From Candidatus Xenobia bacterium (lineage in GTDB: Bacteria; Vulcanimicrobiota; Xenobia; Xenobiales; QWHO01): 64,000 nt of DNA. Below the pieces are notes generated by a model, which saw only the letters and a program-made list of their open reading frames with translations, searched no databases and was not told the DNA's origin. Below, piece by piece: positions 1 through 64,000 of this stretch (positions are counted from its first letter, which is position 1; the number at the start of each line of letters is the position of its first letter). The stretch covers positions 128,001-192,000 of the forward strand of contig BTUM01000001.1 in assembly GCA_045863235.1 (NCBI GenBank), read 5' to 3'. Both the position numbers and the translations under genes were made by a program.

Positions 1-523
1 AGCCGTCGATGTAGAGCTTGGCGTCGCCCGCCTCCACCGGGCCTACGACCCCCAGAACCCCTTTCTGGCTCAGGCCGGCGGCCAGCACGCCGTTCACGTA
101 GCCGGCCTGATCGGCGGCGGCGTCGTAGGCGAAGACGTTGCGGGCTCCTCGGGTGTCGGTGGCGGTTCCGTAGGCGAAACTGACCTCGGGAAAGTCGGCC
201 GCCACCTCGAACAGGCCGTTGCCATACTGCGTGCCGTGGGCCACCACCAGATCGTAGCCCTCGTCGGCGTAGTCGCGCAGGGCGGCGTTGGCGTCGGCCA
301 CGCTGACCATCTTGTCGGAGATGGCCACCTCCAGGTTGGGGTCCTTCTGCTTGAGCGCGTTCAGTGAATCCACCATGGACTGGCTCCAGGCCAGGTCGTC
401 CACGGCGCTCGGCAGCACCACCGCAATTCTCGTCTTGGGAGAGCCGGACGCGGTCGGGGGTGCGGCCGCGGGGGCGCTGCACCCTGCCAACCAGACAGCC
501 AGCAGCACGAGCAGGCGAATCAC
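1..523 (-). CDS. BMP-family ABC transporter substrate-binding lipoprotein (runs off the left edge)
   Basis: Manual translation from GTG 523: MIRLLVLLAVWLAGC (lipobox), then RIAVVLPSAVDDLAWSQSM...GYDLVVAHGTQYG, typical of BMP/PnrA proteins. Not in the ORF track. Confidence 0.8.
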   Translation of the reverse strand, partial: MIRLLVLLAVWLAGCSAPAAAPPTASGSPKTRIAVVLPSAVDDLAWSQSMVDSLNALKQKDPNLEVAISDKMVSVADANAALRDYADEGYDLVVAHGTQYGNGLFEVAADFPEVSFAYGTATDTRGARNVFAYDAAADQAGYVNGVLAAGLSQKGVLGVVGPVEAGDAKLYIDG

Positions 524-1578
524 TGTTTTTCGACGGGAACGGGCTGGCCGGATGGAAGGATCAGGTCTTCCTCGGCCTCATCAAAACCGGTGGGGGGCGC
601 GTCGAAGCCGTCGGGAGCGGCCTTGACGCTGGAGCGAGCGGCGGGCTTGTTGTGCTGGCGGACCTGCAGGGGATCTTCCTCGGGGTTGCCCAGGTTGGCC
701 TTGAGATGATCCTCTCCCTCAGGGGTGGGTCGCATCTTCAGATGGTCCTCTCCCTCGGCCGGATAGCGTGCCTTGATTTCCTGGGGCGATCCGATCACTG
801 CCTTGAGCGAGTTGCCCTTGCGCGGAGGGGCGGCTTGGAGCGGATCGGGCTCGCGTGCCTCCTCGACCGGCACGGGGTTGGGGACGGGCGCCTTGTAGAT
901 GGCCGAGGCGCTCCAGGCCAGGCTCTGGGTCAGCTTGCCGCCGGGTACCTGGACGTAGATGCCAACGCCGGTGAGCGGATCTTCGAAGCGGTAACCCCGG
1001 ACCAGGTAGGGGATCTGATCCAAAGGCTCACCTTCGAGCAGGTGCACGGCGTAGGCCTTGCCCCTCGGCTCGAGCTGCAGCCGGGTCTTCCCGTTGGGCC
1101 CGAAGATGGTGTAGGTATTGGTGGAGAAGGTGGTGCGGATGTTGACGCTGCCTGCCTTGCCGTGGATGGCGGTGACCCTGCCGTAGGTCAGCGTGTAGAC
1201 CACCTTGTCGTCCGGTAGATGGGCCTCAAAGGCCGTCTTGCTGCGCTGGAAGACATAAGTGTTGGGCCCGAAGCGAATTTTCAGCGAGCCATCCACCTGC
1301 TCTTGCACCGTGGCCGACCACTTGGGGAACTGGAACACGTAGCCGAAGCCGCTCTTGGTGATGGTCACCGGCCCGGCCTGGGTTTGCAGCAAGGTTCGGG
1401 TGAGCGTCTGGTCGGGAACGCGGGTGACGCCGGCGGGACAGTAGATCCCCCCCCAATTCTCCTTGAACAGGGCCTGGTGCTCGCCCTCAGCAGCCAGGGG
1501 AAGGCCCAGCCAGAGCCAGGCCACCAACATGGCCAGGCCCGCTTTCAAACACTTTTGCAGGCGAAAATTCAACATCAA
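520..1578 (-). CDS. Hypothetical secreted protein
   Basis: 352-aa ORF with signal-peptide-like MLVAWLWLGLPLAA (true start probably near 1530), a beta-rich core and a C-terminus with repeated EDHLK/EDPL. Stop overlaps the BMP start. Confidence 0.65.
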   Translation of the reverse strand: MMLNFRLQKCLKAGLAMLVAWLWLGLPLAAEGEHQALFKENWGGIYCPAGVTRVPDQTLTRTLLQTQAGPVTITKSGFGYVFQFPKWSATVQEQVDGSLKIRFGPNTYVFQRSKTAFEAHLPDDKVVYTLTYGRVTAIHGKAGSVNIRTTFSTNTYTIFGPNGKTRLQLEPRGKAYAVHLLEGEPLDQIPYLVRGYRFEDPLTGVGIYVQVPGGKLTQSLAWSASAIYKAPVPNPVPVEEAREPDPLQAAPPRKGNSLKAVIGSPQEIKARYPAEGEDHLKMRPTPEGEDHLKANLGNPEEDPLQVRQHNKPAARSSVKAAPDGFDAPPTGFDEAEEDLILPSGQPVPVEKQ

Positions 1579-1623
1579 CTGGCAGAGGGTTTTAAGTTTT
1601 ACGCCAGCGAACTCCTGCTTTTC

Positions 1624-2427
1624 ATGCCCAATCTACGTATTCTGGACAATTGCGGCTGGGATGGGCGAATTTTGGCCGTGGGCCTGGACGACCTGGTGCA
1701 GAGCTTCATCGTGGTCACCCGCCGCTTCAATGTGCTGGTGGATACCATGGTCAACCAGGAGACCGCCCTGGAGCTGGTGGACCTGGCGCGTCAGGCCGGC
1801 CCCGGTCGCGAGTTGCTGGCCGTCAACACGCACGCCGACTGGGACCATTTTTGGGGCAACCAGATCTTCGCCGCCCCTATCCTGGCCCATCGCCTGGCGG
1901 CCGAGCGAGCTCTGGACCAGGAAGCTCGGGAGGACCTGCGCCAGCATGCCGCCCGCGAGCCCGAGCGCTACGCCGGGGTTCGCCTGACTCCCCCCAATGT
2001 GCTGTTCGACGAGCGTCTGACCGTGGATGGGGGCGATCTTACCCTGGAGCTCTTCCGCACTCCCGGGCACACCATCGACCATATCGCGGTCTATCTTCCC
2101 GAAATCGGCTTGCTGCTGGCCGGGGACGCAGCCGAGGAGCCTTTCCCGCTGGTGGGCGGCCGGGGTTGTCTCAAGACCTTGCGGGACTCGTTGCGGGCCA
2201 TGCGTGACCTGCGGCCGCGCCACGCGTTGTATTGCCACGCTCCCGTGGAGACCGGGCCGGCTCTGCTCGAGCGCAATCTGGCCCACTTCGACGAGATGGA
2301 GCGGCGCTGCCGTTCGGGTGAGGACTTTTCATTGCTGGAAGCCACCGGGGGGCGGACCGACCTGCCCGGCTTTTACGCCGAGAGCCACACCCGGGCACTG
2401 GAGCTGATGCGCCAGCTCGTCAAGTGA
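1624..2427 (+). CDS. MBL-fold metallo-hydrolase (cyclase-like)
   Basis: NTHADWDHFWGN, TPGHT and LLAGD motifs; ATG at 1624. Confidence 0.85.
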   Translation: MPNLRILDNCGWDGRILAVGLDDLVQSFIVVTRRFNVLVDTMVNQETALELVDLARQAGPGRELLAVNTHADWDHFWGNQIFAAPILAHRLAAERALDQEAREDLRQHAAREPERYAGVRLTPPNVLFDERLTVDGGDLTLELFRTPGHTIDHIAVYLPEIGLLLAGDAAEEPFPLVGGRGCLKTLRDSLRAMRDLRPRHALYCHAPVETGPALLERNLAHFDEMERRCRSGEDFSLLEATGGRTDLPGFYAESHTRALELMRQLVK

Positions 2428-2578
2428 GTTGACAGTACCGGGTCTTGCACGAGCGCCGATTGCCAACGCGTAAAGTTGTTCACATGAAGTTAACAATTTG
2501 TTCATAACTGGCAGCCGTCAGCAACACGTTGGCAAGTGCCCTGCCCGATACTGAGACAAAGCTCACGGGAGGTGTCCA

Positions 2579-2938
2579 ATGCTGAAAGCTCCATCCGATG
2601 CCATCAAGATTCCTATCGCCATTGCTCGCAGTTTGAGCGATCTGGGCCTGAGCGGCCATTTCAACTGGGTTACCCCTCGGCTGCTGGCCAGCCTGGCCCG
2701 CAAGCCCTTCCTCCTGATGCGGCGTGGTTGGTCTCTGGCTCAGACCGAGCCACTCGGCTATCTGTTGGGAGGAAAGACGGTCGGGCAATTGCTGCGCATC
2801 GAGCCCGAGAGGGGACGTGCCATCCTGGACAGCCGTACGGCCGACTGCTGGCACCGGATCGTGATCACCCTGCAGGGCGAGCTGGTCAGCGCCGGCCCGG
2901 CCTATGCCGACGGGCGCGAATTGGAGGAGGCGGCTTAA
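2579..2938 (+). CDS. Hypothetical protein
   Basis: 119-aa ORF with a GGGAGG RBS upstream, preceded by an AT-rich intergenic region. Confidence 0.55.
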   Translation: MLKAPSDAIKIPIAIARSLSDLGLSGHFNWVTPRLLASLARKPFLLMRRGWSLAQTEPLGYLLGGKTVGQLLRIEPERGRAILDSRTADCWHRIVITLQGELVSAGPAYADGRELEEAA

Positions 2939-3055
2939 TCCCGCGCGTTCGAATTCTGAACAGCTGAGTCGTGCATCATCCGCCAGGAGCGCAGCCGGAA
3001 ACCGCCTTGACACGGTTTTCCGGCTGCTCCACGCTCAACAAGAGGTCCAGCCGCA

Positions 3056-4285
3056 TCAGAGCCGCCCGCGTGGGTCAACCGGGTTGCCCTGGTAGCGAAC
3101 CTCGAAGTGCAGGTGGGGACCGGTGGACATGCCGGTGGAACCGACCGCTGCCACCACCTGGCCCTGGTTGACGGCCTGACCGTAGCCGGCGTAGAGGGCT
3201 GAGCAATGAGCGTACAGGGTGGAGTAGCCATCCCCGTGGTCGATGATGATCGTGTTTCCGTAGCCGCCATACCAGCCGCTGTGGATGACCCGCCCGTTGT
3301 CGGCCGCTTTGATAGGGGTGCCTGAGCCGGCCGCGATGTCCAGCCCGGCGTGGAAGATCGAGGTGCCCCGGATGGGGTGGATGCGGTAACCGAAGTTGGA
3401 GGTGATCCAGCCGTTCACCGGCATCACGTACACTCCGGCGCTGGGCCGTAGCGGGCCTCCTCCGCCGGGGTTCTCCGCCTGGCGCGCCCGGATCATGGCC
3501 TGCAGCTCGGCCTCCATCTCGACCGTCAGATGCTCGAGCTCGACCACCTTGTCCTGAACCTGGTCGCGCTGCTCGCGCACCCTGGCCAGCAGCGCGGCTC
3601 GTCGGGCCTCTACCCTGGCCAGCTCCTTGGCTTGACGGGCCTGCAGCTTCTCAGTGGCGGCGATCTCGCTCACCGTCTTCTGGGCCGCCGCCTTCTTGAC
3701 TTCCAGCTCGAGCTTACGGGCCCGCACCTCGCCGATCAGCTTCTGGTCGCTCTGCACGATGCGCTCGAGGTATTCGCTCTGGTTGAGAAAGTCCGTGAAG
3801 CTGGCGGCTTCGAGCAGCACAGAGAGGTAGTTGACGTCCCCGGTCAGGTAGATCTGCTGCAGACGCCTTTCCAGGGCTCTCTGGGCCTTGAGCAGGCGAG
3901 CCTTGGTGGCCTCGATCTGGGTCTTGAGGGCGGCCAGACGCTCTTGAGCCGCGGCCAGACGGGCGCGGGTCTCCTCCAGCTTGGCCTGCACCGTTCCCAG
4001 GCGGGCCTGGGTTTGGCCCAGTTGGACCGACACATCCTTGGCCCTGTCATTCATCACCTGCAGGCGCGCGCGTTCCTCTTGCAGGTTGGCCCGGGTCACC
4101 TTGAGCTTACGCTCCAGGGAGCCCTCTTGAGCAGAGCCCGGCAGGTGCAACAGGGCCAGCAGCACCACGAGCGCGGCGGGACCCCATCTTGACGCGCCCC
4201 GTGACGCCCCGGAGGTCTTATCCTGTGTTGGCGGAGCATACTTGCGCCACCACAAGCGGGGTTGCGGCCAAGCCTTCAGGTGCAC
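3056..4285 (-). CDS. Murein hydrolase activator EnvC-like protein (coiled coil plus M23 peptidase)
   Basis: Long coiled coil, then HAGLD, YAH and TGPHLHFEV M23 motifs; lies downstream of ftsEX. Confidence 0.9.
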   Translation of the reverse strand: MHLKAWPQPRLWWRKYAPPTQDKTSGASRGASRWGPAALVVLLALLHLPGSAQEGSLERKLKVTRANLQEERARLQVMNDRAKDVSVQLGQTQARLGTVQAKLEETRARLAAAQERLAALKTQIEATKARLLKAQRALERRLQQIYLTGDVNYLSVLLEAASFTDFLNQSEYLERIVQSDQKLIGEVRARKLELEVKKAAAQKTVSEIAATEKLQARQAKELARVEARRAALLARVREQRDQVQDKVVELEHLTVEMEAELQAMIRARQAENPGGGGPLRPSAGVYVMPVNGWITSNFGYRIHPIRGTSIFHAGLDIAAGSGTPIKAADNGRVIHSGWYGGYGNTIIIDHGDGYSTLYAHCSALYAGYGQAVNQGQVVAAVGSTGMSTGPHLHFEVRYQGNPVDPRGRL

Positions 4286-4289
4286 CGGG

Positions 4290-5165
4290 CTACACCTTCA
4301 AGAACCGGTTGACCGAGATCCAGCTGCCCAGCAGCCCGACCAGGGCGCCCAGCAGCAGCAAAGCAGGACAGAGCCAGGGGAGCAGACTCTCGGGAGCGGC
4401 CACGGGCAGGAAGGAGACCGAGCTCAAGAGCTGGGGCACCAGCAGACGGTAGGACTCGCTGACCACGGTGGCGGCCAGAGCCGCGCCCACCAGCCCTTGC
4501 AGAATGCCCTCGAGCAGGAAGGGCCAGCGGATGAACCAGCCGGCCGCTCCCACCAACTGCATGACCTCGATGTCGCGGCGGCGGGCGTAGACGGTGAGGC
4601 GAATGGTGTTGCTGACAACCAGCAAGGTAGAGACCAGCAGGAGAATCAGAACGACCAGGCCCACTGTGCGGACGATGCGGTTGAGGGCCAGCATGCGCCG
4701 GGCCACGTCTTCGCCGAAGCGCACTTTCTCAATGGAGCCCACGCCCTTGACCTTGTGGCCCACCTTTTCCAGGTCCTCAGCTCGGCGAACACGGATCTCG
4801 AGCGCGTCGGGCAGTGGGTTGTGGGTCAGATCGCCCAACTGGATGCGGTTGTTCATGCGCTTCTTGAGGTGCTCGAAGGCCTGCTCGCGCGAGACGAACG
4901 AAACCCCTTCCACGCCGGGCAGCCTCAGAACTCGTGCCCGCAACTCACCGAGTTGGTCGCGGTTGAAGTCGGCCTCGAGGTAAGCCACCACCTTGAGATC
5001 GGAGGCCAGATCGCGAGCCAGATTGCTCAGGTTGGCCATCAAGACCAGGAAGAAGCCCACGATCATGGTCAGCACCATGACGGTTGTGACCGAGGCCACG
5101 CTCATCAACGGGCTGCGACGCACATTGACCAGAACCTCACGCAGAAAATAGTGAGCAAGTCCCAT
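4290..5165 (-). CDS. ftsX: Cell division permease FtsX
   Basis: NPLPDALE, SNTIRLTVYARRRDIEVMQLVGA and IRWPFLLEG motifs; four transmembrane segments. Confidence 0.95.
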   Translation of the reverse strand: MGLAHYFLREVLVNVRRSPLMSVASVTTVMVLTMIVGFFLVLMANLSNLARDLASDLKVVAYLEADFNRDQLGELRARVLRLPGVEGVSFVSREQAFEHLKKRMNNRIQLGDLTHNPLPDALEIRVRRAEDLEKVGHKVKGVGSIEKVRFGEDVARRMLALNRIVRTVGLVVLILLLVSTLLVVSNTIRLTVYARRRDIEVMQLVGAAGWFIRWPFLLEGILQGLVGAALAATVVSESYRLLVPQLLSSVSFLPVAAPESLLPWLCPALLLLGALVGLLGSWISVNRFLKV

Positions 5166-5240
5166 GGCTAAAGTGCTCTCCTTCCCATCTGACGGACCAG
5201 GCGAGCGCGCGGGAAAGTGTGACACCGGAGGCGTTGCACT

Positions 5241-6011
<771 letters not shown>

Positions 6012-6094
6012 GGGCCGCTTTCCCTTTCTGGAGGAAAATTCTTCAGTTCTTGAAGTTCCTTCCAGGAACCGGGAGTCCTTTCGAACGGACGTTT

Positions 6095-7270
6095 CTATGC
6101 GTGCAGGGCCGGGTTGGCTTCGAAGCAGGCCAGGGCTGCCCGGGAATCGTGGCCTCGGGCCAGGGCCAGGGCTGCTTGAGCGGCGCCTCGCAGGCTGGCG
6201 ACCATGGGGGGCACTCGGCGCTGTAACTCCTGGCGCACGGGAGCACGGGCTCGCAAGAGGTGAAACAGGGCCTTGTGCAGTCCCTCCGAGCTCAAGCCCT
6301 CCAGGGAGAGCGACATGGCTCCGCAGCGCTGGCAGAAACGCTCCACTTTGGGGTCGTAGGCCAGTCCAAGGAAAGGGATGCCGCGGGCGGCAGCCATGAT
6401 GGCCGCGTGAAGGCGCATTCCCAGAACCAGGTCGAGGCAGGAAAGCAAGCCCATCAGCTCCTTCGGCTCGTAATCAGCTCGCAACAGGCGGGCGTGAGGG
6501 GTTAATCGAGAGCACAGCTCCTCGCTCAGTGGCCGGTCGCGCGAGGGCTGGAAAGGCAGGAAGAGCAAGCGGGCCTTGTCCTCCTCGGCAAAACGCCGCA
6601 AGCCTTCCACCAGGGCCTCCCGGTCGAGCCCGGGCCAGTGGCGCACCGCCACTCCGACCAGCGGGCCGACCTCGGCCGAGCCCGGCCCGGCCGGTCGCTC
6701 CAGGCGGGCGACGTCGGCGGTCAGCTCTTCCTGGGCCAGGATCTCGTTCACTCTGGCTGGTTGGCACGGTTCCAGGCCCAGCACCGGGTCGGCCGTCACC
6801 CGGGAAGGCGGACGACTCACCCCCAAAGCGCGAATCTCGTCGGCCGACTCCTGATCGCGCCAGGTCAAGAGCTGCAGGCCGTTGGCGAATCGGGTCAGAT
6901 GTCGCCCGAGCCCGGTTCTGACCGGTCCGAAGCCCTGGCAATAGAGCATCACCGGTCGTCGAACCAGGCGGGCCAGCAGGCACACTCCCAGATAGTAGAT
7001 CACGCTGTTGATCCCAGTGCTGTCCTGGATCAATCCGCCGCCACCCGAGAGCAGGAGGTTACAGGAGCGCAGCGCTCTGAGCACGGGCCCGGGCGCGCTG
7101 CGGGGAACCGGCTCCAGGCCCAGCTTGCGGGCCGCCTCGGGATTGGCCGTGAGCACCGAGATCTGCACCTCGGCTTCCACGCGACGGAGATCCTCCACGA
7201 TGGCCTGCAGGATCGCCTCGTCGCCGGCATTGCCGAAGCCGTAATAGCCGCTGATCAGGATGCGTGGCAT
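6095..7270 (-). CDS. csaB: Polysaccharide pyruvyl transferase CsaB
   Basis: ILISGYYGFGNAGDEAIL, SGGGGLIQDST, QGFGP, GMRLH and YDPKV motifs. Confidence 0.9.
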   Translation of the reverse strand: MPRILISGYYGFGNAGDEAILQAIVEDLRRVEAEVQISVLTANPEAARKLGLEPVPRSAPGPVLRALRSCNLLLSGGGGLIQDSTGINSVIYYLGVCLLARLVRRPVMLYCQGFGPVRTGLGRHLTRFANGLQLLTWRDQESADEIRALGVSRPPSRVTADPVLGLEPCQPARVNEILAQEELTADVARLERPAGPGSAEVGPLVGVAVRHWPGLDREALVEGLRRFAEEDKARLLFLPFQPSRDRPLSEELCSRLTPHARLLRADYEPKELMGLLSCLDLVLGMRLHAAIMAAARGIPFLGLAYDPKVERFCQRCGAMSLSLEGLSSEGLHKALFHLLRARAPVRQELQRRVPPMVASLRGAAQAALALARGHDSRAALACFEANPALHA

Positions 7271-7331
7271 TGCGCTCAGACGTTTCCCGCTCGGCGGGAA
7301 AACTCCCTGGCCGGGTTCGAACTGGGCCCGC

Positions 7332-8195
7332 ATGGCCCTGTTTGATGGACAAAATGCCTTTGAGCATGTGCGGGCTCAGGTTGAGCTCGGCCCGCGTCCG
7401 CCCGGCTCGGCTGCCCTGGGGCGCCTGCGCGATTACGTCAGCAAGCATCTCACTCGACTGGGCTGGGGGGTGGAGGAGCAGCCCTTCGAGGCCGTCACTC
7501 CCAATGGCAAGATTGCCATGGTCAACCTGTTGGCCCGTTACCCGCCCGGCGAGTTGCCCGGTCCGGGGGCTATTTTGCTGGGGGCCCACGCCGACACCAA
7601 GGTTTTTGATTTCGAGTTCGTAGGGGCGAACGACGGCGGGTCGGGGGTGGCCTGTCTGCTGGAGCTGGGGAGGGTCGTGCCTCAGCTCGACCTGTGGCGT
7701 CCCACGGTGCTGGCATTCTTTGACGGCGAGGAAGCTCAGGTCGCCTGGGGGCGAGGGGATGGTCTCTACGGGAGTCGTCAGCTGGTCGGCCACTGGTGGA
7801 GCGAGCGCCGTCTGGCCGACCTCCTGGCCGTGGTGATCCTGGACATCGTGGGCGACCGTGAGCTTCGGGTCACCCGCGACCTGCACTCGACGGCCTGGCT
7901 CCAGGACCTGGTCTGGGAGGTGGCCTGGCAGCAAGGGATGGGCCAGGTCTTCGAAGGGCCGCTGGAGTGGATTGAGGATGACCATCTGCCGTTTCTGGCA
8001 GGCAAGGTGGCCTCGCTGGTTCTGATCGGGTTTGGCCACGACGAGCAGGGTGAGTACTTTCCGTCCTACTGGCACACCCCCGAGGATACCCTGGACAAAG
8101 TCTCGCCGCTCAGTCTCGAGCAGGTGGGGCGGGTGGTGGAGGAGGCTCTGATTCGCCTTCAGGGGTCCCCGCCGCGGGAGCGCCCGGGGGCTTGA
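7332..8195 (+). CDS. M28 family peptidase / glutaminyl cyclase-like protein
   Basis: GAHADTK, GANDGGSGVA, FFDGEE, EDDHLPF and YWHTPEDT motifs. Confidence 0.85.
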   Translation: MALFDGQNAFEHVRAQVELGPRPPGSAALGRLRDYVSKHLTRLGWGVEEQPFEAVTPNGKIAMVNLLARYPPGELPGPGAILLGAHADTKVFDFEFVGANDGGSGVACLLELGRVVPQLDLWRPTVLAFFDGEEAQVAWGRGDGLYGSRQLVGHWWSERRLADLLAVVILDIVGDRELRVTRDLHSTAWLQDLVWEVAWQQGMGQVFEGPLEWIEDDHLPFLAGKVASLVLIGFGHDEQGEYFPSYWHTPEDTLDKVSPLSLEQVGRVVEEALIRLQGSPPRERPGA

Positions 8196-8340
8196 GATAG
8201 CGATCGTAGGCCAGTACGGAGATCTTGTGGATGTCTTCCAGGAGCATGGTTTGAGCCACGAACGAGCAGCCCTGGATGCCCGGGGCGTAAAGGGCGCACT
8301 CGGCGAAGCACTCGCGGTTGAGAAACGGACATGTGGGCAC
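8110..8340 (-). CDS. Small Cys-rich hypothetical protein
   Basis: CPFLNRECFAECALY...C pattern. The 3' end overlaps the M28 gene on the opposite strand. Confidence 0.45.
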   Translation of the reverse strand: MPTCPFLNRECFAECALYAPGIQGCSFVAQTMLLEDIHKISVLAYDRYLKPPGAPAAGTPEGESEPPPPPAPPARD

Positions 8341-8446
8341 GATGATCTATTCGCTGGATGACTTGAATAACCTTGCAGGCGTTTTCGGTGTCGAGGAGGA
8401 AACATAGGCCCCAAAGAAGGCGGAGCATAAGGGTGAGCAGAGCCGA

Positions 8447-9754
8447 GTGACCGAAAATCGAGACAATTCAAACGAGGCCAAGAAACTCCCCCCTTACACC
8501 GGGACGACCTCGGACGGCTCTCGCACCGGAGCGCCCGCCCGCCCACCGGTGAAGCCGCCTGGAGAGCGGGTGGTCTCCGCGGGAGGGGGAGTCAAGCCTC
8601 CCTCGACCTCATTTCTCAAGCCGGAGAAGCCGACGCCTGACGATCCGCTGCGGGCCGAGTTGGCTCGGTTGACCGAGGGAGCCGAGGAGGAGAAGCCCAA
8701 GATCCCTCCCCCCCCTCCTCCGCGCCCCGAGGCTGAGGCGAAAAAGGCGGTGGAACCACCCAGCGTCGAGTCGTCCCAAAAGGTCGAGGAAGTCCCAACC
8801 AAAGAGGCTCCCGCCCAGGAAGCCGAGCTTCTCGGGCCAGCCAGCGAGCCCGAGGAGATGAAGTTGGAGCAGGGCAACGATCCCCGCCTGGCCGCCGAGC
8901 TCAAAGAGCTGTTGGACGTTGTGGCCGGGCTCGAGTCGCTCAGTTTTTTGCGTCCTCGAGTGGAGAAGTTCGCGAAAGAGGGGGCCGATCTGGCCGGTCT
9001 GGTCAGCGTTTACCGGCTCACCTCTCGCACTCTCAAGGATGAGCTGAACGAGAAGAACAAGATGCTCGATCAGTTTCGCAAGGAGTTTCAGAAGCAGCGC
9101 GCGGCTCTTGAGGAGGCGCGCAAGAAAGAGGTGCCCGCGTCTCGCCCGCTGGCCGACCCGGCCGACACCGAGAAGCTGCACAAGGAGATCAAGAGTCTGC
9201 AAGATCAGGTGGACGCCTCCCAGGAACAACGCAACCGTTTGCTGCAAGACTTTCAGAACATGCGCAACCGGGTTCAGGTTGACACCGACCTGAAGGTTCA
9301 CCGCGAGAAGGAGAACTTGATCAAGAAGGTTCTGCCGGTGGTGGATGGCTTTGATCGGGCTCTGGAGACGGTGCGCTCGGCCACCGATACCGATGAGGTG
9401 GTGCGCGGCATCGAGATGTTGTTTCGGATATTGATGGAGGCGCTCGAATCCGAGGGTCTGTCGCCGGTGGTCACCAAGGATCAAATGTTTGATCCGCGTT
9501 GTCATGAGGCCATGGGTCAGGTCGTGACAGGCGACATGCCCGAGGATACGATCTTCGATGAGCTGAACAAAGGCTACTACCTGGGTGAAAAGCTGCTTCG
9601 TCCAGCCATGGTTCGCATCGCCAAAGCGCCCGAGGGAGGAGCCCCACCCCCTCCGCCCAAGCCCCCTGTCGAGCAGCCGCCTCCCGAACCTCCCCGGGAA
9701 GAGTCTCCGGGCCCCGCGGAAGGACTTTCGGGCGAGGAGAATGTGGAGAGTTAG
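8447..9754 (+). CDS. grpE: GrpE nucleotide exchange factor with long N-terminal extension
   Basis: DFQNMRNR, LPVVDGFDRAL, FDPRCHEAM and GYYLGEKLLRPAMVRI motifs; directly upstream of dnaK. Confidence 0.9.
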   Translation: MTENRDNSNEAKKLPPYTGTTSDGSRTGAPARPPVKPPGERVVSAGGGVKPPSTSFLKPEKPTPDDPLRAELARLTEGAEEEKPKIPPPPPPRPEAEAKKAVEPPSVESSQKVEEVPTKEAPAQEAELLGPASEPEEMKLEQGNDPRLAAELKELLDVVAGLESLSFLRPRVEKFAKEGADLAGLVSVYRLTSRTLKDELNEKNKMLDQFRKEFQKQRAALEEARKKEVPASRPLADPADTEKLHKEIKSLQDQVDASQEQRNRLLQDFQNMRNRVQVDTDLKVHREKENLIKKVLPVVDGFDRALETVRSATDTDEVVRGIEMLFRILMEALESEGLSPVVTKDQMFDPRCHEAMGQVVTGDMPEDTIFDELNKGYYLGEKLLRPAMVRIAKAPEGGAPPPPPKPPVEQPPPEPPREESPGPAEGLSGEENVES

Positions 9755-9823
9755 CGAAAGATTCCACGGGCTGGGGAGAAATGGTCATATTTTGCTCTGG
9801 ATGCTAGGGAGGAACGGTAGTTC

Positions 9824-11683
<1,860 letters not shown>

Positions 11684-11704
11684 CTTTCCATTCGTTCCGG
11701 ACCA

Positions 11705-12820
11705 ATGGCTGATTACTACGACATTCTTGGCGTTCCCCGCGATGCCAGCAAGGATGACATCAAGCGGGCTTACAAGAAACTGGCTCGCCAGTATCACCCC
11801 GACGTCGCCCAGGACAAGACCGAGGCCGAGCGCAAGTTCGGGCAGATCAACGAAGCCTACTCGGTGCTCGCCGACGACGAGAAGCGTGCCTACTACGACC
11901 GTTACGGGAGTGTGCCCTCGGCGGCGCAGGAGGGGGCCGATTTCGGGGGCTTCGGGGGCTTCCCGTTCGGCGATCTGTTCGATACTCTGTTTGATTTCGG
12001 CGGGGGTGGCCGACGCCAGCGCCAGGCCCGCCCCTCGCGGGGCAGTGACCTGCGCATGGGGATCCGCATCAGCCTGGTGGACGCCTTTCAGGGCGCCAGC
12101 CGCGAGGTCGAGCTGACCTCCGATGTGGCCTGCGCTCAGTGCGAGGGGAGACGGACCCTGGAGGCCGATGGCTTCCAGAATTGCCCCCAGTGCGCCGGGA
12201 TGGGTCAGGTGCAGCAGATCATCAACACTCCCTTCGGGCGGTTGACCCAGGTGGCTCCCTGCGCCGCATGCCGGGGACAGGGACGGCAGCTGGTCAAGCC
12301 CTGTCCAGGTTGTCGCGGGGCCGGTCGCACCCCTCAGAAGCGCACCCTGAGCGTAAAGATCCCCCCCGGTATGGACTCGGGCGACAAGATCCGCATGCGG
12401 GGCGAGGGCGAGCCGGGCACGCTGGGCGGCCCGCCCGGCGACCTCTACCTGGTGGTGGAAGTGGCCGAGCACGAGGAGTTCCGCCGTCAGGGGGACGACC
12501 TCTCGCGTTCGCTGAAGATCACGTTTACCGATGCTGCCCTGGGGGCCAGCGTGGAAGTGCCCCTGCTGACAGGCGAGAAGGAGACCCTCAAGATCCCCGG
12601 CGGCACCCAGAACGGCACCGTCTTTCGCTTCAAGGGCAAAGGCATGCCTCGTTTCCAGCGCTCGGGGCGGGGCGACCTGCACGTGGAAGTGGAGGTCATG
12701 GTGCCCACCAAGCTCAACTCCAAGCAGAAGAAGCTGCTCAAAGAGTTCGCCGAGGCCGGATCCCAGGAAGCCGAGCCCCAGAGCTTCTTTGAGAAGATTC
12801 GCGACGCCATCTTCGGTTGA
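11705..12820 (+). CDS. dnaJ: Chaperone DnaJ
   Basis: J domain with HPD, G/F region, four CxxCxG repeats. Confidence 0.98.
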
Positions 12821-13665
12821 CGAGCTCGGTCGACTGGCTGGAGGTCGAGCTGACCGCTCCTGCTGACCAGGAGAGCTCGCTGGCCCTGCTGCTCGAGCGC
12901 CGCCACCTGGGCGGCTGGGTGGTGGAGCCCGAGACCGAGGGCCTGCGCTGGGTGTTCTATGTCCCCCAGGAGCCGGGCTGGAAGGAGCGGCTGGGAGCGT
13001 TGGGCCTGGCCGCCGCCGAGCACGACGGGGTCATCAAGGTGCGCGGCCAGGTGCGCGACGAGGACTGGGCCGAGAACTGGAAAGAGTTCTACCATCCCCG
13101 CCGCCTGACCAGGAGGCTGGTGTTGCGCCCGAGCTGGGCCGAGTTTCAGGCCGAGCCGGGCGACCTGGTGATCGAGCTCGACCCGGGTATGGCTTTTGGC
13201 ACCGGCTACCACGCCAGTACGCGACTCTGCCTCGAGCTCCTTGAAGAGCAGCCTCCGGCTGAACGGGTGCTGGATATGGGTACCGGGTCGGGCATCCTGT
13301 CCATCGCTGCCCTGCTGATGGGCAGCCAGCGCGTCACCGCCATCGACTGCGATCCGGTGGCCGTGCGGGTGGCCCGCGAGAACCTGCGCCACAACCGGCT
13401 CTCGAAACGGGCGCGGGTCTTGTTGGGCGAGAACGTTCCCCGGGCCCGTTACGACCTGATCCTGGCCAATCTGATCGCCCAGGTGCTGGTGGAGATGGCT
13501 CCCGAGCTGACCCGGGCCCTGGCCCCCGGGGGCCGACTGGTGGTGGGTGGCATCATCGATACCCGCGTTGACGAGGTGCTGGAAGCCTTTTCGGGTCTCG
13601 TCGCGGTGGGGCGGGGTGAGGAGGAGGGCTGGGTGGCTCTGGCCTTCCAGCGCCCGTGCGGCTGA
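12817..13665 (+). CDS. prmA: Ribosomal protein L11 methyltransferase
   Basis: [22 protein letters not shown] and [10 protein letters not shown] motifs; conserved dnaJ-prmA-rsmE order. Confidence 0.95.
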
Positions 13666-14336
13666 CGCGCCTGTTCGCTCCGGTCGCGCCCCCCGAGTTT
13701 CGCCTGGAGGAGGACGCCGCCCACCACCTGCGGGTGCTGCGCTTGCGACCCGGGGACCGCTTTCTGGCCATCGACCAGGGCTGCGACTGGTTGTGCGAGC
13801 TGACGCGCGGAGGTAAGGCAAAGGTGCTCGAGTCGCGCCCGGCCCGACCCGAGCCGAGCGTGGCCCTGGACCTCAAGCTGGCCCTGGTCAAGGGGGAGCG
13901 CTTCGATCAGGCGGTTGAGATGGCTTCCGAACTGGGGGTGAGGAGCATCACTCCCCTCCTGACCGGGCGCACCGTGGGCGAACAGCCCGGAGTCACACGC
14001 ATCGCTCGCTGGGAGCGCATCTCTCGCTCGGCGGCGGCCCTTTCCGGGCGGGCCCACTTTGCCAGCATCGAGCCCGTTCTCCGCTTGGAGGAGGCCCTCG
14101 CCTCTTGCGGTCCGGGGATCTTGTTCTGCCCCGGTCAGAAGGCTCTGCGAGAGCTTCCAGCCGGCCAGAGGCTTTCGCTCTGGTTGGGGCCGGAGGGTGG
14201 ATTTGCTCCCGAGGAGGTCGAAGGGGCGAGCCGCCAGGGTCTGGTGCTGGCCGGGTTGGGGGAGAGGATTTTACGCGTGGAGACGGCCGCCGTGGTGGCC
14301 CTGACCCTGGTGCTCCAGCTGGCGGGAGAGCTATGA
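13656..14336 (+). CDS. rsmE: 16S rRNA m3U1498 methyltransferase
   Basis: HHLRVLRL, ELGV, GPEGGF and LGERILRVETAA motifs. Confidence 0.93.
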   Translation: MRLTRLFAPVAPPEFRLEEDAAHHLRVLRLRPGDRFLAIDQGCDWLCELTRGGKAKVLESRPARPEPSVALDLKLALVKGERFDQAVEMASELGVRSITPLLTGRTVGEQPGVTRIARWERISRSAAALSGRAHFASIEPVLRLEEALASCGPGILFCPGQKALRELPAGQRLSLWLGPEGGFAPEEVEGASRQGLVLAGLGERILRVETAAVVALTLVLQLAGEL

Positions 14337-15793
14337 TACAACCCACTCAAGAGAAGTTTGCCGAGCTGAGCGCTCAGGGTTTCGTGGTGCCGGTCTACCG
14401 CGAGCTGCCGGCCGATCTCGAGACCCCGCTCTCGGTCTTTCTGAAGCTGCGCCGCCCGGGCGAGCCGGCCTTCTTGCTCGAAAGCGTCGAGAAGGGCCAG
14501 TCGGTGGGGCGCTATTCCTTTCTGGGCACCAACCTGAGCCTGCTGCTGCGCCTACAGGGCGACCGGGTGGAGCTGGCTGAGGGGGGCGAGCAACCTTTGG
14601 CCGGGCGCGATCCGCTGGAGCTCTTGCGGCAGGCCATGGGCCGCTTCAAAGCGGTCCCCTTGCCCGGGCTGCACGGTTTTTGGGGGGGAGCGGTTGGTTT
14701 TCTGGGTTATGACGCCATCCGTCGCTTCGAGCCCGTGGGGCCTGGTCAACCCGACGACCTGGGCTTGCCCGAGGCCCTCTTCCATCTCTGCCGCCAGTCC
14801 GTTCTGTTCGATCACGTGGCCCAGCGGATGTACGCGGTGGTGGCCGTGGAGCCCGGCGGCGATTACCAGGCGGCCGTGGCCGAGCTGAACGATCTGGGCG
14901 CGCGCCTGGCGCGTCCGCTGGAGTTTCATCCCCAGCACGGAGCCATTGAGGATACCGAGGAGCGGCACAACCAGACCCGGGAGGAGTACATGCGGGGGGT
15001 GGAGCGGATCCGCGAGCACATCGCCGCGGGCGACATCTTCCAGGCGGTCCTGTCGCGTCGCCTCGAACGTCGAAGCAGCGCCGATCCGGTCAATCTTTAC
15101 CGGGCCCTGCGCATCCTCAATCCCTCGCCTTACATGTTCTTTCTCGACTTCGGCGAGTTCCAGCTGATCGGCTCCTCGCCCGAGGCCCTGGTCAAGCTGG
15201 ACGGACGCACCGCCGAGACCCACCCCATCGCCGGCACCCGTCCCCGGGGGCGAGACGTGGAGCACGATCACGCCCTGGAGCAGGAGCTCCTGGCCGACCC
15301 CAAGGAGCGCGCCGAGCACGTGATGCTGGTGGACCTGGGTCGCAACGATCTCGGTCGGGTGTGCAGCTACGGGAGCGTGCACGTGCCCCAGTTCATGGAG
15401 GTGGAGCGCTTTTCTCATGTCATGCACATCGTCTCGCGGGTGCAGGGCGAGCTGCGACCAGACTGCGACGGCTTCGACCTGGTACGGGCCGCGTTTCCGG
15501 CCGGAACGGTGAGTGGGGCCCCGAAGATTCGAGCCATGCAGATCCTCGACGAGCTCGAGCCCACCCGGCGTGGGATCTACGCAGGCGCGGTGGGCTACTT
15601 CGGATTCTGGGGCAACCTGGACACCTGCATCGCCATTCGCACCATCCTGCGCCGCGGCGACCGGGTCTATCTGCAGGCCGGGGCTGGCATCGTGGCCGAC
15701 TCCGACCCGGCCACCGAGTACCAGGAGACGGTGGCCAAGCTGGAAGCGCTGAAGAAGGCGCTCGAGATGGCCGAAGGAAGTATGCTTCGATGA
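14333..15793 (+). CDS. trpE: Anthranilate synthase component I
   Basis: DLETP, FLLES, LNPSPY, GSSPE, PIAGTR, HVMLVDLGRND and FPAGTVSGAPK motifs; ATG 14333 overlaps the rsmE stop. Confidence 0.93.
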   Translation: MIQPTQEKFAELSAQGFVVPVYRELPADLETPLSVFLKLRRPGEPAFLLESVEKGQSVGRYSFLGTNLSLLLRLQGDRVELAEGGEQPLAGRDPLELLRQAMGRFKAVPLPGLHGFWGGAVGFLGYDAIRRFEPVGPGQPDDLGLPEALFHLCRQSVLFDHVAQRMYAVVAVEPGGDYQAAVAELNDLGARLARPLEFHPQHGAIEDTEERHNQTREEYMRGVERIREHIAAGDIFQAVLSRRLERRSSADPVNLYRALRILNPSPYMFFLDFGEFQLIGSSPEALVKLDGRTAETHPIAGTRPRGRDVEHDHALEQELLADPKERAEHVMLVDLGRNDLGRVCSYGSVHVPQFMEVERFSHVMHIVSRVQGELRPDCDGFDLVRAAFPAGTVSGAPKIRAMQILDELEPTRRGIYAGAVGYFGFWGNLDTCIAIRTILRRGDRVYLQAGAGIVADSDPATEYQETVAKLEALKKALEMAEGSMLR

Positions 15794-16347
15794 TCCTCGT
15801 GCTGGACAACTACGACTCGTTCACTTACAACCTGGTGCAACTGCTGGGCACCCTGGGCTGCGAGGTGGAAGTGCACCGCAACGACCGGATCTCGCTCGCA
15901 ACCATTGAGGAGAAACGACCCTCCCATCTGGTCATCTCCCCGGGCCCTGGCCGGCCCGAGGATGCCGGCCTCTCGGTGGAGGCCATCCGCCAGCTCAAAC
16001 TGCCCATCCTGGGGGTCTGCCTGGGGCATCAGGCCCTGGCGGTGGCCTTCGGGGGCGAGGTGGTGCGAGCCGAGCACCAGCTGCACGGCAAGGTCTCGAA
16101 CGTCTACCACGATGGCTTGCATCTCTTCCAGGGGCTTTCCAACCCGTTCGAGGCCACCCGCTACCACTCGCTGATCGTGCGCGAGGAAAGTCTGCCGGCC
16201 GACCTGCGCGTGACCGCCTGGACCTCCGACGGCGAGATCATGGGCCTGCGGCATACGAGACTGCCGCTCGAAGGGGTGCAGTTTCACCCCGAATCGATTC
16301 TGACCGGCGAGGGGCGGCGGATCCTGAAGAACTTCCTGGACCGTTGA
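15790..16347 (+). CDS. trpG: Anthranilate synthase component II (glutamine amidotransferase)
   Basis: DNYDSFTYNL, SPGPG, GVCLGHQ and QFHPES motifs. Confidence 0.92.
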   Translation: MILVLDNYDSFTYNLVQLLGTLGCEVEVHRNDRISLATIEEKRPSHLVISPGPGRPEDAGLSVEAIRQLKLPILGVCLGHQALAVAFGGEVVRAEHQLHGKVSNVYHDGLHLFQGLSNPFEATRYHSLIVREESLPADLRVTAWTSDGEIMGLRHTRLPLEGVQFHPESILTGEGRRILKNFLDR

Positions 16348-16371
16348 CCTTCGATCATCGCTGCGCCTGGC

Positions 16372-18048
16372 TCAGCGCTCGCGCCAGAGAATCACCCTCA
16401 GCCGATCCTCCAGGCTCAAGAACTCGTTGAGACGGAAGGACACCGTGGTATCCGCTCCGGCGGCGCTGGAGGCATCCACCCAGCCGTTGGAGCCCCCCGC
16501 CACGGGAAGGGGATCAGGGGGCATGGCCATCACCTCATAGAGGGGGGGGCTGCCCTGCAGGAAGGAGCGGATGACCCCCAGGCCCGGGCCGGGATCCGGC
16601 CCCAGCGTCAGCCAGTAGGCCTCGTACTCCAGGATGATGCTCTGCACGAAGCTCAGGTAGGCGGCTGGATTGGTCTTGTAGTTGAAGCGGACCGGTGGCT
16701 CGAGTTCGGGGTGACGATTGAGGTAGAAGACGGAGGGCCAGACCAGCACGTCCCCGGTGGGCACGCCGTCCACAAAGCGCGCCTCCAGGGTCATCATGGG
16801 CGAGGATCCGATCTGCAGGCTGCGGTTCCTGCCCACGTTGCGGCCTGGCACCTGGAACTCCACTTCGGTGTAGTCGCCCACCTGGATGCCGGCCGCGTCC
16901 TCCAGCTCGAGCGAGCCACCAGGTCCGGCCACGAAGGCTCCCAGCAGGCTCATCTCCTCGGCCTGGAAGGGCCCCTCGGTGTAGACCACTCCCTGGAAAG
17001 CCGAGCTGGAACGGCCACTGCCCTTGAGCGAGGCCCCCCGCCCGGCCAGCAGCACGGCTCGATTGCCCGGGTCCAGGGCGGCCCCCTCGCTCACGGTGAC
17101 CTTGCCGGTGGCCACCACCAGCCCGGTGCCCTGAATCGATCCCCGCACGGTCAGGTCTCCATTGACGTAGACCACTCCTCGCTCCAGCACCAGGTCTCCG
17201 CTCACGCTCAGGTCCTCGGAGGCACGGAAGTAGCCGCTGAGAGGAGCCGGGTCGACCAGCGGATCGGAGCGAGAGCCGCTGAGTATCTGCAGGTCGCTGC
17301 GTCCGAGCGGATCATAGTCGCCCAGTCGCACGTGAGGGACCGGAGCGAGCTCGGCCCCGGATTGCAGCTGGCCTCGAACCACCACGTCGGGGGCCGTCAC
17401 GATGCCGCCGGGCGAGCGCACGTTGCCGGTCACGGTGGTGCCCTGGCCCAGATCGATGGCTCGCTCCTGGGTGCTGTTCGAGGTGATGTGGCCGGGCTGG
17501 AGCTGGTCGGGATCGAGCTCGATCTGCTCGGGTGCCCCGCTCATCGCCCCCACCAGCAGCCGTTCCCCGGCCACCGGGCCTTCGGAGGCGATGGCGTAGG
17601 GGAAGGGAGGCACGAACAGCACGGCCTCCACGGTGCGCTGGGACCCCCGGCAGCGGCCCACGCCCACCAGGTGGATGGAGTGGGCCGGCACCAGGCGCTC
17701 GCCATTCTGGCGGGCCGACTCGGAACGGAAGTTGTTCAGCGAGCAGGGGATGCTCAAGAGCCCCGCCTGGCCGACATCGAAGGCCAGAACCCCTTCGGCC
17801 CCTGCCACCAGGCTGAGTTGCACGGGTGGAGAGCCGCTGACTTCTCCGAAGCTGGCGTCCGACTCCACCAGCCGGTCGATGGCCAGGGCGATGACGCTTT
17901 CGGCGTGCTCCAGGGCCAGCTGGCTGGCTTCCAGTCGCTGAGAGACGTTCAGATGGGCCATGCCGGTGCCGGCCAGAACCCAGGCCAGCGTCAGGGCCAG
18001 TCCCATGACGATCAAGACGGTGATCAGGCTGCTGGCCCGGCGCCTCAC
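16372..18048 (-). CDS. PilX-like large minor pilin / pilus-associated protein
   Basis: Basic N-terminus then hydrophobic helix (MRRRASSLITVLIVMGLALTLAW), beta-rich body, operon with prepilins. Confidence 0.55.
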   Translation of the reverse strand: MRRRASSLITVLIVMGLALTLAWVLAGTGMAHLNVSQRLEASQLALEHAESVIALAIDRLVESDASFGEVSGSPPVQLSLVAGAEGVLAFDVGQAGLLSIPCSLNNFRSESARQNGERLVPAHSIHLVGVGRCRGSQRTVEAVLFVPPFPYAIASEGPVAGERLLVGAMSGAPEQIELDPDQLQPGHITSNSTQERAIDLGQGTTVTGNVRSPGGIVTAPDVVVRGQLQSGAELAPVPHVRLGDYDPLGRSDLQILSGSRSDPLVDPAPLSGYFRASEDLSVSGDLVLERGVVYVNGDLTVRGSIQGTGLVVATGKVTVSEGAALDPGNRAVLLAGRGASLKGSGRSSSAFQGVVYTEGPFQAEEMSLLGAFVAGPGGSLELEDAAGIQVGDYTEVEFQVPGRNVGRNRSLQIGSSPMMTLEARFVDGVPTGDVLVWPSVFYLNRHPELEPPVRFNYKTNPAAYLSFVQSIILEYEAYWLTLGPDPGPGLGVIRSFLQGSPPLYEVMAMPPDPLPVAGGSNGWVDASSAAGADTTVSFRLNEFLSLEDRLRVILWRER

Positions 18049-19553
18049 AGGCTGGCCTCCAGCGCTCGCAAGCAGCTCTTCAGGTCGGGGTAGCGGTCTT
18101 CGGGCTGCTTGGCCAGCATCCGGGCCACCACCCGGCCGGCCTCGGGGCTCAGATCCGGCCGCAGGTCGGTGAGGAGAGGCGGCGGCTCTTGCAGGTGCTG
18201 CATGACCAGGGCCAGCGGATCGTCGCCCTGGAAGGGCAGCTGGCCGGTCAAGAGCTCGAAGGTCATCACTCCGAGCGAGTACTGGTCGCTGCGGGGATCG
18301 GTCTGAGAGATGCCCTTGACCTGCTCGGGTGGGATGTAAGCCGGCGTTCCGAAGATGGATCCGGTCAGGGTCACCGTCTGGAACTCCTGGGCCCGGGCCA
18401 GGCCGAAGTCGACCACCTTCACCTGCTTGCCCTCGGCCAGCAGGACGTTGTCGGGCTTCAGGTCGCGGTGCACGATGCCCTGGGAGTGGGCGTAGCCGAC
18501 CGCCTCAAACAAAGGCCGCAGGTAGTTCATTGCTTGCTCGGCCGGCAGCCCTCCGGGTTTGATGACACTGGCCAGGGTAGGGCCTTTGATCCACTCCATG
18601 GCTACGTAGAGCAGCCCGTCGTGCTCGCCATAGGCTTCCAGCAAGACGATGGCGGGATGGCGCAGGCGGGCCAGGATCTTGACCTCGCGCAGGAAGCGGA
18701 AGCGCAGCTCTTGACTGTGGCCCAGGGCCTCCCGGTCGATCACTTTGATGGCCCGGGCCTGGCTGCGGTCGGCGCTGCGAGTGGGCACGCCCAGGTAGAC
18801 GGTGGCCATGCCTCCGCGGCCCAGCCGTTCCACCAGAAAATAGGCCCCCAGCTGCTTGCCCACCCAGGGGTCGTCCTCGCGGCTGACCACCATGGAGGCC
18901 AGCCGCTCGAGCCGCTCGCGCTCGTGATAGGCTCGCTGACGGGCCGGCAGGATCAGACCGAAGAGGGCCGCCAGGGCGCTGGAGAGCACCACCAGACTGG
19001 TCAGGGGGTAGGCCCGAATCAGCTCGTAGATGGGCATGACCACGGGCCATCGGGGGGTCAGGGCGTGGCTGCCGCTGGTCGGCCAGCGCTCCACCCCGGG
19101 GGCGAGCGTGAACTCATGCGGTCGATAGCCAGGCCGGGTGAGCTTGACGCTGACCGGGGTCTGGGCGTTGGGCCAGAGCTCCAGGGGCACCGTGAAGGGC
19201 CCGGGAGTCAGGCCCAGGGGTTGCCCGGCCAGCTCGGCGCTGGCCCCCGGGGGGGAGGTGGCCAGGGTCAGTCGGATCAGCACGGGCTCCATCTCCAGCA
19301 CGCTCCCCGGCTCGGGCGGAAGGCGCAGCCCGGGGCCCAGCACGCCGCTCCATTCCAGGTCGCGATAGCCGAAGCGGCGCAGCCTCAGGTGCACCGGTCC
19401 TGGCTCGAGCAGCATCTTGTCGCCCCGTTGCTCCACTCGCTCCCAGCTACCGGCTCGCTCCAATTGGACCAGTCGGGGTAGCGGACGGCACGACAGGGAG
19501 TACTCGCGCAACTCGGCTCTCGCCGGCAGCCAGAGCAAGAGCAGCAAGAGCAT
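18045..19553 (-). CDS. Membrane Ser/Thr protein kinase with extracellular PEGA-like domains
   Basis: Signal peptide, PEGA-like TSPPGASAEL, a TM segment, then LGRGGMATVY, HRDLKPDN, DFG and GTPAYIPPEQ. Confidence 0.9.
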   Translation of the reverse strand: MLLLLLLWLPARAELREYSLSCRPLPRLVQLERAGSWERVEQRGDKMLLEPGPVHLRLRRFGYRDLEWSGVLGPGLRLPPEPGSVLEMEPVLIRLTLATSPPGASAELAGQPLGLTPGPFTVPLELWPNAQTPVSVKLTRPGYRPHEFTLAPGVERWPTSGSHALTPRWPVVMPIYELIRAYPLTSLVVLSSALAALFGLILPARQRAYHERERLERLASMVVSREDDPWVGKQLGAYFLVERLGRGGMATVYLGVPTRSADRSQARAIKVIDREALGHSQELRFRFLREVKILARLRHPAIVLLEAYGEHDGLLYVAMEWIKGPTLASVIKPGGLPAEQAMNYLRPLFEAVGYAHSQGIVHRDLKPDNVLLAEGKQVKVVDFGLARAQEFQTVTLTGSIFGTPAYIPPEQVKGISQTDPRSDQYSLGVMTFELLTGQLPFQGDDPLALVMQHLQEPPPLLTDLRPDLSPEAGRVVARMLAKQPEDRYPDLKSCLRALEASL

Positions 19554-19554
19554 T

Positions 19555-20148
19555 CTACAGACCACTTCGAGGCCACACTGCGCGATGGACCGTCACGCGG
19601 TCGATCCGTCGGTTCAAAGTCAGGCTCAGCATCAGGCAGTCGCCCTCCTGGGTGAAGGCCAGCGTCTCCACGTCCCGAGCCAGCCAGCGCGACTGGGCAG
19701 CAGGCGTGTTGGCCACCTGGGCCAGCTCCGCCGCACCCAGCCTCAGCGGAGCGCCCCCGCCGGGCAGGGGAATTCCGAGCGAAGGGGGCTCGGGCGGCCA
19801 CTGGCGACGAACCAGTCGGTCGTCGAGCTGGGCATAGACGATCACGAAGCTCTCCCAGGCCCGCTGGCCAGTGGCCAGCACGGTGTCCTGGCGCATCAGG
19901 CCCAGAGCCGCCGGCCGCTCGGTGCGCAGGCTCCAGGCGCCCGGTGCGCTGCGATAGAGGTCCCGGGCCATCGCCTCCAGGGCGGTGGTGGCCTCCAACT
20001 GGAGCTGGGCTCGGGTGCTTCCCCGCAGCTGGGCGCGCATGGTGGGCACCAGAAAGGCGTAAACCAGGCCCATGACCAGCAAGGAGAGGGCACCGGCCAC
20101 CATGATCTCGACCAGGGTAAAGCCCTTACGGTCGCACTTTGGAGACAT
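19555..20148 (-). CDS. Prepilin-type N-terminal cleavage/methylation protein
   Basis: Class III signal KG|FTLVEIMVAGALSLLVMGLV. Confidence 0.8.
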   Translation of the reverse strand: MSPKCDRKGFTLVEIMVAGALSLLVMGLVYAFLVPTMRAQLRGSTRAQLQLEATTALEAMARDLYRSAPGAWSLRTERPAALGLMRQDTVLATGQRAWESFVIVYAQLDDRLVRRQWPPEPPSLGIPLPGGGAPLRLGAAELAQVANTPAAQSRWLARDVETLAFTQEGDCLMLSLTLNRRIDRVTVHRAVWPRSGL

Positions 20149-20503
20149 AGACCGCATGCTCGGTTTGGTAAGTCTTCTGGCGTACTGTCCACTCCACGAT
20201 GGAACGAAGCTCGACCAGGCGGGAAGACACCTGGCGAATGGTTAGTTTGCGCTTGAACTCGACCTGCCCGGCTCCTGAAACGGATGGAAGAATCGTCTCC
20301 CCCGCGGCCAGAGCGGCGAAGGGTCGGGCCCGAAACTCCTCCAGGGCCGCCCGGGCCAGCTCTGTCGCCTCCAGCTGGTTTTCTCCACGGCGAATGGCCA
20401 GCAAAGACGTGGGGTAGAGCTGGAACAGGAACGGCACCACGAGCCCCAGGAGGGCCGCGGCCAGGAGTACCTCGACCAGGGACAGGCCTCGTGACTGTAC
20501 CAT
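20126..20503 (-). CDS. Prepilin-type (PilV-like) protein
   Basis: Class III signal RG|LSLVEVLLAAALLGLVV. Confidence 0.8.
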   Translation of the reverse strand: MVQSRGLSLVEVLLAAALLGLVVPFLFQLYPTSLLAIRRGENQLEATELARAALEEFRARPFAALAAGETILPSVSGAGQVEFKRKLTIRQVSSRLVELRSIVEWTVRQKTYQTEHAVYVSKVRP

Positions 20504-20656
20504 ATGTTCTATTTTAGGGGATGGTTGATTCGGAGGCAAGCCAGGCAAGGTGGATTTGTGAACTTGGTGTTAACCATGTAAACGATTCCCGAAGATTCTT
20601 GACCGGATCGGAAACCGGCGTGAAAGTGGGGTAGACTTAATTGAGGTGCTTGACTG

Positions 20657-23602
20657 ATGGATGCAGGGATCCCGGCTCCCAACGTGCAGATGCCCCAGCA
20701 GGTCTCGGGCCAGTTCGACCAGGCCGAGTCCAAGCTGCAGAAGGCGAGGAAGAATCGCAAGGCTCGCAAGAAGATCAAGCAGGAGCACTTCGATTCCATC
20801 CGCGGCGGGAAGGCCCAGTCGGTGCCGGCTGCCAACAAGGCCGTTGGTGAGCAGCGCGGGGCCCACGATACGTTCAGCAAGACCCCGGAAGCCCAGCAAG
20901 CGATGAAGGGTGGGGGCAACTGGAAGGCCGACATGGGCAAGTCGGTGGCGGGCGGCACCGCCAGCGCGGCTGCCGGAGGCGGGGCCTACGCGGCGCCCAG
21001 CATCCCCACCGGCGGGGGCATCGGCAACGTCGCTTCGATGACCGACGCGGACTCCTTGATGGGGGCCCTGACGGGGGCTCAGGGGAACCAGGGTCAGCTG
21101 CAGCAGGCGCTGCAGCGCATCGGTGAGGACCATAAGGGTCAGGTGGACTTCAACCAGAAGACGAACCAGGCCATGCAGGGCTTTGCCAAGGCCGAGCAGG
21201 CTTTCGGCGTGAAGGAGAAGCTGTTTAAGGTCCAGGAAGGCATGTTCAAAGGCATTGCCAAGACCTTGCAGATGGTCGGGAAGGCCCTCAACATGGCCGC
21301 CCAGGCCCTGGAGACGGCCGCCCAGGCGGTGGATGCAGCCGCCCAGGCCGTGGCCGCCATCCCGTTCGTTGGTCCTGCCCTGTCAGCCGTCCTGAAGGCC
21401 GTGGCCATGATGCTGCGCGGCATCGGCAAGATGCTCAAGGGCATCGCCCAGATGATGGAAAAGATGGGCCAGAAGATGGACCAGCTGGGCCAGCAGATGG
21501 CTCAGAAGGCCGAGCAGATGAAGGCCAGCAAGCTGGCTCAGCAGGCCAAGAAGATGGCCGAGAAGGCCAAGCTCGATGAAGGCATGCGCCGCCTGCAGCA
21601 GATTGGCGATGCCCGCTCCAAAGTTTCGGGAGCCCTGCAGACCAACGTCAGTGATCAGGTCAACATCGTACAGCGGCTCAACGAGCTCGGCCGCAAGGCC
21701 CAGGTGGGCGCGGGTCAGGGCAACCAGATGCAGAACCAGGCCATGAACCAGGCGATGATGGCCGCCATGCAGGCTCAGCAGATGCAGCAGATGCAGAAGA
21801 TGGGCCAGATGGTGCAGGGAGCCAATGCCGCTCCGGGCCAGGTGGCCAATCAGGGTCGCGGGGCCAACTTGCTGCCCGCCGTGGGAGCCGGTGTCGTGGC
21901 AGCAGGCACGGTGGCCGCGCTCAATTCGGGCGCCTTCACCGGTGGCGGTGGTGGCGGCGGCAATTTCGGCGGTGGCGGTCAGCAGCAGGCATTCTTCAGC
22001 GCTCCCACGCCTCGGGCTGAGGTCGGGGGCGGCTCGCCCGGCGGAGCCGGGACGGCTATGCCGGTCAGCTTCAGCGGCGGAGGCGGCGGAGGCGGCGTGA
22101 CTGCCGGCGGCGGCGGTGGCGGCGGCATCACGGCTGGCGGTGGCGGCGTCACGGCTGGCGGCGGTGGCGGTGGTCGCGGTGGCAACGTGAGCACCGGCCC
22201 GGTGGGCGGTGGCGGCGATGCCGGTGGAGCCGTGGATGTTCCCAGCGTGGATATGAACGTCAGCGTGCCTGATGTGCCGTCGCTGCCTTCGGTGCCCACT
22301 CTGGAAGCGCCGCAGGCCGTTCCGGCGGCTCCGGCGCCCGAGATCCAGATGGCCTCGCTGGCAGCTCCCGCGCCGGCGCCTCAGGCTGAGGCTGCCCCGG
22401 TGGCCGACCAGGGACGCAACCAGGATGCCGGCAACGCCGGGACGGCGGGCAAGGCTGCCGGCGATGGGACTGGCAACGCCGGGACGGCTGGCAAGGCTGC
22501 CGGCGAGGGTGGCGATGGCAAGCCCGCTGCCACGGCGGCTGGCGAGCGGCAGGGTGAGACCCGCGCTCAAGGCCAGGGGGATGAGAAGAAGCCCGGCGAG
22601 GGCGAGAAGAAGCCTGGAGAGGGCCAGCGAGCCGAGGATCGCGACAAGAAGGCCGAGGATCGCGACAAGAAGGCCGAGGATCGCGACAAGAAGGCCGAGG
22701 ACAAGGACAAGAAGGCCGAGGACAAGGACAAGAAGGCTGAGGACAAGGACAAGAAGGCCGGAGACAAGGACAAGAAGGCCGAGGAGGACAAGAAGAAGGC
22801 TCAGGAGCGCCGCAATCAGCAGGCCCAGCAGCAGCGCAAGAACCAGGCCAACAACGCCAACAACCGCCAGCAGCAGCAGGCCAACCCCAACCAGGGCAAG
22901 TCGGGTCAGGGTGGAGCCAGCGAGGTGCGCCTGGCGGCCGAAGACCAGCTGCGCTCGCTGTCCGACGAAGTTTTCGCTCTGCGGGGCGACGATCCGGGCC
23001 AGCCGACCTCCACGGGTGGACGGCGGGGCGGCGGTGTCGGCGGCGGACTGACCCTGGGAGGCGGATTGGCAGCGGCAGCGCCCGCCCTGGGCGCTACCGG
23101 AGCCCCCAATGTGGGCGCCACACCCGGCGTTCCGATGGCCCCAGCGCCCGGACTGCCTCCCGTGGGAGCGATGGCCGACGCCGGCCAGGACAAGAAGAAG
23201 GAAGGCGGCAAGCAGCTCACTCCCGAGCAGCAAGCCCAGCTTGCCAGCCGCCAGCAGGCTCTGGCCTCGGCCTACACCGATATCGCCGCACGCGGCGTCG
23301 AGATCGAAGGTGGCGTCGAGGGCCGGGCCATGGCCGCCCTGACGGGCAGCTCCTACCAGCCCAACGCGCGCATCAAGATCGCCAAGGATGAAGGCGGCGG
23401 ACCAGGCGAGGGAGCTGGTGGACCAGGTGGCAAGGGCGCCCAGGGTCAGGACGGGATGATGGCCAAACTCCAGCAGCAGCAGATGGGTCTGCCCGGCCAG
23501 GAGGGCGGCCTGCCCGGACAGGGCGGCATGCTGGCTGATGCAGGAGGCGCCTCCATGCCCGGCAACGAATTGCCGCCTCAGCCCATCGACACCGTGGCCT
23601 GA
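20657..23602 (+). CDS. Large low-complexity hypothetical protein (Q/M/A coiled coil, Gly-rich and KAED repeats)
   Basis: 981-aa ORF with strong GC3 bias and a TGAGG RBS-like site upstream. Confidence 0.8.
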   Translation: MDAGIPAPNVQMPQQVSGQFDQAESKLQKARKNRKARKKIKQEHFDSIRGGKAQSVPAANKAVGEQRGAHDTFSKTPEAQQAMKGGGNWKADMGKSVAGGTASAAAGGGAYAAPSIPTGGGIGNVASMTDADSLMGALTGAQGNQGQLQQALQRIGEDHKGQVDFNQKTNQAMQGFAKAEQAFGVKEKLFKVQEGMFKGIAKTLQMVGKALNMAAQALETAAQAVDAAAQAVAAIPFVGPALSAVLKAVAMMLRGIGKMLKGIAQMMEKMGQKMDQLGQQMAQKAEQMKASKLAQQAKKMAEKAKLDEGMRRLQQIGDARSKVSGALQTNVSDQVNIVQRLNELGRKAQVGAGQGNQMQNQAMNQAMMAAMQAQQMQQMQKMGQMVQGANAAPGQVANQGRGANLLPAVGAGVVAAGTVAALNSGAFTGGGGGGGNFGGGGQQQAFFSAPTPRAEVGGGSPGGAGTAMPVSFSGGGGGGGVTAGGGGGGGITAGGGGVTAGGGGGGRGGNVSTGPVGGGGDAGGAVDVPSVDMNVSVPDVPSLPSVPTLEAPQAVPAAPAPEIQMASLAAPAPAPQAEAAPVADQGRNQDAGNAGTAGKAAGDGTGNAGTAGKAAGEGGDGKPAATAAGERQGETRAQGQGDEKKPGEGEKKPGEGQRAEDRDKKAEDRDKKAEDRDKKAEDKDKKAEDKDKKAEDKDKKAGDKDKKAEEDKKKAQERRNQQAQQQRKNQANNANNRQQQQANPNQGKSGQGGASEVRLAAEDQLRSLSDEVFALRGDDPGQPTSTGGRRGGGVGGGLTLGGGLAAAAPALGATGAPNVGATPGVPMAPAPGLPPVGAMADAGQDKKKEGGKQLTPEQQAQLASRQQALASAYTDIAARGVEIEGGVEGRAMAALTGSSYQPNARIKIAKDEGGGPGEGAGGPGGKGAQGQDGMMAKLQQQQMGLPGQEGGLPGQGGMLADAGGASMPGNELPPQPIDTVA
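22631..22798 (+). repeat. 21-bp in-frame tandem repeat x8 (AEDRDKK/AEDKDKK)
   Basis: GCCGAGGATCGCGACAAGAAG x3, then five variants of GCCGAGGACAAGGACAAGAAG. Confidence 0.9.
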
Positions 23603-23649
23603 TCTCGGGCCCGCTGGCTACGGCGGGCACTTGAGGAGGAGGCGCGTCC

Positions 23650-24291
23650 GTGTCGGTCGAGAGCGAAGAGCAGCCGGTCGAAGAGCCGATCCATCCAGAC
23701 TTCCAGGCACCGATTCGCCTCTTGCGAGATGCCAGCGCCGGGCTGCTTGATCGTCGCTCTCCTATCTCCAAGGAGCGGGTGGAGGGTCTGTACCGACATC
23801 TGGCGGGAGCTGTCGGCCAGATTCTCGAGAGCGCCCGCAAGCAGCTCAACGAGGGCCTGGATCAGTTTCGGGAGGCCAATCCCGAGGCTGTGGGCGAAGA
23901 GTTCGAGCAGGTGCTGGAGATCTTCCGCGAGGGTCAGGAGCGCATCGACGATGGCATGCGCTTGATGGCCCAGACCTTCTTCGCCTCCACCGACCTGGCC
24001 AGCCTGGAAGCGAATGCCGGGGCCTTGAGCCTGGCCGAGAGCCACATCCAGGACGGCCTGGACCGGATGGAGTCGGCCCTGGCCCTGACCGAGGACCCCA
24101 CCATTCTGGGCCAGCCCGGCCCGGTGACCGCGGCCGAGGTGCCCACCGCATTGGACTCGCTGGGCAACTGCCTCGATCAGCTCACCGTCTATCTCGAGAA
24201 AGGCCAGCGCGAGCAACTCGAGGAGGCCATGGTCCACCTCGATCAGGCCCGGGGGCTGCTGCTGCGGGCGCTGGCCCAGAGCGAGGGCTGA
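23650..24291 (+). CDS. Hypothetical acidic alpha-helical protein
   Basis: 213-aa ORF with a GAGGAGGAGG RBS before the GTG. Confidence 0.75.
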   Translation: MSVESEEQPVEEPIHPDFQAPIRLLRDASAGLLDRRSPISKERVEGLYRHLAGAVGQILESARKQLNEGLDQFREANPEAVGEEFEQVLEIFREGQERIDDGMRLMAQTFFASTDLASLEANAGALSLAESHIQDGLDRMESALALTEDPTILGQPGPVTAAEVPTALDSLGNCLDQLTVYLEKGQREQLEEAMVHLDQARGLLLRALAQSEG

Positions 24292-24387
24292 GCCGTCGGG
24301 CGTTTAGCCCCTTTCCGCTCGCTCAGCTTCGGACCTCGTGGCTGGTGCATCCAGACCTGGCTCTCACGCTCATTGCCACACTGTGCG

Positions 24388-24465
24388 GTGGTACCGGGAA
24401 ATTCCCCGGTACCGGGCTGCTACCGGGGTATACGCCGGAATGAGGGCGGTACCGGGGAATTTCCG
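24388..24465. repeat. Cluster of GGTACCGGG palindromic/inverted repeats
   Basis: GTACCGGGAAATTCCCCGGTAC at 24391-24412, TACCGGGG at 24421, and GGTACCGGGGAATTTCCG at 24448-24465 (near reverse complement of the first). Confidence 0.7.
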
Positions 24466-24796
24466 CGTAATCGAGGCCCCAGGTGGACGAAAAGCCCAGC
24501 ATCAGCGCTGAGATGCACCTGGGCTGGGGTCGGTTGTTCCAATCTCACAAGTCCTGCTGCGGTTGGGCGTCAGCCCGACCTCCCATCAGTCGCTCGAGCA
24601 GTGCGCGGACCTGTCTGCGCGGCTCGCTCAGCTCGTCTTCCACCTCCCGGCGCAACGCTTCGATGGCAGGCGAAAGCGAGGCGTTGGCGTTGTGGGCCTG
24701 CCAGAGCTGAATCGGTTCTGCTTCCTTCATTCCCTCAGCATAGCGAATCCAGTTTGGACGAATGCTTGGACGCGTTCCCCGCATTGTGAACAAGGC

Positions 24797-24824
24797 TTGA
24801 CACCGCAGGGCCGTCTGCTATAAT
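24797..24824 (+). promoter_or_regulatory. Consensus sigma70 promoter of the tRNA operon
   Basis: TTGACA (24797-24802), 16-bp spacer, TATAAT (24819-24824) with an extended TG; 13 bp before tRNA-Val. Confidence 0.9.
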
Positions 24825-24837
24825 CATCCCTGTCCTC

Positions 24838-24912
24838 GGGCGGATAGCTCAACGGCAGAGCACCTGCGTCACATGCAGGGGGTTGGAGGTTCAAATCCTC
24901 TTCCGCCCACCA
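24838..24912 (+). tRNA. tRNA-Val (CAC)
   Basis: Cloverleaf with anticodon arm CCTGC-GTCACAT-GCAGG, GGTTCAAATCC T-arm and encoded CCA. Confidence 0.95.
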
Positions 24913-24930
24913 GACGGTAAGACATAGCAC

Positions 24931-25007
24931 GGGGGCGTGGCCTAGCGGTTCAAGGCGCCGGCCTGTCACGTCGGAGATCGCGGGTTCAAATCCCGTCGCT
25001 CCCGCCA
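24931..25007 (+). tRNA. tRNA-Asp (GTC)
   Basis: Anticodon arm CCGGC-CTGTCAC-GTCGG, GGTTCAAATCC T-arm and CCA end. Confidence 0.95.
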
Positions 25008-25089
25008 AGCTAGGGGGGGAAAGCCGGGAAACTCTGGTTCGCAGGGTTTCCCGGTTTGCCGTCAGGTGAGGGTTCAACCCCTCCCAGAC

Positions 25090-25165
25090 GCCGAGGTAGC
25101 TCAGTTGGTAGAGCATGCGACTGAAAATCGCAGTGTCGCCAGTTCAATTCTGGCCCTCGGCACCA
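25090..25165 (+). tRNA. tRNA-Phe (GAA); probable prophage integration target
   Basis: GCCGAGG acceptor, TGCGA-CTGAAAA-TCGCA anticodon arm, GTTCAATTC and CCA end. Confidence 0.95.
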
Positions 25166-25170
25166 ACGAT

Positions 25171-25200
25171 AAGCCCGCTCCAGAGCGGGCTTTCGTATTT
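25171..25200 (+). terminator. Intrinsic terminator after tRNA-Phe
   Basis: AAGCCCGCTC-CA-GAGCGGGCTT followed by TCGTATTT. Confidence 0.75.
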
Positions 25201-25293
25201 GTCGGGCAAAGTCCGAACTTGAATGGCTTGTCCACTTTTCGGGGGTTGGTGGCGGTTGTTATTACCACGAAATTACCACCCCCAGCATGCCGG

Positions 25294-25327
25294 CACTGGG
25301 GGGCGACAAGCACTGGGGGGCGACAAG
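25294..25327. repeat. Perfect 17-bp tandem duplication CACTGGGGGGCGACAAG x2
   Basis: Copies at 25294-25310 and 25311-25327; ATTACCAC x2 nearby at 25261 and 25272. Confidence 0.85.
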
Positions 25328-25337
25328 ACCATGGACT

Positions 25338-25382
25338 TTTACGCCTAAAGGCATTGACAAATTAAGCCTGTAGGCGTAAATT
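25338..25382 (+). promoter_or_regulatory. hicA promoter with overlapping inverted-repeat operator
   Basis: TTGACA (25354), 17 bp, TAAATT (25377); flanked by TTTACGCCTAAAGGC (25338-52) and GCCTGTAGGCGTAAA (25366-80), a 14/15 inverted match. Confidence 0.75.
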
Positions 25383-25388
25383 AGAAGC

Positions 25389-25571
25389 ATGAAGCGCACC
25401 GAGTTCACCCGCAAAATGAGGCAGGCTGGTTGGTCGGTGGTGCGCCAGGGTGGCTCGCACGAGATCTGGGGGAAGAAGAGCTTCCGGTTCGCCGTGCCGC
25501 GCCACAACGAGATCAAGGATGGCATCGTCCGGGACTGGGAGAAAGTGAACGAGGAGGCCGACAAGTCGTGA
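25389..25571 (+). CDS. hicA: HicA-family toxin (mRNA interferase)
   Basis: 60 aa; AGWSVVRQGGSHEIW...VPRHNEIKDG with the catalytic GSH motif. Confidence 0.9.
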   Translation: MKRTEFTRKMRQAGWSVVRQGGSHEIWGKKSFRFAVPRHNEIKDGIVRDWEKVNEEADKS

Positions 25572-25759
25572 TGACCCTGACCAACCTGCGGTGGGAAGCC
25601 ACCTGGAGCTCCTACGGAGATCTCCGGTATCTCGACGGAGCCACCCCAGACCAGCGGGAAGGCGTCCAGCAGGTAAGCGGTCTTGCCGGCCACCATGTCG
25701 ACGACCGGACTGACCTCGGGCTCCCGGTCGGGCCCGGAACCAAGGCACTGGAGGAGTGA
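25571..25759 (+). CDS. 62-aa hypothetical protein between hicA and hicB
   Basis: ATG overlaps the hicA stop (TGATG); its stop abuts the hicB start. Confidence 0.55.
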   Translation: MTLTNLRWEATWSSYGDLRYLDGATPDQREGVQQVSGLAGHHVDDRTDLGLPVGPGTKALEE

Positions 25760-25764
25760 GGAAA

Positions 25765-26205
25765 ATGAGGCTGCGATACAGAGCTCGGTTTTACCAGGAG
25801 GATGGCTGGTGGTTAGTCCAGATCCCCGACGTCGGGGGCGCCGGCCTAGCGACTCAGGGCGAGACGCTGGAGGAAGCCCGAGAGAACGCGGTGGACGCAG
25901 TGACCCAGGTCCTGCTGTCTCGCGTAGACGAGGGCGCCGAGCCGGATCCTCCCACTCGCGGCCGGCTCGAGGCCGGCTGGGAATGGGTTTATCCCGAGCT
26001 CCGAGTCGAGACCGCCATTGAGATCCGCCAGATGCGCAAGGCTGCAGGGCTGACCATGGCCTCGGCGGCGGGGCGGATCGGCGTGTCGCTCGGAACGTAC
26101 CAGAAGTGGGAGGACCCCGAGCGCTGCAACGCCACGCTCGAGACCCTGGACAAGCTTGCCAGGGCCTTCGGTCGCCACGCCGAGGTCATGTTCGTCAAGA
26201 CGTAG
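25765..26205 (+). CDS. hicB: HicB-family antitoxin with C-terminal XRE HTH
   Basis: EDGWWLVQIPDV...TQGETLEEARENAVDA, then IRQMRKAAGLT...IGVSLGTYQKWE. Confidence 0.9.
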   Translation: MRLRYRARFYQEDGWWLVQIPDVGGAGLATQGETLEEARENAVDAVTQVLLSRVDEGAEPDPPTRGRLEAGWEWVYPELRVETAIEIRQMRKAAGLTMASAAGRIGVSLGTYQKWEDPERCNATLETLDKLARAFGRHAEVMFVKT

Positions 26206-26229
26206 ACGCAGGCAATGACCGTTGAAACA

Positions 26230-26265
26230 GAAAAAGCCCCCCGAGCCCGAAGGCCCGGGGGGCGC
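26230..26265 (-). terminator. Intrinsic terminator of the phage late operon (convergent with hicB)
   Basis: Minus strand reads GCCCCCCGGGCC-TTCG-GGCTCGGGGGGC-TTTTTC. Confidence 0.8.
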
Positions 26266-26286
26266 TGCAACCTGACCCTGCCCGGG

Positions 26287-26640
26287 TCAGAACCCTATCG
26301 CGTGTCGGCCGGCGGCCAGGAGGGCGCCGACCACCTCCATCCTGGTAACCTGTCCGTCGGCGGCGGCCGCTCGGAGCTGAGTGGCCAGCTCGAGCACAGC
26401 CTGGCGGATGGGACCCGGGACGGCCTGCAGAGCCGGCAGCTCGCCGGCGACCTCGAGGAGCTCGTCCGCGTCAACGCCACCCTCAAGTGCCGAGAGGAGA
26501 GGCACCAGCTCGCTGGCCACCAGCCCGAGCTGCTCGAGCTGGGCGGCGACCTGGTCGGGAGGGAGCTCGCCGGCGTCTACATGGAGCACGACCCCGTCCG
26601 ACTGGACGGTGTAACCGCGGCTGTGGAGGATGGTCTGCAT
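26287..26640 (-). CDS. Hypothetical phage protein (end of lysis module)
   Basis: 117-aa ORF with an AAAGGAG RBS. Confidence 0.7.
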   Translation of the reverse strand: MQTILHSRGYTVQSDGVVLHVDAGELPPDQVAAQLEQLGLVASELVPLLSALEGGVDADELLEVAGELPALQAVPGPIRQAVLELATQLRAAAADGQVTRMEVVGALLAAGRHAIGF

Positions 26641-26652
26641 GGGGGGCTCCTT

Positions 26653-26736
26653 TCAGGGGAGGAAGTCTCGGGTCAGCCATCCGACCAGGAACCCGATCAG
26701 GAAGGTGGCGCCGAGCAGCTCGGCGAGCCGTCTCAC
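26653..26736 (-). CDS. 27-aa single-TM micropeptide (MRRLAELLGATFLIGFLVGWLTRDFLP)
   Basis: Manual translation. GTG overlaps the endolysin TGA and the ORF fills the gap to the next RBS. Below the ORF-track size cutoff. Confidence 0.6.
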   Translation of the reverse strand: MRRLAELLGATFLIGFLVGWLTRDFLP

Positions 26737-27467
26737 CGAAAGACGATGTCCAGCTTGATGGCCGGGGGCTTCCCGGGCACCGCGTGGAGCTCGAGGTCCA
26801 CGTCCACCAGGTCGACGGCCTTCCCGGCGATCAACAGCGTCTGGCCGCCGGCGTGCTGGAAGAACTTGAGACCAGGGCCAGCCAGCTCGACGGACATGGC
26901 CCCGTCCCCGAGCACCTTCAGGTCGGCTTGGAACTGCTCAAACTGCTGGACCTGACCGTCCATTCGGAGGGAGGCTCTACCGCTGTGCGCCTCGAGGCGG
27001 GCTCGGCGCAGCTCTTGGCCGGCGTTGCCCCGGCCGTCATTGCCGACCGGCCTCCCCGGGGCAACGCTTGAAGTCGGGAGCAGGCGCACCCCGATCTCAA
27101 AGTGATCGCGCCAGTAACCGCTGAGCAACCAGGCCTTCTCGACGTTGCGGTCGGCCGTCGGTCGGTGCACGAACCAGCCCTCGCCCACGTAGAGCCCGAT
27201 GTGTGTGCTGGTGGCGTCGAGGTAAGTGTGGCCGAAGATGACGACGTCGCCGGCTTCCAGGTCCTTCATTCCGACCAGGTCGCCCATGGGCTGACCGTTG
27301 TCCACCCCAGAGTAGTCCGGCACCCAGGTTGAGGGGCGCCATCGCGGCGAGCTGAAGCCGGCTGAGAGCAGAACAGCCGACACCCAGGCTGCGCACTGCG
27401 CCGACTGGCCAGGGTTGAAGGGCCGGTCCACCCAGCCCAGCGCCTTGCCCACGATGAGGTCCCTCAT
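26733..27467 (-). CDS. NlpC/P60 (CHAP-like) endolysin
   Basis: QCAAWVSAV (catalytic Cys) and LEAGDVVIF...THIGLYVGEGWFVH (His). Confidence 0.8.
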   Translation of the reverse strand: MRDLIVGKALGWVDRPFNPGQSAQCAAWVSAVLLSAGFSSPRWRPSTWVPDYSGVDNGQPMGDLVGMKDLEAGDVVIFGHTYLDATSTHIGLYVGEGWFVHRPTADRNVEKAWLLSGYWRDHFEIGVRLLPTSSVAPGRPVGNDGRGNAGQELRRARLEAHSGRASLRMDGQVQQFEQFQADLKVLGDGAMSVELAGPGLKFFQHAGGQTLLIAGKAVDLVDVDLELHAVPGKPPAIKLDIVFR

Positions 27468-27907
27468 GGCTGCACCTCCGTACATACTGAGGGGCCCTCG
27501 TCGGGCCCCTCGTTGATCCTGACCAGCTGGAGCTCGGCCTCGAGCCGCTTGACACGGGCTCGCTCCTCGGCGAGCTCTGCCTCGAGCCTCTTGTATCCCG
27601 CATAGGCACTGTCGCGCTCACCTTCAAGGACAGTCACCTTGTGGGCAAGGCGCGCGATTCGGAGGCGCAGGCGAATCTCAAGCCGATTACGCTCCTCCTC
27701 GGCTGTGCGGAGCAGATCTTCCATCCTGCGGAGCTCCTGCTCGAGCCGCTGGACTCGCTCAGCCAGGATGGCCTGGGCGGTCCGGTCGTCCTCCTGCTCG
27801 GCCTGGTGCTGCCGAGCGTCTCGCTCGCGCAGCCAGTCGGCTATCTTGGCCCCAAGCCCGCCACCGCCTAAGGCGGACAACAGGTAGCCCGCGATGCTCC
27901 AGTCCAT
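27464..27907 (-). CDS. Membrane-anchored coiled-coil lysis-module protein (holin-like position)
   Basis: N-terminal hydrophobic IAGYLLSALGGGGLGA, then coiled coil; overlaps the endolysin start. Confidence 0.6.
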   Translation of the reverse strand: MDWSIAGYLLSALGGGGLGAKIADWLRERDARQHQAEQEDDRTAQAILAERVQRLEQELRRMEDLLRTAEEERNRLEIRLRLRIARLAHKVTVLEGERDSAYAGYKRLEAELAEERARVKRLEAELQLVRINEGPDEGPSVCTEVQP

Positions 27908-27961
27908 TCGGCTACAGCTCCTTTCCGTGGATGCCAGGAGAGTCCCGTTGGCCTCGACCGG

Positions 27962-28252
27962 TCAGAATTTCCAGCTCGGCAGTTCCCCGCCCGCTGCTTC
28001 AACTGCTTTCACCAGCTCGTCCCGCTGCTGGCGGGCTTGCACCAGGGCGCGAGTGAGTTGCTCGTGCCGGGCGGCAACAGCGTCCCGCTCGCTGGCCAGC
28101 ACGCCCTCGCGAGCGAGGTGCTCGAGCAGGGCGCGCTCGGCGGCCTGGGCCTTCTCCTGAGTAGCTTCCATGGCCTCGGTCATTTCCTGAGTAGCTTCCA
28201 TGGCCTCGGTCATTTCCTGTAGAATGTCGTCCTTCAGCTTTCTTGCGTTCAC
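27962..28252 (-). CDS. Hypothetical coiled-coil phage protein with a 10-aa duplication
   Basis: GTG 28252 with a GAGGAGG RBS; QEMTEAMEAT x2. Confidence 0.65.
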   Translation of the reverse strand: MNARKLKDDILQEMTEAMEATQEMTEAMEATQEKAQAAERALLEHLAREGVLASERDAVAARHEQLTRALVQARQQRDELVKAVEAAGGELPSWKF

Positions 28253-28521
28253 GGGGTCACCTCCTCGGGGATCGTTTCCCATTCTGCTTTTGTGACACCA
28301 GCTTCCACAGCCGCTTTCCGCACCCCGCGCAGTTCGGCCAGCCGCTCGGCCTTGCGGTCGGCGCGGAACTCCTGGAGAATCTGTAGCACCCGCGCATCGC
28401 TCACCCCGGCAGTCGTCAACCGAGCATAGAGCCACTCTACGCCGCCTGTCCGCAGCATCTGGTTACCAGCCCACTGCACGGGGGCTCGATTCTGGTCTAT
28501 TTGCTCTGGGGTCAGGGGCAT
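28249..28521 (-). CDS. Hypothetical protein downstream of the tail fibre (possible fibre chaperone)
   Basis: ATG 28521 with an AGGAGG RBS; function inferred from position. Confidence 0.65.
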   Translation of the reverse strand: MPLTPEQIDQNRAPVQWAGNQMLRTGGVEWLYARLTTAGVSDARVLQILQEFRADRKAERLAELRGVRKAAVEAGVTKAEWETIPEEVTP

Positions 28522-28529
28522 GGTTCCTC

Positions 28530-30656
28530 CTACGTTCCTACGTCTTGCAGTAGCACGGTTGCGTGCCATGTGATGTTGTTGTTGGCTGCGCCGGTCACGC
28601 GCACACGGATATTCCCGGCGCCGTCGCTGTCGATTGTGGCGTCCCAGCCGGCCTGATCCTCGGCGGTGTGGTCAGCCGTGAGGGCTCCCACCAGAGTGGT
28701 CACCCCTCCGACCGTCTTCCATGTCCCGTGGATCACGTAGCTTGCGGCGTCCTCGGCCGTGCCTGCCGTGCCGCCCGTGCGCCGGGCCAGCACCCGAGCC
28801 TCGACGTGGTAGGTCCTGCTTGCTGTCAGGGCGATGGTGGCCAGGGTGGTCACGGTCGCGTCTGTAGTGGTCGTGCGATACTGCCGCACGTAGAGGTTCG
28901 GGTCGCTGTTTGTGGAGACAGACTCGACGCGCAGAATCTCCACGTCGGTGGCTGCCGAAATGAGGTAGACCCGGCCGCCATTGGTGCGGATGGCGTCATT
29001 GATGGTGGACGAACCCGATTGTGCGGCGATGTAGAGCCCGTAACTGTTTGTTCCGCGGCTGTTACCCTGATTCTCAATCAGGACTCCGTAATTCGTCGTG
29101 GGGCCACAAGGGGCGGCTCCAGACCAGGATGGAGCCGATGCCTCAATGGCCGCAGCCGTGCCATTGTTTCCCCCGGTGCTGGAGATCCATTGCCCCTTAA
29201 TTGCGGTAAGGCTCGAAACCGTCCCGGTTGCGTGGACATTCTGGGCAGAAATAAAGGCCCCGATCATATTGTTGCCGGTGGCTCCCGCCGCTACAGACTG
29301 TGCGGTCGCAGTGATTCCCCGCCCACTTTGTGCCGTCCCCGAACAAGCCAAATATTGCGTGAATCCGGTCTGGCCATTCACCGACGATGTAAAACTTACG
29401 CTCGTGTATTTGTTGAAGAGAAAGGCGTTGGTAGTTCCTGCCGCGACCGAGGATCCGAATGTGGTAACACCGGAAGAAGCGACAACAATTTCCATGTAGT
29501 TGCTGGCATCATAACTCCACCGCTGCTGCGTGCTGGTCGAGCGGACTTCCAGCGTTCGGGCCGGCGCGGCAACTCCAAACCCCCAGCGCCCGTTTACCTC
29601 GTCGAAGGTGTGTGTCCCGGTAGCTCCAAAGAAGATGTTTCCCAGCGTGACATGGCTCGTGCTGCGAAGCGTCAGGTCGTTCCCGCTCGCCGTCCCGCCA
29701 ATCAGTTCCTGGCCGCCACTCCGTCCGAGCGACAGCGCATACTGAGTATGGTCGTCGTCCCCGAGCCCAGTAAGGGCGCCATGGTCGGTCACGCCCGCGC
29801 TCACCGTCTGCCAGGTCATGTCATCGCGCAAGTATTTCGTGCCGGTCCCACCGCCCGAACCCAGGTCGGCATGGGCAATCGCGCTCACGGTGATGGCCGC
29901 GCCCGCGCTGCTCTGCCGCAGGAACTGCCCGGTGCCGCCCGTGGCGGAGAGGTCGGCAGCAGTGCCGCCAACGGCCAGACTCCAAACCCCGCCCGAGGCC
30001 CCCAGGGTGTTGCGCCCCGTGGCTGCGTCCGCGTCGTCAATCAGCGACCGCCCGAACGAGGTGAGCGGAGTCTCGGCCCAGGTGTCGGCTGCGGTCGAGT
30101 AGGCCACCCGGTCAGCCGCGGTCGGCAGGGCCGCCAGGGAGGTCAGGCCGGCGTCGTAGGCCTGCACGTGCGTCCCGATCACCAGGCCCAGGGTTGTGCG
30201 CTGGGCGGCCGCGTCGGCGTCGTCGAGCAGGGCTCGGCCGGCTGCCGTGCAGGCGATCTCCTCCACGTTCCCGGCGTCAGGGGATGAGCGGCCGAGCAGG
30301 CGGTCGGTGGCGGAGACGTTCTGCATCTTGGCGTAGGTCACCGCGTCTTCGTCTATAGTCCAGACCGCGCCTGAATCGGAAACAGTGATGTCGCCCTTGT
30401 CGCCGTCGTCTATTGACCCGAGCTCGTCAAGCCGCCAGAGCTTGGTTCCATCCTGCGTGTAAGCCCAGCCCCCATCGGCCTCGGGGTAGAGCCCTGAATT
30501 TAAGGCTGCGCGCGAGGACACAGCGGGCAGTTGCGGTCGCCCGACAGGCACGCGCAGTTGCGCCAGCATCTCGTTCTCGCCCGTGGTGCGCAGGTGGGGG
30601 TCACGTTCGACACCAAGAGGCAGCTCCGGCCAGGTGGGCTCGTCGCACACGGTCAA
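28530..30656 (-). CDS. Tail fibre / receptor-binding protein
   Basis: Gly/Thr/Ala-rich, with GRALLDDADAAAQRTTLG and GRSLIDDADAATGRNTLG repeats and DHGALTGLGDDDHTQY; last large tail gene. Start is TTG 30656 or GTG 30650. Confidence 0.8.
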   Translation of the reverse strand: MTVCDEPTWPELPLGVERDPHLRTTGENEMLAQLRVPVGRPQLPAVSSRAALNSGLYPEADGGWAYTQDGTKLWRLDELGSIDDGDKGDITVSDSGAVWTIDEDAVTYAKMQNVSATDRLLGRSSPDAGNVEEIACTAAGRALLDDADAAAQRTTLGLVIGTHVQAYDAGLTSLAALPTAADRVAYSTAADTWAETPLTSFGRSLIDDADAATGRNTLGASGGVWSLAVGGTAADLSATGGTGQFLRQSSAGAAITVSAIAHADLGSGGGTGTKYLRDDMTWQTVSAGVTDHGALTGLGDDDHTQYALSLGRSGGQELIGGTASGNDLTLRSTSHVTLGNIFFGATGTHTFDEVNGRWGFGVAAPARTLEVRSTSTQQRWSYDASNYMEIVVASSGVTTFGSSVAAGTTNAFLFNKYTSVSFTSSVNGQTGFTQYLACSGTAQSGRGITATAQSVAAGATGNNMIGAFISAQNVHATGTVSSLTAIKGQWISSTGGNNGTAAAIEASAPSWSGAAPCGPTTNYGVLIENQGNSRGTNSYGLYIAAQSGSSTINDAIRTNGGRVYLISAATDVEILRVESVSTNSDPNLYVRQYRTTTTDATVTTLATIALTASRTYHVEARVLARRTGGTAGTAEDAASYVIHGTWKTVGGVTTLVGALTADHTAEDQAGWDATIDSDGAGNIRVRVTGAANNNITWHATVLLQDVGT

Positions 30657-33265
30657 GGCACCTCCGTCCCCATCACCAGGCTGAGGATCTTGTCGTCGTG
30701 CCCCGTCACCACCAGGGCGCGCCCGAGCTCGACGTTGGCCACTGCCATCAGGTCGGCGTATGTGCTCCCCAGGCCCTCGATGTCGGGGGAGTCGATGGTG
30801 GCGTGCTCCGCATCCACTCCCACTCGCTGGGTCCAGAGCTGCAGCTGCTCCGTCTCCGTGGTGTCGTAGGTCGGCGGGTCCTCCTCGTTCTCGGGGGGGA
30901 TCTCGGTCTCGACTACCAGCACACCTCGCGCGGCCACGAAAGCCTGGTCGGCACCCAGCAGCACCGGCGTAGAGATGGAGTCGAGCGCGAAAACGGTCGA
31001 GGTGAGGGTTTCCTCGTCGTAGGTCCCGTCGAGTTGCTCCTCCCAGGCCGGGTCCTCGTGCTCGGAGCGCAAGGCCAGTGTCCAGTCGAAGAACGCGAAT
31101 GGTCGCGCTGCTGGCCTGGCCGGGTCCTCGTCCGCAGGGTTCTCGTCGGGGCTCGGCCAGAGTCCGGCGTAGGCTCTCGGGGCGAACACCGGGCCCGACT
31201 CGTTGGCGGCAGCGTGACAACTGCTCCAGGGCACCGTGTAGCTCTCGTGGAATGTGTCGCCACCCGTCTGGGTCGTGATGCGGATGGTGCGAAATCGGCG
31301 GCGCAGAATACCGGTGAACGGTCCGTTGACGCAGACATTGTAATCAATGGACGTGCCAGGGATGTTCACCGTCGGAAAGTGACTGTTCGTGTCGTGGTAG
31401 AAGCTCCACAGCCCAGGGTCGCCCTCGGCCTCCTGCACAATCACGTACTCAATCTCAAAGACCACCGACTCGCCGGGCTCGAGCTCACGCTTGTAGCTGG
31501 CCAGAATCTCAGTCGGGTCCTCGCCGGGCCCCACCTCGGGTGCGACCATCAGCTCGATGGTGAGGGGGAGCTCGCGCCAGGAAATTCCCGAACTCTTCTG
31601 GGGCACGGTGTAGCTGGCGGCCGTCGCTGCGCCCACCAGAACCTGAGTGTCCCATCCGTGAACGTGGTGAGTCGGGACGCGGCTCGAGCTGACGACCTCG
31701 TAGCGGTCGTCCTGCGGCAGGTCGGTCAGGTAATCCAGGGTCGCGGTGAACAAGTCCTCCAAAATCTGGAGGTCAGCGGTGAAGACGCGATAGAGCAAAA
31801 GCCCCCAGGTCGGTGTAGCCGTGATGCCCTCGGACCTGGTCCCCTTCTCCCACAGCGTAAAGTGCGTCAATAGGGTGCCCAGGATGATGGCCTCCACCGA
31901 GCCGAACCGTAGCTCTTCCCAGTGGTAGAGCAGCCGGCCGGCCTGGGTCAGAACTGAGGTGTAGACCCGATACTCCGTGCCAGTCCAGCCCTGGTTGGCC
32001 TGGGCCACCGTGACGCCTGATTCCCCCACGCGCCAGACCGGCAACTGCTCGGCGTAGCTCCAGATCGGGACCAGGAGCGTCCCGGAGTTGGCGTCCTGGG
32101 CGATCTCCCGCACTACGGAAAAATCGCGCAGGTATCCGCCATGTCTGACCCGGCCAAAGCCCCGCTCGAAGTCCTGGCCTCTCTGACCGCCCTCGAGCGC
32201 CCAGGGGAGCGGGGAGGAGCCCATTCCCCAGGAGCCTGCGTCGAGCGCAGCGCCCTGCGCCCAGGCAACCGTCGGAGTGCCCAGCGGCAGCGCGCTGGTG
32301 CCCAGGATTTCACCGGTCGCCTCGTTGACCTTGCAGACCCGCAGGTCATCCCAGACGCCGTCCCCGGCGTGCCAGGTGCCCACCACCTGCCAGCGGTAAC
32401 CGTGCGCGAGAAAGCTGCTCCCGAGCGGGATGCCTGGCAACTCGCAGGCCCAGACGTGCGACCAGCCCTCGGCTGTCACCAGCGTCTTGCTGAGGTAAGC
32501 CGGCTCCTCCCAGCTCTCGTACACCTCGAGCGGCAGCTGGCTGAGCGGGTTCTCGCCCCCGGTCACCCAGGCCGTGTAGACGTGAAAGGGCCCGGCCACG
32601 TCGCCGTTGGGCTCGGTCTCGAGCACCAGACAGACCGGCCCGACCTGGTCGTCGAACGGGTCGGTCAGGAGCTGGGCGGCCACGGTGTAGCTCGGCCCGC
32701 TGCCCGGATTGGATAGGTCGTGGTGACCAGCCACCAGGCACCAAACCCCATCCCGACGCTGCCAGAACCAGACCAGACTAGTAACGATGCGCGGGGTCGC
32801 CACAGGCCCACCGCCAGCGCTCGGGTGGGTGTGGCTCTGGACCCCGAGGGGCTCGGGCGACCAGGTGCTGGTGACCGACCCCGCGAATCGGGCGCACCCC
32901 TCGTCCCGCCCGTGTCGCGCCCAGTCGAGCAGGACCAGGATAGCCGGAGAGTAGGGCGCCAGCTCCGGGCCACCGATCATCCGAGCTGCTGCCAGGATGA
33001 ACGGCCGCTGAGGATCGCGCTGATCGTATCCGACCACCACGGTCTGGCCATCCCGAATGCGCCCCCGCCTCCTGCGCCGCCTGGCATCCACGCACACCAC
33101 CGGGACACCGGTCACCACCAGGTCGCCAGGCCCGTCCCCGCCGCCGAACCCCACGTCCACCCTGCCGTCCTCACCGACGCGCGCAGTGCCTACCCTGACA
33201 TTCGGGCGGGCCTGCATCGCGGACTGGATGGCACGCTGCAGTGCGTGAGGGGACGGCTGACTCAA
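30653..33265 (-). CDS. Large minor tail protein (hypothetical)
   Basis: 870-aa Trp-rich, acidic, beta-rich ORF in the tail-tip module; TTG overlaps the upstream stop. Confidence 0.65.
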   Translation of the reverse strand: MSQPSPHALQRAIQSAMQARPNVRVGTARVGEDGRVDVGFGGGDGPGDLVVTGVPVVCVDARRRRRRGRIRDGQTVVVGYDQRDPQRPFILAAARMIGGPELAPYSPAILVLLDWARHGRDEGCARFAGSVTSTWSPEPLGVQSHTHPSAGGGPVATPRIVTSLVWFWQRRDGVWCLVAGHHDLSNPGSGPSYTVAAQLLTDPFDDQVGPVCLVLETEPNGDVAGPFHVYTAWVTGGENPLSQLPLEVYESWEEPAYLSKTLVTAEGWSHVWACELPGIPLGSSFLAHGYRWQVVGTWHAGDGVWDDLRVCKVNEATGEILGTSALPLGTPTVAWAQGAALDAGSWGMGSSPLPWALEGGQRGQDFERGFGRVRHGGYLRDFSVVREIAQDANSGTLLVPIWSYAEQLPVWRVGESGVTVAQANQGWTGTEYRVYTSVLTQAGRLLYHWEELRFGSVEAIILGTLLTHFTLWEKGTRSEGITATPTWGLLLYRVFTADLQILEDLFTATLDYLTDLPQDDRYEVVSSSRVPTHHVHGWDTQVLVGAATAASYTVPQKSSGISWRELPLTIELMVAPEVGPGEDPTEILASYKRELEPGESVVFEIEYVIVQEAEGDPGLWSFYHDTNSHFPTVNIPGTSIDYNVCVNGPFTGILRRRFRTIRITTQTGGDTFHESYTVPWSSCHAAANESGPVFAPRAYAGLWPSPDENPADEDPARPAARPFAFFDWTLALRSEHEDPAWEEQLDGTYDEETLTSTVFALDSISTPVLLGADQAFVAARGVLVVETEIPPENEEDPPTYDTTETEQLQLWTQRVGVDAEHATIDSPDIEGLGSTYADLMAVANVELGRALVVTGHDDKILSLVMGTEVP

Positions 33266-33537
33266 TGCTCCTCCTCCTCGGGCCCTCCTACGTAGGGGGC
33301 CCGGCCCAGGACGCTGGCCAGGCTCCATCTCCCCTCCGGTGTGCAGAGCAAAGCTGGTGCCCCGCCGTGCCAGCCGGTAGGCATCGGGACGGCGCTCACC
33401 TGTGCTCCGTTGGTCAGCTGCACCGTGGCCCCGGTCTCGTCGGTGGAAACGGTGCTCGCGGACTTGAAGGAGGCGCTGGCCCGGAGTTGGCCCGCCACAA
33501 CCTGGTGGAGGGTGCGCAAGAAGCCGAGGTCACTCAT
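33262..33537 (-). CDS. Small hypothetical tail protein
   Basis: 91 aa; overlaps both neighbours. Confidence 0.6.
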   Translation of the reverse strand: MSDLGFLRTLHQVVAGQLRASASFKSASTVSTDETGATVQLTNGAQVSAVPMPTGWHGGAPALLCTPEGRWSLASVLGRAPYVGGPEEEEH

Positions 33538-35176
33538 CCGGGTCCGCCTTTCTGCTCAGCTGCAGACTCATCTCAGCCTTGCTCGCCCCCACCGTCTTGG
33601 TCACGCTCTCGACGTACCAATATTTTTGGGTGGTCCAGCCGGCGGCCGTGAGCAGGAGCGAGATGGTCTCGCCGCGCTCGGCCCAGGGCCAGAGGATGCA
33701 GTACAGGTTCAGGATGTTGGCCAGGCGCAGGCTGTTCTCGACGCATCGCCGGGCGAGCTCGAACGCCTGGCTGGCGTGGGCGATGTTCGGGGTCTGCTGC
33801 ACCGGCTCGCGCCTCGTCCCCCACTCAGCGACCGCAGCGGCGTCCCTGTGGCGCTTGGTGTAGTACTCGGAGAACTGGCTGGGCAACCCCAGCGGGTCAG
33901 CCCCGTACCAGACGATATGGGCGCGTGGCTTGCGGCCCGGTGGCCAGGGCGTGTCGGAGTCCTCCAGGTAGAGGAATCGGCACCCGTAGGTGGGCCGGGA
34001 GTCGCGGTAGGTCCCGCTTGTGCCCTTGATCGGATTCCCGTCCGCGTCCAGGTACTGGTAGATGGAGATGGTGCCGTGGAAGACCTCAATCTCCTCCACG
34101 TCCACGCTGGTGCGAGGCGGGTCGAACGGAACCGTGTGGTAGCCGAGAATCTCGAAGGCCTCCTCGTCAAACTCGGCGATGATGTTGCTGGCGCGGTCGA
34201 GCTTCTCGACCACCTTCTCCGTCTGAATGCCCGCCCCGGTGGCGCGGAACTTTGCCTGGCGCACCTGGTACCTGTCCGTGACACGCCAGCGACCTGGACC
34301 GTTTTCCCGGTATTTGGGCTCTCGGACCGTGAACACGTCGTCGTCGAAGAACCACTCGAGCTGGAACTCGTTGATGAGCTGCTGCAGCAGGCTCATCGGC
34401 TGACCGATAGCGGTGAACTGAGCCATGGGCGCATCGTCGAACTCGAACCGGTAGCGCACTCCCATAGCCGTCAGGATGGTGGCCATGATGCCCTGCACGG
34501 TGTGGATGCTGCCCTGGACGGATTTGAAGTCGCCGAAGTTCTTGTCCTTGACGAGCACCAGCCATTCGCTCAGGTCGGTGCCAGATATGACGGCGGTCAT
34601 TCGGCCCTTGTCCAGATCCCAGGCGTAGTCGTTGCGGATGAGCCAGTCTCGCCGCCAGACTCTGCCGGCGGTGCGAATCTCAACTCGGTAGCGCCGCTTC
34701 ACGCCCGAGTCATTCACGTCGCCGCCCCGGTGCTTGCCGCCCGCGAAGGGCCCGGACTCAGGCACCGGAATGAACTGCCGGAATGCATCGGGCCCCAGGG
34801 TGGCTGACCAGGAGATGGCGCCGTTGGTGGGCTCGGTGATGCTGAACTCTGTGCAAGGAATCTCGGTAGCGCCGCCCTCGACCAGCTCGAGCTTGATCCC
34901 GTACTTCAGGCTCTTCAGGTTCGTCCTGGTGATAGTCCGTCCACCGCTGATGCTGACGCTGACCAAAGCTGGCTCGCTCAGGAGCCGCTGGAGGGCGTGC
35001 TGCTCCTCGCCCCGGTAGCCGACCCGGAAGCCGAACTCACCGCTGACCTGGCGGTCGTAGCCGACCCGGAAGCCGAACTCACCCGCCGGCCCGCCGTAGC
35101 CCACAGCGAAACCGAACTCGCCGCCGAACTCAGGCGCGTAGCCGACCCGGAAGCCAAAGTCGCCGCAGACAGCCAC
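33530..35176 (-). CDS. Tail-tip / hub-like protein with N-terminal FGFxVGY repeats
   Basis: 548 aa; position in the tail module; C-terminal YWYVESVTKTV...MSLQL resembles hub-protein ends. Confidence 0.55.
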   Translation of the reverse strand: MAVCGDFGFRVGYAPEFGGEFGFAVGYGGPAGEFGFRVGYDRQVSGEFGFRVGYRGEEQHALQRLLSEPALVSVSISGGRTITRTNLKSLKYGIKLELVEGGATEIPCTEFSITEPTNGAISWSATLGPDAFRQFIPVPESGPFAGGKHRGGDVNDSGVKRRYRVEIRTAGRVWRRDWLIRNDYAWDLDKGRMTAVISGTDLSEWLVLVKDKNFGDFKSVQGSIHTVQGIMATILTAMGVRYRFEFDDAPMAQFTAIGQPMSLLQQLINEFQLEWFFDDDVFTVREPKYRENGPGRWRVTDRYQVRQAKFRATGAGIQTEKVVEKLDRASNIIAEFDEEAFEILGYHTVPFDPPRTSVDVEEIEVFHGTISIYQYLDADGNPIKGTSGTYRDSRPTYGCRFLYLEDSDTPWPPGRKPRAHIVWYGADPLGLPSQFSEYYTKRHRDAAAVAEWGTRREPVQQTPNIAHASQAFELARRCVENSLRLANILNLYCILWPWAERGETISLLLTAAGWTTQKYWYVESVTKTVGASKAEMSLQLSRKADPDE

Positions 35177-35177
35177 G

Positions 35178-35948
35178 TCAGGAGGAGGCCTTCCATTTCA
35201 CCACGGGCTTCATGTAGGCGATTCGCTCGGGCAGCTCAGCGTAGCCGGTGGTCTCGAACCAGAGCCCGATGGCCTCGTTCACGGCAAGATCCCCTCCGCC
35301 GGGAACGGTCAACGCCGTCGCCAGGCTGAAAGCCCCAGAGAACGTCACACCCGTTGGCGGGGTCAGCCTGTCGGTTGTGCCCAGATTGGAATCCACCGCC
35401 GGGTCGAGGCCGAGGCGGTGCTCAGAAGTCGCGCCAGTTTTGCCGATCGGGATGTAGCCGAGCTGGTCGCCCCGAATCAGTCGGATGTTCCGACTCGCGT
35501 TCTGCAACGCCGTCCCGGCCTCGTTGCAGCACTCCATCAGGACCGGCGATTCCTCGTCCATCTGATTCTCGCCAGACACGGCTGTCGTGCCGTTGCACTG
35601 CTTCAGCTCGGTCGTCCACTCACCGCCGAGCTTGTAGCTCACCCGCACCCAATCGGTGCAGGGCCCGTCCGCCTGGATCTGCCAGGTCCCCTGGGCGGCC
35701 GGCTTGTTGAGGCCGTTGGCGACCCAGAACCGAAGATTGCTCAGGGTGGCGTCCCCAGTGTTCACGGCACCCAGCTTGTAGTGCCAGGGCCCCAGGTCGG
35801 GGGGCTCGTCGGGGGTCGGGATGTCAGGGATGAATGCGCCCTCAGTGTCCTCGTCGAGCGGCGAGCCCAGGTCGGGGTCTCCACCTTGCGGGCTCACATC
35901 GTCGTCGGCCCAATCGTCTGTCAGATAGGGAGTAATCGTCCCGGCCAT
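35178..35948 (-). CDS. Minor tail protein (hypothetical)
   Basis: 256-aa beta-rich ORF, TGATG-coupled to the upstream gene. Confidence 0.65.
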   Translation of the reverse strand: MAGTITPYLTDDWADDDVSPQGGDPDLGSPLDEDTEGAFIPDIPTPDEPPDLGPWHYKLGAVNTGDATLSNLRFWVANGLNKPAAQGTWQIQADGPCTDWVRVSYKLGGEWTTELKQCNGTTAVSGENQMDEESPVLMECCNEAGTALQNASRNIRLIRGDQLGYIPIGKTGATSEHRLGLDPAVDSNLGTTDRLTPPTGVTFSGAFSLATALTVPGGGDLAVNEAIGLWFETTGYAELPERIAYMKPVVKWKASS

Positions 35949-36379
35949 CAGCTTCCACTCCCTTCGATGCGGTCATGGACCTTGAGCCGGTTCACGACTG
36001 GCGAGAACCACCCGGACAAATAAGCCCCGGGCGTGCAGACCAGCGAGTCGCCCGGCAAGTAGCTCACCACCCAGGTGGTGCTGCCGTCATCAGGCGACCA
36101 GTGAAAAGGCTCGGCTTCGTCCCGCAGTGCCTTCAGAGCGTTGACCATGTCGAGCGAGGCCACCGGCAGCACCACGTCGACCCGCCCGTGACTGATACGC
36201 GTCCCGAAGGCAATCTCCACTTCCTCGCCCGGATAGTAGCGCGACCCGTCCCACACCGGTACCATCGGCTCTACCTGTGAGAGGAACGGCACCTGCACCT
36301 CGGGCTCGGGGAAGGGGGCGCTGACGCCCACCAGGTCGATTTGCCCGGACGCGTCCTGGCGGCGGAAGTAGTGGGCCAT
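35948..36379 (-). CDS. Post-tape-measure (distal-tail position) protein ending in GSGS
   Basis: 143 aa immediately after the tape measure gene; C-terminus HDRIEGSGS. Confidence 0.65.
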   Translation of the reverse strand: MAHYFRRQDASGQIDLVGVSAPFPEPEVQVPFLSQVEPMVPVWDGSRYYPGEEVEIAFGTRISHGRVDVVLPVASLDMVNALKALRDEAEPFHWSPDDGSTTWVVSYLPGDSLVCTPGAYLSGWFSPVVNRLKVHDRIEGSGS

Positions 36380-39300
36380 CAGGCCAGTCCCGGTATCGCG
36401 GGCGCGTCGCCCATCAGTCGGGCCTGCATCCCGGTGGAGTCGAGAAATCCCTGGATGGTGGCCTTCTCCCCGTCGGGGCCCAGGAGCTCACCCTCCACGA
36501 CCACTCCACCCGACAGAACCACCTCGAGCTTCGGCTTGCCTGCCTGGGCGGCGGCCTCAGCGGCAGCGCGCTGGTTGATTGGGGAGAAACTGGCACCCTT
36601 CGCGGCTGCCCCGACAGCAGCATTGGCCGGGGCGCTGAGGTCGGGAACGGGCAGCTTCGGGGCGGTCAAGTTACCGGCTGAGGTCAGGGCCCCGTCCAGG
36701 GCGCCCGATACCTGGGCGTCGGTCAAATCGCCGGATTTCCCTGTTGCAGCCCTTTTGCTTGACGCGAACCCGGTGAAGGAGTCGGAGGGGGCCCCGAAGT
36801 TTGCAAAGGCCCCGGCCACGTCACCAGGGTCGTACACGCCCCCAGTGGTCTGCTCACGGCTTCCGAGCAACGAGCGCCTCGCCGCCTTCTCGGCGTCCAC
36901 GGTGCTCTGCACGTCGGCCTTTTCCTGGTCGAGCAGCTTCTTCTTTTCGGCCGCCACGAAGCGGGCGATGGTCTCCTCGTCCACGCCGGCCTCGCGGGCC
37001 TTCTGGACGGTCTCGAGGATGGCCCGGACTTTGATCTCTCGCTCCTTGCCCTCGGCTTGGAGGGTGGCGTCCTCGAGTTGCTTCGTCAGGTCCTTGCGCT
37101 TGTCGAGCAGCTCCTTGTTCGCTTCGTCCTCGAGCTTCTTGCGCTCGCCGTGATACCAGGCTTCCACCAGCGCCTTGTCCTGGGCCACCTTCAGATACTC
37201 CGCCTTCTGGCGGTCCAGCTCGGCGATCTTCGCGGCAGTCTCACCCTGAGTGAGTCGGACGACCTCGATGGCCAGGTCGGACTCGAGCTTCTTAGCGGCG
37301 TCAGCGGCCTTCTTGCGCTCGTCGGCCTGCTTCTTGCGCTCGCCCTCGGCCTCTTTGAGCAGCTGGCCCCTCAGCCGAGCGATGTCCAGCTCGAGCTTGC
37401 GCTCCTCGTCTTTCTCGAGCACCAGCTGGGTCTGGCCAAACTTGCGAGACTGGAGCACCTGCTCGAGCAACGCCAGCTCCTGCTGGGTGCTCAGTTCGTG
37501 CAGTGCCCTTTTGCGGGCGACAAAGAACTCGAGGTCCTTTAGCGCGTCCTGAGTGCGCTGCCGTTGCCGTGCGGCCAGGGCGTCGGAGTCGTCCGCTTGC
37601 GCAACCTTGCCCGGAGCCTGGAGCGGCGTTGCATCGCTCTTCGGGCCTGCAATTTCGGGCGTCGGGGTCTTGGCGTTCTCTGTCTTGACCAATGCGTCCA
37701 GGAAGGTGTTGCCGGTGACGAGCCGGCCAACCCCCTTCAGGCCCTCGAAGAATCGGTTCCCGCCCTGCTCACCTCGAGCCAGGTCCTGCTGATTTCCCTG
37801 GCGCAGCAACCCGGCCACCTTCTGAGTGTCCTGCTGCAGTGTCCCCAGCTGGTCCTTTACCAGGCCCGGAAGCTGGTCCATCGCCACAGCGAGAGAATCA
37901 AGCAGGTCGGCCAGGGCGCCCTTGATGACGGCTACCAGGCCCACGAACAGGTCCTGGACTCCGCCGAAGAGCTGCGTAAAGGTCCCTTCCAGCTCGGTGG
38001 CCATGTGGCCCAGCGCCTGGCCAATCTGCCCGATAGCGGTCAGAGCCTTGTCCACCAGGTCGAGCAACCAGGTGCTCAGCATGAGGAACCCCTGGCCCAT
38101 TCCAGCGATGCTCGGGTCGAAATGCTTGCGCTTTAGCAACTCCCAGCGCTCGCCGAACTGCTCATCCCACGCGGCCGCGGCCTGCTTAGTGGCCCCGGCG
38201 GAATCGCTGAAGGTGGCTAAGAGGCCCTCGAACTCCCCCTTGCCCTGCCGAATGCCGCGGACGAAGTCGTTGGCAACTTTCTTGCTAAGCAGGTCCATCG
38301 CCGCGTCCATCTGTGCGGCGGAGCCCTTGCCCTCCCCAAAGGTCCGGAATAGCGCCGCCAGCACGCTGCGGGCCCCATTGACCGGGCGCCCGAACTGGTC
38401 GAGCTCCACGCCTAGGCGCTTCAGCGCTGAGGCCTGCTTGTCGGTTGGTTCGCGCAGGGCACCCATCATATTGGTGAGGCCCTTCAGGGCGGCCTCGGAA
38501 TTGGATACGTCGAACTGGGTCAGCAGGGCCAGCGACTCGTCGAAAGACAGCCCTGCCGCAGCAAATACCCCCTGGCCGCGCTGCAGAGTGGTGCCGAGCT
38601 GATCCACGCTGGCACCACTGGCCCGAGCTGCCACGGTCAGGCGGTCCAGGATGGGTTGGACCTGCTCCGTGCTCAGGCCCCAGGCATCGAGCAGGTCACG
38701 GGTCGTGTTGATGTTCTCTCGGACGTCCGTCTGATGGACCTTGGCAAAGTCCAGGAAGGCCTGCGTGACCGGGACCAGGTCGTTACCGATGTCACGGAAC
38801 TCGCGTCGCATCGCCTGCAACGCGCCACCCAGGGCCTCGATGCTGTTGGTGTTATTTCGGTGCAGGGAGATGAGAGCGCCCTCGAACCGCTTTGCCTCGC
38901 CCGCGCTGGCTCCGGTCTGTGACCGGAATCGAGCCATCGCGTCGTGGAGCTGGGTCCCGAACACCACGGCATCCGCGCCCAACTTGATCAGAGCGGCGCT
39001 CAGCGCGCCCAGGACGGCTGGCCCGGCGAACCGCAGAGCCATCGCAGACACGCGCTCGAGCTGACCTCCAAAAGAGTTCATCTGGGATCGAGCGGCACCC
39101 AGCTGAGAGCTCAGCTGACCCGCGCGCGCCTGAGTATCCTCGAGCGACTTGCGCATCTTGTCGAGCTTGGCGGCGGCCTTCTCCGCGCCAGTACCACCGG
39201 CGGCCACGGCCTTCTCAAGCTTGGCAATCTGCGCCGCCTTTCGATCTGCAACCGCGCGCGTCTTCTCGAGCTGCTGCTCAAGGCGCTTGACCTTCGCGGC

Positions 39301-39393
39301 GGCGCTCTCGGTGGACTTCTCCATGTCTCGGAGTTGGCTGACCGCCTTGCCCGTGAGAACATCGAAGACGGCTTCAAGCCGGAATACTGCCAT
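36379..39393 (-). CDS. Tail tape measure protein
   Basis: 1004-aa Ala/Leu-rich helical protein after the tail chaperones; LKRLGVELDQFG and AMDLL TMP-type segments. Confidence 0.9.
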   Translation of the reverse strand: MAVFRLEAVFDVLTGKAVSQLRDMEKSTESAAAKVKRLEQQLEKTRAVADRKAAQIAKLEKAVAAGGTGAEKAAAKLDKMRKSLEDTQARAGQLSSQLGAARSQMNSFGGQLERVSAMALRFAGPAVLGALSAALIKLGADAVVFGTQLHDAMARFRSQTGASAGEAKRFEGALISLHRNNTNSIEALGGALQAMRREFRDIGNDLVPVTQAFLDFAKVHQTDVRENINTTRDLLDAWGLSTEQVQPILDRLTVAARASGASVDQLGTTLQRGQGVFAAAGLSFDESLALLTQFDVSNSEAALKGLTNMMGALREPTDKQASALKRLGVELDQFGRPVNGARSVLAALFRTFGEGKGSAAQMDAAMDLLSKKVANDFVRGIRQGKGEFEGLLATFSDSAGATKQAAAAWDEQFGERWELLKRKHFDPSIAGMGQGFLMLSTWLLDLVDKALTAIGQIGQALGHMATELEGTFTQLFGGVQDLFVGLVAVIKGALADLLDSLAVAMDQLPGLVKDQLGTLQQDTQKVAGLLRQGNQQDLARGEQGGNRFFEGLKGVGRLVTGNTFLDALVKTENAKTPTPEIAGPKSDATPLQAPGKVAQADDSDALAARQRQRTQDALKDLEFFVARKRALHELSTQQELALLEQVLQSRKFGQTQLVLEKDEERKLELDIARLRGQLLKEAEGERKKQADERKKAADAAKKLESDLAIEVVRLTQGETAAKIAELDRQKAEYLKVAQDKALVEAWYHGERKKLEDEANKELLDKRKDLTKQLEDATLQAEGKEREIKVRAILETVQKAREAGVDEETIARFVAAEKKKLLDQEKADVQSTVDAEKAARRSLLGSREQTTGGVYDPGDVAGAFANFGAPSDSFTGFASSKRAATGKSGDLTDAQVSGALDGALTSAGNLTAPKLPVPDLSAPANAAVGAAAKGASFSPINQRAAAEAAAQAGKPKLEVVLSGGVVVEGELLGPDGEKATIQGFLDSTGMQARLMGDAPAIPGLA

Positions 39394-39783
39394 CGCCGTC
39401 TCCTTTCTCTCTCACGAACAGGCGCCGGTAGCTGGCCATAGCGGCGTGATACTCGGCATTGAGGTCGGCGTCGGGCTCGTCGAGCAAACCCCAGGTGCGC
39501 AGCCAATCACGCTCGCGCTGGATGGGCTTGCGCCAATGAGCGAAGTGTTCCATCCAGGCGCCGAACGCCAACAGACGCCTGGCCTGACGGGCCTCCACGA
39601 GCGCCTGCTGGCGTGCGACACGCAGGCGCTCAAGCAACTCGGCGTAGGGTGTCTCCCTCAGCCAGTCTTGTCGGGTGCCCCCGTAGCGAGACTGGAGAAG
39701 GTCGAGAGCCAGCCAGAGGCCATCTCGCCCAACCTCGCCAGGAGGCCCCGTCCGCTCGCCTCCCCCAGCAGGCCGAAAAAAAA
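39374..39783 (-). CDS. Tail assembly chaperone gpT-like segment (reached by -1 frameshift)
   Basis: Open -1 frame continuing from a T8 run (plus-strand A8, 39776-39783) inside the gpG-like gene to a stop at 39374. Confidence 0.75.
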
Positions 39784-40113
39784 GGCTTGCACATCCGGGT
39801 GCCTGGCCAGCGCACGCCCGCACTCCAACTGCACCGGAAGCGGGAAGAGCTCCGGGTCCTGGAACTCGGGGACGGGGACTTGAAGCACGTCAGCGAGCCA
39901 CTCCGCCAGTAGCTCACGGGTGGCAGGCAATCCCAGGAGGAGCGCGGCCGCGAAGGTCTCGACGGAAGAATCGACCCCCCGCAGCCGCGTGTTCAGCTCG
40001 CTCGAGCCCCGGCCGAGAGCCTCCTGGAGGATCTCAGCCAGGTCGTAGAGGTCGTCATAACCCAGGCGACGGAGCCGGTGGCTCCGCCCCTGGGCGTCAG
40101 TCACTGTCAGCAT
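39658..40113 (-). CDS. Tail assembly chaperone gpG-like
   Basis: 151 aa between the major tail protein and tape measure genes; contains slippery TTT TTT TTC (AFFF). Confidence 0.8.
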   Translation of the reverse strand: MLTVTDAQGRSHRLRRLGYDDLYDLAEILQEALGRGSSELNTRLRGVDSSVETFAAALLLGLPATRELLAEWLADVLQVPVPEFQDPELFPLPVQLECGRALARHPDVQAFFFGLLGEASGRGLLARLGEMASGWLSTFSSLATGAPDKTG

Positions 40114-40790
40114 CAGCTACCAGAGCCAGCGTTCTTGGGCAGGAAGAAGTGGATGGGCTGGTCGAGCGGAGCCGTCAGGGGCGAGCTACCTCGGAGCTCG
40201 AGCTGGAGCCCCACGGCGTTCCCGTCCTGCGTTTTGAACGAGGTCGAGTTGATGGCGATGGCGTTCTCGAGCACGACGATCACCGGCAGCACCACGTCGC
40301 CGTCATTGACCGAGGCGGCGATGGCGATGTTCGGGATGTAGTCGCCCTCTACCACGGCCAGGCGCGGGGTAATCTCGTCGTAGCTGCTCCACTCGTCCTT
40401 GTCGGACGAGCCCAATGCGATCTGGAGGGTATCGGGGTCGCGCACCTCGAGCACGGTCACCACGATGATCCCCTGAGCAGTGTCGCGCTTGTCGAGCCCC
40501 ATCACAGGGCCCCGCAAGCCGTCGATGGGCCCGATCTGACTGATGGGCGCCTCGAAGCGAGCCTCGGCTCCTTCTCTGGTCGCTCCAAACGCCCGCGGGG
40601 CCACCAGGTTGCCGGCGGCGCTGGTCCAGGTGTTGTCCGGATCGATGGCGTCGGCCCAGTCGTTGACGTCGAATCCGGCCAGGCTGCGCAGCTCGGCCAG
40701 GTTGATGTTGACGAACGCGGCGCCAGCGTGCAGCACCATGTTCTGAGGCGACACGGCCCGGAAGCCCGTGATGCCAGTGACGATACTCAT
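40113..40790 (-). CDS. Major tail (tube) protein ending in GSGS
   Basis: 225 aa; FGATREGAE-type motif, canonical position, GAGGAG RBS; C-terminus PKNAGSGS. Confidence 0.8.
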   Translation of the reverse strand: MSIVTGITGFRAVSPQNMVLHAGAAFVNINLAELRSLAGFDVNDWADAIDPDNTWTSAAGNLVAPRAFGATREGAEARFEAPISQIGPIDGLRGPVMGLDKRDTAQGIIVVTVLEVRDPDTLQIALGSSDKDEWSSYDEITPRLAVVEGDYIPNIAIAASVNDGDVVLPVIVVLENAIAINSTSFKTQDGNAVGLQLELRGSSPLTAPLDQPIHFFLPKNAGSGS

Positions 40791-40832
40791 TTCACTGATC
40801 TCCTCTCACTCCACTCCGGCCAGGCCGGTTTT

Positions 40833-41243
40833 CTATCGGTCCTGAACGGATTGCACCAGCGACCAGTCGTACGCCACGACCGAGAACTCCAGGGCAATCC
40901 GGTGAACATTTTGGGCGTCGGTGGCCACCTGGGCGGAGCGCGTGAACCAGTAGTTTGCAGGTGTCCCGGTGGCAAGCATCAGTCGCTGATAAGCCAGCAA
41001 TGCCTTCACACGCTCAGAAATCGCCTCGGCCCTGTCGGCGTTGGGCGAGTAATCCCAGATGTCCAGCTTATGAGAGCCTGAGAGCAACGGTGCTCCCCGC
41101 AATTCCAGCACATGGACGATGTAGGGCATCGGGGCGTTCCGTCGAGCCATCTTGCTGTACAGGTTGACCTGCTCCCCAAACAGCTCGATGAGTTGCTCGT
41201 CCTCTGTCAGCAGCGCATCGAAGGCATCGATGACGATCTTCAC
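40833..41243 (-). CDS. Tail terminator-like protein
   Basis: 136 aa with APMPYIV...KLDIWD pattern; lies before the major tail gene. Confidence 0.65.
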   Translation of the reverse strand: MKIVIDAFDALLTEDEQLIELFGEQVNLYSKMARRNAPMPYIVHVLELRGAPLLSGSHKLDIWDYSPNADRAEAISERVKALLAYQRLMLATGTPANYWFTRSAQVATDAQNVHRIALEFSVVAYDWSLVQSVQDR

Positions 41244-41635
41244 CTGAGCCTGTCGACCTGACTCCAGGGGGCATGGAGAATCCCCTCCACCTGGGTCTCG
41301 ACTTCAGCTAGCGCCTGTTCGAGGAAGGGCCGCTCGTCAGACACGGCCAGAGCAGCCGGGTGGTCTGTGCCCACAGTAACCTCGCCTTGCCCCGCCTTCA
41401 CCCGGAAGCTTTCCTGCAGCTTACCGGTGCGCCGAGCTGGCCACTCACCGGGAGCTGAAGCGGTGTAGGTCTGGTCTGTCCCGGGGATCTTGTAGGTGTG
41501 CCCCGAGCGTGGACCATCCAGTCCCTCTTTGACCGTGGATAGGATAGCTGAGGCCACCTCAGCCTCTTTAGCCCTCGCGTCCGCCTCGAGCGCCTTCTCC
41601 AGAGCCAGGAAGTGGTTCGTGATTTTAACTGCCAC
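41240..41635 (-). CDS. HK97 gp10-like tail completion protein
   Basis: SAPGEWPARRTGKLQES and ERPFLEQA motifs; GTG 41635. Confidence 0.75.
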   Translation of the reverse strand: MAVKITNHFLALEKALEADARAKEAEVASAILSTVKEGLDGPRSGHTYKIPGTDQTYTASAPGEWPARRTGKLQESFRVKAGQGEVTVGTDHPAALAVSDERPFLEQALAEVETQVEGILHAPWSQVDRLR

Positions 41636-41999
41636 TGCCGCCTCCGAGTTCGGGAATTGGAATGCCGTCATCCGTGATGTCGCGAGTCTGGATGATTGTC
41701 CAAGCCGCACGGGCCCCCTTTGGGGAGTAGGTGGCGGTCGTGGGCCGCAGGATTCTCTCGCCCCAGGCGAACAGGGTGCGGTCGTATCTGAACTCTCGCC
41801 GGCCCCTGAAGCGCAGCGTGTGCGTAGGCTCGGCGTCCTGCTTACCATAGGCGGCACGAGCGCTCACGTCCACCTCCAGGACCGACGCCCACCAGGTGCC
41901 CACCAGGTCCCAGTGCTCCTCTTCCCCCGTTGCGACGCGCACGCTGGTGAGGGCATACTCAGATACCCGCTGGTCCAGGGCCGCACAGGAGACACTCAC
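41625..41999 (-). CDS. Head closure (head-tail adaptor) protein ending in GSGS
   Basis: TGEEEHW...WWASV...THTLRFRG pattern; GTG overlaps the connector stop; C-terminus ELGGGSGS. Confidence 0.7.
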   Translation of the reverse strand: MSVSCAALDQRVSEYALTSVRVATGEEEHWDLVGTWWASVLEVDVSARAAYGKQDAEPTHTLRFRGRREFRYDRTLFAWGERILRPTTATYSPKGARAAWTIIQTRDITDDGIPIPELGGGSGS

Positions 42000-42331
42000 A
42001 GTCGGGGCTTCCAGCCTCGAGTCAGACCTGAGTAATCGCGCTGGGACCAATTCACAAATCCGAGCTGGTTCACTTGCTCGATCTGGAGACCGTCCGGCCG
42101 GTGCTCGTAGTCTCTGGATACCTGTTGCAGTAGCCAACGCTCGACCCAATTGGGGATCGGAAGGTCTTCCCCGTCGGCGTTCTGGAACGCGTTGCCCATG
42201 TAGGCGTCGGCGTCTTCTTTCGCGGCGTCCAAGAGTAGCTGGAGGAGCGCGTCCTCGTCGCTGGATTCTACCTTTGCGTAGAGCTTGACCGTCTCGAGAG
42301 TTACCGTGCTCCGGTCTACAACGGCTCCCAT
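41996..42331 (-). CDS. Head-tail connector (gp6/gp15-like)
   Basis: VTLETVKLYAKVESSDEDALLQLLLDAAKE...YEHR motif. Confidence 0.85.
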   Translation of the reverse strand: MGAVVDRSTVTLETVKLYAKVESSDEDALLQLLLDAAKEDADAYMGNAFQNADGEDLPIPNWVERWLLQQVSRDYEHRPDGLQIEQVNQLGFVNWSQRDYSGLTRGWKPRL

Positions 42332-43668
42332 CAGGCGCCACCGTGCATGCGAGTCAGATGCCCGCGCAGTGATGCGGCGCTCGGGAATTGCCTGTCACAC
42401 TGCCCACAGGAAAAGCCTTCCTTGACCTCGGCCGGAGCCACCACTTTCGCTTCGGTCGTTTCAAGAGGAGCGATCCTCGCCAGCCCGCGATTCTCAAACC
42501 ATCTCACGCGCTGAGGCAAGTCATAACCTGTGTAGATTCGTTTCCACCCACCGCGCGAGAGTACACAGTTTGGATAGAACTCGGCATTCTTTGGAATGCG
42601 ACCTTCCGGCGCAACAAACGTCTGGTTTGCGATCATTCGGACTGAGGCCGGATTCTGCGGTTTCTCGTGTTCAGGCACAGTCAAGACCTCCAGGATGGCG
42701 TTCACAGCCCGCACGGTAGCGTGTCTGTCGGTGTACTTGTAGACCCGGGCCACAGCCCGTTTCCTGGCTTCCTGCTGGGTTTCAAAGTCCTCGAGAGCCA
42801 GGGCGACTCCGTCTACCAAGTGGTCCGGGTTAGCAACCTGGACGCCCACCGTAGCGCATTCCCAGAAGCGCAAGCCGTGGTGAATGTTTCGTCGGTAGTG
42901 AGGGCTGTTCAGCACCACTACCGGTCTCCCGGCCGAGGCGAATTCGAACAATGTCGATGAATTGTCACAGATGTAGCAGTCGGCTCGTTCGAGCACCTCG
43001 TCAAAATCCGCCAGCACCTCGACTCCGGCGGCCTGATAATGCGGCCGCAACTGCTCAATGATTCGCGGGTGGCCATGGCCGATGAGTGTCCAACGGGGGT
43101 CTGTCGCCAGATCAGAGAGGGCGCCGCGAAAGTGCTCCCAGGCACTTCTGGTTTCCGGCACGATCCGGCAGTCCCAGTGAAAGGACATTGCAACCACGGG
43201 GCGCTGGGGGCGTTTCCAGGGAGGAGCCGGGTGCCAGCGGTCGAGCTTTGGGCAACCCACGACCGCCACCGGTATCCCCGGATGTGCCCGCCTGTTACGC
43301 TCGGCCGGGTGGTCCCCGGGCACGAGGAAGAGTCGGACCCCCAGACGCCCCTCGCCGCCGGCGTAGCTCGAGTGTGCACTCGAGTAGCTCTGGCCGGCAC
43401 CGTGCTCGGAGAAAATGGTTGGATGGTGGGCCTGCTGAGCCACCTTGAGGTCGCGAAAGCTGCTGACCAGGACTGAGCTTGCCGGCGTCAGCACTTTCCC
43501 GACGACGCTCGATCGCTCAAATGCTACGGACTCGATGCCCTTGCTTTTGGCGTACTCGACCAGGTGCCCTGGGACCAGGAAGACTCCCTTCCTTTCGACA
43601 GGGAAGGCATTCCAGATCGGCCTCAGGTGGTCAAGAAAATGCCGCTCGGAAGCCACGCAATCCAGCAT
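42331..43668 (-). CDS. CDP-glycerol glycerophosphotransferase (TagF)-like GT-B protein fused to a C-terminal C2H2 zinc-finger domain
   Basis: VGCPKLD, HGHPR and ADCYICDNSSTLFEFASAGRPVV motifs; ends CGQCDRQFPSAASLRGHLTRMH. Confidence 0.7.
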   Translation of the reverse strand: MLDCVASERHFLDHLRPIWNAFPVERKGVFLVPGHLVEYAKSKGIESVAFERSSVVGKVLTPASSVLVSSFRDLKVAQQAHHPTIFSEHGAGQSYSSAHSSYAGGEGRLGVRLFLVPGDHPAERNRRAHPGIPVAVVGCPKLDRWHPAPPWKRPQRPVVAMSFHWDCRIVPETRSAWEHFRGALSDLATDPRWTLIGHGHPRIIEQLRPHYQAAGVEVLADFDEVLERADCYICDNSSTLFEFASAGRPVVVLNSPHYRRNIHHGLRFWECATVGVQVANPDHLVDGVALALEDFETQQEARKRAVARVYKYTDRHATVRAVNAILEVLTVPEHEKPQNPASVRMIANQTFVAPEGRIPKNAEFYPNCVLSRGGWKRIYTGYDLPQRVRWFENRGLARIAPLETTEAKVVAPAEVKEGFSCGQCDRQFPSAASLRGHLTRMHGGA

Positions 43669-45194
43669 CAGTAGTTGTTTCCGGCTCGCTCCGCCCCGAT
43701 ATGAGTGACCAGTTCCTCGCCGTGCCCCCAGTAGGCCATCCGATTGGCTGGGTCGCGGTTCAGCACGTCGGTGTAGCCTCGCTCGCTGGATTTCACATCA
43801 GGCCAGGGCGTCTCACAAAGGGAGCGCCTGAAGAGACTCGGGTTGCACGTCCAGTAGAGACGATGTTCCAGCCAGCGCGCACCGTCCACCTCGCACTTGG
43901 TGTAGGCCTCAGGATGCTCGGCGATAATGCTGCCGGCAGCCAGCTCGCGAGGATAGTAGGGGTGTCGCAGGAGCGCGAGCTGGCTCAGATGTGGCTGGTC
44001 CTGCAGAATGTCGATCATCCGGTCGAGATCGATGGGCACGTCAAACGTGAAGTCGTCCTCGGTCTGGAACACGTAACCCGAATTGCAGCGCCGTCGCAGG
44101 TAGCTCCACATCGCTCGCATCGAACCCGTGTAGCCGAGCCGCTCGGCCGGGCCGACCACGTAGAACCCGAATCTCCCGAATTGCTCCATGAGCCACTGCT
44201 TGTAGGCTGCGTCTCCCGAATCGTCGTAGAACACGCGGCGCACGATGGGGCCCCGCACTTGCTCGACCAGGCTGGGGACGGCCCGTGCGATGTATTCGCG
44301 TCGCCTATCCGTGTGCACCACTACTGTCACGCCACGGTTGACTGCCTTCCAATCGTCGACCAGTTCCCGCAGGGTGGGCCACTTGCCCGTCCACTCGGAG
44401 CCGCCGAGCTGGGCTTCGGCAGCTGTGCTCTCGCGCTCGAGGTTGGCGATGTCTCTGGCCAGGTCTTCCTTGGGCGGCCAGGTGTCCTCGCGCTCCGTCT
44501 GACCCATGTCCCGGCGCAGGGCCACCATGTAGCGCCGGCCCAAGATCGAGTTGCGGAGGAAATCGACCTGGTAGCGCCCGTTCCGCTTTCCGCGCTCCGG
44601 TGTCAGCGGGTGCCACAGGTGGAAGACATCGCCATCGATCCGCTCGTGTCCGTGTAGGCCGCAGACCGCAGACTGGAACGCCATGTCCTCCCAGCCCCAT
44701 CCACGAAAACGCTCGTCGAAGCCGCCCAAGTCATCCCAGACCGGCCGCGGCACGACGAAGCAGCAGCTCCAACTGAGCGGGTTCGTTTTCTCCACCAGAT
44801 GGTCAAGGTCAGCGCCGTCCAGGCCCTGGGCGAGCAAGCCGGCCTGGTCGCGCACCAGGCGATCGGTCGAGGCTCGGTCCAACCCCCGCCAGCGTCGGAA
44901 GGCCCAGGTGACCCGCCCGGTCGTCCGAGCCCGCTTGAGCGCTGCCTCCAGCTGACCGACCGGAATGAAGATGTCGCTGTCGATGATGACTGCGAAGTGC
45001 CAGCGCCCGTCCCTGTCCGCCGCCCGAGCCGCCCGATTGATCGCAGCTGAGCGGTTGAAGGGCCCGCGGTCATGGTGTCCCTCGTAGACCCTGAGCTTCG
45101 GGTGAAGGAGCGCCCAGCGCTTCTTGAGGCGTTCCCAAATCAAGTCGCGCTCAGGGATGCCCGCGCGCCGCGGGCAGAGGATAACAATCCGCAT
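43668..45194 (-). CDS. Bifunctional glycosyltransferase (two GT-A domains)
   Basis: Domain 1: FNRSAAIN, IIDSD (DxD), GGFDERFRGWGWED, FHLWH. Domain 2: YDDSGD, FQTEDDF, WTCNPSL, THIG. Confidence 0.85.
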   Translation of the reverse strand: MRIVILCPRRAGIPERDLIWERLKKRWALLHPKLRVYEGHHDRGPFNRSAAINRAARAADRDGRWHFAVIIDSDIFIPVGQLEAALKRARTTGRVTWAFRRWRGLDRASTDRLVRDQAGLLAQGLDGADLDHLVEKTNPLSWSCCFVVPRPVWDDLGGFDERFRGWGWEDMAFQSAVCGLHGHERIDGDVFHLWHPLTPERGKRNGRYQVDFLRNSILGRRYMVALRRDMGQTEREDTWPPKEDLARDIANLERESTAAEAQLGGSEWTGKWPTLRELVDDWKAVNRGVTVVVHTDRRREYIARAVPSLVEQVRGPIVRRVFYDDSGDAAYKQWLMEQFGRFGFYVVGPAERLGYTGSMRAMWSYLRRRCNSGYVFQTEDDFTFDVPIDLDRMIDILQDQPHLSQLALLRHPYYPRELAAGSIIAEHPEAYTKCEVDGARWLEHRLYWTCNPSLFRRSLCETPWPDVKSSERGYTDVLNRDPANRMAYWGHGEELVTHIGAERAGNNY

Positions 45195-45940
45195 TAGACC
45201 TCCCGGAAGGCTCGCAGGATCTCGAGCAGGGCCTCCTGCTTGGCCCGCACTTGGGCCTGGTCGGCCAAGCGCCAGCCCGGACGGATAGTCTCCCCGAACG
45301 AACTGGCGTAGTCTCGAAACTTGAACCCGTCTCCGAGCACGCCGGGGTGAGGGTCCCACCAGTTCTCGATTCCCAGTGAATCTGCCAGGATGATCCCGTG
45401 CAGACTCGAGGACACGATTCGCCGACAGCGGGCCGCGGCGGTCACCACCTGGTCGACGCCAGCGAGGACGTCGATCTCAAGCACGGTCTCGCGTCGGCCG
45501 GGGTCGACCTCGATCGAGCGCACTTTGTAGTCCCCAGGGTTTCCGCGATGGTCGACGTAGTGACGGATGAATCCGACGTCGACATCCGGCCTGGGCCGCT
45601 CGTGGAGCAACAGGCCGGCCAGGAGCCCAGGGTCGGCCAGCACAGGTGGAGGATTCTCCGGGCTCAGGCGCACCCGCTCGAGCGTAAGCCTCCCACGCAG
45701 GGCGAGCACACGGGAGCAGGTCAGGTCCCGGCGGGATTCATCGAACATCAGCCCGCTGCCCAGCACGGTGCCGGCCCACCCGTCAGGGACCGCCTCCAGC
45801 ACCGACCCCACAGCCACCAGGTGCGCGTCTGGCACCTCGGCCCATTCTGGCTCGATCCCCGCAATGCGAGAAAGGAGCACCCTGGTAAGGGCGTCGCCAA
45901 AGTTGGCTCCTCCAGCGTACTGGTCCCAGAAAGCTCTCAT
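45194..45940 (-). CDS. Polysaccharide pyruvyl transferase (ExoV-like)
   Basis: NFGDAL, AVGSVL, LALRGRLT, ADPGLL, SSSLHGIILADSLGI and FKFRDY motifs. Confidence 0.85.
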   Translation of the reverse strand: MRAFWDQYAGGANFGDALTRVLLSRIAGIEPEWAEVPDAHLVAVGSVLEAVPDGWAGTVLGSGLMFDESRRDLTCSRVLALRGRLTLERVRLSPENPPPVLADPGLLAGLLLHERPRPDVDVGFIRHYVDHRGNPGDYKVRSIEVDPGRRETVLEIDVLAGVDQVVTAAARCRRIVSSSLHGIILADSLGIENWWDPHPGVLGDGFKFRDYASSFGETIRPGWRLADQAQVRAKQEALLEILRAFREV

Positions 45941-45960
45941 GGTCTCAACATTCCCATCTC

Positions 45961-45990
45961 AAAATGGGGCCCCCGGTTGGAGGCCCCACG
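45961..45990 (-). terminator. Hairpin/terminator after the major capsid gene
   Basis: Minus strand reads TGGGGCCTCC-AACC-GGGGGCCCCA-TTTT. Confidence 0.7.
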
Positions 45991-46005
45991 TTCAAAGGGG
46001 ACCGA

Positions 46006-47256
46006 TTATGAGCCGGAGCCCGTGTAGCTGCCGGTGATGATGAGTTCGGGAATCTGGTGGGCGATGTATACCCCCTCGTCACCGAACAACAGCAACTTGC
46101 CAGACAGCGCAAAATCGCTGTGCTGGTTGAAGATCTGCACGCTCACCTCTTCCAGGTCATAGAAGGTTGAGGACTGGTAGAGGTCGCCAGTCACGAACTG
46201 GCCCTGGTCGATTGCGCTGGTGGGAAACACAGGAACTTGCCACATGACCTTCTGGCCATTGACCTGGACCTGAGCCCAGATGTAGCGATCCTGGCTGTCC
46301 TTCTGGAGCTCCATCTCCTCCCAGTCCTCGTGATTCACGATGTAGACGGTGGGGAGGGTGGGCAGTTCCACCAGATGAAGCATCGTCTGGGCGCGGCGCA
46401 GCGCGTCGATCTTGGTGTCGCCAGCCTGGTGGCGGTTGTAGGTCTGTCGCCCGCTGACCTGGGTGAAACCCTTCAGGCTCGCAGAAGACCCGGCGATCAG
46501 GAGCGTGTCCTCCTTGTGGTAGATGCCGTTGACCATGCGGTTCTCGGTGAAGTTCTCCACGGTGGGCATGTCGCGGGCCTGCTCCTTGGTGAGGACCAGG
46601 CCGTGGCTGACCTGAGTCGAGGCCACCGAAGACTTGTCGAAGCTGATCTCGGAGAGTGCGGCCTCGGCTCCCTCAGCACGCTCGGCTGCCGCGTTGGTGT
46701 AGCCCGTCTCTACCACGAACTCAAGCTGAGCTTTCGTCGTCCGCACGACATTCAGGACGTCGCGCAAGTGCATTTGCCGCAAACGAGGGGGGGCGTAGAT
46801 GCGCTGGTCGAGCATGGTCGAAAGGACGTCGCGGGCGTCGCCTGGGTCGAGCGCCTTCTTTTCGGGCCAGATCCGGCCAAGCTTGACCGGCTCCATCGAA
46901 ACAGCTGACTTGTTCTCCAGGAACTTGCGGTACGTCTCCGACTCGGTGAGTCGCTTTCCGATTGACTTCGTCTGGCCGTCTCCGTGGACCACGGTGCGGT
47001 TGAGCTTGGCCTCGATGTCATCCAGGCGGCTCTTCTGCTCGACAGCAGTTTCATGGGCCCTTTTGATCTCGCTCTGGATATCCTCGGCGGTCTTGTTGTA
47101 GCGTTCCTCGAGCGCGGCGATCGACTTGCTGGTCGAGCTGGTCGTGCCCCCCAGCTTCTTGATCTCCTCGTTCTGCTTTTTCAGCTCCTCCTTGAGGGCT
47201 GTCTGCACGGACTTGAACTCGCTGCCCAGCTGGGCCAGTGCGTCGTTCGTCTTCAC
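46006..47256 (-). CDS. Major capsid protein (HK97 fold, N-terminal delta-like coiled coil) ending in GSGS
   Basis: Follows portal and protease; AAERAEGAE and VNHEDWEEMELQKDSQDRYIW motifs; AAAGGAG RBS; C-terminus TGSYTGSGS. Confidence 0.9.
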   Translation of the reverse strand: MKTNDALAQLGSEFKSVQTALKEELKKQNEEIKKLGGTTSSTSKSIAALEERYNKTAEDIQSEIKRAHETAVEQKSRLDDIEAKLNRTVVHGDGQTKSIGKRLTESETYRKFLENKSAVSMEPVKLGRIWPEKKALDPGDARDVLSTMLDQRIYAPPRLRQMHLRDVLNVVRTTKAQLEFVVETGYTNAAAERAEGAEAALSEISFDKSSVASTQVSHGLVLTKEQARDMPTVENFTENRMVNGIYHKEDTLLIAGSSASLKGFTQVSGRQTYNRHQAGDTKIDALRRAQTMLHLVELPTLPTVYIVNHEDWEEMELQKDSQDRYIWAQVQVNGQKVMWQVPVFPTSAIDQGQFVTGDLYQSSTFYDLEEVSVQIFNQHSDFALSGKLLLFGDEGVYIAHQIPELIITGSYTGSGS

Positions 47257-47289
47257 TGCTGTTCTCCTTTCTTACCCAGCCCGGGCATC

Positions 47290-47319
47290 AAAAAGACCAC
47301 CGGTTTCCGGTGGTCAAAA
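47290..47319 (-). terminator. Terminator-like hairpin between protease and capsid genes
   Basis: Minus strand reads GACCACCGG-AAA-CCGGTGGTC-TTTTT. Confidence 0.6.
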
Positions 47320-47348
47320 CTCTTGCTTGTGGACTTTTCGTGGGATGC

Positions 47349-48320
47349 CTACTCGGCGTCGGACTCGCTGGCCATGTTGCGGATCTGCACGACACACTCC
47401 TCGAGAATCACGGCAACCTCTTCGAGGTCCTTCCGCTTCTCGTCGGCGTCGGAGGACCAGCGAGCCTGCCAGATGGCGTCGGATGCGCCGCGCAGTCGCG
47501 CAGAGATGTCCATCGCGCGGGGACTTCCCTTCCTTTCCCGGCCTCGAGCACCGCTCTTTTCGCCGTCCACTTCCTCGTCGTCGGACGACGAATCGCTCCC
47601 CTCATCCGCCTCGTCGACATCCTCATCGGTGTCAATCGGGCTCTCGTCGTCTTTGGAGGAGAGCGACTTGCGAAAGCTTTTCATATCGCGCAGCAAGTTC
47701 GTCAGCCCCTTCTCGTCATCGAGGTCCACGTCTTCATCCTCCTCTTCATCGTCCGAGCAGGCTACGGAGCGCAGCTCGGTGAGGGCCCCGATGGCCCGGT
47801 CAAGTTTGGTGATACTCGCGGCCGACAGCACGCGCCCCGCTTTTACGCCGGTTATGGCCGCCAGTTCGTTGGCTGGGAAGTCCACCGGGCCGAATTCGTA
47901 GACCTTAAGCTTGATGAGCTCGCGCCGGCCCGTGTCGGGGCTCCTCTGGCTCTCTTCCACGTCGTAAGAGAAGCTCATGGCGTCCAGTGTCCCCGAAGAG
48001 CACATCGCCAGGACGTCATTCCCCAGCGAAGTCTCGTCGATTCGAGCCTCGATATACAGCCCACGCTCGTCCTCGCGCATGACCGTGGGAATGCCGATGA
48101 TGAACGTGTGGTTGTAGAAGAGCTTAATCTTGCTTCGAAGCTGTCCATCTACCTGGTTGGGGCCTCGCTGAGCAATGGTCTCAGCGAAGGCACCTTTACG
48201 GATGGTGTCTCCCACCTGGTCGGGGTCCCAGGTCGCAGCGTAGCCGGTGATGGTGCGCTGTGCTACGTCTGCCTTCACGCCGACAAAGGGAAAGGATTTC
48301 CGTGTGGTCTGCAACTTCAC
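47349..48320 (-). CDS. HK97-family prohead protease with acidic C-terminal extension
   Basis: ITGYAATW, DTIRKGAF, LFYNH, EDERGL, MSFSY and EFGPVDFPANE motifs. Confidence 0.9.
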   Translation of the reverse strand: MKLQTTRKSFPFVGVKADVAQRTITGYAATWDPDQVGDTIRKGAFAETIAQRGPNQVDGQLRSKIKLFYNHTFIIGIPTVMREDERGLYIEARIDETSLGNDVLAMCSSGTLDAMSFSYDVEESQRSPDTGRRELIKLKVYEFGPVDFPANELAAITGVKAGRVLSAASITKLDRAIGALTELRSVACSDDEEEDEDVDLDDEKGLTNLLRDMKSFRKSLSSKDDESPIDTDEDVDEADEGSDSSSDDEEVDGEKSGARGRERKGSPRAMDISARLRGASDAIWQARWSSDADEKRKDLEEVAVILEECVVQIRNMASESDAE

Positions 48321-49747
48321 TGGGTTCTCCTTTCCAGGCGCCCCAGGCGCTTTTCGAGTTGCTGGATCAGGATCATCAGGCGCTTGCTCCCATCCTGGAG
48401 ACTCGGGTCCACCAGAGCCGCGCCCTCATTGGCCAGCGGGATCATGTTGCTCGGGGCCCAGCTGACATCACCGCCCTCGATGGCCGGCAGACCTAGACCC
48501 AGGTAGCGATTCACGACGTTGATTGGATAGCCCATCATGTGCAGCTTGTAGCCAGCATCGATCTTGGAAATAAGCTGGGGTAGGAGGGCCGGAACGTTCG
48601 CGAAGTCAAAGCTCAACCGGTAATTCTCGCCCCAGCGGGGCCAGATCCAGGCTCGGTTGTAAGCATCAGACAGAATACCTGCCAGCGGGATGACCGAGTC
48701 TTCATAAAAGCTCTTATGATACTCGGCCAGGTTGGCGAGGGTGGCATTCTCGCTGATGCCTACGATCGGGGGCGGGACTCGGAAGACCGCGCAGATTTCC
48801 TCGCGGGTCAGTTTGCGACCCTCGACGTAGTCCATCTCCACCGGGGATCGGCTGGTCTCCGTCCAAGTGGTCCCTGAGCTCAGCAGTAACAGATTGTAGG
48901 CTGATTCCGGCCCGTGAATCTCGCTGGCCAGGAGTTCCTTCAGTTCAGCGTGTTGCTCTGGCTCGAGCGTCTGAGGAGTAGTAAGCACACCGCCAGCGAT
49001 GCCTCGGTTCTCGAGCATCGAGAAATTCCACTGAATGGCAGCCACGTCCGTATCAACGACAAGTGACGCAGCTCGCAACGGACTGAACCCCCAGTAAGGG
49101 TTCCCCGGGTCGTGGAACTGACAGTGGACCAGGTCTCGCGGCCGCACGAGGAAAGTGTTCCGGTCATTCGTGGCAGCGTATCCGGGGAAGACAGACATTC
49201 CCGTCCCCCACCGAGTGACCTTGTACAGGTCAATCAAGTCCAGGGTGCCCGGCACAGGGTAGCACTTGTCAGGCGTTATTGGCCAGAGCTCGAGAGTGTT
49301 GGCCCTCCCTGAATTCGTCGAATCAATGATGGTCGTCAGGAAGTTGCCCGTCAGGAACAAGTCCTGCAGGTTGCGTTGCACCAGGTCTGACCGGGAGAAG
49401 AACTTGTTGGGGCGCGAGAACCGACCTTCCGCCGGGTGGTCGGCCATGTCTTCCCACTGCTGGCCGTTCCATTGCTGGACTTTGTGCGGTACCACTCCGA
49501 GGGCCCAAACATAGGCCTGGATACAAGCGTAAACCCACGGATTGCTTTTTAGGCCCTCTGCTATAGCCTTCTCTGCGGTCCAATCGGTCTGGCCGCGATA
49601 GGGTCGCCCGTAAACGTAGATCGGCTGGACCTGGGCGAGACGGACAGACTTCTTATCGGCGGCCGAGACGACCGAGGCCGCGCCCTCGGAGGTGAGGGTT
49701 GAGCCCGCGATCCAGGCGCCCACGCGTTGGCGGAATCGGTTTAGCAA
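48317..49747 (-). CDS. Phage portal protein (HK97 family)
   Basis: NPWVYACI, LFLTGN, YWGFSPL and REEICAVFRVPPPIVG motifs. Confidence 0.9.
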   Translation of the reverse strand: MLNRFRQRVGAWIAGSTLTSEGAASVVSAADKKSVRLAQVQPIYVYGRPYRGQTDWTAEKAIAEGLKSNPWVYACIQAYVWALGVVPHKVQQWNGQQWEDMADHPAEGRFSRPNKFFSRSDLVQRNLQDLFLTGNFLTTIIDSTNSGRANTLELWPITPDKCYPVPGTLDLIDLYKVTRWGTGMSVFPGYAATNDRNTFLVRPRDLVHCQFHDPGNPYWGFSPLRAASLVVDTDVAAIQWNFSMLENRGIAGGVLTTPQTLEPEQHAELKELLASEIHGPESAYNLLLLSSGTTWTETSRSPVEMDYVEGRKLTREEICAVFRVPPPIVGISENATLANLAEYHKSFYEDSVIPLAGILSDAYNRAWIWPRWGENYRLSFDFANVPALLPQLISKIDAGYKLHMMGYPINVVNRYLGLGLPAIEGGDVSWAPSNMIPLANEGAALVDPSLQDGSKRLMILIQQLEKRLGRLERRTQ

Positions 49748-51320
49748 CGGGCTGGTCCTCCTTGAGCGCGTTGGGCTCGGTGTCCGCCGGGGACGGTGGC
49801 TTGATGGTGGTCACGAGGAGAGACACGTCCACCTGCTCACGCTCCTCAAAGTAAGCCTGGGCCTGACTCGAGGCGTCCACCTGGTCATCAGCCGCTCCCT
49901 TCGGGAAACTCGAATGCTCCGAGATCCACTCACGCACCCAGGGGTAACCATCGGAAGAGGGCAAGAAGATGTTGCCAGCTCGGGCTCGAGGCGTCCAGGC
50001 GTAAGCCCGCAAAACCTTGGAGCTGCCTTGCGGGTTGATCGGAGTTAACCCGGACAGCTCTGACTTCAGAACTCGTAAGACCTCTGGGCCATTGGCTTTC
50101 TGTTCCACCAATATCGGCCGGGCTTTGGGCCAGCGTTTAGATAGCAGCCTCACGGCCTCGATAGTACCAGTGAGGTCGAGCCGCTCTCGAATCTGATCGA
50201 GTAGGAATCGCCTGGGTCCAAGCCGGCCCCAGACCTGTCCGACTACCCAGGACGTTCCCTTCTTTAGACCTCCGCCCGAGCAGTCCCACGATTGAATCAG
50301 GTCGTTGAACCTGACCTCGCCGCTGTAAACCCAGCCCTCAGCCTCCTGGTCATAAGCGACGGGAAGGTCAGATAGGGCCCAGCGGCTCCACCAGGCAGGG
50401 TCGAACATGCCGCCCTTTCCTGCAACTGGCCATCCTTGCAGCAGCGCCCAAAAGAACTGCTCTCCCTGCTCGACCCGGACCTCGCTCAGGATGTCTGCGG
50501 GATGGAGTTCCGGACAAAGCGCCTCGCCTGGCTGACGTCCGATTGGGTCCGGAAATACCTCCTCGTAGCCGTCTGGAACCTCGTCCTCCGCGAGCGCAAT
50601 GGCCGGTAGGGAGACTTTCTCCCAGATCGCCCCGCCCTGTCTCTCGAGCGCACGCAGGTGGCCCGCCAGATCGTCAAGATGCCAGCGAGTCATGATCAGG
50701 ATGATTGCGCCGTTCTTCTGGACTCGCGTCCGAAGCGTCGTGCCGTAGAAGTCTTTCTGCTTTTCCCGGACCGTCTCTGAGAGGGCCTCTTCCTGGTTCT
50801 TTACCGGGTCGTCGATAACCAGCAAGTCAGCCGACTTACCGGTAATTGACCCACCCATCCCGGCAGTCCGCATACCGCCACGGTGGCCCTCAATTGACCA
50901 GTCATGTGCCGCCCGGTTCCGTCGGCTCACTCGAATCCCGAAAAGCCAGCCCCACTCCTCGAGGATGTCACGGACCTTCCGCCCGTAGCTGGCCGCGTAT
51001 TCAGCCTCGTAGCTGACCAGGATGATTCGGGTGTCGGGAAACATTCCCAACACCCAGGCCAGAAAGTAGACGCTGGCAAAGACGCTCTTACCATGCTGGG
51101 GGGGCATCGTGATCATCAGTCGCCTGATAATCCACCCCGCGGCCACGCGCTGGCCAGCCGCAACTAGGCGTTTCTTCGCTCCGGGCATCCCAGCTGCAAC
51201 CCGCATCAGAAATGTCAGCAGGTGGAGAAGATGCCGATATGGCCTCCACTCGCCCCGGCTCACATGCCAGGCAAAGTGCGCCGGCGAAATGCGAGCCCAC
51301 TCGTTGGCTGGAAATCTCAC
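49653..51320 (-). CDS. Terminase large subunit
   Basis: MPPQHGKS (Walker A), LLVIDDPVK (Walker B), IMTRWHLDDLAG, SWDC and DDQVDA motifs. Confidence 0.93.
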   Translation of the reverse strand: MRFPANEWARISPAHFAWHVSRGEWRPYRHLLHLLTFLMRVAAGMPGAKKRLVAAGQRVAAGWIIRRLMITMPPQHGKSVFASVYFLAWVLGMFPDTRIILVSYEAEYAASYGRKVRDILEEWGWLFGIRVSRRNRAAHDWSIEGHRGGMRTAGMGGSITGKSADLLVIDDPVKNQEEALSETVREKQKDFYGTTLRTRVQKNGAIILIMTRWHLDDLAGHLRALERQGGAIWEKVSLPAIALAEDEVPDGYEEVFPDPIGRQPGEALCPELHPADILSEVRVEQGEQFFWALLQGWPVAGKGGMFDPAWWSRWALSDLPVAYDQEAEGWVYSGEVRFNDLIQSWDCSGGGLKKGTSWVVGQVWGRLGPRRFLLDQIRERLDLTGTIEAVRLLSKRWPKARPILVEQKANGPEVLRVLKSELSGLTPINPQGSSKVLRAYAWTPRARAGNIFLPSSDGYPWVREWISEHSSFPKGAADDQVDASSQAQAYFEEREQVDVSLLVTTIKPPSPADTEPNALKEDQPVAKPIPPTRGRLDRGLNPHLRGRGLGRLGRR

Positions 51321-51781
51321 GAGTCTGGCCAGTCGTCGCTCTCCTGTTGGTCAGACTCGGTCGAGAGCCGCAACATCTCGGCCATCAGTTCCAGCACCGC
51401 CGCGTCCGAGAGAGCCCGCTCGGGGAGCCGGAGATCCCGGAACCCCTGGCCAGGTTCATCCGCCTGCACTGCGAACGCCTGAGCCATTGGCCAAAGCTCC
51501 TTCGCAAGCCGCATGATCGCAATGATCTCTTTTGGCTCCGCCTGCTCACTCGAGAGCACGCGCTGGCCAGCCGCGAGTGCCCCCTGCACGAATTGCCGGG
51601 CCTGGTCTATCTCCGTCCCCAGTTCCGCCCGAGCCTCCACCACCAAAACCACCGGGGATGAAGGCTGGAGAGGGACGGCCACCTTCTTGCCTCTAACTTT
51701 AGCCAGGCCAGCCTCGGCACGGCGCTTGCGCATCAACTCCCGCTGGTAGGCTCTCCGCTTCTCCGGGTCCTTGTGCGCCAT
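51317..51781 (-). CDS. Putative terminase small subunit
   Basis: 154 aa with basic N-terminus, overlapping the TerL start; assigned by position only. Confidence 0.5.
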   Translation of the reverse strand: MAHKDPEKRRAYQRELMRKRRAEAGLAKVRGKKVAVPLQPSSPVVLVVEARAELGTEIDQARQFVQGALAAGQRVLSSEQAEPKEIIAIMRLAKELWPMAQAFAVQADEPGQGFRDLRLPERALSDAAVLELMAEMLRLSTESDQQESDDWPDS

Positions 51782-52127
51782 AGGACTCCCGCTAAGGTCT
51801 AACCTCGGGCTCACTAGCCCGCAACGCGACCTCGATCTTCAAAGTTGACGCCGGCGACCTCGATTTTCGAAGTCGAGTTATCCCCTGTCACGGTTAGCCC
51901 GCCGGGTCGCCGGCGTGGGACGCCGCTGAAACGGCGGCGCATCGTGGTTTTTGGGGGTATGGCCCAATGCTTGCTCAGCCGGCTCAGCCGGCGAGGCCCC
52001 TCCAGGGCTCTGGACGGCCGTCCCAGAGCCGTTCCGAGAAACACGAAAGCCCCAGGTCCATTTGGACAGTCTGGGGCTTGCGTGTAGTATACATTTTGGC
52101 ACCCGACTTGAGAATAGTTCAAACGAA

Positions 52128-54821
52128 CTATCTCGCCTTTGGCATACACTTGGAGCACAGATTTACCCCGCCAGATGGACTAGACAGGGGGGAGCCACAT
52201 GTCTTACAGGCCCCCCAGTCGGGGGAGCTGGCCCGTGATGACGCATTTGCTCCATCGGAATGTGTCACCCGCCCTAGGCGTTGCGGTTGTTGGGTTTCTT
52301 GCGCTTCTGAAGGCAATTTGGTGACGCTTTTTTTCGCCGCGGGAAGAGTATCTCTACATGTGAGATCATCATGATGATCCGATCGATCACGTCCTTGGTC
52401 TTCATATGCTAAAGAAGAGAAAAATACGTCACCATGCGTCACTTCGGCGCGGTTGTCAAATTCTTTTGCGTCACCGGATGCGTCACTATACGTCACCTGC
52501 GTCACCCGTCCAGGACTGTCCTTGAGGCCGATCCCCTTCCAGAATCGGATGAGCTTGGACCGGTCGCGCTCGACCCCGGGCTGCTTGCTCAGCCGCCTCG
52601 AGAACATGTTGCGGGTGTAGGCCTCGGTGCCAGCCCAGGCAGTGAAGCTATCGTAGAGCGACGTCGCACTGGCCTGGTAGGCAGGTCCCAGCAAGCAACA
52701 ATCCTGCATCCACTCGGACATCAGGTCTTGCTCGCCCTCGTAGGCCTTCGTGGCATCGAGGACAGACTGAGGAGGCTGGAGTCTCTTGTTCTGCCACTCC
52801 AGGCAGCCCCGGACCGCCCAGGCCACGATGCCGGCCCCCTCGAGCAGCAGTTTGTAGGGCAGGCCCGGGTCGCGTTTCTCCTCGGGGATGATCACGTTGA
52901 ACGGGATGTAGACCATCCGGCGCCACATACCGTGGCCACCTGACCGAATGTCGGGCTTGTCGTTGGCAGCGATCCAGAGCTTGCCCTCTACGCGAAGGTT
53001 GACCCGCTCCTTGTAGAGGCCTCGGGTGCTGATCCGGTCTCCGCCGGAGAACTCCTTGACCAGGGCTTCATCGAGCCGTCGACCCTCGTTGATCTCGGTC
53101 ACGGCGACCAGGCGGGCGCCCTGCAGGTCCAGGAGGTCCTCGCGGATGCTGTTCTTCTTGCCCTGCAGGAAAGTCTCGGTGTCGGCCTTGCGGGCGTACT
53201 CTCCCAGAAGGTCCAGCCAGACCTCGATGAGCGTGCTCTTACCGTTGGAGCCGTGGCCGTGCAGGAGGAAGATTTTCTGCTCCTGGGTCGAGCCCGTCAG
53301 CGAGTAGCCGAGGGCGCGCTGGATGAACGCGACCATCTCGTTGTCGTCGCCCATGATAGTTCTCAAGAACTCCAGCCAAAGCTCGCACGGGGCGTCTGGC
53401 CGGTAGTCCATGTCCAGACACCGGGTGATCAGGTCGTCCGGGTCGTGCTCCCGGAGCTGGCCGGTCCGGAGGTCCAGGGTGCCGTTCCGAAAGTTGAGTA
53501 GCCACGGGTCGCGGTCGAGCTGGACGGGCTGGATAGCCACGCCGGCGATGGTGGCGGCCTGGGCGAGCGTGCCGTTGCGCACGGAGGAGGCCTGGCTTTT
53601 GTAGGCCCACTTGCGCTGCTCTTTGTCCTCGGCCAAGTCCAAGCGATGCTCCGCGATCTTGTTGGCCAGGTCCCCCGCCTTGCACGTGTCGTACGTCCAG
53701 ACGCCCTCGTCGTAGACCAGCCACTCCTTTGTGCTCTGGAGGTACCGAAGGCGGGTGCCGTGGTGGTCGATCAGCATGCGAGCGTTGCCCAGCTCGGTCA
53801 GGGCGTAGTCACCCCGGTCGCGCCAGCCAGGCTCGACGACGTCACGGAGGGCATACCAGTCTTTGTTGTGACAGCCGTTGTGCTGGCATCCGGCGCAGAT
53901 CGGGCCACCCTCGCTGAGCTGCCCCAGATACGCGGCTGAATCGGTGTGCTCCGGGTTCCAGGGGCAGACGGGCATAACCCAACAGCGCCCGCTCGTCTTC
54001 CATAGCTGTGGTCCCTCAAGCCCGAGTTTTTGCCCGTGCTTTGCCACCCAGCGGTCCAGCCAAGCCGAGGAGTCCTTCCCGCCTTGTCCGGGGTCAGGTG
54101 GCGTTTCTGGGGCCGGCAGGGTGGCAGCCAGGGCCTCCAAGAGCTCGGTGGGCACTGGGACACGCTTGGGTGGCACTGACTTATAGTGGCAGCGTCTTTG
54201 CGGCCGGTCGGGCAGGTTGTCGCCCTTCCGGTTGAGGGTGCCGGGCAGCCTGGCGATCCTGGAGGCGTTCGCAACCCGCAGGTCGATCTTGATCTGGTCG
54301 TTGCTGTATCTGTGATCCAGGGCCTGCAGACACCGGTGGACGAGCTCACTGTCTTGCGTGGGCAGGTCGATGGCATACCAGAGGGCAGCGCCGTTGCCAG
54401 TGTCCACCATGGCGGGTTCGGGCCAGCTCAGGGCGCCCAGCTCGTGCCGGATGGTATCGGCGAGTTCTAGCGCGAGGAGGTGCTGCTCGTCTGTGCTGTT
54501 GATACCGGTCGGTCGGACCGGGTCGCAGTCGACGAGCATGGTGCAGCGCTTGACGATCTGGTCGTCCCTGGTCGCCTCTCCTCGCTTTGCTTGCTGCACG
54601 CGCCTGGCTGCCCGTCCGAGCAGCTCAGGGATGACCGGGTTCAGGCTGACGTAGACTCCCTGGATGGTCGGGTCGGCTGAGAGCTGAGAGGCGGTAACGG
54701 CCAGGCCTTCGGGCGAGTCAAAGTAGCCGCTCTTGTTGAACTTGCCTATGGCGCGCAGTTCTCTAACTTCGTCGGGCTGCCAGAGCCATTGATGGAAGCG
54801 GAGGTCGGGATTGGCGCTCAT
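52128..54821 (-). CDS. P4/D5-type primase-helicase (N-terminal primase, D5_N, SF3 helicase)
   Basis: LVDCD and DTGNG primase-like motifs, LTELGNA, LLNFRNGTLDL, GHGSNGKST (Walker A), WRRMVYIPF. Confidence 0.9.
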   Translation of the reverse strand: MSANPDLRFHQWLWQPDEVRELRAIGKFNKSGYFDSPEGLAVTASQLSADPTIQGVYVSLNPVIPELLGRAARRVQQAKRGEATRDDQIVKRCTMLVDCDPVRPTGINSTDEQHLLALELADTIRHELGALSWPEPAMVDTGNGAALWYAIDLPTQDSELVHRCLQALDHRYSNDQIKIDLRVANASRIARLPGTLNRKGDNLPDRPQRRCHYKSVPPKRVPVPTELLEALAATLPAPETPPDPGQGGKDSSAWLDRWVAKHGQKLGLEGPQLWKTSGRCWVMPVCPWNPEHTDSAAYLGQLSEGGPICAGCQHNGCHNKDWYALRDVVEPGWRDRGDYALTELGNARMLIDHHGTRLRYLQSTKEWLVYDEGVWTYDTCKAGDLANKIAEHRLDLAEDKEQRKWAYKSQASSVRNGTLAQAATIAGVAIQPVQLDRDPWLLNFRNGTLDLRTGQLREHDPDDLITRCLDMDYRPDAPCELWLEFLRTIMGDDNEMVAFIQRALGYSLTGSTQEQKIFLLHGHGSNGKSTLIEVWLDLLGEYARKADTETFLQGKKNSIREDLLDLQGARLVAVTEINEGRRLDEALVKEFSGGDRISTRGLYKERVNLRVEGKLWIAANDKPDIRSGGHGMWRRMVYIPFNVIIPEEKRDPGLPYKLLLEGAGIVAWAVRGCLEWQNKRLQPPQSVLDATKAYEGEQDLMSEWMQDCCLLGPAYQASATSLYDSFTAWAGTEAYTRNMFSRRLSKQPGVERDRSKLIRFWKGIGLKDSPGRVTQVTYSDASGDAKEFDNRAEVTHGDVFFSSLAYEDQGRDRSDHHDDLTCRDTLPAAKKSVTKLPSEAQETQQPQRLGRVTHSDGANASSRASSPDWGACKTCGSPLSSPSGGVNLCSKCMPKAR

Positions 54822-55423
54822 GAGGGCGTCTCGCCATGCTCGAAACGAGCTTTGCGAGCTTTGCTGTAGGCGTCGCGAACAGCACTCGACATGGGAACCT
54901 CACAGTATTCCTGGTCTCCAATAAGCTCATAGACTGCCAAATCGCGCGCGCCGCCGCACGGGTATCCATCGCTTTGGAGTACCATCCCACCCTGAACGAA
55001 ATAGATTTTGGAGTGGAGAACTCCCTTATGGTGCTGGACCAGAGGATGAATAGGTAACTGTTCTTGACCCCCTCGCTCCGGTTTCGTAGATGGGATTGGG
55101 CCGAGCACAAGTAAACCCCGCAACGAGCGATACCCATCTGCCACGTCCGGGAGATGCCCTCCATACTCGACCAGGTCGAAGAGCAACTGATAATCAAGTC
55201 GTTGCTCTTCTCCTTTTACTTCCACCCAAGTCTTGGTGGTCGGGATATAGAAGTCCGGCAAGTATTTGCGCGGTTTTTCGTCTTCGTAGGCATCGATGAC
55301 GAAGCCTTCGGGCTCATACTGGTAGCGAATGCCCAGCGTATCAAAGAAGACAGCCCACCGTGCTTCTAGGCGAGAGCGGAAGCGGTATCCATTGTATTCT
55401 GTTTCGACTGGTTGGATGCTCAT
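54818..55423 (-). CDS. Conserved phage protein, PD-(D/E)xK nuclease-like
   Basis: TEYNGYRFRSRLEARWAVFFD...YEPEGF...YLPDF...WVEVKG. Confidence 0.75.
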   Translation of the reverse strand: MSIQPVETEYNGYRFRSRLEARWAVFFDTLGIRYQYEPEGFVIDAYEDEKPRKYLPDFYIPTTKTWVEVKGEEQRLDYQLLFDLVEYGGHLPDVADGYRSLRGLLVLGPIPSTKPERGGQEQLPIHPLVQHHKGVLHSKIYFVQGGMVLQSDGYPCGGARDLAVYELIGDQEYCEVPMSSAVRDAYSKARKARFEHGETPS

Positions 55424-55875
55424 GGGGTAGTCTCCTCGGTCCGCGCTCGCAGAAGGGCTTCAGCGAGCCAGGGTGGCAGCGCGCGCTTGCCCTGGCCCAG
55501 GTTGCATTCCTTACACTGCGCGATCAAGTTGTCGGGATGGTCTCTTTGCTCGTCAGGGATGCCATTGCGCTCGCACCAGTCGACCGGCAAGATATGCCCG
55601 ACATCGAGGCCTTCCTCGTCGGTCGGACGCTTGCCGCATGTCTCGCATCGGCCATGAGCGCGCTCGATGACAGGCCATCTCTGCGAAGGCTTCAGCGCAT
55701 CTCGCTTGGAAACCTTACGTGGACCGCAGCCGGTCTCGTGCTTCGGCGCGTTGTACTGGTGCTTGTGGCAAACCACGCAATAAACGCAGTCCTGGCCTGA
55801 CTTCGTGACGATGTAACCCTGGTCTTGACTGCAGCAGGGAGACCGCATGGTGAAGGTGTCGGGAGTCGCGCTCAT
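55420..55875 (-). CDS. HNH endonuclease
   Basis: RCETCG...DVGHILP...NLIAQCKECNLGQG. Confidence 0.8.
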   Translation of the reverse strand: MSATPDTFTMRSPCCSQDQGYIVTKSGQDCVYCVVCHKHQYNAPKHETGCGPRKVSKRDALKPSQRWPVIERAHGRCETCGKRPTDEEGLDVGHILPVDWCERNGIPDEQRDHPDNLIAQCKECNLGQGKRALPPWLAEALLRARTEETTP

Positions 55876-56483
55876 TCCGTGTCCTCCACCCCGATCGTAG
55901 CACCAAACGGCGCCGGGTCACCCCCGCAGGCGATGCACCGCTTCGTCAGGCACAGCTCCTGGCATCCCGCGCACCAGCCAGCCTGCCGCAGGCCGGCCCA
56001 GCCGTGCTCGAGCGCCCAGCGGATAACGACGCTCCGGGACACCCGACAGGCTTGGGCGATGGCCTCGGCGATGGCGGTCTCGTCGTCGTCCAGACGTACG
56101 GAGACGACGCTGGTCGGGCGGGCGATGCGCTCGCGCCCGCCGTAGGATGCCTCTTGCATGGGGTCACGCTCCGGCTTGGGCAGCGGTTTGGCGCGGCGTT
56201 TGGCGCTGGATGAGCCTCCACCAGGTTGGCCGCGGTGCTCGTCCTCTTTGCGGCACTGGTCGATCTCGGCCTGGCTGGTCTGAGGCACGAGGGCGCGGTC
56301 AGAGCACTGGTGGTTGCAGCGCGGGCAGCGCCACCAGCCCTCAGCCGTGTAGACCCCGAGCGCGCGGGCGTCTGTGAGCTGCTCGAGGATAGCCTCCCCG
56401 CAGTGGGGGCAGAGGTGCTCGGGCTTGATCTGTGGCTGGCTCTGGAGGCCGAGGTGGGGCCAGCGGTCGTGGAGGGCGCTCAA
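55872..56483 (-). CDS. Zinc-ribbon / RHH-like hypothetical protein
   Basis: Several CxxC motifs and VVSVRLDDDE...VSRSVVIRWAL (RHH-like); ATGA-coupled. Confidence 0.6.
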   Translation of the reverse strand: MSALHDRWPHLGLQSQPQIKPEHLCPHCGEAILEQLTDARALGVYTAEGWWRCPRCNHQCSDRALVPQTSQAEIDQCRKEDEHRGQPGGGSSSAKRRAKPLPKPERDPMQEASYGGRERIARPTSVVSVRLDDDETAIAEAIAQACRVSRSVVIRWALEHGWAGLRQAGWCAGCQELCLTKRCIACGGDPAPFGATIGVEDTE

Positions 56484-57268
56484 TGGTTCTCACTTCCGGC
56501 GAGAGCGTCCCGGAGGTTGGCAGCGGCGCGGAGGGTGCGCGAGTCGTGGGTGCGGGCCAACTCGGCTGCCACGGCGTACACATCGGGTGGCTGGGGAGTC
56601 CGGAGTTTTAGCAGTGCCTCGCGCGCCGCTTCTTGCACTTCGGGCCCATAGGTCAGGAGGGTGCCGCCGACTGGTCCGCCACACTGGGGACAGGCATCGG
56701 ACTCCATCGTCTGCGGCATTGACTCAGAATTGACCGGAGTAGTCAATTCTTTTGACTCATGGGCTTTCTCACGCTCGGCTCGTGTCTGCTTGGCTTGGTG
56801 GCGCCCAGCACAGCCACGCGCCGCGTACTTGCGACCTGGTGGCACCAGCCCCCCGCACTCGCAAGGGCAGAGTGGGTCGACGGGTCGAGCAGCCTCAAGC
56901 TTGGCCAGCTCTTGGCACAGGTGGCAATTATCGCTGTCCTGCGCGGCGGGCCAGGTGCATCCCGGCGTGGCGCACTGGATCAAGGTAACGTCCATGGTGG
57001 CTGACATGAGTTCCTCCTTCGGATCTGAATTTGGCAGGGGCAGAATGGGCTTGGTCTCGACGATCCAGCGTCGGCGGCATTTGGGGTTTTGGCACCGGGC
57101 GTGCTGCTCGACCCTGGTGCCCAGCGCACTGGTGATGGTGCAGGGCGGGTCGAGCGGGGCGTCCTTCCCGCACTCGCACGGTACCTTGGATCGGTCGTCC
57201 CAGCGGGTCGGGTCCGACTTGAAGAAGCGGAATCCATGGAGCTCGTGCGAGACGGGAAGCGCGCTCAT
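56480..57268 (-). CDS. Cys-rich hypothetical phage protein
   Basis: CECG, CPCECGG and CPQCG motifs; ATGA-coupled at 57268. Confidence 0.6.
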   Translation of the reverse strand: MSALPVSHELHGFRFFKSDPTRWDDRSKVPCECGKDAPLDPPCTITSALGTRVEQHARCQNPKCRRRWIVETKPILPLPNSDPKEELMSATMDVTLIQCATPGCTWPAAQDSDNCHLCQELAKLEAARPVDPLCPCECGGLVPPGRKYAARGCAGRHQAKQTRAEREKAHESKELTTPVNSESMPQTMESDACPQCGGPVGGTLLTYGPEVQEAAREALLKLRTPQPPDVYAVAAELARTHDSRTLRAAANLRDALAGSENH

Positions 57269-57924
57269 TTTAGCGAGCGCAGGTGGTCGGCGACGACGTC
57301 GGCGAGGCGAAGGTCTTGTTTGGTGAGCACGGAGCGTTGTCCAGCATCCCACCCGACACGCATCGCGTCCGCCACCTCACGCGTGCGCTTGTCGCGTAGA
57401 TCCTGGAGCTCTCGCTCGGTAGCGAGCCGAGCAGCCTCGACGGCGTCTCGCCGCTTCTGAGCCTGTCCCAGGTCGTGCTCCTGACCTGCGATCACCGCGT
57501 CGGCTCGACGGATGACCTGCAGCATCTTGACCAAGTCCTCACGGGCGTAGCGCTCGCGCTCAGTCAGGGGTTGCCAGCGGTCGAGGTTGACCTGCACGCG
57601 CTTGAGTTCATGCTCGAGGTGCGTCCGGTTCCACTCGTCGGGCGTGCTGGGCTTCCAGTCCGTCGCGCGAGCCTCTGTCTCGAGATCCGACAGCTTGTCC
57701 GTAAGGAGCTCGAGCAGGGCGCTGACGTCCCGCTCGTTGTCAGGCGAGTAGAGGCGCCGAGCCAGCTTGTCACGGATGCGGAGCAGCTCGGAGTGCATCT
57801 CGAGCGGGCGGTGCAGGTAGTTGACGGCCGCTTCGGCCAGGGCGAACTCGGGTGAGTCCGGGGCGGCGTTCTCGGAGAGGGCGGTAGCCAGGCGGAGGAG
57901 TCGGGTGCGCGGGTGGCTGCTCAT
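57265..57924 (-). CDS. Hypothetical coiled-coil phage protein
   Basis: GGGAGG RBS; ATGA-coupled. Confidence 0.65.
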   Translation of the reverse strand: MSSHPRTRLLRLATALSENAAPDSPEFALAEAAVNYLHRPLEMHSELLRIRDKLARRLYSPDNERDVSALLELLTDKLSDLETEARATDWKPSTPDEWNRTHLEHELKRVQVNLDRWQPLTERERYAREDLVKMLQVIRRADAVIAGQEHDLGQAQKRRDAVEAARLATERELQDLRDKRTREVADAMRVGWDAGQRSVLTKQDLRLADVVADHLRSLK

Positions 57925-58232
57925 GATGGCACCTCCCCGAGGAGTAGGCCGATCTCGTAGAGTCGGGTATTGATCCAGCGGCACCTCTGGACGCGTTGCA
58001 TGATGTCCGCGTCGAGATACCAGCCCTGGATCTGCGACAGCAGCTCGCACTGCTCTCGGAGGATGGTGCGGCGTTCGGCCCGCAGCATCTGGTCGCGCAC
58101 GATGCTGTTGAACTGGGCGTAAGCCCGCTCACCCTCGGCGGTGTGAACCGTGCGCGGCACCAGGCGTACGCGGGCGGGGATGCGTGGGCCGCGCATCCGG
58201 TTGGCGATAGAGTCGAGCCAGTCATCGAGCAT
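57921..58232 (-). CDS. Hypothetical phage protein
   Basis: 103 aa; GGAGGAGG RBS; overlaps neighbours. Confidence 0.6.
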   Translation of the reverse strand: MLDDWLDSIANRMRGPRIPARVRLVPRTVHTAEGERAYAQFNSIVRDQMLRAERRTILREQCELLSQIQGWYLDADIMQRVQRCRWINTRLYEIGLLLGEVPS

Positions 58233-58620
58233 GGTCTTGGTCCTCCTCCAGGTTGAACTCAGGAAAGGTGGGGGTCATGGCGAGTTCGTTGGCGTAGCGC
58301 TCGGCCGCCTCGCGACGCTCGCGGTAAATGCCCTCGTCGGAGCGGAACTCGCGGACGTCCGCGTCGTAGTCCTCGAGCACGCCCCAGGTATCTTCCTCCC
58401 CCAGAATGCCCATGGCGTCGTGATAGACATAGCCACGCTGCTCCAGCGAGCGCAGGGCCGCGCGCTCGTCGGGCTTGAGGTCTTCGACCGTGTTGCAGGC
58501 GCAGTTCTCACAGTGCGGCTTGCCGAGGAGGCCGTCGTCGCCACGGTCGTGCAAGTCGAAGAGCACCCGCTTCTCGGTGCCTGAGAGGGCATCCCAGTCG
58601 ATGCGGGCGATCTCATGCAT
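58222..58620 (-). CDS. Hypothetical phage protein
   Basis: 132 aa; overlaps the beta-clamp stop. Confidence 0.6.
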   Translation of the reverse strand: MHEIARIDWDALSGTEKRVLFDLHDRGDDGLLGKPHCENCACNTVEDLKPDERAALRSLEQRGYVYHDAMGILGEEDTWGVLEDYDADVREFRSDEGIYRERREAAERYANELAMTPTFPEFNLEEDQDHAR

Positions 58621-59695
58621 GGGCGGCCTGCCTGAGCTGGACCGGCATTATGACGTAGCTCCACTCGCCGACCCGGATGTGGGCCGCCCGATCGTGCGAC
58701 TGAAAGCCCCAGTCGATGGTCGGGCTGTCCAGGACCACCAGGCCCTCGAGCAGGTACTTGCCGTTGAATGCGATGGTAAGCTCCACCTCGGATGCGGGCA
58801 GGGCCATTTCCTCGCTGCCTGACCCGACGGTTGCTGTCTCCGCCGTGATGCGGAGTGCACCGGGCGAGAATTCCAGCTTCACCAGGTGCGGCGACTGCGA
58901 ATCCTGGGCGAAGAGCAGCACGCGTCGCAGGGCTTCGATCAGTTCCGTCCGGTTGATCGTGGCCAACATCGGGGTCTTAAACTTGGAGACCTGGGCCCAG
59001 TTGGGGAAGTTGCCTTCCATGATGCGGCCGCCGATTCGCGTGGACCCGGACTCTGCCAGCCAGCTGCCGCGCGCGATGGACAGGGAGATGTCGCCCTGAA
59101 GCCCGAGCACGACATCGATCCGGGCCAGCACCGAGGGGCTCAAGCCGTACTTGCCGGGAATCGTCTGGAAGGCCAGACGGCGCCCGTCGCAGCCCACCAG
59201 CGTGAGCCCGTCCGGGCCGAAGCTGAAGAGCATCCCGGTCATCACCGCGCGAGTCTCTTCGGCCTGCGCGCGCGCAAAGTCGACCTTGCGGATAACTTGC
59301 TGGAGCTGACCGTCCGGGAAATCGTAGCGCTCGCCCTCGTCGAAGGTGCTGGCCGGGAACTCCTCGGCAGGCAACGTCGGGAAGGTTGTACGGGACTTGC
59401 CGGCGCTGACGTGGAGCTGATCGCCCACCAGGTGCAGGGTGACGTTGCTCTTAGCCAGGTTCACCCAGTCGGCCAGTGTCTTGTAGTCGACCGTGCAGGC
59501 CTTGTCCTGGTGGTCGAGGTGCATCTCGACGTCGGTCAGGGTGTGCTCGATCCGGAGATCCATGTCGGTGCAGGTCAGGGCGTTACCCTCGATCAGCACG
59601 TGCTTCAGGATCGGAAGAGGCGACCGGGTCTTAGTTGCAGGTGCAACAGCCTTCAAGCCGGCTTGAAGCACCTTCAACGGGATGGTCATATGCAT
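58613..59695 (-). CDS. dnaN: DNA polymerase III beta sliding clamp (phage-borne)
   Basis: LPILKHVLI, TDMD, LPAEEFP, GCDGRRLA, EGNFPNW, IAFNGKYL and YVIMPV motifs. Confidence 0.9.
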   Translation of the reverse strand: MHMTIPLKVLQAGLKAVAPATKTRSPLPILKHVLIEGNALTCTDMDLRIEHTLTDVEMHLDHQDKACTVDYKTLADWVNLAKSNVTLHLVGDQLHVSAGKSRTTFPTLPAEEFPASTFDEGERYDFPDGQLQQVIRKVDFARAQAEETRAVMTGMLFSFGPDGLTLVGCDGRRLAFQTIPGKYGLSPSVLARIDVVLGLQGDISLSIARGSWLAESGSTRIGGRIMEGNFPNWAQVSKFKTPMLATINRTELIEALRRVLLFAQDSQSPHLVKLEFSPGALRITAETATVGSGSEEMALPASEVELTIAFNGKYLLEGLVVLDSPTIDWGFQSHDRAAHIRVGEWSYVIMPVQLRQAAHA

Positions 59696-59721
59696 GGCAG
59701 GGGTTCCTTTCTTGGGGTTGC

Positions 59722-61071
59722 TTAGTCGAAGAGGGTCAGGCCGTCGAACTGGCGGTGCTCGGCCACGGTGGAGCCGAGGCGGGTGGCCTGCACCCACTCG
59801 TTGGCCATCTTGACGTAGTCGGGGTTGATGTCGCAGCTCAGGTGGCTGCGGCCCAGGCGTTCGGCTACGGCCGCGGTCGTGCCGGACCCACCGAACGGGT
59901 CGAGCACGAGGCAGGGCACTCGCTGAGCGCCCGCTACTTGCGAACGCCACTCTTCGAGCTTTGCCTCATAGATCTCGACTTCGGGGACGGCATAATCGCC
60001 GGCATCGTCTGGTTGCGGAGCGATGGGTCGTGAACCCCAGCAGCTACAGCTCGGTTCCCAGCCCAGCGTCTCGTACTTTTGCCCGGTGAAGGCTCTGGGA
60101 CAGCCGTGCATGCCGTGGACCAGGTCATTCTCGTGGTCGTGGAACGACTGGCCGAGACGCTTGGCGTATTCCTCGGTGGGCTTGCGGATGCGCTTGTACG
60201 GGGCGCCGCAGACTGCGCACGCGCCATGCTCGCTGGTGCTGGCCATGATGCACGTCTCGGGCAACTCCTCCGGAAAGGTCGCCGTGTGCACCTCGGGGCA
60301 GGCCCGGCAGGCCATCAGCCAGTAGGACCAGAGGTTGCGTCCGTCAGGATGTGGCAGGCGGAAAGTGCTCGTCTCTTCGCTCTTGGCCTTGCTCCGGATG
60401 CGGTGCTGGTAGACGATGCGCTCGCGCCGCTTCTCCTGGGTCGCGTGCGCCACCCGCACAGCCTCGATGTCATAGTACGGGTTCGCGCACTTGGCGAGCT
60501 GGTAGACGTGCTCGTGGCCGTAGGTCGGCCGGCCCCGGTCCGGCATTGGGCTCGGGTTCAGCTTGGCCCAGAAGTTTTCGCTGCGCACCCACCAGCCCCA
60601 GTCGCAGAGGGCGATAGCCAGGCGAGAAGGCAGGAGCATCTGGTCACCGGCCTTCCACCTGGTGCCGTCGGCCGTTCCCGTTGCTCGCGCCCAGCCGGGC
60701 CGGCCAGCGAAGGCCTGGGTCCAGTGGTTACGCTCGTACGCACGCCGGTCGTTCCCCGCCTGCTCGTCCTGCGTGATGGGCTGGGGTCGCTTGCCGCGCT
60801 GGGCCCAGGCATCGCCGTAGTTCAGCCAGAGCGTGCCATCAGGGCGCAGCACGCGCCAGACCTCGGCGAAGACCTCCATCAGGTTGGCGAGGTGTTCATC
60901 CCAGGTCCGCTCCAGTCCGATCTGACCCTCGGCCTGATAGTCGCGCAAGGACCAGTAGGGCGGGCTCGTGACGACGACGTGGACTGTGCTGTCCGGAATG
61001 GTCCGCAGGAAGGCGCGGGTCTCAGACAGGTGCACGCGGTTGAGCTCGGGCGGGAGGATGGGGGCGCTCAT
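59722..61071 (-). CDS. Amino (N4-C/N6-A) DNA methyltransferase, beta class
   Basis: VTSPPY precedes HTATFP and VLDPFGGSGTT; a Cys-containing insertion lies between them. Confidence 0.9.
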   Translation of the reverse strand: MSAPILPPELNRVHLSETRAFLRTIPDSTVHVVVTSPPYWSLRDYQAEGQIGLERTWDEHLANLMEVFAEVWRVLRPDGTLWLNYGDAWAQRGKRPQPITQDEQAGNDRRAYERNHWTQAFAGRPGWARATGTADGTRWKAGDQMLLPSRLAIALCDWGWWVRSENFWAKLNPSPMPDRGRPTYGHEHVYQLAKCANPYYDIEAVRVAHATQEKRRERIVYQHRIRSKAKSEETSTFRLPHPDGRNLWSYWLMACRACPEVHTATFPEELPETCIMASTSEHGACAVCGAPYKRIRKPTEEYAKRLGQSFHDHENDLVHGMHGCPRAFTGQKYETLGWEPSCSCWGSRPIAPQPDDAGDYAVPEVEIYEAKLEEWRSQVAGAQRVPCLVLDPFGGSGTTAAVAERLGRSHLSCDINPDYVKMANEWVQATRLGSTVAEHRQFDGLTLFD

Positions 61072-61283
61072 GACTGCGGCTCCTTTGGCTCGGGCCCGCA
61101 GGAGCAAGGCCCTTTCTCTTTGAGGAAGATGTTGGCTGCGCGTACCGGGCAGCAGTGGTCGACGAGCTCGCCCTGGATCTGCCAGCGCCCAGCTTTGGTC
61201 TTGCGCACCATGAAATCGGTGCGACCCTGGAGGACGTAGGCGATCGGAATAAGGGCGGGCCAGCGGTGGGCGGTGGTGCTCAT
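61068..61283 (-). CDS. Small hypothetical phage protein
   Basis: 71 aa; ATGA overlaps at both ends. Confidence 0.5.
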   Translation of the reverse strand: MSTTAHRWPALIPIAYVLQGRTDFMVRKTKAGRWQIQGELVDHCCPVRAANIFLKEKGPCSCGPEPKEPQS

Positions 61284-61528
61284 GGCGGGTCCACCCGGAA
61301 GGCGACGTCGACTCGCCACGGAGCCAAGATGGGGCCAGCCCGCCATGTGCCTACCCGGTGAGGCTTGGCCAATCCGCTCGGCAGACAAGCGGTCGTGTGC
61401 TCGGGGAGCGCGAGTTGGGGTGACGGATTACGACTACACCAAGCGCGGTAGCGGTCTTGCTCAATGTAGAACTCAGCTATGCACGAGCAGGGCTCGGGAC
61501 ATTCCGGGCACCAGTAGGTGACTCGCAT
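61280..61528 (-). CDS. Small Cys-containing hypothetical phage protein
   Basis: 82 aa; TAATG-coupled to the C5 methyltransferase. Confidence 0.5.
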   Translation of the reverse strand: MRVTYWCPECPEPCSCIAEFYIEQDRYRAWCSRNPSPQLALPEHTTACLPSGLAKPHRVGTWRAGPILAPWRVDVAFRVDPP

Positions 61529-63294
61529 TAAAACAGCACCCCCTGACCGAAGAACGTTTCGGCCTCGGCACAGATCACGGTCGGGTCCGGCATGACGTAG
61601 GCGTCACCGAGGTGGACGTTGGCTCGCACGACGGCCTCGGCGACCTGCGGGCATACACTGTTGCCGATGCAGCGCACCTGGGCCGTCTTGGTCAGCGGTT
61701 TGCCGTTGAACTCGGGAGCGAGGACGTAGTCAGGTCCGAAGCCCTGGGCGTTGGCCAGCTCGCGCGGCGTGAGCATCCGCATGCCGATGTCCGCCAGGAC
61801 GTAGCCCGGTAGAGCTGCCACGGTTACGAGACCAAAGCGGTCCTTGCTGGTGATGGTGTCGAGCGGCTCGTCAACCGGTGCTGCCACACCCTGACCGAAG
61901 TACTTCTGCAGGAAGGCGGACACGAGAGCGTGGTGCCCTCCGGTCGTAATGGTTGGAATGGGGGAGTCTGCAGGCCCGCCAGAGTGGCCCGTCGTGTTGG
62001 TCATCAGGTGGGCCGTCACGAGCTGCTGCTGACTGCCTTTCCCCGTGAGGGTGGACAGCGGGGTGTCGGCCGGATGTCCGGTTACGCCGCCGTTGTGCTG
62101 CGCCAGGAAGGCCGCCACAAGCTGGGCCCCGTTCTGTGTGGGCACGACCGTGGAGAGCGGCTCGTCAGCAGGTTGACAGCGTGGGTCCTGGCCTTCGCGC
62201 TCGCCATACCTCGGCACGAAGTAGGGCGCCACGAGGGCCTGATTCCGGGCCGTGACCACCGTGGTCAGTGGCTCCTCCACCGAGTTGCAGCGGGGCTCCT
62301 GGCCGGGTGCTTCCCCATAGTGCGGCACCAGGTAGGGGACCACGACGGCTTTGTCAGCCTTCGCGGTGTTCGTCGGGAACGGGCGATCGGTGGAAACCTC
62401 GGGGCTCTGGCCAGCACGCCCACCCACGCCCGCTATGAACGGGTTGACGAGGGCGAACTCTCCGCGCGAGGCGCAGGTGATGGTGCGCAGCGGCTCATCT
62501 ACCGAATGGCAGCGGTCATCCCCGTGGTGCGTGATGGGCACGATGAACGGCCTGGGGTTGTTGACCACATACTTCATCACGCCGCGTGCGATGCGCCTCA
62601 GAGTGGCAGGTTTCAGCGGGCGCTTGCGATTGAAGATCGACGGACACGGAATGCTCCAGTCGATGCACTCAGCGGCCGTTCGGTAGGGGAGCAGGCCTGG
62701 ACCGTGCGTCGGCTTGGGCCATACGATCGGGCCGGGCGTCCGCTTCAGGATGATGAACAGTCGGCGGCGCCAGGTTGGCGATCCGTAGTCGGCGGCGCAC
62801 AGCACACGCCACTCGACCCGATAGCCGAGGGCCTGGCACTTGGCCACCCAGGCTCGGAACAGCTCACCCTTTCGAGCAGGGTCAGGGCGGCCGTTGGGCA
62901 GCAGCTCGCACCAGTCCAGGAACTCGACCACGTTCTCGAGGATGGCCATCTCGGGCCAGACCTCCTCGAGCCAGAGGGGGATCACGTCGGCGAGGGCGCG
63001 GTTCTTCTTGTCGAGCGGCTTGCCGCCCTTGGCCCTGCTGTGGTGGGTGCAGTCAGGGCTGAACCAGATCAGTCCGACGGGTTGGCCGCCGGTGAGAGCC
63101 TTCGGGTTGGCCTGCAGCACGTCGCACTCGGCGTGCAGGGTCGTTGGGTGGTTGGCTCGGTGCATGGCCAGCGCGGCCGCGCAGTGGTTGAGCGCCACGG
63201 CGGGAGCGACCCCGAGGGCGGAGTATATCCCGGTGCTGGCGCCGCCACCTCCGGCAAAGATGTCCAGGATGATCTTCGGGATCGGCGCGCTCAC
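61528..63294 (-). CDS. C5 cytosine DNA methyltransferase
   Basis: DIFAGGGG (I), SPDC (IV), ENV (VI), RRRLF (VIII), RMLTPRE...QGF (IX) and GNSVCP (X). Confidence 0.92.
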   Translation of the reverse strand: MSAPIPKIILDIFAGGGGASTGIYSALGVAPAVALNHCAAALAMHRANHPTTLHAECDVLQANPKALTGGQPVGLIWFSPDCTHHSRAKGGKPLDKKNRALADVIPLWLEEVWPEMAILENVVEFLDWCELLPNGRPDPARKGELFRAWVAKCQALGYRVEWRVLCAADYGSPTWRRRLFIILKRTPGPIVWPKPTHGPGLLPYRTAAECIDWSIPCPSIFNRKRPLKPATLRRIARGVMKYVVNNPRPFIVPITHHGDDRCHSVDEPLRTITCASRGEFALVNPFIAGVGGRAGQSPEVSTDRPFPTNTAKADKAVVVPYLVPHYGEAPGQEPRCNSVEEPLTTVVTARNQALVAPYFVPRYGEREGQDPRCQPADEPLSTVVPTQNGAQLVAAFLAQHNGGVTGHPADTPLSTLTGKGSQQQLVTAHLMTNTTGHSGGPADSPIPTITTGGHHALVSAFLQKYFGQGVAAPVDEPLDTITSKDRFGLVTVAALPGYVLADIGMRMLTPRELANAQGFGPDYVLAPEFNGKPLTKTAQVRCIGNSVCPQVAEAVVRANVHLGDAYVMPDPTVICAEAETFFGQGVLF

Positions 63295-63797
63295 TCTGCC
63301 TCCTCACAAAGGTAGTCGAGCGCTGGACCAAGGTCCCAGGTCTCGATGCCCTGCACGTCCCGCCGCTCGAGCTCGACGAAGCACGGCGGCGCCGGGTCCA
63401 GCGAGAGCTTTCCGCCGTAAGCTTTCGAGACTCGGCGGAAGGGTCTCTGCTGCTGCTTGCGACGCCCCAACTCGCGCTCGAGCTGCTGCCACTGCGCCCA
63501 GGTGCAGGCCCAGGCTCGGCGCCAGTTCGGTCCGACCCGACTGACCAGCACGATGCTAAGACCATCGCCTGCAGCGTGGTTCGTGAGGTGCTCGTACTCC
63601 GCGTCGGTGATGACGTCGAAGCGCAGCTCGTCCTTCTCGGTCTCCTTGCACTCGACCAGCAGGCTCAGCCCGCCAGGCAGCAGCGCGCGCCAGTCGCACG
63701 CAGGCTTCTGGTCGTTGGAATTGCAGACGTGCGAGGCGACCTGGCGCAGGGCTCGGCCGACCTGGCGCTCCCATTCTTTGCCGGGTTTGGCGCTCAT
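63291..63797 (-). CDS. RecU-like Holliday junction resolvase
   Basis: GKEWE...KPACDW...LVECKET...EYEHL, a PD-(D/E)xK RecU-type pattern. Confidence 0.6.
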   Translation of the reverse strand: MSAKPGKEWERQVGRALRQVASHVCNSNDQKPACDWRALLPGGLSLLVECKETEKDELRFDVITDAEYEHLTNHAAGDGLSIVLVSRVGPNWRRAWACTWAQWQQLERELGRRKQQQRPFRRVSKAYGGKLSLDPAPPCFVELERRDVQGIETWDLGPALDYLCEEAE

Positions 63798-64000
63798 GCT
63801 GGCTTCCTCCGGTTCTTGAGATACTGCGGAATGACGCCGAGCGACTCCGGCGACAGGTTGTCACGCCCCAGCACGGGAGCGCCAGGCAGACAGGCGAACG
63901 CGGCCTTGCCGTACTGCTTGTGCCAGATCCGCGAGTCCATAAAGCAGAACACGCCGCGGTCCAGGTCGCATCGGTTGATGCGGCCGCACGCCTGCTTCAC
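63794..64000 (-). CDS. C-terminus of a DinG/Rad3-like helicase (5' part outside the window)
   Basis: KQACGRINRCDLDRGVFCFMDSRIWHKQYG matches the DinG motif VI pattern QxxGRxxR...DRG...DxR...YG. Confidence 0.7.
   Translation of the reverse strand: MKQACGRINRCDLDRGVFCFMDSRIWHKQYGKAAFACLPGAPVLGRDNLSPESLGVIPQYLKNRRKPA

Follow-up and report, generated by a model that had tools for sequence, protein, structure and literature searches.

Glycosylation of the phage particle has been documented for a few mycobacteriophages. The sugar reportedly sits on the terminal serine of the modified protein, a finding ascribed to Freeman et al. 2023 (Cell Host Microbe 31:1216). Virion O-glycosylation is described in PMC12363180, PMC13445384 and PMC11256854 for Che8 (gp108-110), Corndog (gp36-38) and Myrna. 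The capsid and tail tube of these phages are glycosylated, and Che8 gp110 and Corndog gp38 are reported as essential in PMC12363180. Che8 and Corndog share the gp110/gp38-like gene with Myrna (gp238) and Cali (gp235). The capsid and tube end in -KTGS and -SDGS in Che8 and in -LVGS and -KGDS in Corndog. The Myrna capsid ends in RKA, and the Myrna protein gp98, a minor capsid protein according to PMC7150772, ends in LAGGS, as does Cali gp94. A C-terminal acceptor is also found in pilin O-glycosylation, where TfpO/PilO and TfpM use the C-terminal Ser or Thr of the protein (PMC9829042). TfpO and TfpM belong to the oligosaccharyltransferases, which transfer a lipid-linked glycan as one block, whereas the GT-A and GT-B folds of the enzymes described here are those usual for enzymes that use nucleotide sugars. 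In the phage glycosylation literature, as far as its accessible portions go, we found no publication that describes GS as an end tag; Freeman et al. 2023 may name a Gly-Ser motif or enzymes other than gp110.

The locus belongs to a siphovirus-type prophage whose left end lies at a repeat in tRNA-Phe. The window, that is, the whole 64,000-nucleotide stretch of DNA analysed, is G000 C1:128001-192000, and its host is probably a member of the Vulcanimicrobiota and not of the Actinomycetota, unlike in the mycobacteriophage system. For a host protein encoded beside the prophage, the closest relatives with a name are from Ca. Eremiobacterota (78 %) and Vulcanimicrobiota (63 %). Three genes are inserted between the capsid gene and the gene for the head-tail adaptor (41996-42331): a pyruvyltransferase-like gene, a double glycosyltransferase and a PF04464-like GT-B enzyme (Table 1). 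Like that of Corndog, this cassette lies within the head operon. The pyruvyltransferase-like gene is a probable glycan decoration gene. The structure model of the double glycosyltransferase shows two GT-A domains, and both halves have GT-A matches. The N domain is homologous to Che8 gp109 (27 %, E 1e-12) and Corndog gp37 (26 %, E 1e-10) over approximately 190 amino acids. Small soluble phage transferases are a feature shared with the mycobacteriophage system. The C domain corresponds to phrog_3047, which is also seen in cluster C1 mycobacteriophages and in Gordonia phages. A search of 40 related bacterial genomes for homologs of the double enzyme returned none beyond weak GT2 matches. The protein encoded after the tape measure is probably a Dit-like distal tail protein, as judged from its position and from its Atlas neighbours, which are phage tail proteins with family names below threshold.

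Table 1. Coordinates of the features discussed (window positions).
Feature	Position	Strand	Evidence and remarks
Attachment-site repeat in tRNA-Phe, left prophage end	25117..25175	+	copies at G000 C1:207015-207070 and C1:215225-215283, past the window
Post-tape-measure protein, ends IEGSGS, tag 35948-35962	35948..36379	-	position after the tape measure protein
Tail tube protein, ends NAGSGS, tag 40113-40127	40113..40790	-	phrog_885 E 1e-23
Head-closure protein, ends GGGSGS, tag 41625-41639	41625..42002	-	sub-threshold PF05521 (Phage_HCP, E 0.0019) and position
GT-B enzyme (PF04464-like, ~330 aa) and small domain ending in C2H2 finger	42331..43668	-	PF04464 E 9e-9; model pLDDT 95
Double GT-A glycosyltransferase, 508 aa	43668..45194	-	phrog_1721 and phrog_3047; model pLDDT 94
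Polysaccharide pyruvyltransferase-like protein	45194..45940	-	PF04230 E 2e-6; homologs in 8 related loci
Major capsid protein of HK97 fold, C-terminus YTGSGS, tag and stop codons at 46006-46020	46006..47256	-	PF05065 E 1e-22; phrog_10

Four virion proteins of the prophage carry a C-terminal GSGS, which can be read directly from the DNA. The tag is encoded as GGC TCC GGC TCA TAA in the capsid (stop 46006), GGC AGT GGC AGT TAA in the head closure (stop 41625), GGC TCT GGT AGC TGA in the tail tube (stop 40113) and GGG AGT GGA AGC TGA in the post-tape-measure protein (stop 35948). These ends, codons and stop positions agree in every detail with the preliminary description, which had also confined the tag to virion proteins; indeed, GSGS ends 4 of the 39 prophage ORFs in the window, and none of the remaining 35 ends in GS. 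In the whole genome, 12 of 31,864 six-frame ORFs of at least 80 amino acids end in GSGS, the four of the prophage included. At this genome-wide six-frame rate the binomial probability of four such ends is 1.6e-9, and with the expectation taken from amino acid composition it is 3e-14. The four GSGS ends are a real feature, far above chance. Tail-tube homologs at 59 % and 55 % identity end in SASGS and SGSGS. A GS end is present in 25 of 150 capsid homologs, and 12 of the 13 nearest of these homologs have it. The likeness to glycosylated mycobacteriophages that had been drawn earlier holds, as virion proteins of Che8, Corndog and Myrna also end in Gly-Ser. Like theirs, the capsid and tube of the window end in Ser, mostly after Gly (in Myrna it is the minor capsid protein). 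Unlike in Che8 and Corndog, the tag is doubled here, and it is also present on the head-closure and Dit-like proteins, which lack a GS end in those two phages.

The preliminary description cautioned that the tails of the two minor proteins overlap signals of the following gene. This overlap is real. Within the closure tail lie GGAGG and the GTG with which the next gene starts. In the Dit tail, GGGAG precedes a TGATG overlap, in which the Dit stop overlaps the next ATG. The tail-tube stop also overlaps the next ATG, and the capsid end overlaps nothing. From the two minor proteins one might suppose that the closure and Dit endings are by-products of the ribosome-binding site and start codon of the next gene. 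The comparison with a syntenic relative (L368) makes this very improbable. Its terminase is 28 % identical to that of the window, and its portal, protease, capsid, adaptor, closure, gp10, terminator and tube are 31–43 % identical. Its proteins end in VEGSGS, PEGSGS and ADGSGS and, in the positional equivalent of Dit, GPEGS, with codons that differ from those of the window. The PEGSGS end belongs to the closure ortholog (35 % identical) and is encoded by GGG AGC GGC TCA TGA with an ATGA overlap, where the window has a GTG overlap instead; the Dit equivalent ends in GGC TCC TAG. Because L368 keeps the residues with other codons and another overlap, gene overlap does not appear to explain the minor-protein tags. 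In addition, the last residue is Ser in all 23 loci of one closure family (counted without deduplication), and in 22 of them it follows Gly. At the position of the transferases, L368 has two GT-B paralogs alone, as far as Pfam shows, and the window GT-B is 36 % identical to its ortholog there. The L368 record, which is 86 % complete, gave no match to the double glycosyltransferase or gp110 alignments.

To see how far the tag extends, loci were fetched with three queries: the alignment of the double glycosyltransferase (with search patterns from its N domain), the GT-B domain and the C domain (phrog_3047). Capsids were found with profiles from tail-trimmed seeds that all end in GS, so families that lack the tag may have escaped detection; the loci in which no capsid was recognised number 18 of 80, 31 of 76 and 26 of 71 for the double glycosyltransferase, GT-B and C-domain queries, respectively. 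The phrog_779 family was counted as capsid from position alone. After coarse deduplication, distinct capsids ending in Ser number 47/47 in loci with the gp109-like domain, 34/34 with GT-B and 29/32 with phrog_3047. When all distinct capsids in transferase-fetched loci are pooled, 97 of 100 end in Ser, 69 in GS and 6 in GSGS. The second-last residue is most commonly Gly, with Ala next. Tail tubes behave similarly: 82 of 86 in transferase loci end in Ser (46 in GS; 3 end in Thr), whereas only 3 of 11 do so where the locus has no transferase. It had been proposed that GSGS is the sequon of the adjacent glycosyltransferases. The tag does accompany glycosyltransferase genes, but with GSGS on only 6 of 100 capsids we dropped the sequon itself. 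The general signal is a terminal serine, usually Gly-Ser, and GSGS is a local doubled form. The terminal codons of 65 capsids were TCC (23), AGC (20), TCG (17), other Ser codons (4) and a non-Ser codon (1). Since both codon classes are used (TCN 43, AGY 21), selection acts on the residue, and the earlier argument from the four tags, that the peptide and not the DNA is selected, extends to capsids across phages.

The tag is also found beyond the capsid and tube. We collected 186 GS-ending ORFs and scanned 121 of them against PHROG families. Virion families were matched by 67 of the 121: 24 capsids, 21 tubes, 8 terminators, 5 closures, 5 adaptors, 2 portals and 2 others. A further 11 matched families of unknown function, 2 were non-structural and 41 had no match. 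The GS ends are spread over several distinct capsid and tail-tube families. The suggested extension of the tag to minor virion proteins is therefore seen in many phages, with GS ends on terminators, closures, adaptors and portals.

Single-protein scans of IMG/VR for capsid and tube relatives found none. A first control set, selected by capsid and not by transferase, gave 78 capsids in 80 loci, of which 6 end in Ser and 2 in GS; after deduplication, 1 of 20 ends in Ser. The double glycosyltransferase had no match in 50 control records of this kind (11 of them at least 90 % complete), nor did the gp110 alignment in 49. We enlarged the set with closer relatives, keeping 114 of 145 loci (31 with short flanks or partial capsids were dropped), which yielded 56 distinct capsids plus that of the window. 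In this set 11 of 14 capsids with an adjacent transferase end in Ser, compared with 5 of 42 without one; some of the transferase profiles were built from these very neighbours, and one transferase (L506) was called by inspection alone. The neighbouring enzymes include GT4 and GT2 transferases. The three non-Ser capsids beside a transferase end in QTP (L552), PQT (L253) and LGT (L296), two of them in Thr. For a second capsid family the search was seeded with members that have a transferase; 58 of its 78 loci were used and provided 37 distinct capsids, with Ser ends in 27 of 28 with a transferase and 3 of 9 without. A check of co-occurrence across phages had been proposed with the original observation; a terminal Ser and transferases do co-occur in the counts of both families, but kinship-corrected tests were not significant. 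Tests on independent pairs had just 4 and 2 supported pairs, too few for significance. As these tests lack power, the counts have to be read as inflated by kinship, and the argument rests on recurrence across non-homologous proteins and not on a kinship-corrected p value.

There are exceptions in both directions. GX15bay has a phrog_3047 homolog, yet its probable capsid ends in -NLAP and its probable tube in -RYGT. Syleon, also with a transferase, has a capsid in -DTSA, though its tube ends in -AAGS. The non-Ser capsids of three phrog_3047 loci end in TPGT, CSSC and VITL. Conversely, Ser-ending capsids without a visible transferase occur in the enlarged set (L512, L252, L303, L317, L540) and in the second family (L609, L630, L634), mostly in incomplete records. 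Such cases, together with the non-significant tree-aware tests and the GS ends of the nearest capsid homologs (known here without gene context), could be taken to mean that the GS tails carry no modification and are flexible ends passed on within lineages, and that the transferases act on host surface glycans or DNA and merely lie in the late operon. We consider this improbable. The tag recurs in non-homologous families, both within one genome and across families, and the transferases, which are soluble, have homologs in the Che8/Corndog cassette. A close pair of relatives also argues against it. One (L575) has transferases, a capsid in -QPAAS and a tube in -AVAS; in the other (L570), 75 % identical, capsid and tube are both untagged (-APAAP and -PPTP), and its 14.9-kb fragment holds no transferase.

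The enzyme reported as essential in Che8 and Corndog sets the window apart from Che8, Corndog, Myrna and Cali, as no gp110/gp38 homolog was found in its genome. A tblastn search of this genome, which is 97.6 % complete, was empty. The best whole-genome match by hmmsearch --max had an E value of 0.26, and the same profile finds Myrna gp238 at 5e-49. We asked whether the C domain of the double enzyme could be a diverged gp110, but hhalign against the gp110 set, a sequence-profile comparison, gave a probability of 5.9 %, and this candidate is unsupported. Among virus records bearing the transferases, a gp110 homolog is present in 5 of 50, four of these five being members of the query alignment, and in 1 of 42 GT-B records. 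It is absent in 7 of the 9 transferase records that are at least 90 % complete, and all seven have GS-ending capsids. The rarity or absence of gp110 in tagged, transferase-bearing records and in this genome implies a route that would be independent of gp110. In its working the prophage most likely resembles the Che8 system, but the enzyme on which Che8 reportedly depends is missing, and the prophage would be a variant of that system rather than a plain member.

The GT-B enzyme and the pyruvyltransferase are further differences from the Che8 system. The GT-B model is closest to UDP-GlcNAc 2-epimerase (4zht, Z 21.1), TagF (3l7i, Z 21.1) and Cps3D (Z 20.7), which is nearly a tie, and compares with TarL (8va1) at Z 19.6. 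The top structural matches have an rmsd of 3.5 over approximately 300 aligned residues at 13–14 % identity, and Foldseek puts the epimerases first. A sequence search of the PDB with the GT-B profile gave no match. Two histidines, H89 and H200, are invariant in 38 homologs, and the invariant motifs are His-Gly and His-Pro; the two histidines may correspond to the catalytic histidines of TagF. The enzyme shares the GT-B fold and the PF04464 match with the TagF/TarL polyol-phosphate polymerases and the fold with UDP-GlcNAc 2-epimerases. It differs from these in the placement of its gene within a virion operon and in its fusion to a domain with a C2H2 finger. A TagD/TarI-like cytidylyltransferase gene occurs in 16 of 114 GT-B loci versus 1 of 113 others (loci not deduplicated; profile of two sequences from GT-B loci), and the same two-sequence profile found none in this genome.

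Several observations point to the GT-B enzyme as the putative reader of the tag. L368 keeps the tags with GT-B genes alone at the corresponding position. In loci with GT-B alone among four profiles, all 13 distinct capsids end in Ser, and all six GSGS-ending capsids fall among these loci. Rctr41k has a GT-B (gp32) and GS on its capsid, tube and post-tape-measure protein, and Pfam showed no other transferase in the 27 of its 54 annotated features that were scanned. The idea that GT-B is the sole transferase in GT-B phages fails for G187 and G177, which have a GT2 and GT4 fusion in the replication arm besides GT-B. The phrog_3047 loci are mostly without GT-B yet tagged. We infer from this that GT-B is the leading candidate in this lineage. 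As the initiating enzyme here it has a somewhat less than even chance of being right; the phrog_3047 domain is a serious though less likely possibility, the gp109-like domain is unlikely, and a host enzyme very unlikely.

The tagged phages do not all share any one enzyme family: loci with gp110-like, phrog_3047, GT-B and GT4 enzymes are all tagged. This suggests several initiating enzymes or, less likely, one from the host. A host enzyme that primes the terminal Ser, with the phage enzymes just extending, would fit the lack of a shared phage family. In the same improbable class is an end selected for stability against C-terminal proteolysis, which has no need for adjoining transferase genes. 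GSGS ends just 8 of the 31,860 other six-frame ORFs of the genome, which speaks against host priming, and so does PMC12363180, in which gp110/gp38, encoded by the phage itself, is described as essential if the capsid is to be glycosylated. We hold instead, with good though not full confidence, that the C-terminal serine would be the acceptor for phage-encoded virion O-glycosylation started by an enzyme other than gp110.

The chemistry and the order of the steps are inferred as follows. A free C-terminal Ser, carried on a short flexible tail and mostly preceded by Gly, would be the acceptor of a cytoplasmic, phage-encoded modification. The three inserted genes would be co-expressed with the structural genes, one enzyme putting the first sugar or polyol-phosphate on the Ser hydroxyl and the remaining enzymes lengthening the chain, to which the pyruvyltransferase would give negative charge. 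The product may be a coat over the head, neck, tail tube and tail tip, with GSGS as the doubled tag form of this lineage. A wider reading, which we regard as rather doubtful, is that tailed-phage particles would in general be marked for coating by a terminal Ser, a two-residue address that at least three unrelated enzyme families (gp110/GT25-like, phrog_3047 GT-A, TagF-fold GT-B and perhaps GT4) have come to read by convergence. Here GT-B would add polyol-phosphate or an acidic sugar directly and build a teichoic-acid-like or capsule-like anionic virion coat.

If our interpretation is true, named enzymes and a tag of two to four residues could be tested in E. coli. The tag would offer a minimal cytoplasmic handle for glycoengineering, and if GT-B adds polyol-phosphate or an acidic sugar directly to protein, the result would be a novel type of protein modification with a portable cytoplasmic tag. 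Glycosylation would reach neck and tail-tip proteins and be independent of the single initiating enzyme family described. Virion glycosylation would then be common among environmental tailed phages and predictable from the last residue of the capsid and tube, which bears on the resistance of virions to antibodies, grazers and sticking.

Full-length GT4 enzymes, often two of them, lie directly 3′ of the capsid gene in five of the phage loci fetched for comparison (L614, L615, L619, L622 and L633). In these loci, the capsids end in AAS, HQS or TYS and the tail tubes in YTGS or WGYS. GT4 is an additional enzyme family linked to the C-terminal Ser. An unnamed family, which has no Pfam match (for example, L091:922–1617), is common in the transferase cassettes of the compared loci, occurring in L091 and in 47 other loci; it is absent from the window. 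It is akin to the phrog_3047 domain, the C domain of the double GT-A in the window (hhalign probability 94.5%). The family phrog_1084 is of unknown function (L007:12878–13240 and relatives). Its members carry a terminal GS at 8 of 12 loci, and it is therefore probably an exposed virion protein.

Other capsid and tube ends were also observed. A gene cluster resembling sugar metabolism lies behind a capsid ending in QTP (L552:11337–16612) and behind one ending in PQT (L253:11312–14310), possibly reflecting a different acceptor rule. In phage GX15bay (L001, regions 13126–18249 and 33831–35048), there are several genes for transferases, one of them a homolog of phrog_3047, but the probable tail tube, annotated as an epimerase, ends in RYGT, a possible Thr variant of the tag.

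The other genes of the prophage include a tail assembly chaperone ORF, in which the T run and the ORF overlap form a pattern typical of programmed frameshifting. A second element of approximately 8 kb is located between the two downstream copies of the tRNA-Phe repeat (source genome contig, C1:207015–215283). The 357-residue ORF at its end looks, from its position and size, like a second integrase.

Features of the prophage by position in the window
Feature	Position	Remarks
HicB-like antitoxin	25756–26205	HTH domain; left end of prophage
Tail assembly chaperone ORF	39374–40113	T run (GCC TTT TTT TTC) near 39780; overlapping downstream ORF
Small domain ending in C2H2 finger	42331–42672	fused to GT-B enzyme; sub-threshold Pfam matches
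DNA polymerase III beta-clamp	within 57265–63294	
Two DNA methyltransferases	within 57265–63294	one N6/N4, one C5

The L354 enzyme and the L532 GT4 are fused to a similar finger domain. In L246, L540 and L503, the domain is encoded on its own, 3′ of the capsid gene. It may tether the enzymes to the procapsid. The capsids of L246 and L540 (sites L246:5091–5462 and L540:11188–12030) are near-identical, and both end in DSGS. A 123-residue GT4 fragment behind the L246 capsid is the only transferase trace there; in L540, none was detected. These two loci may represent a decaying cassette that has left its tag behind.

Follow-up and report, generated by a model that had tools for sequence, protein, structure and literature searches.

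Across many phage lineages, C-terminal serine tags travel with transferase cassettes that adjoin the capsid gene, and four particle proteins ending in GSGS are newly found here in a prophage of the window (the whole 64,000-nucleotide stretch analysed), whose bacterial host is uncultured and GC-rich. Known precedent for virion self-glycosylation comes from a few mycobacteriophages. The reading we favour, to which we give a probability of about three in four, is that enzymes expressed late place an O-linked modification on the serine tags that end certain virion proteins. The groups added may be sugar, polyol phosphate or pyruvate ketal, each of which is unproven.

All prophage features described here lie on the minus strand. 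Three transferase genes separate the major capsid gene from that of the head-tail adaptor, in the order major capsid (46006–47256; 416 aa, HK97-type; Phage_capsid, 1.2e-22; phrog_10, 1.5e-33), pyruvyltransferase-like protein (45194–45940; 248 aa), a fusion of two GT-A domains (43668–45194; 508 aa), TagF-like GT-B enzyme (42331–43668; 445 aa) and head-tail adaptor Ad1 (41996–42331; 111 aa; Phage_connect_1, 8e-8; phrog_40, 4e-13). Pfam and PHROG matches and the coordinates bear out this order, which the initial annotation had proposed, and the Pfam families expected for the three ORFs were matched (PS_pyruv_trans, 2.1e-6; Glycos_transf_2, 1.2e-5; Glyphos_transf, 8.9e-9). The head module continues upstream with the S78 prohead protease (47349–48320), portal (48317–49747) and TerL (49653–51320), identified by Pfam and PHROG.

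One-base overlaps read in the sequence (TAATG, 45196–45192; TGATG, 43670–43666; TGATG, 42333–42329) chain the cassette into Ad1, whose start overlaps the stop of the TagF-like gene; translation of the double GT begins at the ATG at 45194, rather than at the upstream GTG of a 563-aa ORF. The overlap chain claimed earlier thus holds into Ad1 but does not extend to the capsid gene, from which the cassette is separated by a 65-nt spacer containing a strong GC-rich hairpin (45964–45989) followed by AUUUU. Folding of 45935–46015 (81 nt) gave −39.6 kcal/mol (z −3.83; 0/200 shuffles as stable), and a consensus terminator scan made no call at the hairpin, which could act as an attenuator or stabilise the mRNA. 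A promoter scan of 39000–51860, uncalibrated for this organism, gave no sigma-70-like site. As the initial annotation had stated, the three enzymes have no transmembrane segment, since no 19-residue window exceeds a Kyte-Doolittle mean of 1.34, and Pfam matches and hydrophobicity revealed no flippase or lipid-carrier enzyme. The overlaps into Ad1, the lack of an internal promoter-like site and the lack of a hydrophobic segment suggest that the cassette is expressed late and in the cytoplasm.

Of the window's stop-to-stop ORFs of 60 aa or more (591), four have a GSGS C-terminus, all in the structural module; the frequency of GSGS across these translations predicts 0.069 by chance (Poisson P 9e-7). 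The late region has 24 proteins, of which these are four; portal, terminase, prohead protease, adaptor and tape measure are untagged. The capsid ends in ITGSYTGSGS (tag encoded at 46009–46020), and its closest homologues terminate in GSGSGS and GSGS. A 124-aa protein in the head-closure position (41625–41999; ending ELGGGSGS), the GTG start of which overlaps the Ad1 stop, has no match in Pfam or PHROG, and a homologue in another locus (L043; phmmer 3e-17) is likewise GSGS-ended. The other two are the major tail (tube) protein (40113–40790; 225 aa; phrog_885, 1.4e-23; ending PKNAGSGS) and a 143-aa tail protein encoded directly 3′ of the tape measure gene (35948–36379; ending DRIEGSGS), for which Pfam and PHROG gave no match.

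The link between tag and cassette extends well beyond this prophage. Among 80 IMG/VR loci that carry a TagF-like gene, 138/2387 same-strand ORFs (5.8%) end in GS, versus 25/2521 on the opposite strand (1.0%) and an internal GS dipeptide frequency of 0.68%; ORFs were called crudely, from first start to stop with no gene model. At least one same-strand GS-ended ORF is present in 63 of the 80 loci, and many of the 17 lacking one are short contigs. By PHROG, the 138 comprise 48 major head, 18 major tail and 15 connector proteins and one fibre protein, spread over several distinct families, while a further 7 match PHROGs lacking an assigned function and 49 match none; every functionally annotated one is a virion protein and none is non-structural. 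All members (40/40) of four capsid clusters are Ser-ended, and among named genomes 34/788 same-strand ORFs are GS-ended versus 5/741. Of the 48 GS-ended capsid genes in TagF-like contigs, 45 lie upstream of the enzyme gene (38 within 3 kb), and 15 have the TagF-like gene 43–142 nt 3′ of them. Embedding in the head module, which the initial annotation stressed, is therefore not unusual, given these 45 genes and gp35-38 of phage Corndog, located between portal and capsid genes.

A control set of 30 portal-related loci, each containing a capsid gene with 3 kb or more of sequence 3′ of it, gave the same picture. Transferase or methyltransferase genes between capsid and adaptor, taken as a cassette, accompany 7/7 GS-ended capsids versus 1/23 others (Fisher P 3.9e-6; 2.4e-5 with duplicates collapsed), P values that overstate independence because the loci are interrelated. 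The lone non-GS capsid with a cassette ends in TAES. The association has exceptions: capsids ending in AS occur in three cassette-less loci. In sister phages, a GT4 glycosyltransferase fills the TagF-like slot.

The favoured reading would have three cytoplasmic enzymes made together with the late morphogenesis genes and placing an O-linked modification on serines of a short, exposed GSGS tag that the phage has appended to its capsid, head-closure-position protein, tail tube and post-tape-measure protein. The GT-B enzyme (TagF-like here, GT4 in sister phages) would read the tag and start the modification with a first group, both GT-A domains (one of Che8 gp109 type) would extend it, and the pyruvyltransferase-like enzyme would cap a sugar, a decorating role that methyltransferases may take in other phages. 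Such a coat might alter the particle surface, e.g. by shielding or by changed charge or adsorption. The double GT-A has relatives in known phages: its N half (phrog_1721, 1.4e-17; DSD motif) matches Che8 gp109 (BLASTP 7e-14, 27% identity) and Corndog gp37 (2e-12), both members of phrog_1721, its C half matches phrog_3047 (1e-19; EDD motif), and tblastn with the whole protein retrieved 222 phage records, of which 203 come from Mycobacterium phages.

The TagF-like protein (Glyphos_transf, 35.2 bits, cut-off 22.1) has a core of residues 1–335 and a 110-residue C-terminal extension, and its structure model (pLDDT 91.7) matches TagF (3l7i, Z 20.9), TarL (Z 20.1) and Cps3D (Z 20.4), tied with UDP-GlcNAc 2-epimerase (Z 21.4). 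Its family forms 1191 clusters at E ≤ 1e-30, clearly apart from weaker matches, and occurs in contigs with assigned hosts as different as Patescibacteria, Chloroflexota, Actinomycetota, Bacillota and a haloarchaeon. A C2H2 zinc-finger-like motif at the C-terminus (C-x2-C-x12-H-x4-H; 42343–42414; zf-C2H2_4, 0.0046, below cut-off) recurs in three homologues (P0010, P0024, P0038) and on the GT4 enzyme of one locus (L147; PF00096, 1.5e-4, below the 25.2-bit cut-off). The pyruvyltransferase-like protein (28.3 bits, cut-off 25.3) matches PS_pyruv_trans weakly and only over positions 200–271 of the 280-position profile; 238 homologues were found, and among the three top-tied structural matches of its model (pLDDT 95.3) is Pvg1p (5ax7; Z 9.9, 196 residues aligned). 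Its SSLH motif aligns with RLH of a CsaB-like protein of the host.

With the virion still the target, the TagF-like enzyme could move a sugar or sugar-phosphate from a universal nucleotide sugar and no pyruvate need be transferred, giving an ordinary, possibly methyl-free oligosaccharide with neither polyol phosphate nor ketal. CDP-glycerol is a doubtful donor, because TagD has no match in the host genome (97.6% complete) and the only Glyphos_transf match there is the prophage gene itself; the widely differing hosts of the family argue for a universal donor, and the UDP-GlcNAc-binding epimerases among the top structural neighbours, Ser-glycosylating SdgB among the Foldseek matches (E about 6e-10, TMq 0.44) and the GT4 in the same slot point the same way, as does Ser179, invariant in the pyruvyltransferase-like family, in place of the PEP-binding Arg in the RLH motif of canonical enzymes. 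Against this, nearly all listed TagF-like homologues also score above the Glyphos_transf gathering cut-off, sequence matches in the PDB are confined to TarL and one TagF-like capsule polymerase, and invariant H200, the only one of two catalytic histidines that could be aligned, corresponds to TarL H433, the leaving-group histidine according to a passage of PMC10901376. Invariant R82, H181 and K207 of the pyruvyltransferase-like family also follow the order of the three CsaB residues given as critical (R148, H308, K328) in an excerpt of PMC10435577. We regard this plainer chemistry as possible but tentative. The pyruvate-ketal and glycerol-phosphate chemistry first proposed is not supported as written, given the missing TagD and the Ser for Arg; the proposal of a late, Che8-like virion-modifying cassette gains strong support from the GSGS tags, the GS C-termini of the Che8 and Corndog capsids and the Che8 tail tube, the gp109/gp37 homology and the cross-lineage tag link, its chemistry still being conjectural.

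Targets other than virion protein fare worse. A lysogenic-conversion moron would alter a polysaccharide on the host surface, be it O-antigen, capsule or secondary cell-wall polymer, and so block superinfection, with the GSGS tails unrelated. PHROG does class both GT halves as ‘moron, auxiliary metabolic gene and host takeover’, there is a hairpin ahead of the cassette, and cell-envelope polymers are the usual substrates of the TagF-like and pyruvyltransferase families, as far as the excerpted accounts go (PMC10901376, PMC10435577); since the host has a full-length pyruvyltransferase of its own (6095–7333; 1e-33), pyruvylated polymers probably exist in its cell. We nevertheless consider a moron improbable, as genes within a late operon that overlap into the adaptor gene, with no promoter-like site found in the module and neither a membrane segment nor a flippase or lipid-carrier enzyme, fit it poorly, and it leaves unexplained why Ser tags on unrelated virion families travel with cassettes. 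Hypermodification of phage DNA, which would likewise leave the tag pattern unexplained, is highly improbable: although a role in base hypermodification is proposed for the TagF-like gene 151 of SP-15 and neighbouring GTs (PMC5977210, in part), and phage GTs commonly glucosylate DNA according to a passage of PMC12619734, no hydroxymethylase or base-modification gene was seen in the window, where the replication module has two DNA methylases only. Its place in the head-neck module rather than a nucleotide-metabolism module and the 15 TagF-like genes that closely follow GS-ended capsid genes also speak against DNA as the substrate of the cassette.

Compared with TagF, TarL and TagF-like capsule polymerases (PF04464; 3l7i, 8va1, 8qoy), the phage enzyme shares the GT-B fold (Z ~20–21 over ~300 residues) and aligned HP and D-x-S-S...E-x-A motifs, but lacks the N-terminal polymerase domain and any hydrophobic segment, belongs to a discrete, phage-associated family encoded beside capsid genes, resides in a host with no TagD and probably acts on the tail of a protein rather than on a lipid-linked polymer. 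SdgB and GtfA, which are likewise cytoplasmic GT-B enzymes and O-glycosylate Ser residues of flexible, low-complexity tails, are work-alikes with no sequence-family kinship, and act on long Ser-rich or Ser-Asp repeats of adhesins rather than four-residue C-terminal tags. CsaB (Paenibacillus alvei) and Pvg1p (S. pombe) share a Pfam family and the N-x-G-D and L-H-G motifs with the phage pyruvyltransferase-like protein, which is ~100–150 residues shorter, has the invariant Ser at CsaB R306 (Arg of RLH) and shows no identified counterpart to CsaB R207, the Arg of the catalytic loop.

The closest known systems are the phage-encoded glycosyltransferases for virion O-glycosylation of Che8 (gp108-110), Corndog (gp35-38) and Myrna. 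Mycobacteriophage capsid and tail-tube C-termini are reported to carry glycans (Freeman et al. 2023, as cited in parts of PMC12619734, PMC11600133 and PMC12363180), and a GT of gp110/gp38 type (phrog_854) is described in a portion of PMC12363180 as essential for capsid glycosylation. Capsid and tail-tube proteins of both Che8 (gp6, KTGS; gp11, SDGS) and Corndog (LVGS; KGDS) end in Ser, mostly GS, as do those of GT-bearing prophiGD91-2 (capsid SSGS, tail EEAS), while Syleon has a tail protein ending AAGS but a capsid ending DTSA. None of five capsid and tail-tube C-termini examined in the structural regions of L5, Bxb1 and TM4 is Ser-ended; to our knowledge these genomes have no GT genes. Our prophage shares the gp109/gp37-type GT-A with Che8 and Corndog and, with Corndog, a cassette within the head module. 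It differs in having no methyltransferase and no phrog_854 GT, which is absent from the window and, except for one locus (L041), from the TagF-like and portal-related loci, so the initiating step must differ from that of Che8. In their place are a zinc-finger-tailed TagF-like GT-B, a phrog_3047 GT-A and a pyruvyltransferase-like enzyme, and four tagged proteins, versus two reported there, in a high-GC bacterium that is not an actinobacterium.

The siphovirus-type prophage lies on the minus strand of the window (GC 60-70%), from ~26 kb to beyond 63 kb. Its late genes, all on the minus strand, run from TerL (49653-51320), portal (48317-49747), S78 protease (47349-48320) and major capsid (46006-47256) through three enzyme genes to the Ad1 adaptor (41996-42331), the head-closure-position gene (41625-41999), tail completion (40833-41243), major tail (40113-40790) followed by chaperones, and tape measure (36379-39393) followed by distal tail genes. 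The three enzymes are a pyruvyltransferase-like protein (45194-45940), a double GT-A glycosyltransferase (43668-45194) and a TagF-like GT-B protein (42331-43668). The TAATG/TGATG overlaps that the initial annotation had placed at 45194, 43668 and 42331 are present, and the enzyme families that it had guessed (PS_pyruv_trans, Glycos_transf_2 and Glyphos_transf) were recovered at modest scores. The chain of overlaps does not extend to the capsid gene, from which the cassette is uncoupled by a 65-nt spacer with a stable hairpin (z -3.83). No sigma-70-like site was found within 39000-51860. Two strong hairpins flank the capsid gene, one upstream (47295-47315, minus strand; 9-bp stem, then T5) and one downstream (45964-45989, minus strand; GC hairpin, then AUUUU), and this bracketing suggests that the capsid transcript is separately stabilised or attenuated. 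Elsewhere in the prophage, a replication module (52128-63294, minus strand) encodes a D5_N/DUF5906 primase-helicase (897 aa), an HNH protein, a DnaN-like sliding clamp (445 aa), an N6/N4 DNA methylase and a C5 cytosine methylase, and two long tail ORFs (28530-31220 and 30653-33328, minus strand) overlap by ~570 nt if each is taken to begin at its first start codon; the ORF lying downstream has a tail-fibre PHROG match.

A GSGS C-terminus is found on exactly four of the 591 stop-to-stop ORFs of at least 60 aa in the whole window, and all four are virion genes: the capsid (...TGSYTGSGS), the head-closure-position protein (...ELGGGSGS), the tail tube (...PKNAGSGS) and a 143-aa protein after the tape measure (...DRIEGSGS). 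At the rate with which GSGS occurs in these translations, chance would give 0.069 such ends (P 9e-7). No tag is present on the other 20 proteins of the late region, among them portal, terminase, adaptor and tape measure.

The TagF-like enzyme belongs to a family found widely in viral contigs. Scanning these with the single protein gave no relatives, which were found with an alignment instead. A word-indexed search returned 1186 homologues at E<=1e-5, and when 1.84 billion representatives were scanned in full with an HMM, 1191 clusters matched at E<=1e-30 yet only 2325 at 1e-3, so the family is discrete. Relatives are encoded on 234 IMG/VR stretches, from which 80 loci were kept. In these, GS-ended ORFs account for 138/2387 on the enzyme strand (5.8%) vs 25/2521 on the opposite strand (1.0%), the internal GS dipeptide frequency being 0.68%; at least one enzyme-strand GS-ended ORF is present in 63 of the 80 loci and two or more in 36. 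By our own tally of the PHROG match list, the 138 comprise 48 major head proteins (phrog_10, 1328, 267, 283, 2263 and 1623, plus protease-capsid fusions), 18 major tail proteins spread over six PHROGs, 15 proteins of the adaptor, head-closure or terminator classes and one fibre protein; seven fall in unknown-function PHROGs, 49 have no hit and none is non-structural. That proteins of several distinct PHROG families bear the tag argues for a recognition tail added convergently. In the four capsid clusters near the TagF-like enzyme, every one of the 40 members is Ser-ended (31 GS, 6 AS, 2 TS, 1 PS). The TagF-like gene follows the GS-ended capsid gene by 43-142 nt in 15 of 48 cases, while 23 other capsid genes lie <=3 kb upstream of it, seven farther upstream and three downstream.

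Contigs carrying TagF-like relatives are binned, as deposited, to Patescibacteria, Bacteroidota, Actinomycetota, Chloroflexota, Acidobacteriota, Bacillota and Verrucomicrobiota and to one Natronococcus archaeon, and the same enrichment of GS-ended ORFs is seen in the binned contigs (34/788 vs 5/741). The archaeal case (L099, a Natronococcus sp. MAG contig) has a relative with 44% identity and four same-strand GS-ended ORFs (341, 247, 156 and 351 aa); if its binning is right, the tag system may reach archaeal tailed viruses. Companion enzymes vary: a GT-A of the type of Che8 gp109 is present in 28/80 loci, the phrog_3047 type in 11/80 and a pyruvyltransferase-like gene in 5/80. The three-gene set of the window recurs, in different gene order, in L062 and L027, and several loci have no glycosyltransferase recognised by the searches used, such as L005 (capsid, Methyltransf_24, TagF-like, adaptor). 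The closest whole-phage relative (capsid phmmer 1e-66), an IMG/VR contig sampled as both L043 and L127, encodes two Glyphos_transf proteins of 349 and 538 aa in place of the three enzymes, and GS tags are carried by five of its proteins at the corresponding positions. Among deposited phage records, a TagF-like relative is found only in Virus Rctr41k (L001, KX853513; 40% identity, annotated hypothetical), where this gene lies one gene (a 213-aa hypothetical) downstream of a protease-capsid fusion ending ...VAEGS; its major tail ends ...DDLPGS and a post-tape-measure protein ...EVEGS.

As a control, 80 loci were fetched by portal similarity, irrespective of enzymes, using a 4-sequence alignment (a 14-sequence one was too divergent for scanning). 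A capsid gene was identified by HMM in 42 of these, 30 of which had >=3 kb of downstream sequence. All control loci were scanned with HMMs for the TagF-like, Methyltransf_24, two GT-A-half and pyruvyltransferase-like families, and 29 ORFs with Pfam. Large enzyme genes lie between capsid and adaptor in all seven control loci with a GS-ended capsid: TagF-like in two (L034, L127), methyltransferases plus a GT4 GT-B enzyme in four (L151, L159, L168, L169), and a methyltransferase plus a 356-aa protein of unknown family in L171. Small neck genes directly follow the capsid gene in 22 of the remaining 23. The exception, L147, carries Methyltransf_24 and GT4 genes, with ...TAES at the C-terminus of the capsid and ...AGES at that of the tube. 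The association between tag and cassette (Fisher P 3.9e-6; 2.4e-5 with near-identical loci collapsed) was computed on mutually related loci and for capsid-adjacent enzymes only; as Che8 shows, the enzyme genes can also lie at a distance from the capsid gene. Compared with untagged capsids, tagged ones are longer by 3-5 residues beyond a conserved G-T-F motif (...GTFSGSGS* vs ...KGTFN*). A capsid homologue search returned seven proteins only, not enough to survey C-termini across capsids. Near-alike capsid tails, ...FDxAPS or ...FDxAPA, were also seen in L155, L157, L158 and L200 as compared with L142, L144 and L152, the Ser-ended contigs being too short to reveal any cassette beyond the capsid gene.

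The TagF-like protein matches Glyphos_transf (PF04464) at 35.2 bits (cut-off 22.1) over profile positions 227-366 of 367 only, and the domain is present in most of the homologues listed. The model of its core (pLDDT 91.7) has a GT-B fold, with Z scores for TagF (20.9), Cps3D (20.4) and TarL (20.1) tied with those for UDP-GlcNAc 2-epimerase (21.4) and NeuC (20.3). A PDB search with the untrimmed family alignment (A1) gave no match, and one with the trimmed alignment (A2) gave weak matches only (TarL E 0.077, Cps3D E 1.1). TarL is described in the available text of PMC10901376 as having two essential catalytic histidines, H300 (base) and H433 (leaving group). The latter aligns with H200 of the TagF-like protein, invariant and within GHGHP, while a counterpart of H300 is not alignable, the invariant candidates being H14 and H89. 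Complex prediction for the full-length protein with capsid residues 150-416 scored 0.00 and is uninformative either way. A C2H2 zinc-finger-like motif, unusual on prokaryotic or phage enzymes, is present at the C-terminus of the TagF-like protein (42343-42414, minus strand), of its homologues P0010, P0024 and P0038, and of the GT4 enzyme of L147 (9701-11086). It thus occurs on two different capsid-adjacent GT-B enzymes and may be a docking module that they share.

The pyruvyltransferase-like protein matches PS_pyruv_trans (PF04230) with partial coverage (28.3 bits, cut-off 25.3), and its homologue in L023 matches positions 97-273 of 280 (6e-11). Yeast Pvg1p is among the three best-tied structural matches to its model (pLDDT 95.3; Z 9.9), and a PDB profile search with the family gave chance matches only. 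R82, H181 and K207 are invariant in the family and ordered as R148, H308 and K328 of CsaB, residues reported in the accessible part of PMC10435577 as important by mutagenesis, with R306 binding PEP by docking. H181 aligns to the His of the RLH motif, in which Arg is replaced by an invariant Ser (Ser179); R82 and K207 are putative equivalents of R148 and K328 by order and spacing. The double GT-A matches Glycos_transf_2 (25.8 bits, cut-off 23.3), its N half being assigned to phrog_1721 (1.4e-17) and its C half to phrog_3047 (1e-19), and a DxD-type motif can be read from the translation of each domain (IIDSDIF and QTEDDFT, respectively). Outside the prophage, a host gene for a full-length CsaB-like pyruvyltransferase (6095-7333, minus strand; PS_pyruv_trans 1e-33) adjoins ftsE, ftsX and a PcsB-like M23 peptidase gene, so the cell itself probably makes pyruvylated polymers.

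Judged from its sequence, the cassette is a genuine part of the late operon that probably modifies the virion, the tags being its matching putative acceptors, and we favour, with a probability of about 0.75, the reading that its enzymes build an O-linked modification on the C-terminal serines. The alternative of Gtr-type O-antigen conversion was dropped, since the cassette contains no membrane protein or flippase; the earlier claim that the three enzymes lack transmembrane segments stands (highest 19-residue Kyte-Doolittle mean 1.34, no hydrophobic stretch). TagD (TIGR01518), for CDP-glycerol supply, has no match in the 97.6%-complete host genome, where the sole Glyphos_transf match is the prophage gene itself; CDP-glycerol, the one CDP-alcohol that this search addressed, is therefore an unlikely donor for the TagF-like enzyme. 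Within the favoured reading, the GT-B enzyme (TagF-like, or GT4 in sister phages) would be the candidate for the initiating, tag-reading step, being the common denominator of TagF-like loci without a recognised glycosyltransferase and of sister phages with only GT4 in this slot. The surface chemistry proposed for the modification is plausible but unproven. Literature searches, with most subscription journals outside their coverage, found nothing on C-terminal serines as acceptors in phage capsids, on glycerophosphotransferases that phages encode near capsid genes or on pyruvyltransferases acting on virions.

A wider scheme can be put forward tentatively, although we think it rather unlikely. 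A C-terminal [Gly/Ala]-Ser tail would serve as a portable 'decorate me' tag, added to unrelated virion proteins by tailed phages from numerous bacterial phyla and probably also by viruses of haloarchaea. Its reader would be a capsid-adjacent GT-B enzyme (of the discrete phage TagF-like family, or GT4), sometimes with a C2H2 zinc-finger docking tail. TagF-like systems would place a phosphodiester-linked polyol or sugar phosphate first on the serine, and in the window this group would be further glycosylated and pyruvylated, giving an anionic coat. To our knowledge, teichoic-acid-like protein modification has been described on no virus particle, and the anionic groups, if true, would be a new surface chemistry for a virus.

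In Che8, Corndog and Myrna, phage-encoded glycosyltransferases modify capsid and tail-tube subunits, with glycans at the C-termini, according to the available text of PMC11600133, PMC12363180 and PMC12619734, which cite Freeman et al. 2023; by the account of the first two, chemical demonstration of virion glycosylation is limited to a handful of mycobacteriophages, in which it reduces recognition by antibodies. The window locus and its relatives suggest that it is much more widespread: the TagF-like family has 1191 sequence clusters, with contigs assigned to at least eight phyla. They also suggest that it is predictable from sequence alone, wherever capsid and tube are Ser-tagged at the C-terminus and a transferase is encoded next to the capsid gene. 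The enzyme sets appear interchangeable (GT-A, GT4, TagF-like, methyl- and pyruvyl-transferases). A tag of only four residues and its small set of enzymes could be developed into a means of coating phage particles, or proteins of other kinds. Reading from the genomes, capsid and tube end ...KTGS and ...SDGS in Che8, ...LVGS and ...KGDS in Corndog, and ...SSGS and ...EEAS in prophiGD91-2, which has glycosyltransferase genes; Syleon, with one such gene, has a tube ending ...AAGS and a capsid ending ...DTSA, and of five capsid and tube C-termini inspected in L5, Bxb1 and TM4 (structural regions only), none is Ser-ended. The actinophages other than Che8 and Corndog thus agree with the pattern in part. 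The window resembles Che8 and Corndog, at the level of sequence, in its Ser-terminal capsid and tube (...TGSGS and ...AGSGS), and the N half of its GT-A is homologous to Che8 gp109 (BLASTP 7e-14) and Corndog gp37 (2e-12), all being phrog_1721. It differs in enzyme set and host, and in having no glycosyltransferase of the gp110/gp38 type (phrog_854), described as essential in the mycobacteriophage system in the accessible portion of PMC12363180: no window protein was assigned to this family in the PHROG search, phmmer searches with gp110 and gp38 matched no ORF of the window, and BLASTP gave E values of 0.78 and 0.52 only. Embedding in the head module is precedented, the Corndog cassette (a methyltransferase and three glycosyltransferases) lying between the portal and capsid genes, and the window cassette is best regarded as a variant of the Che8/Corndog system with another enzyme set in another host.
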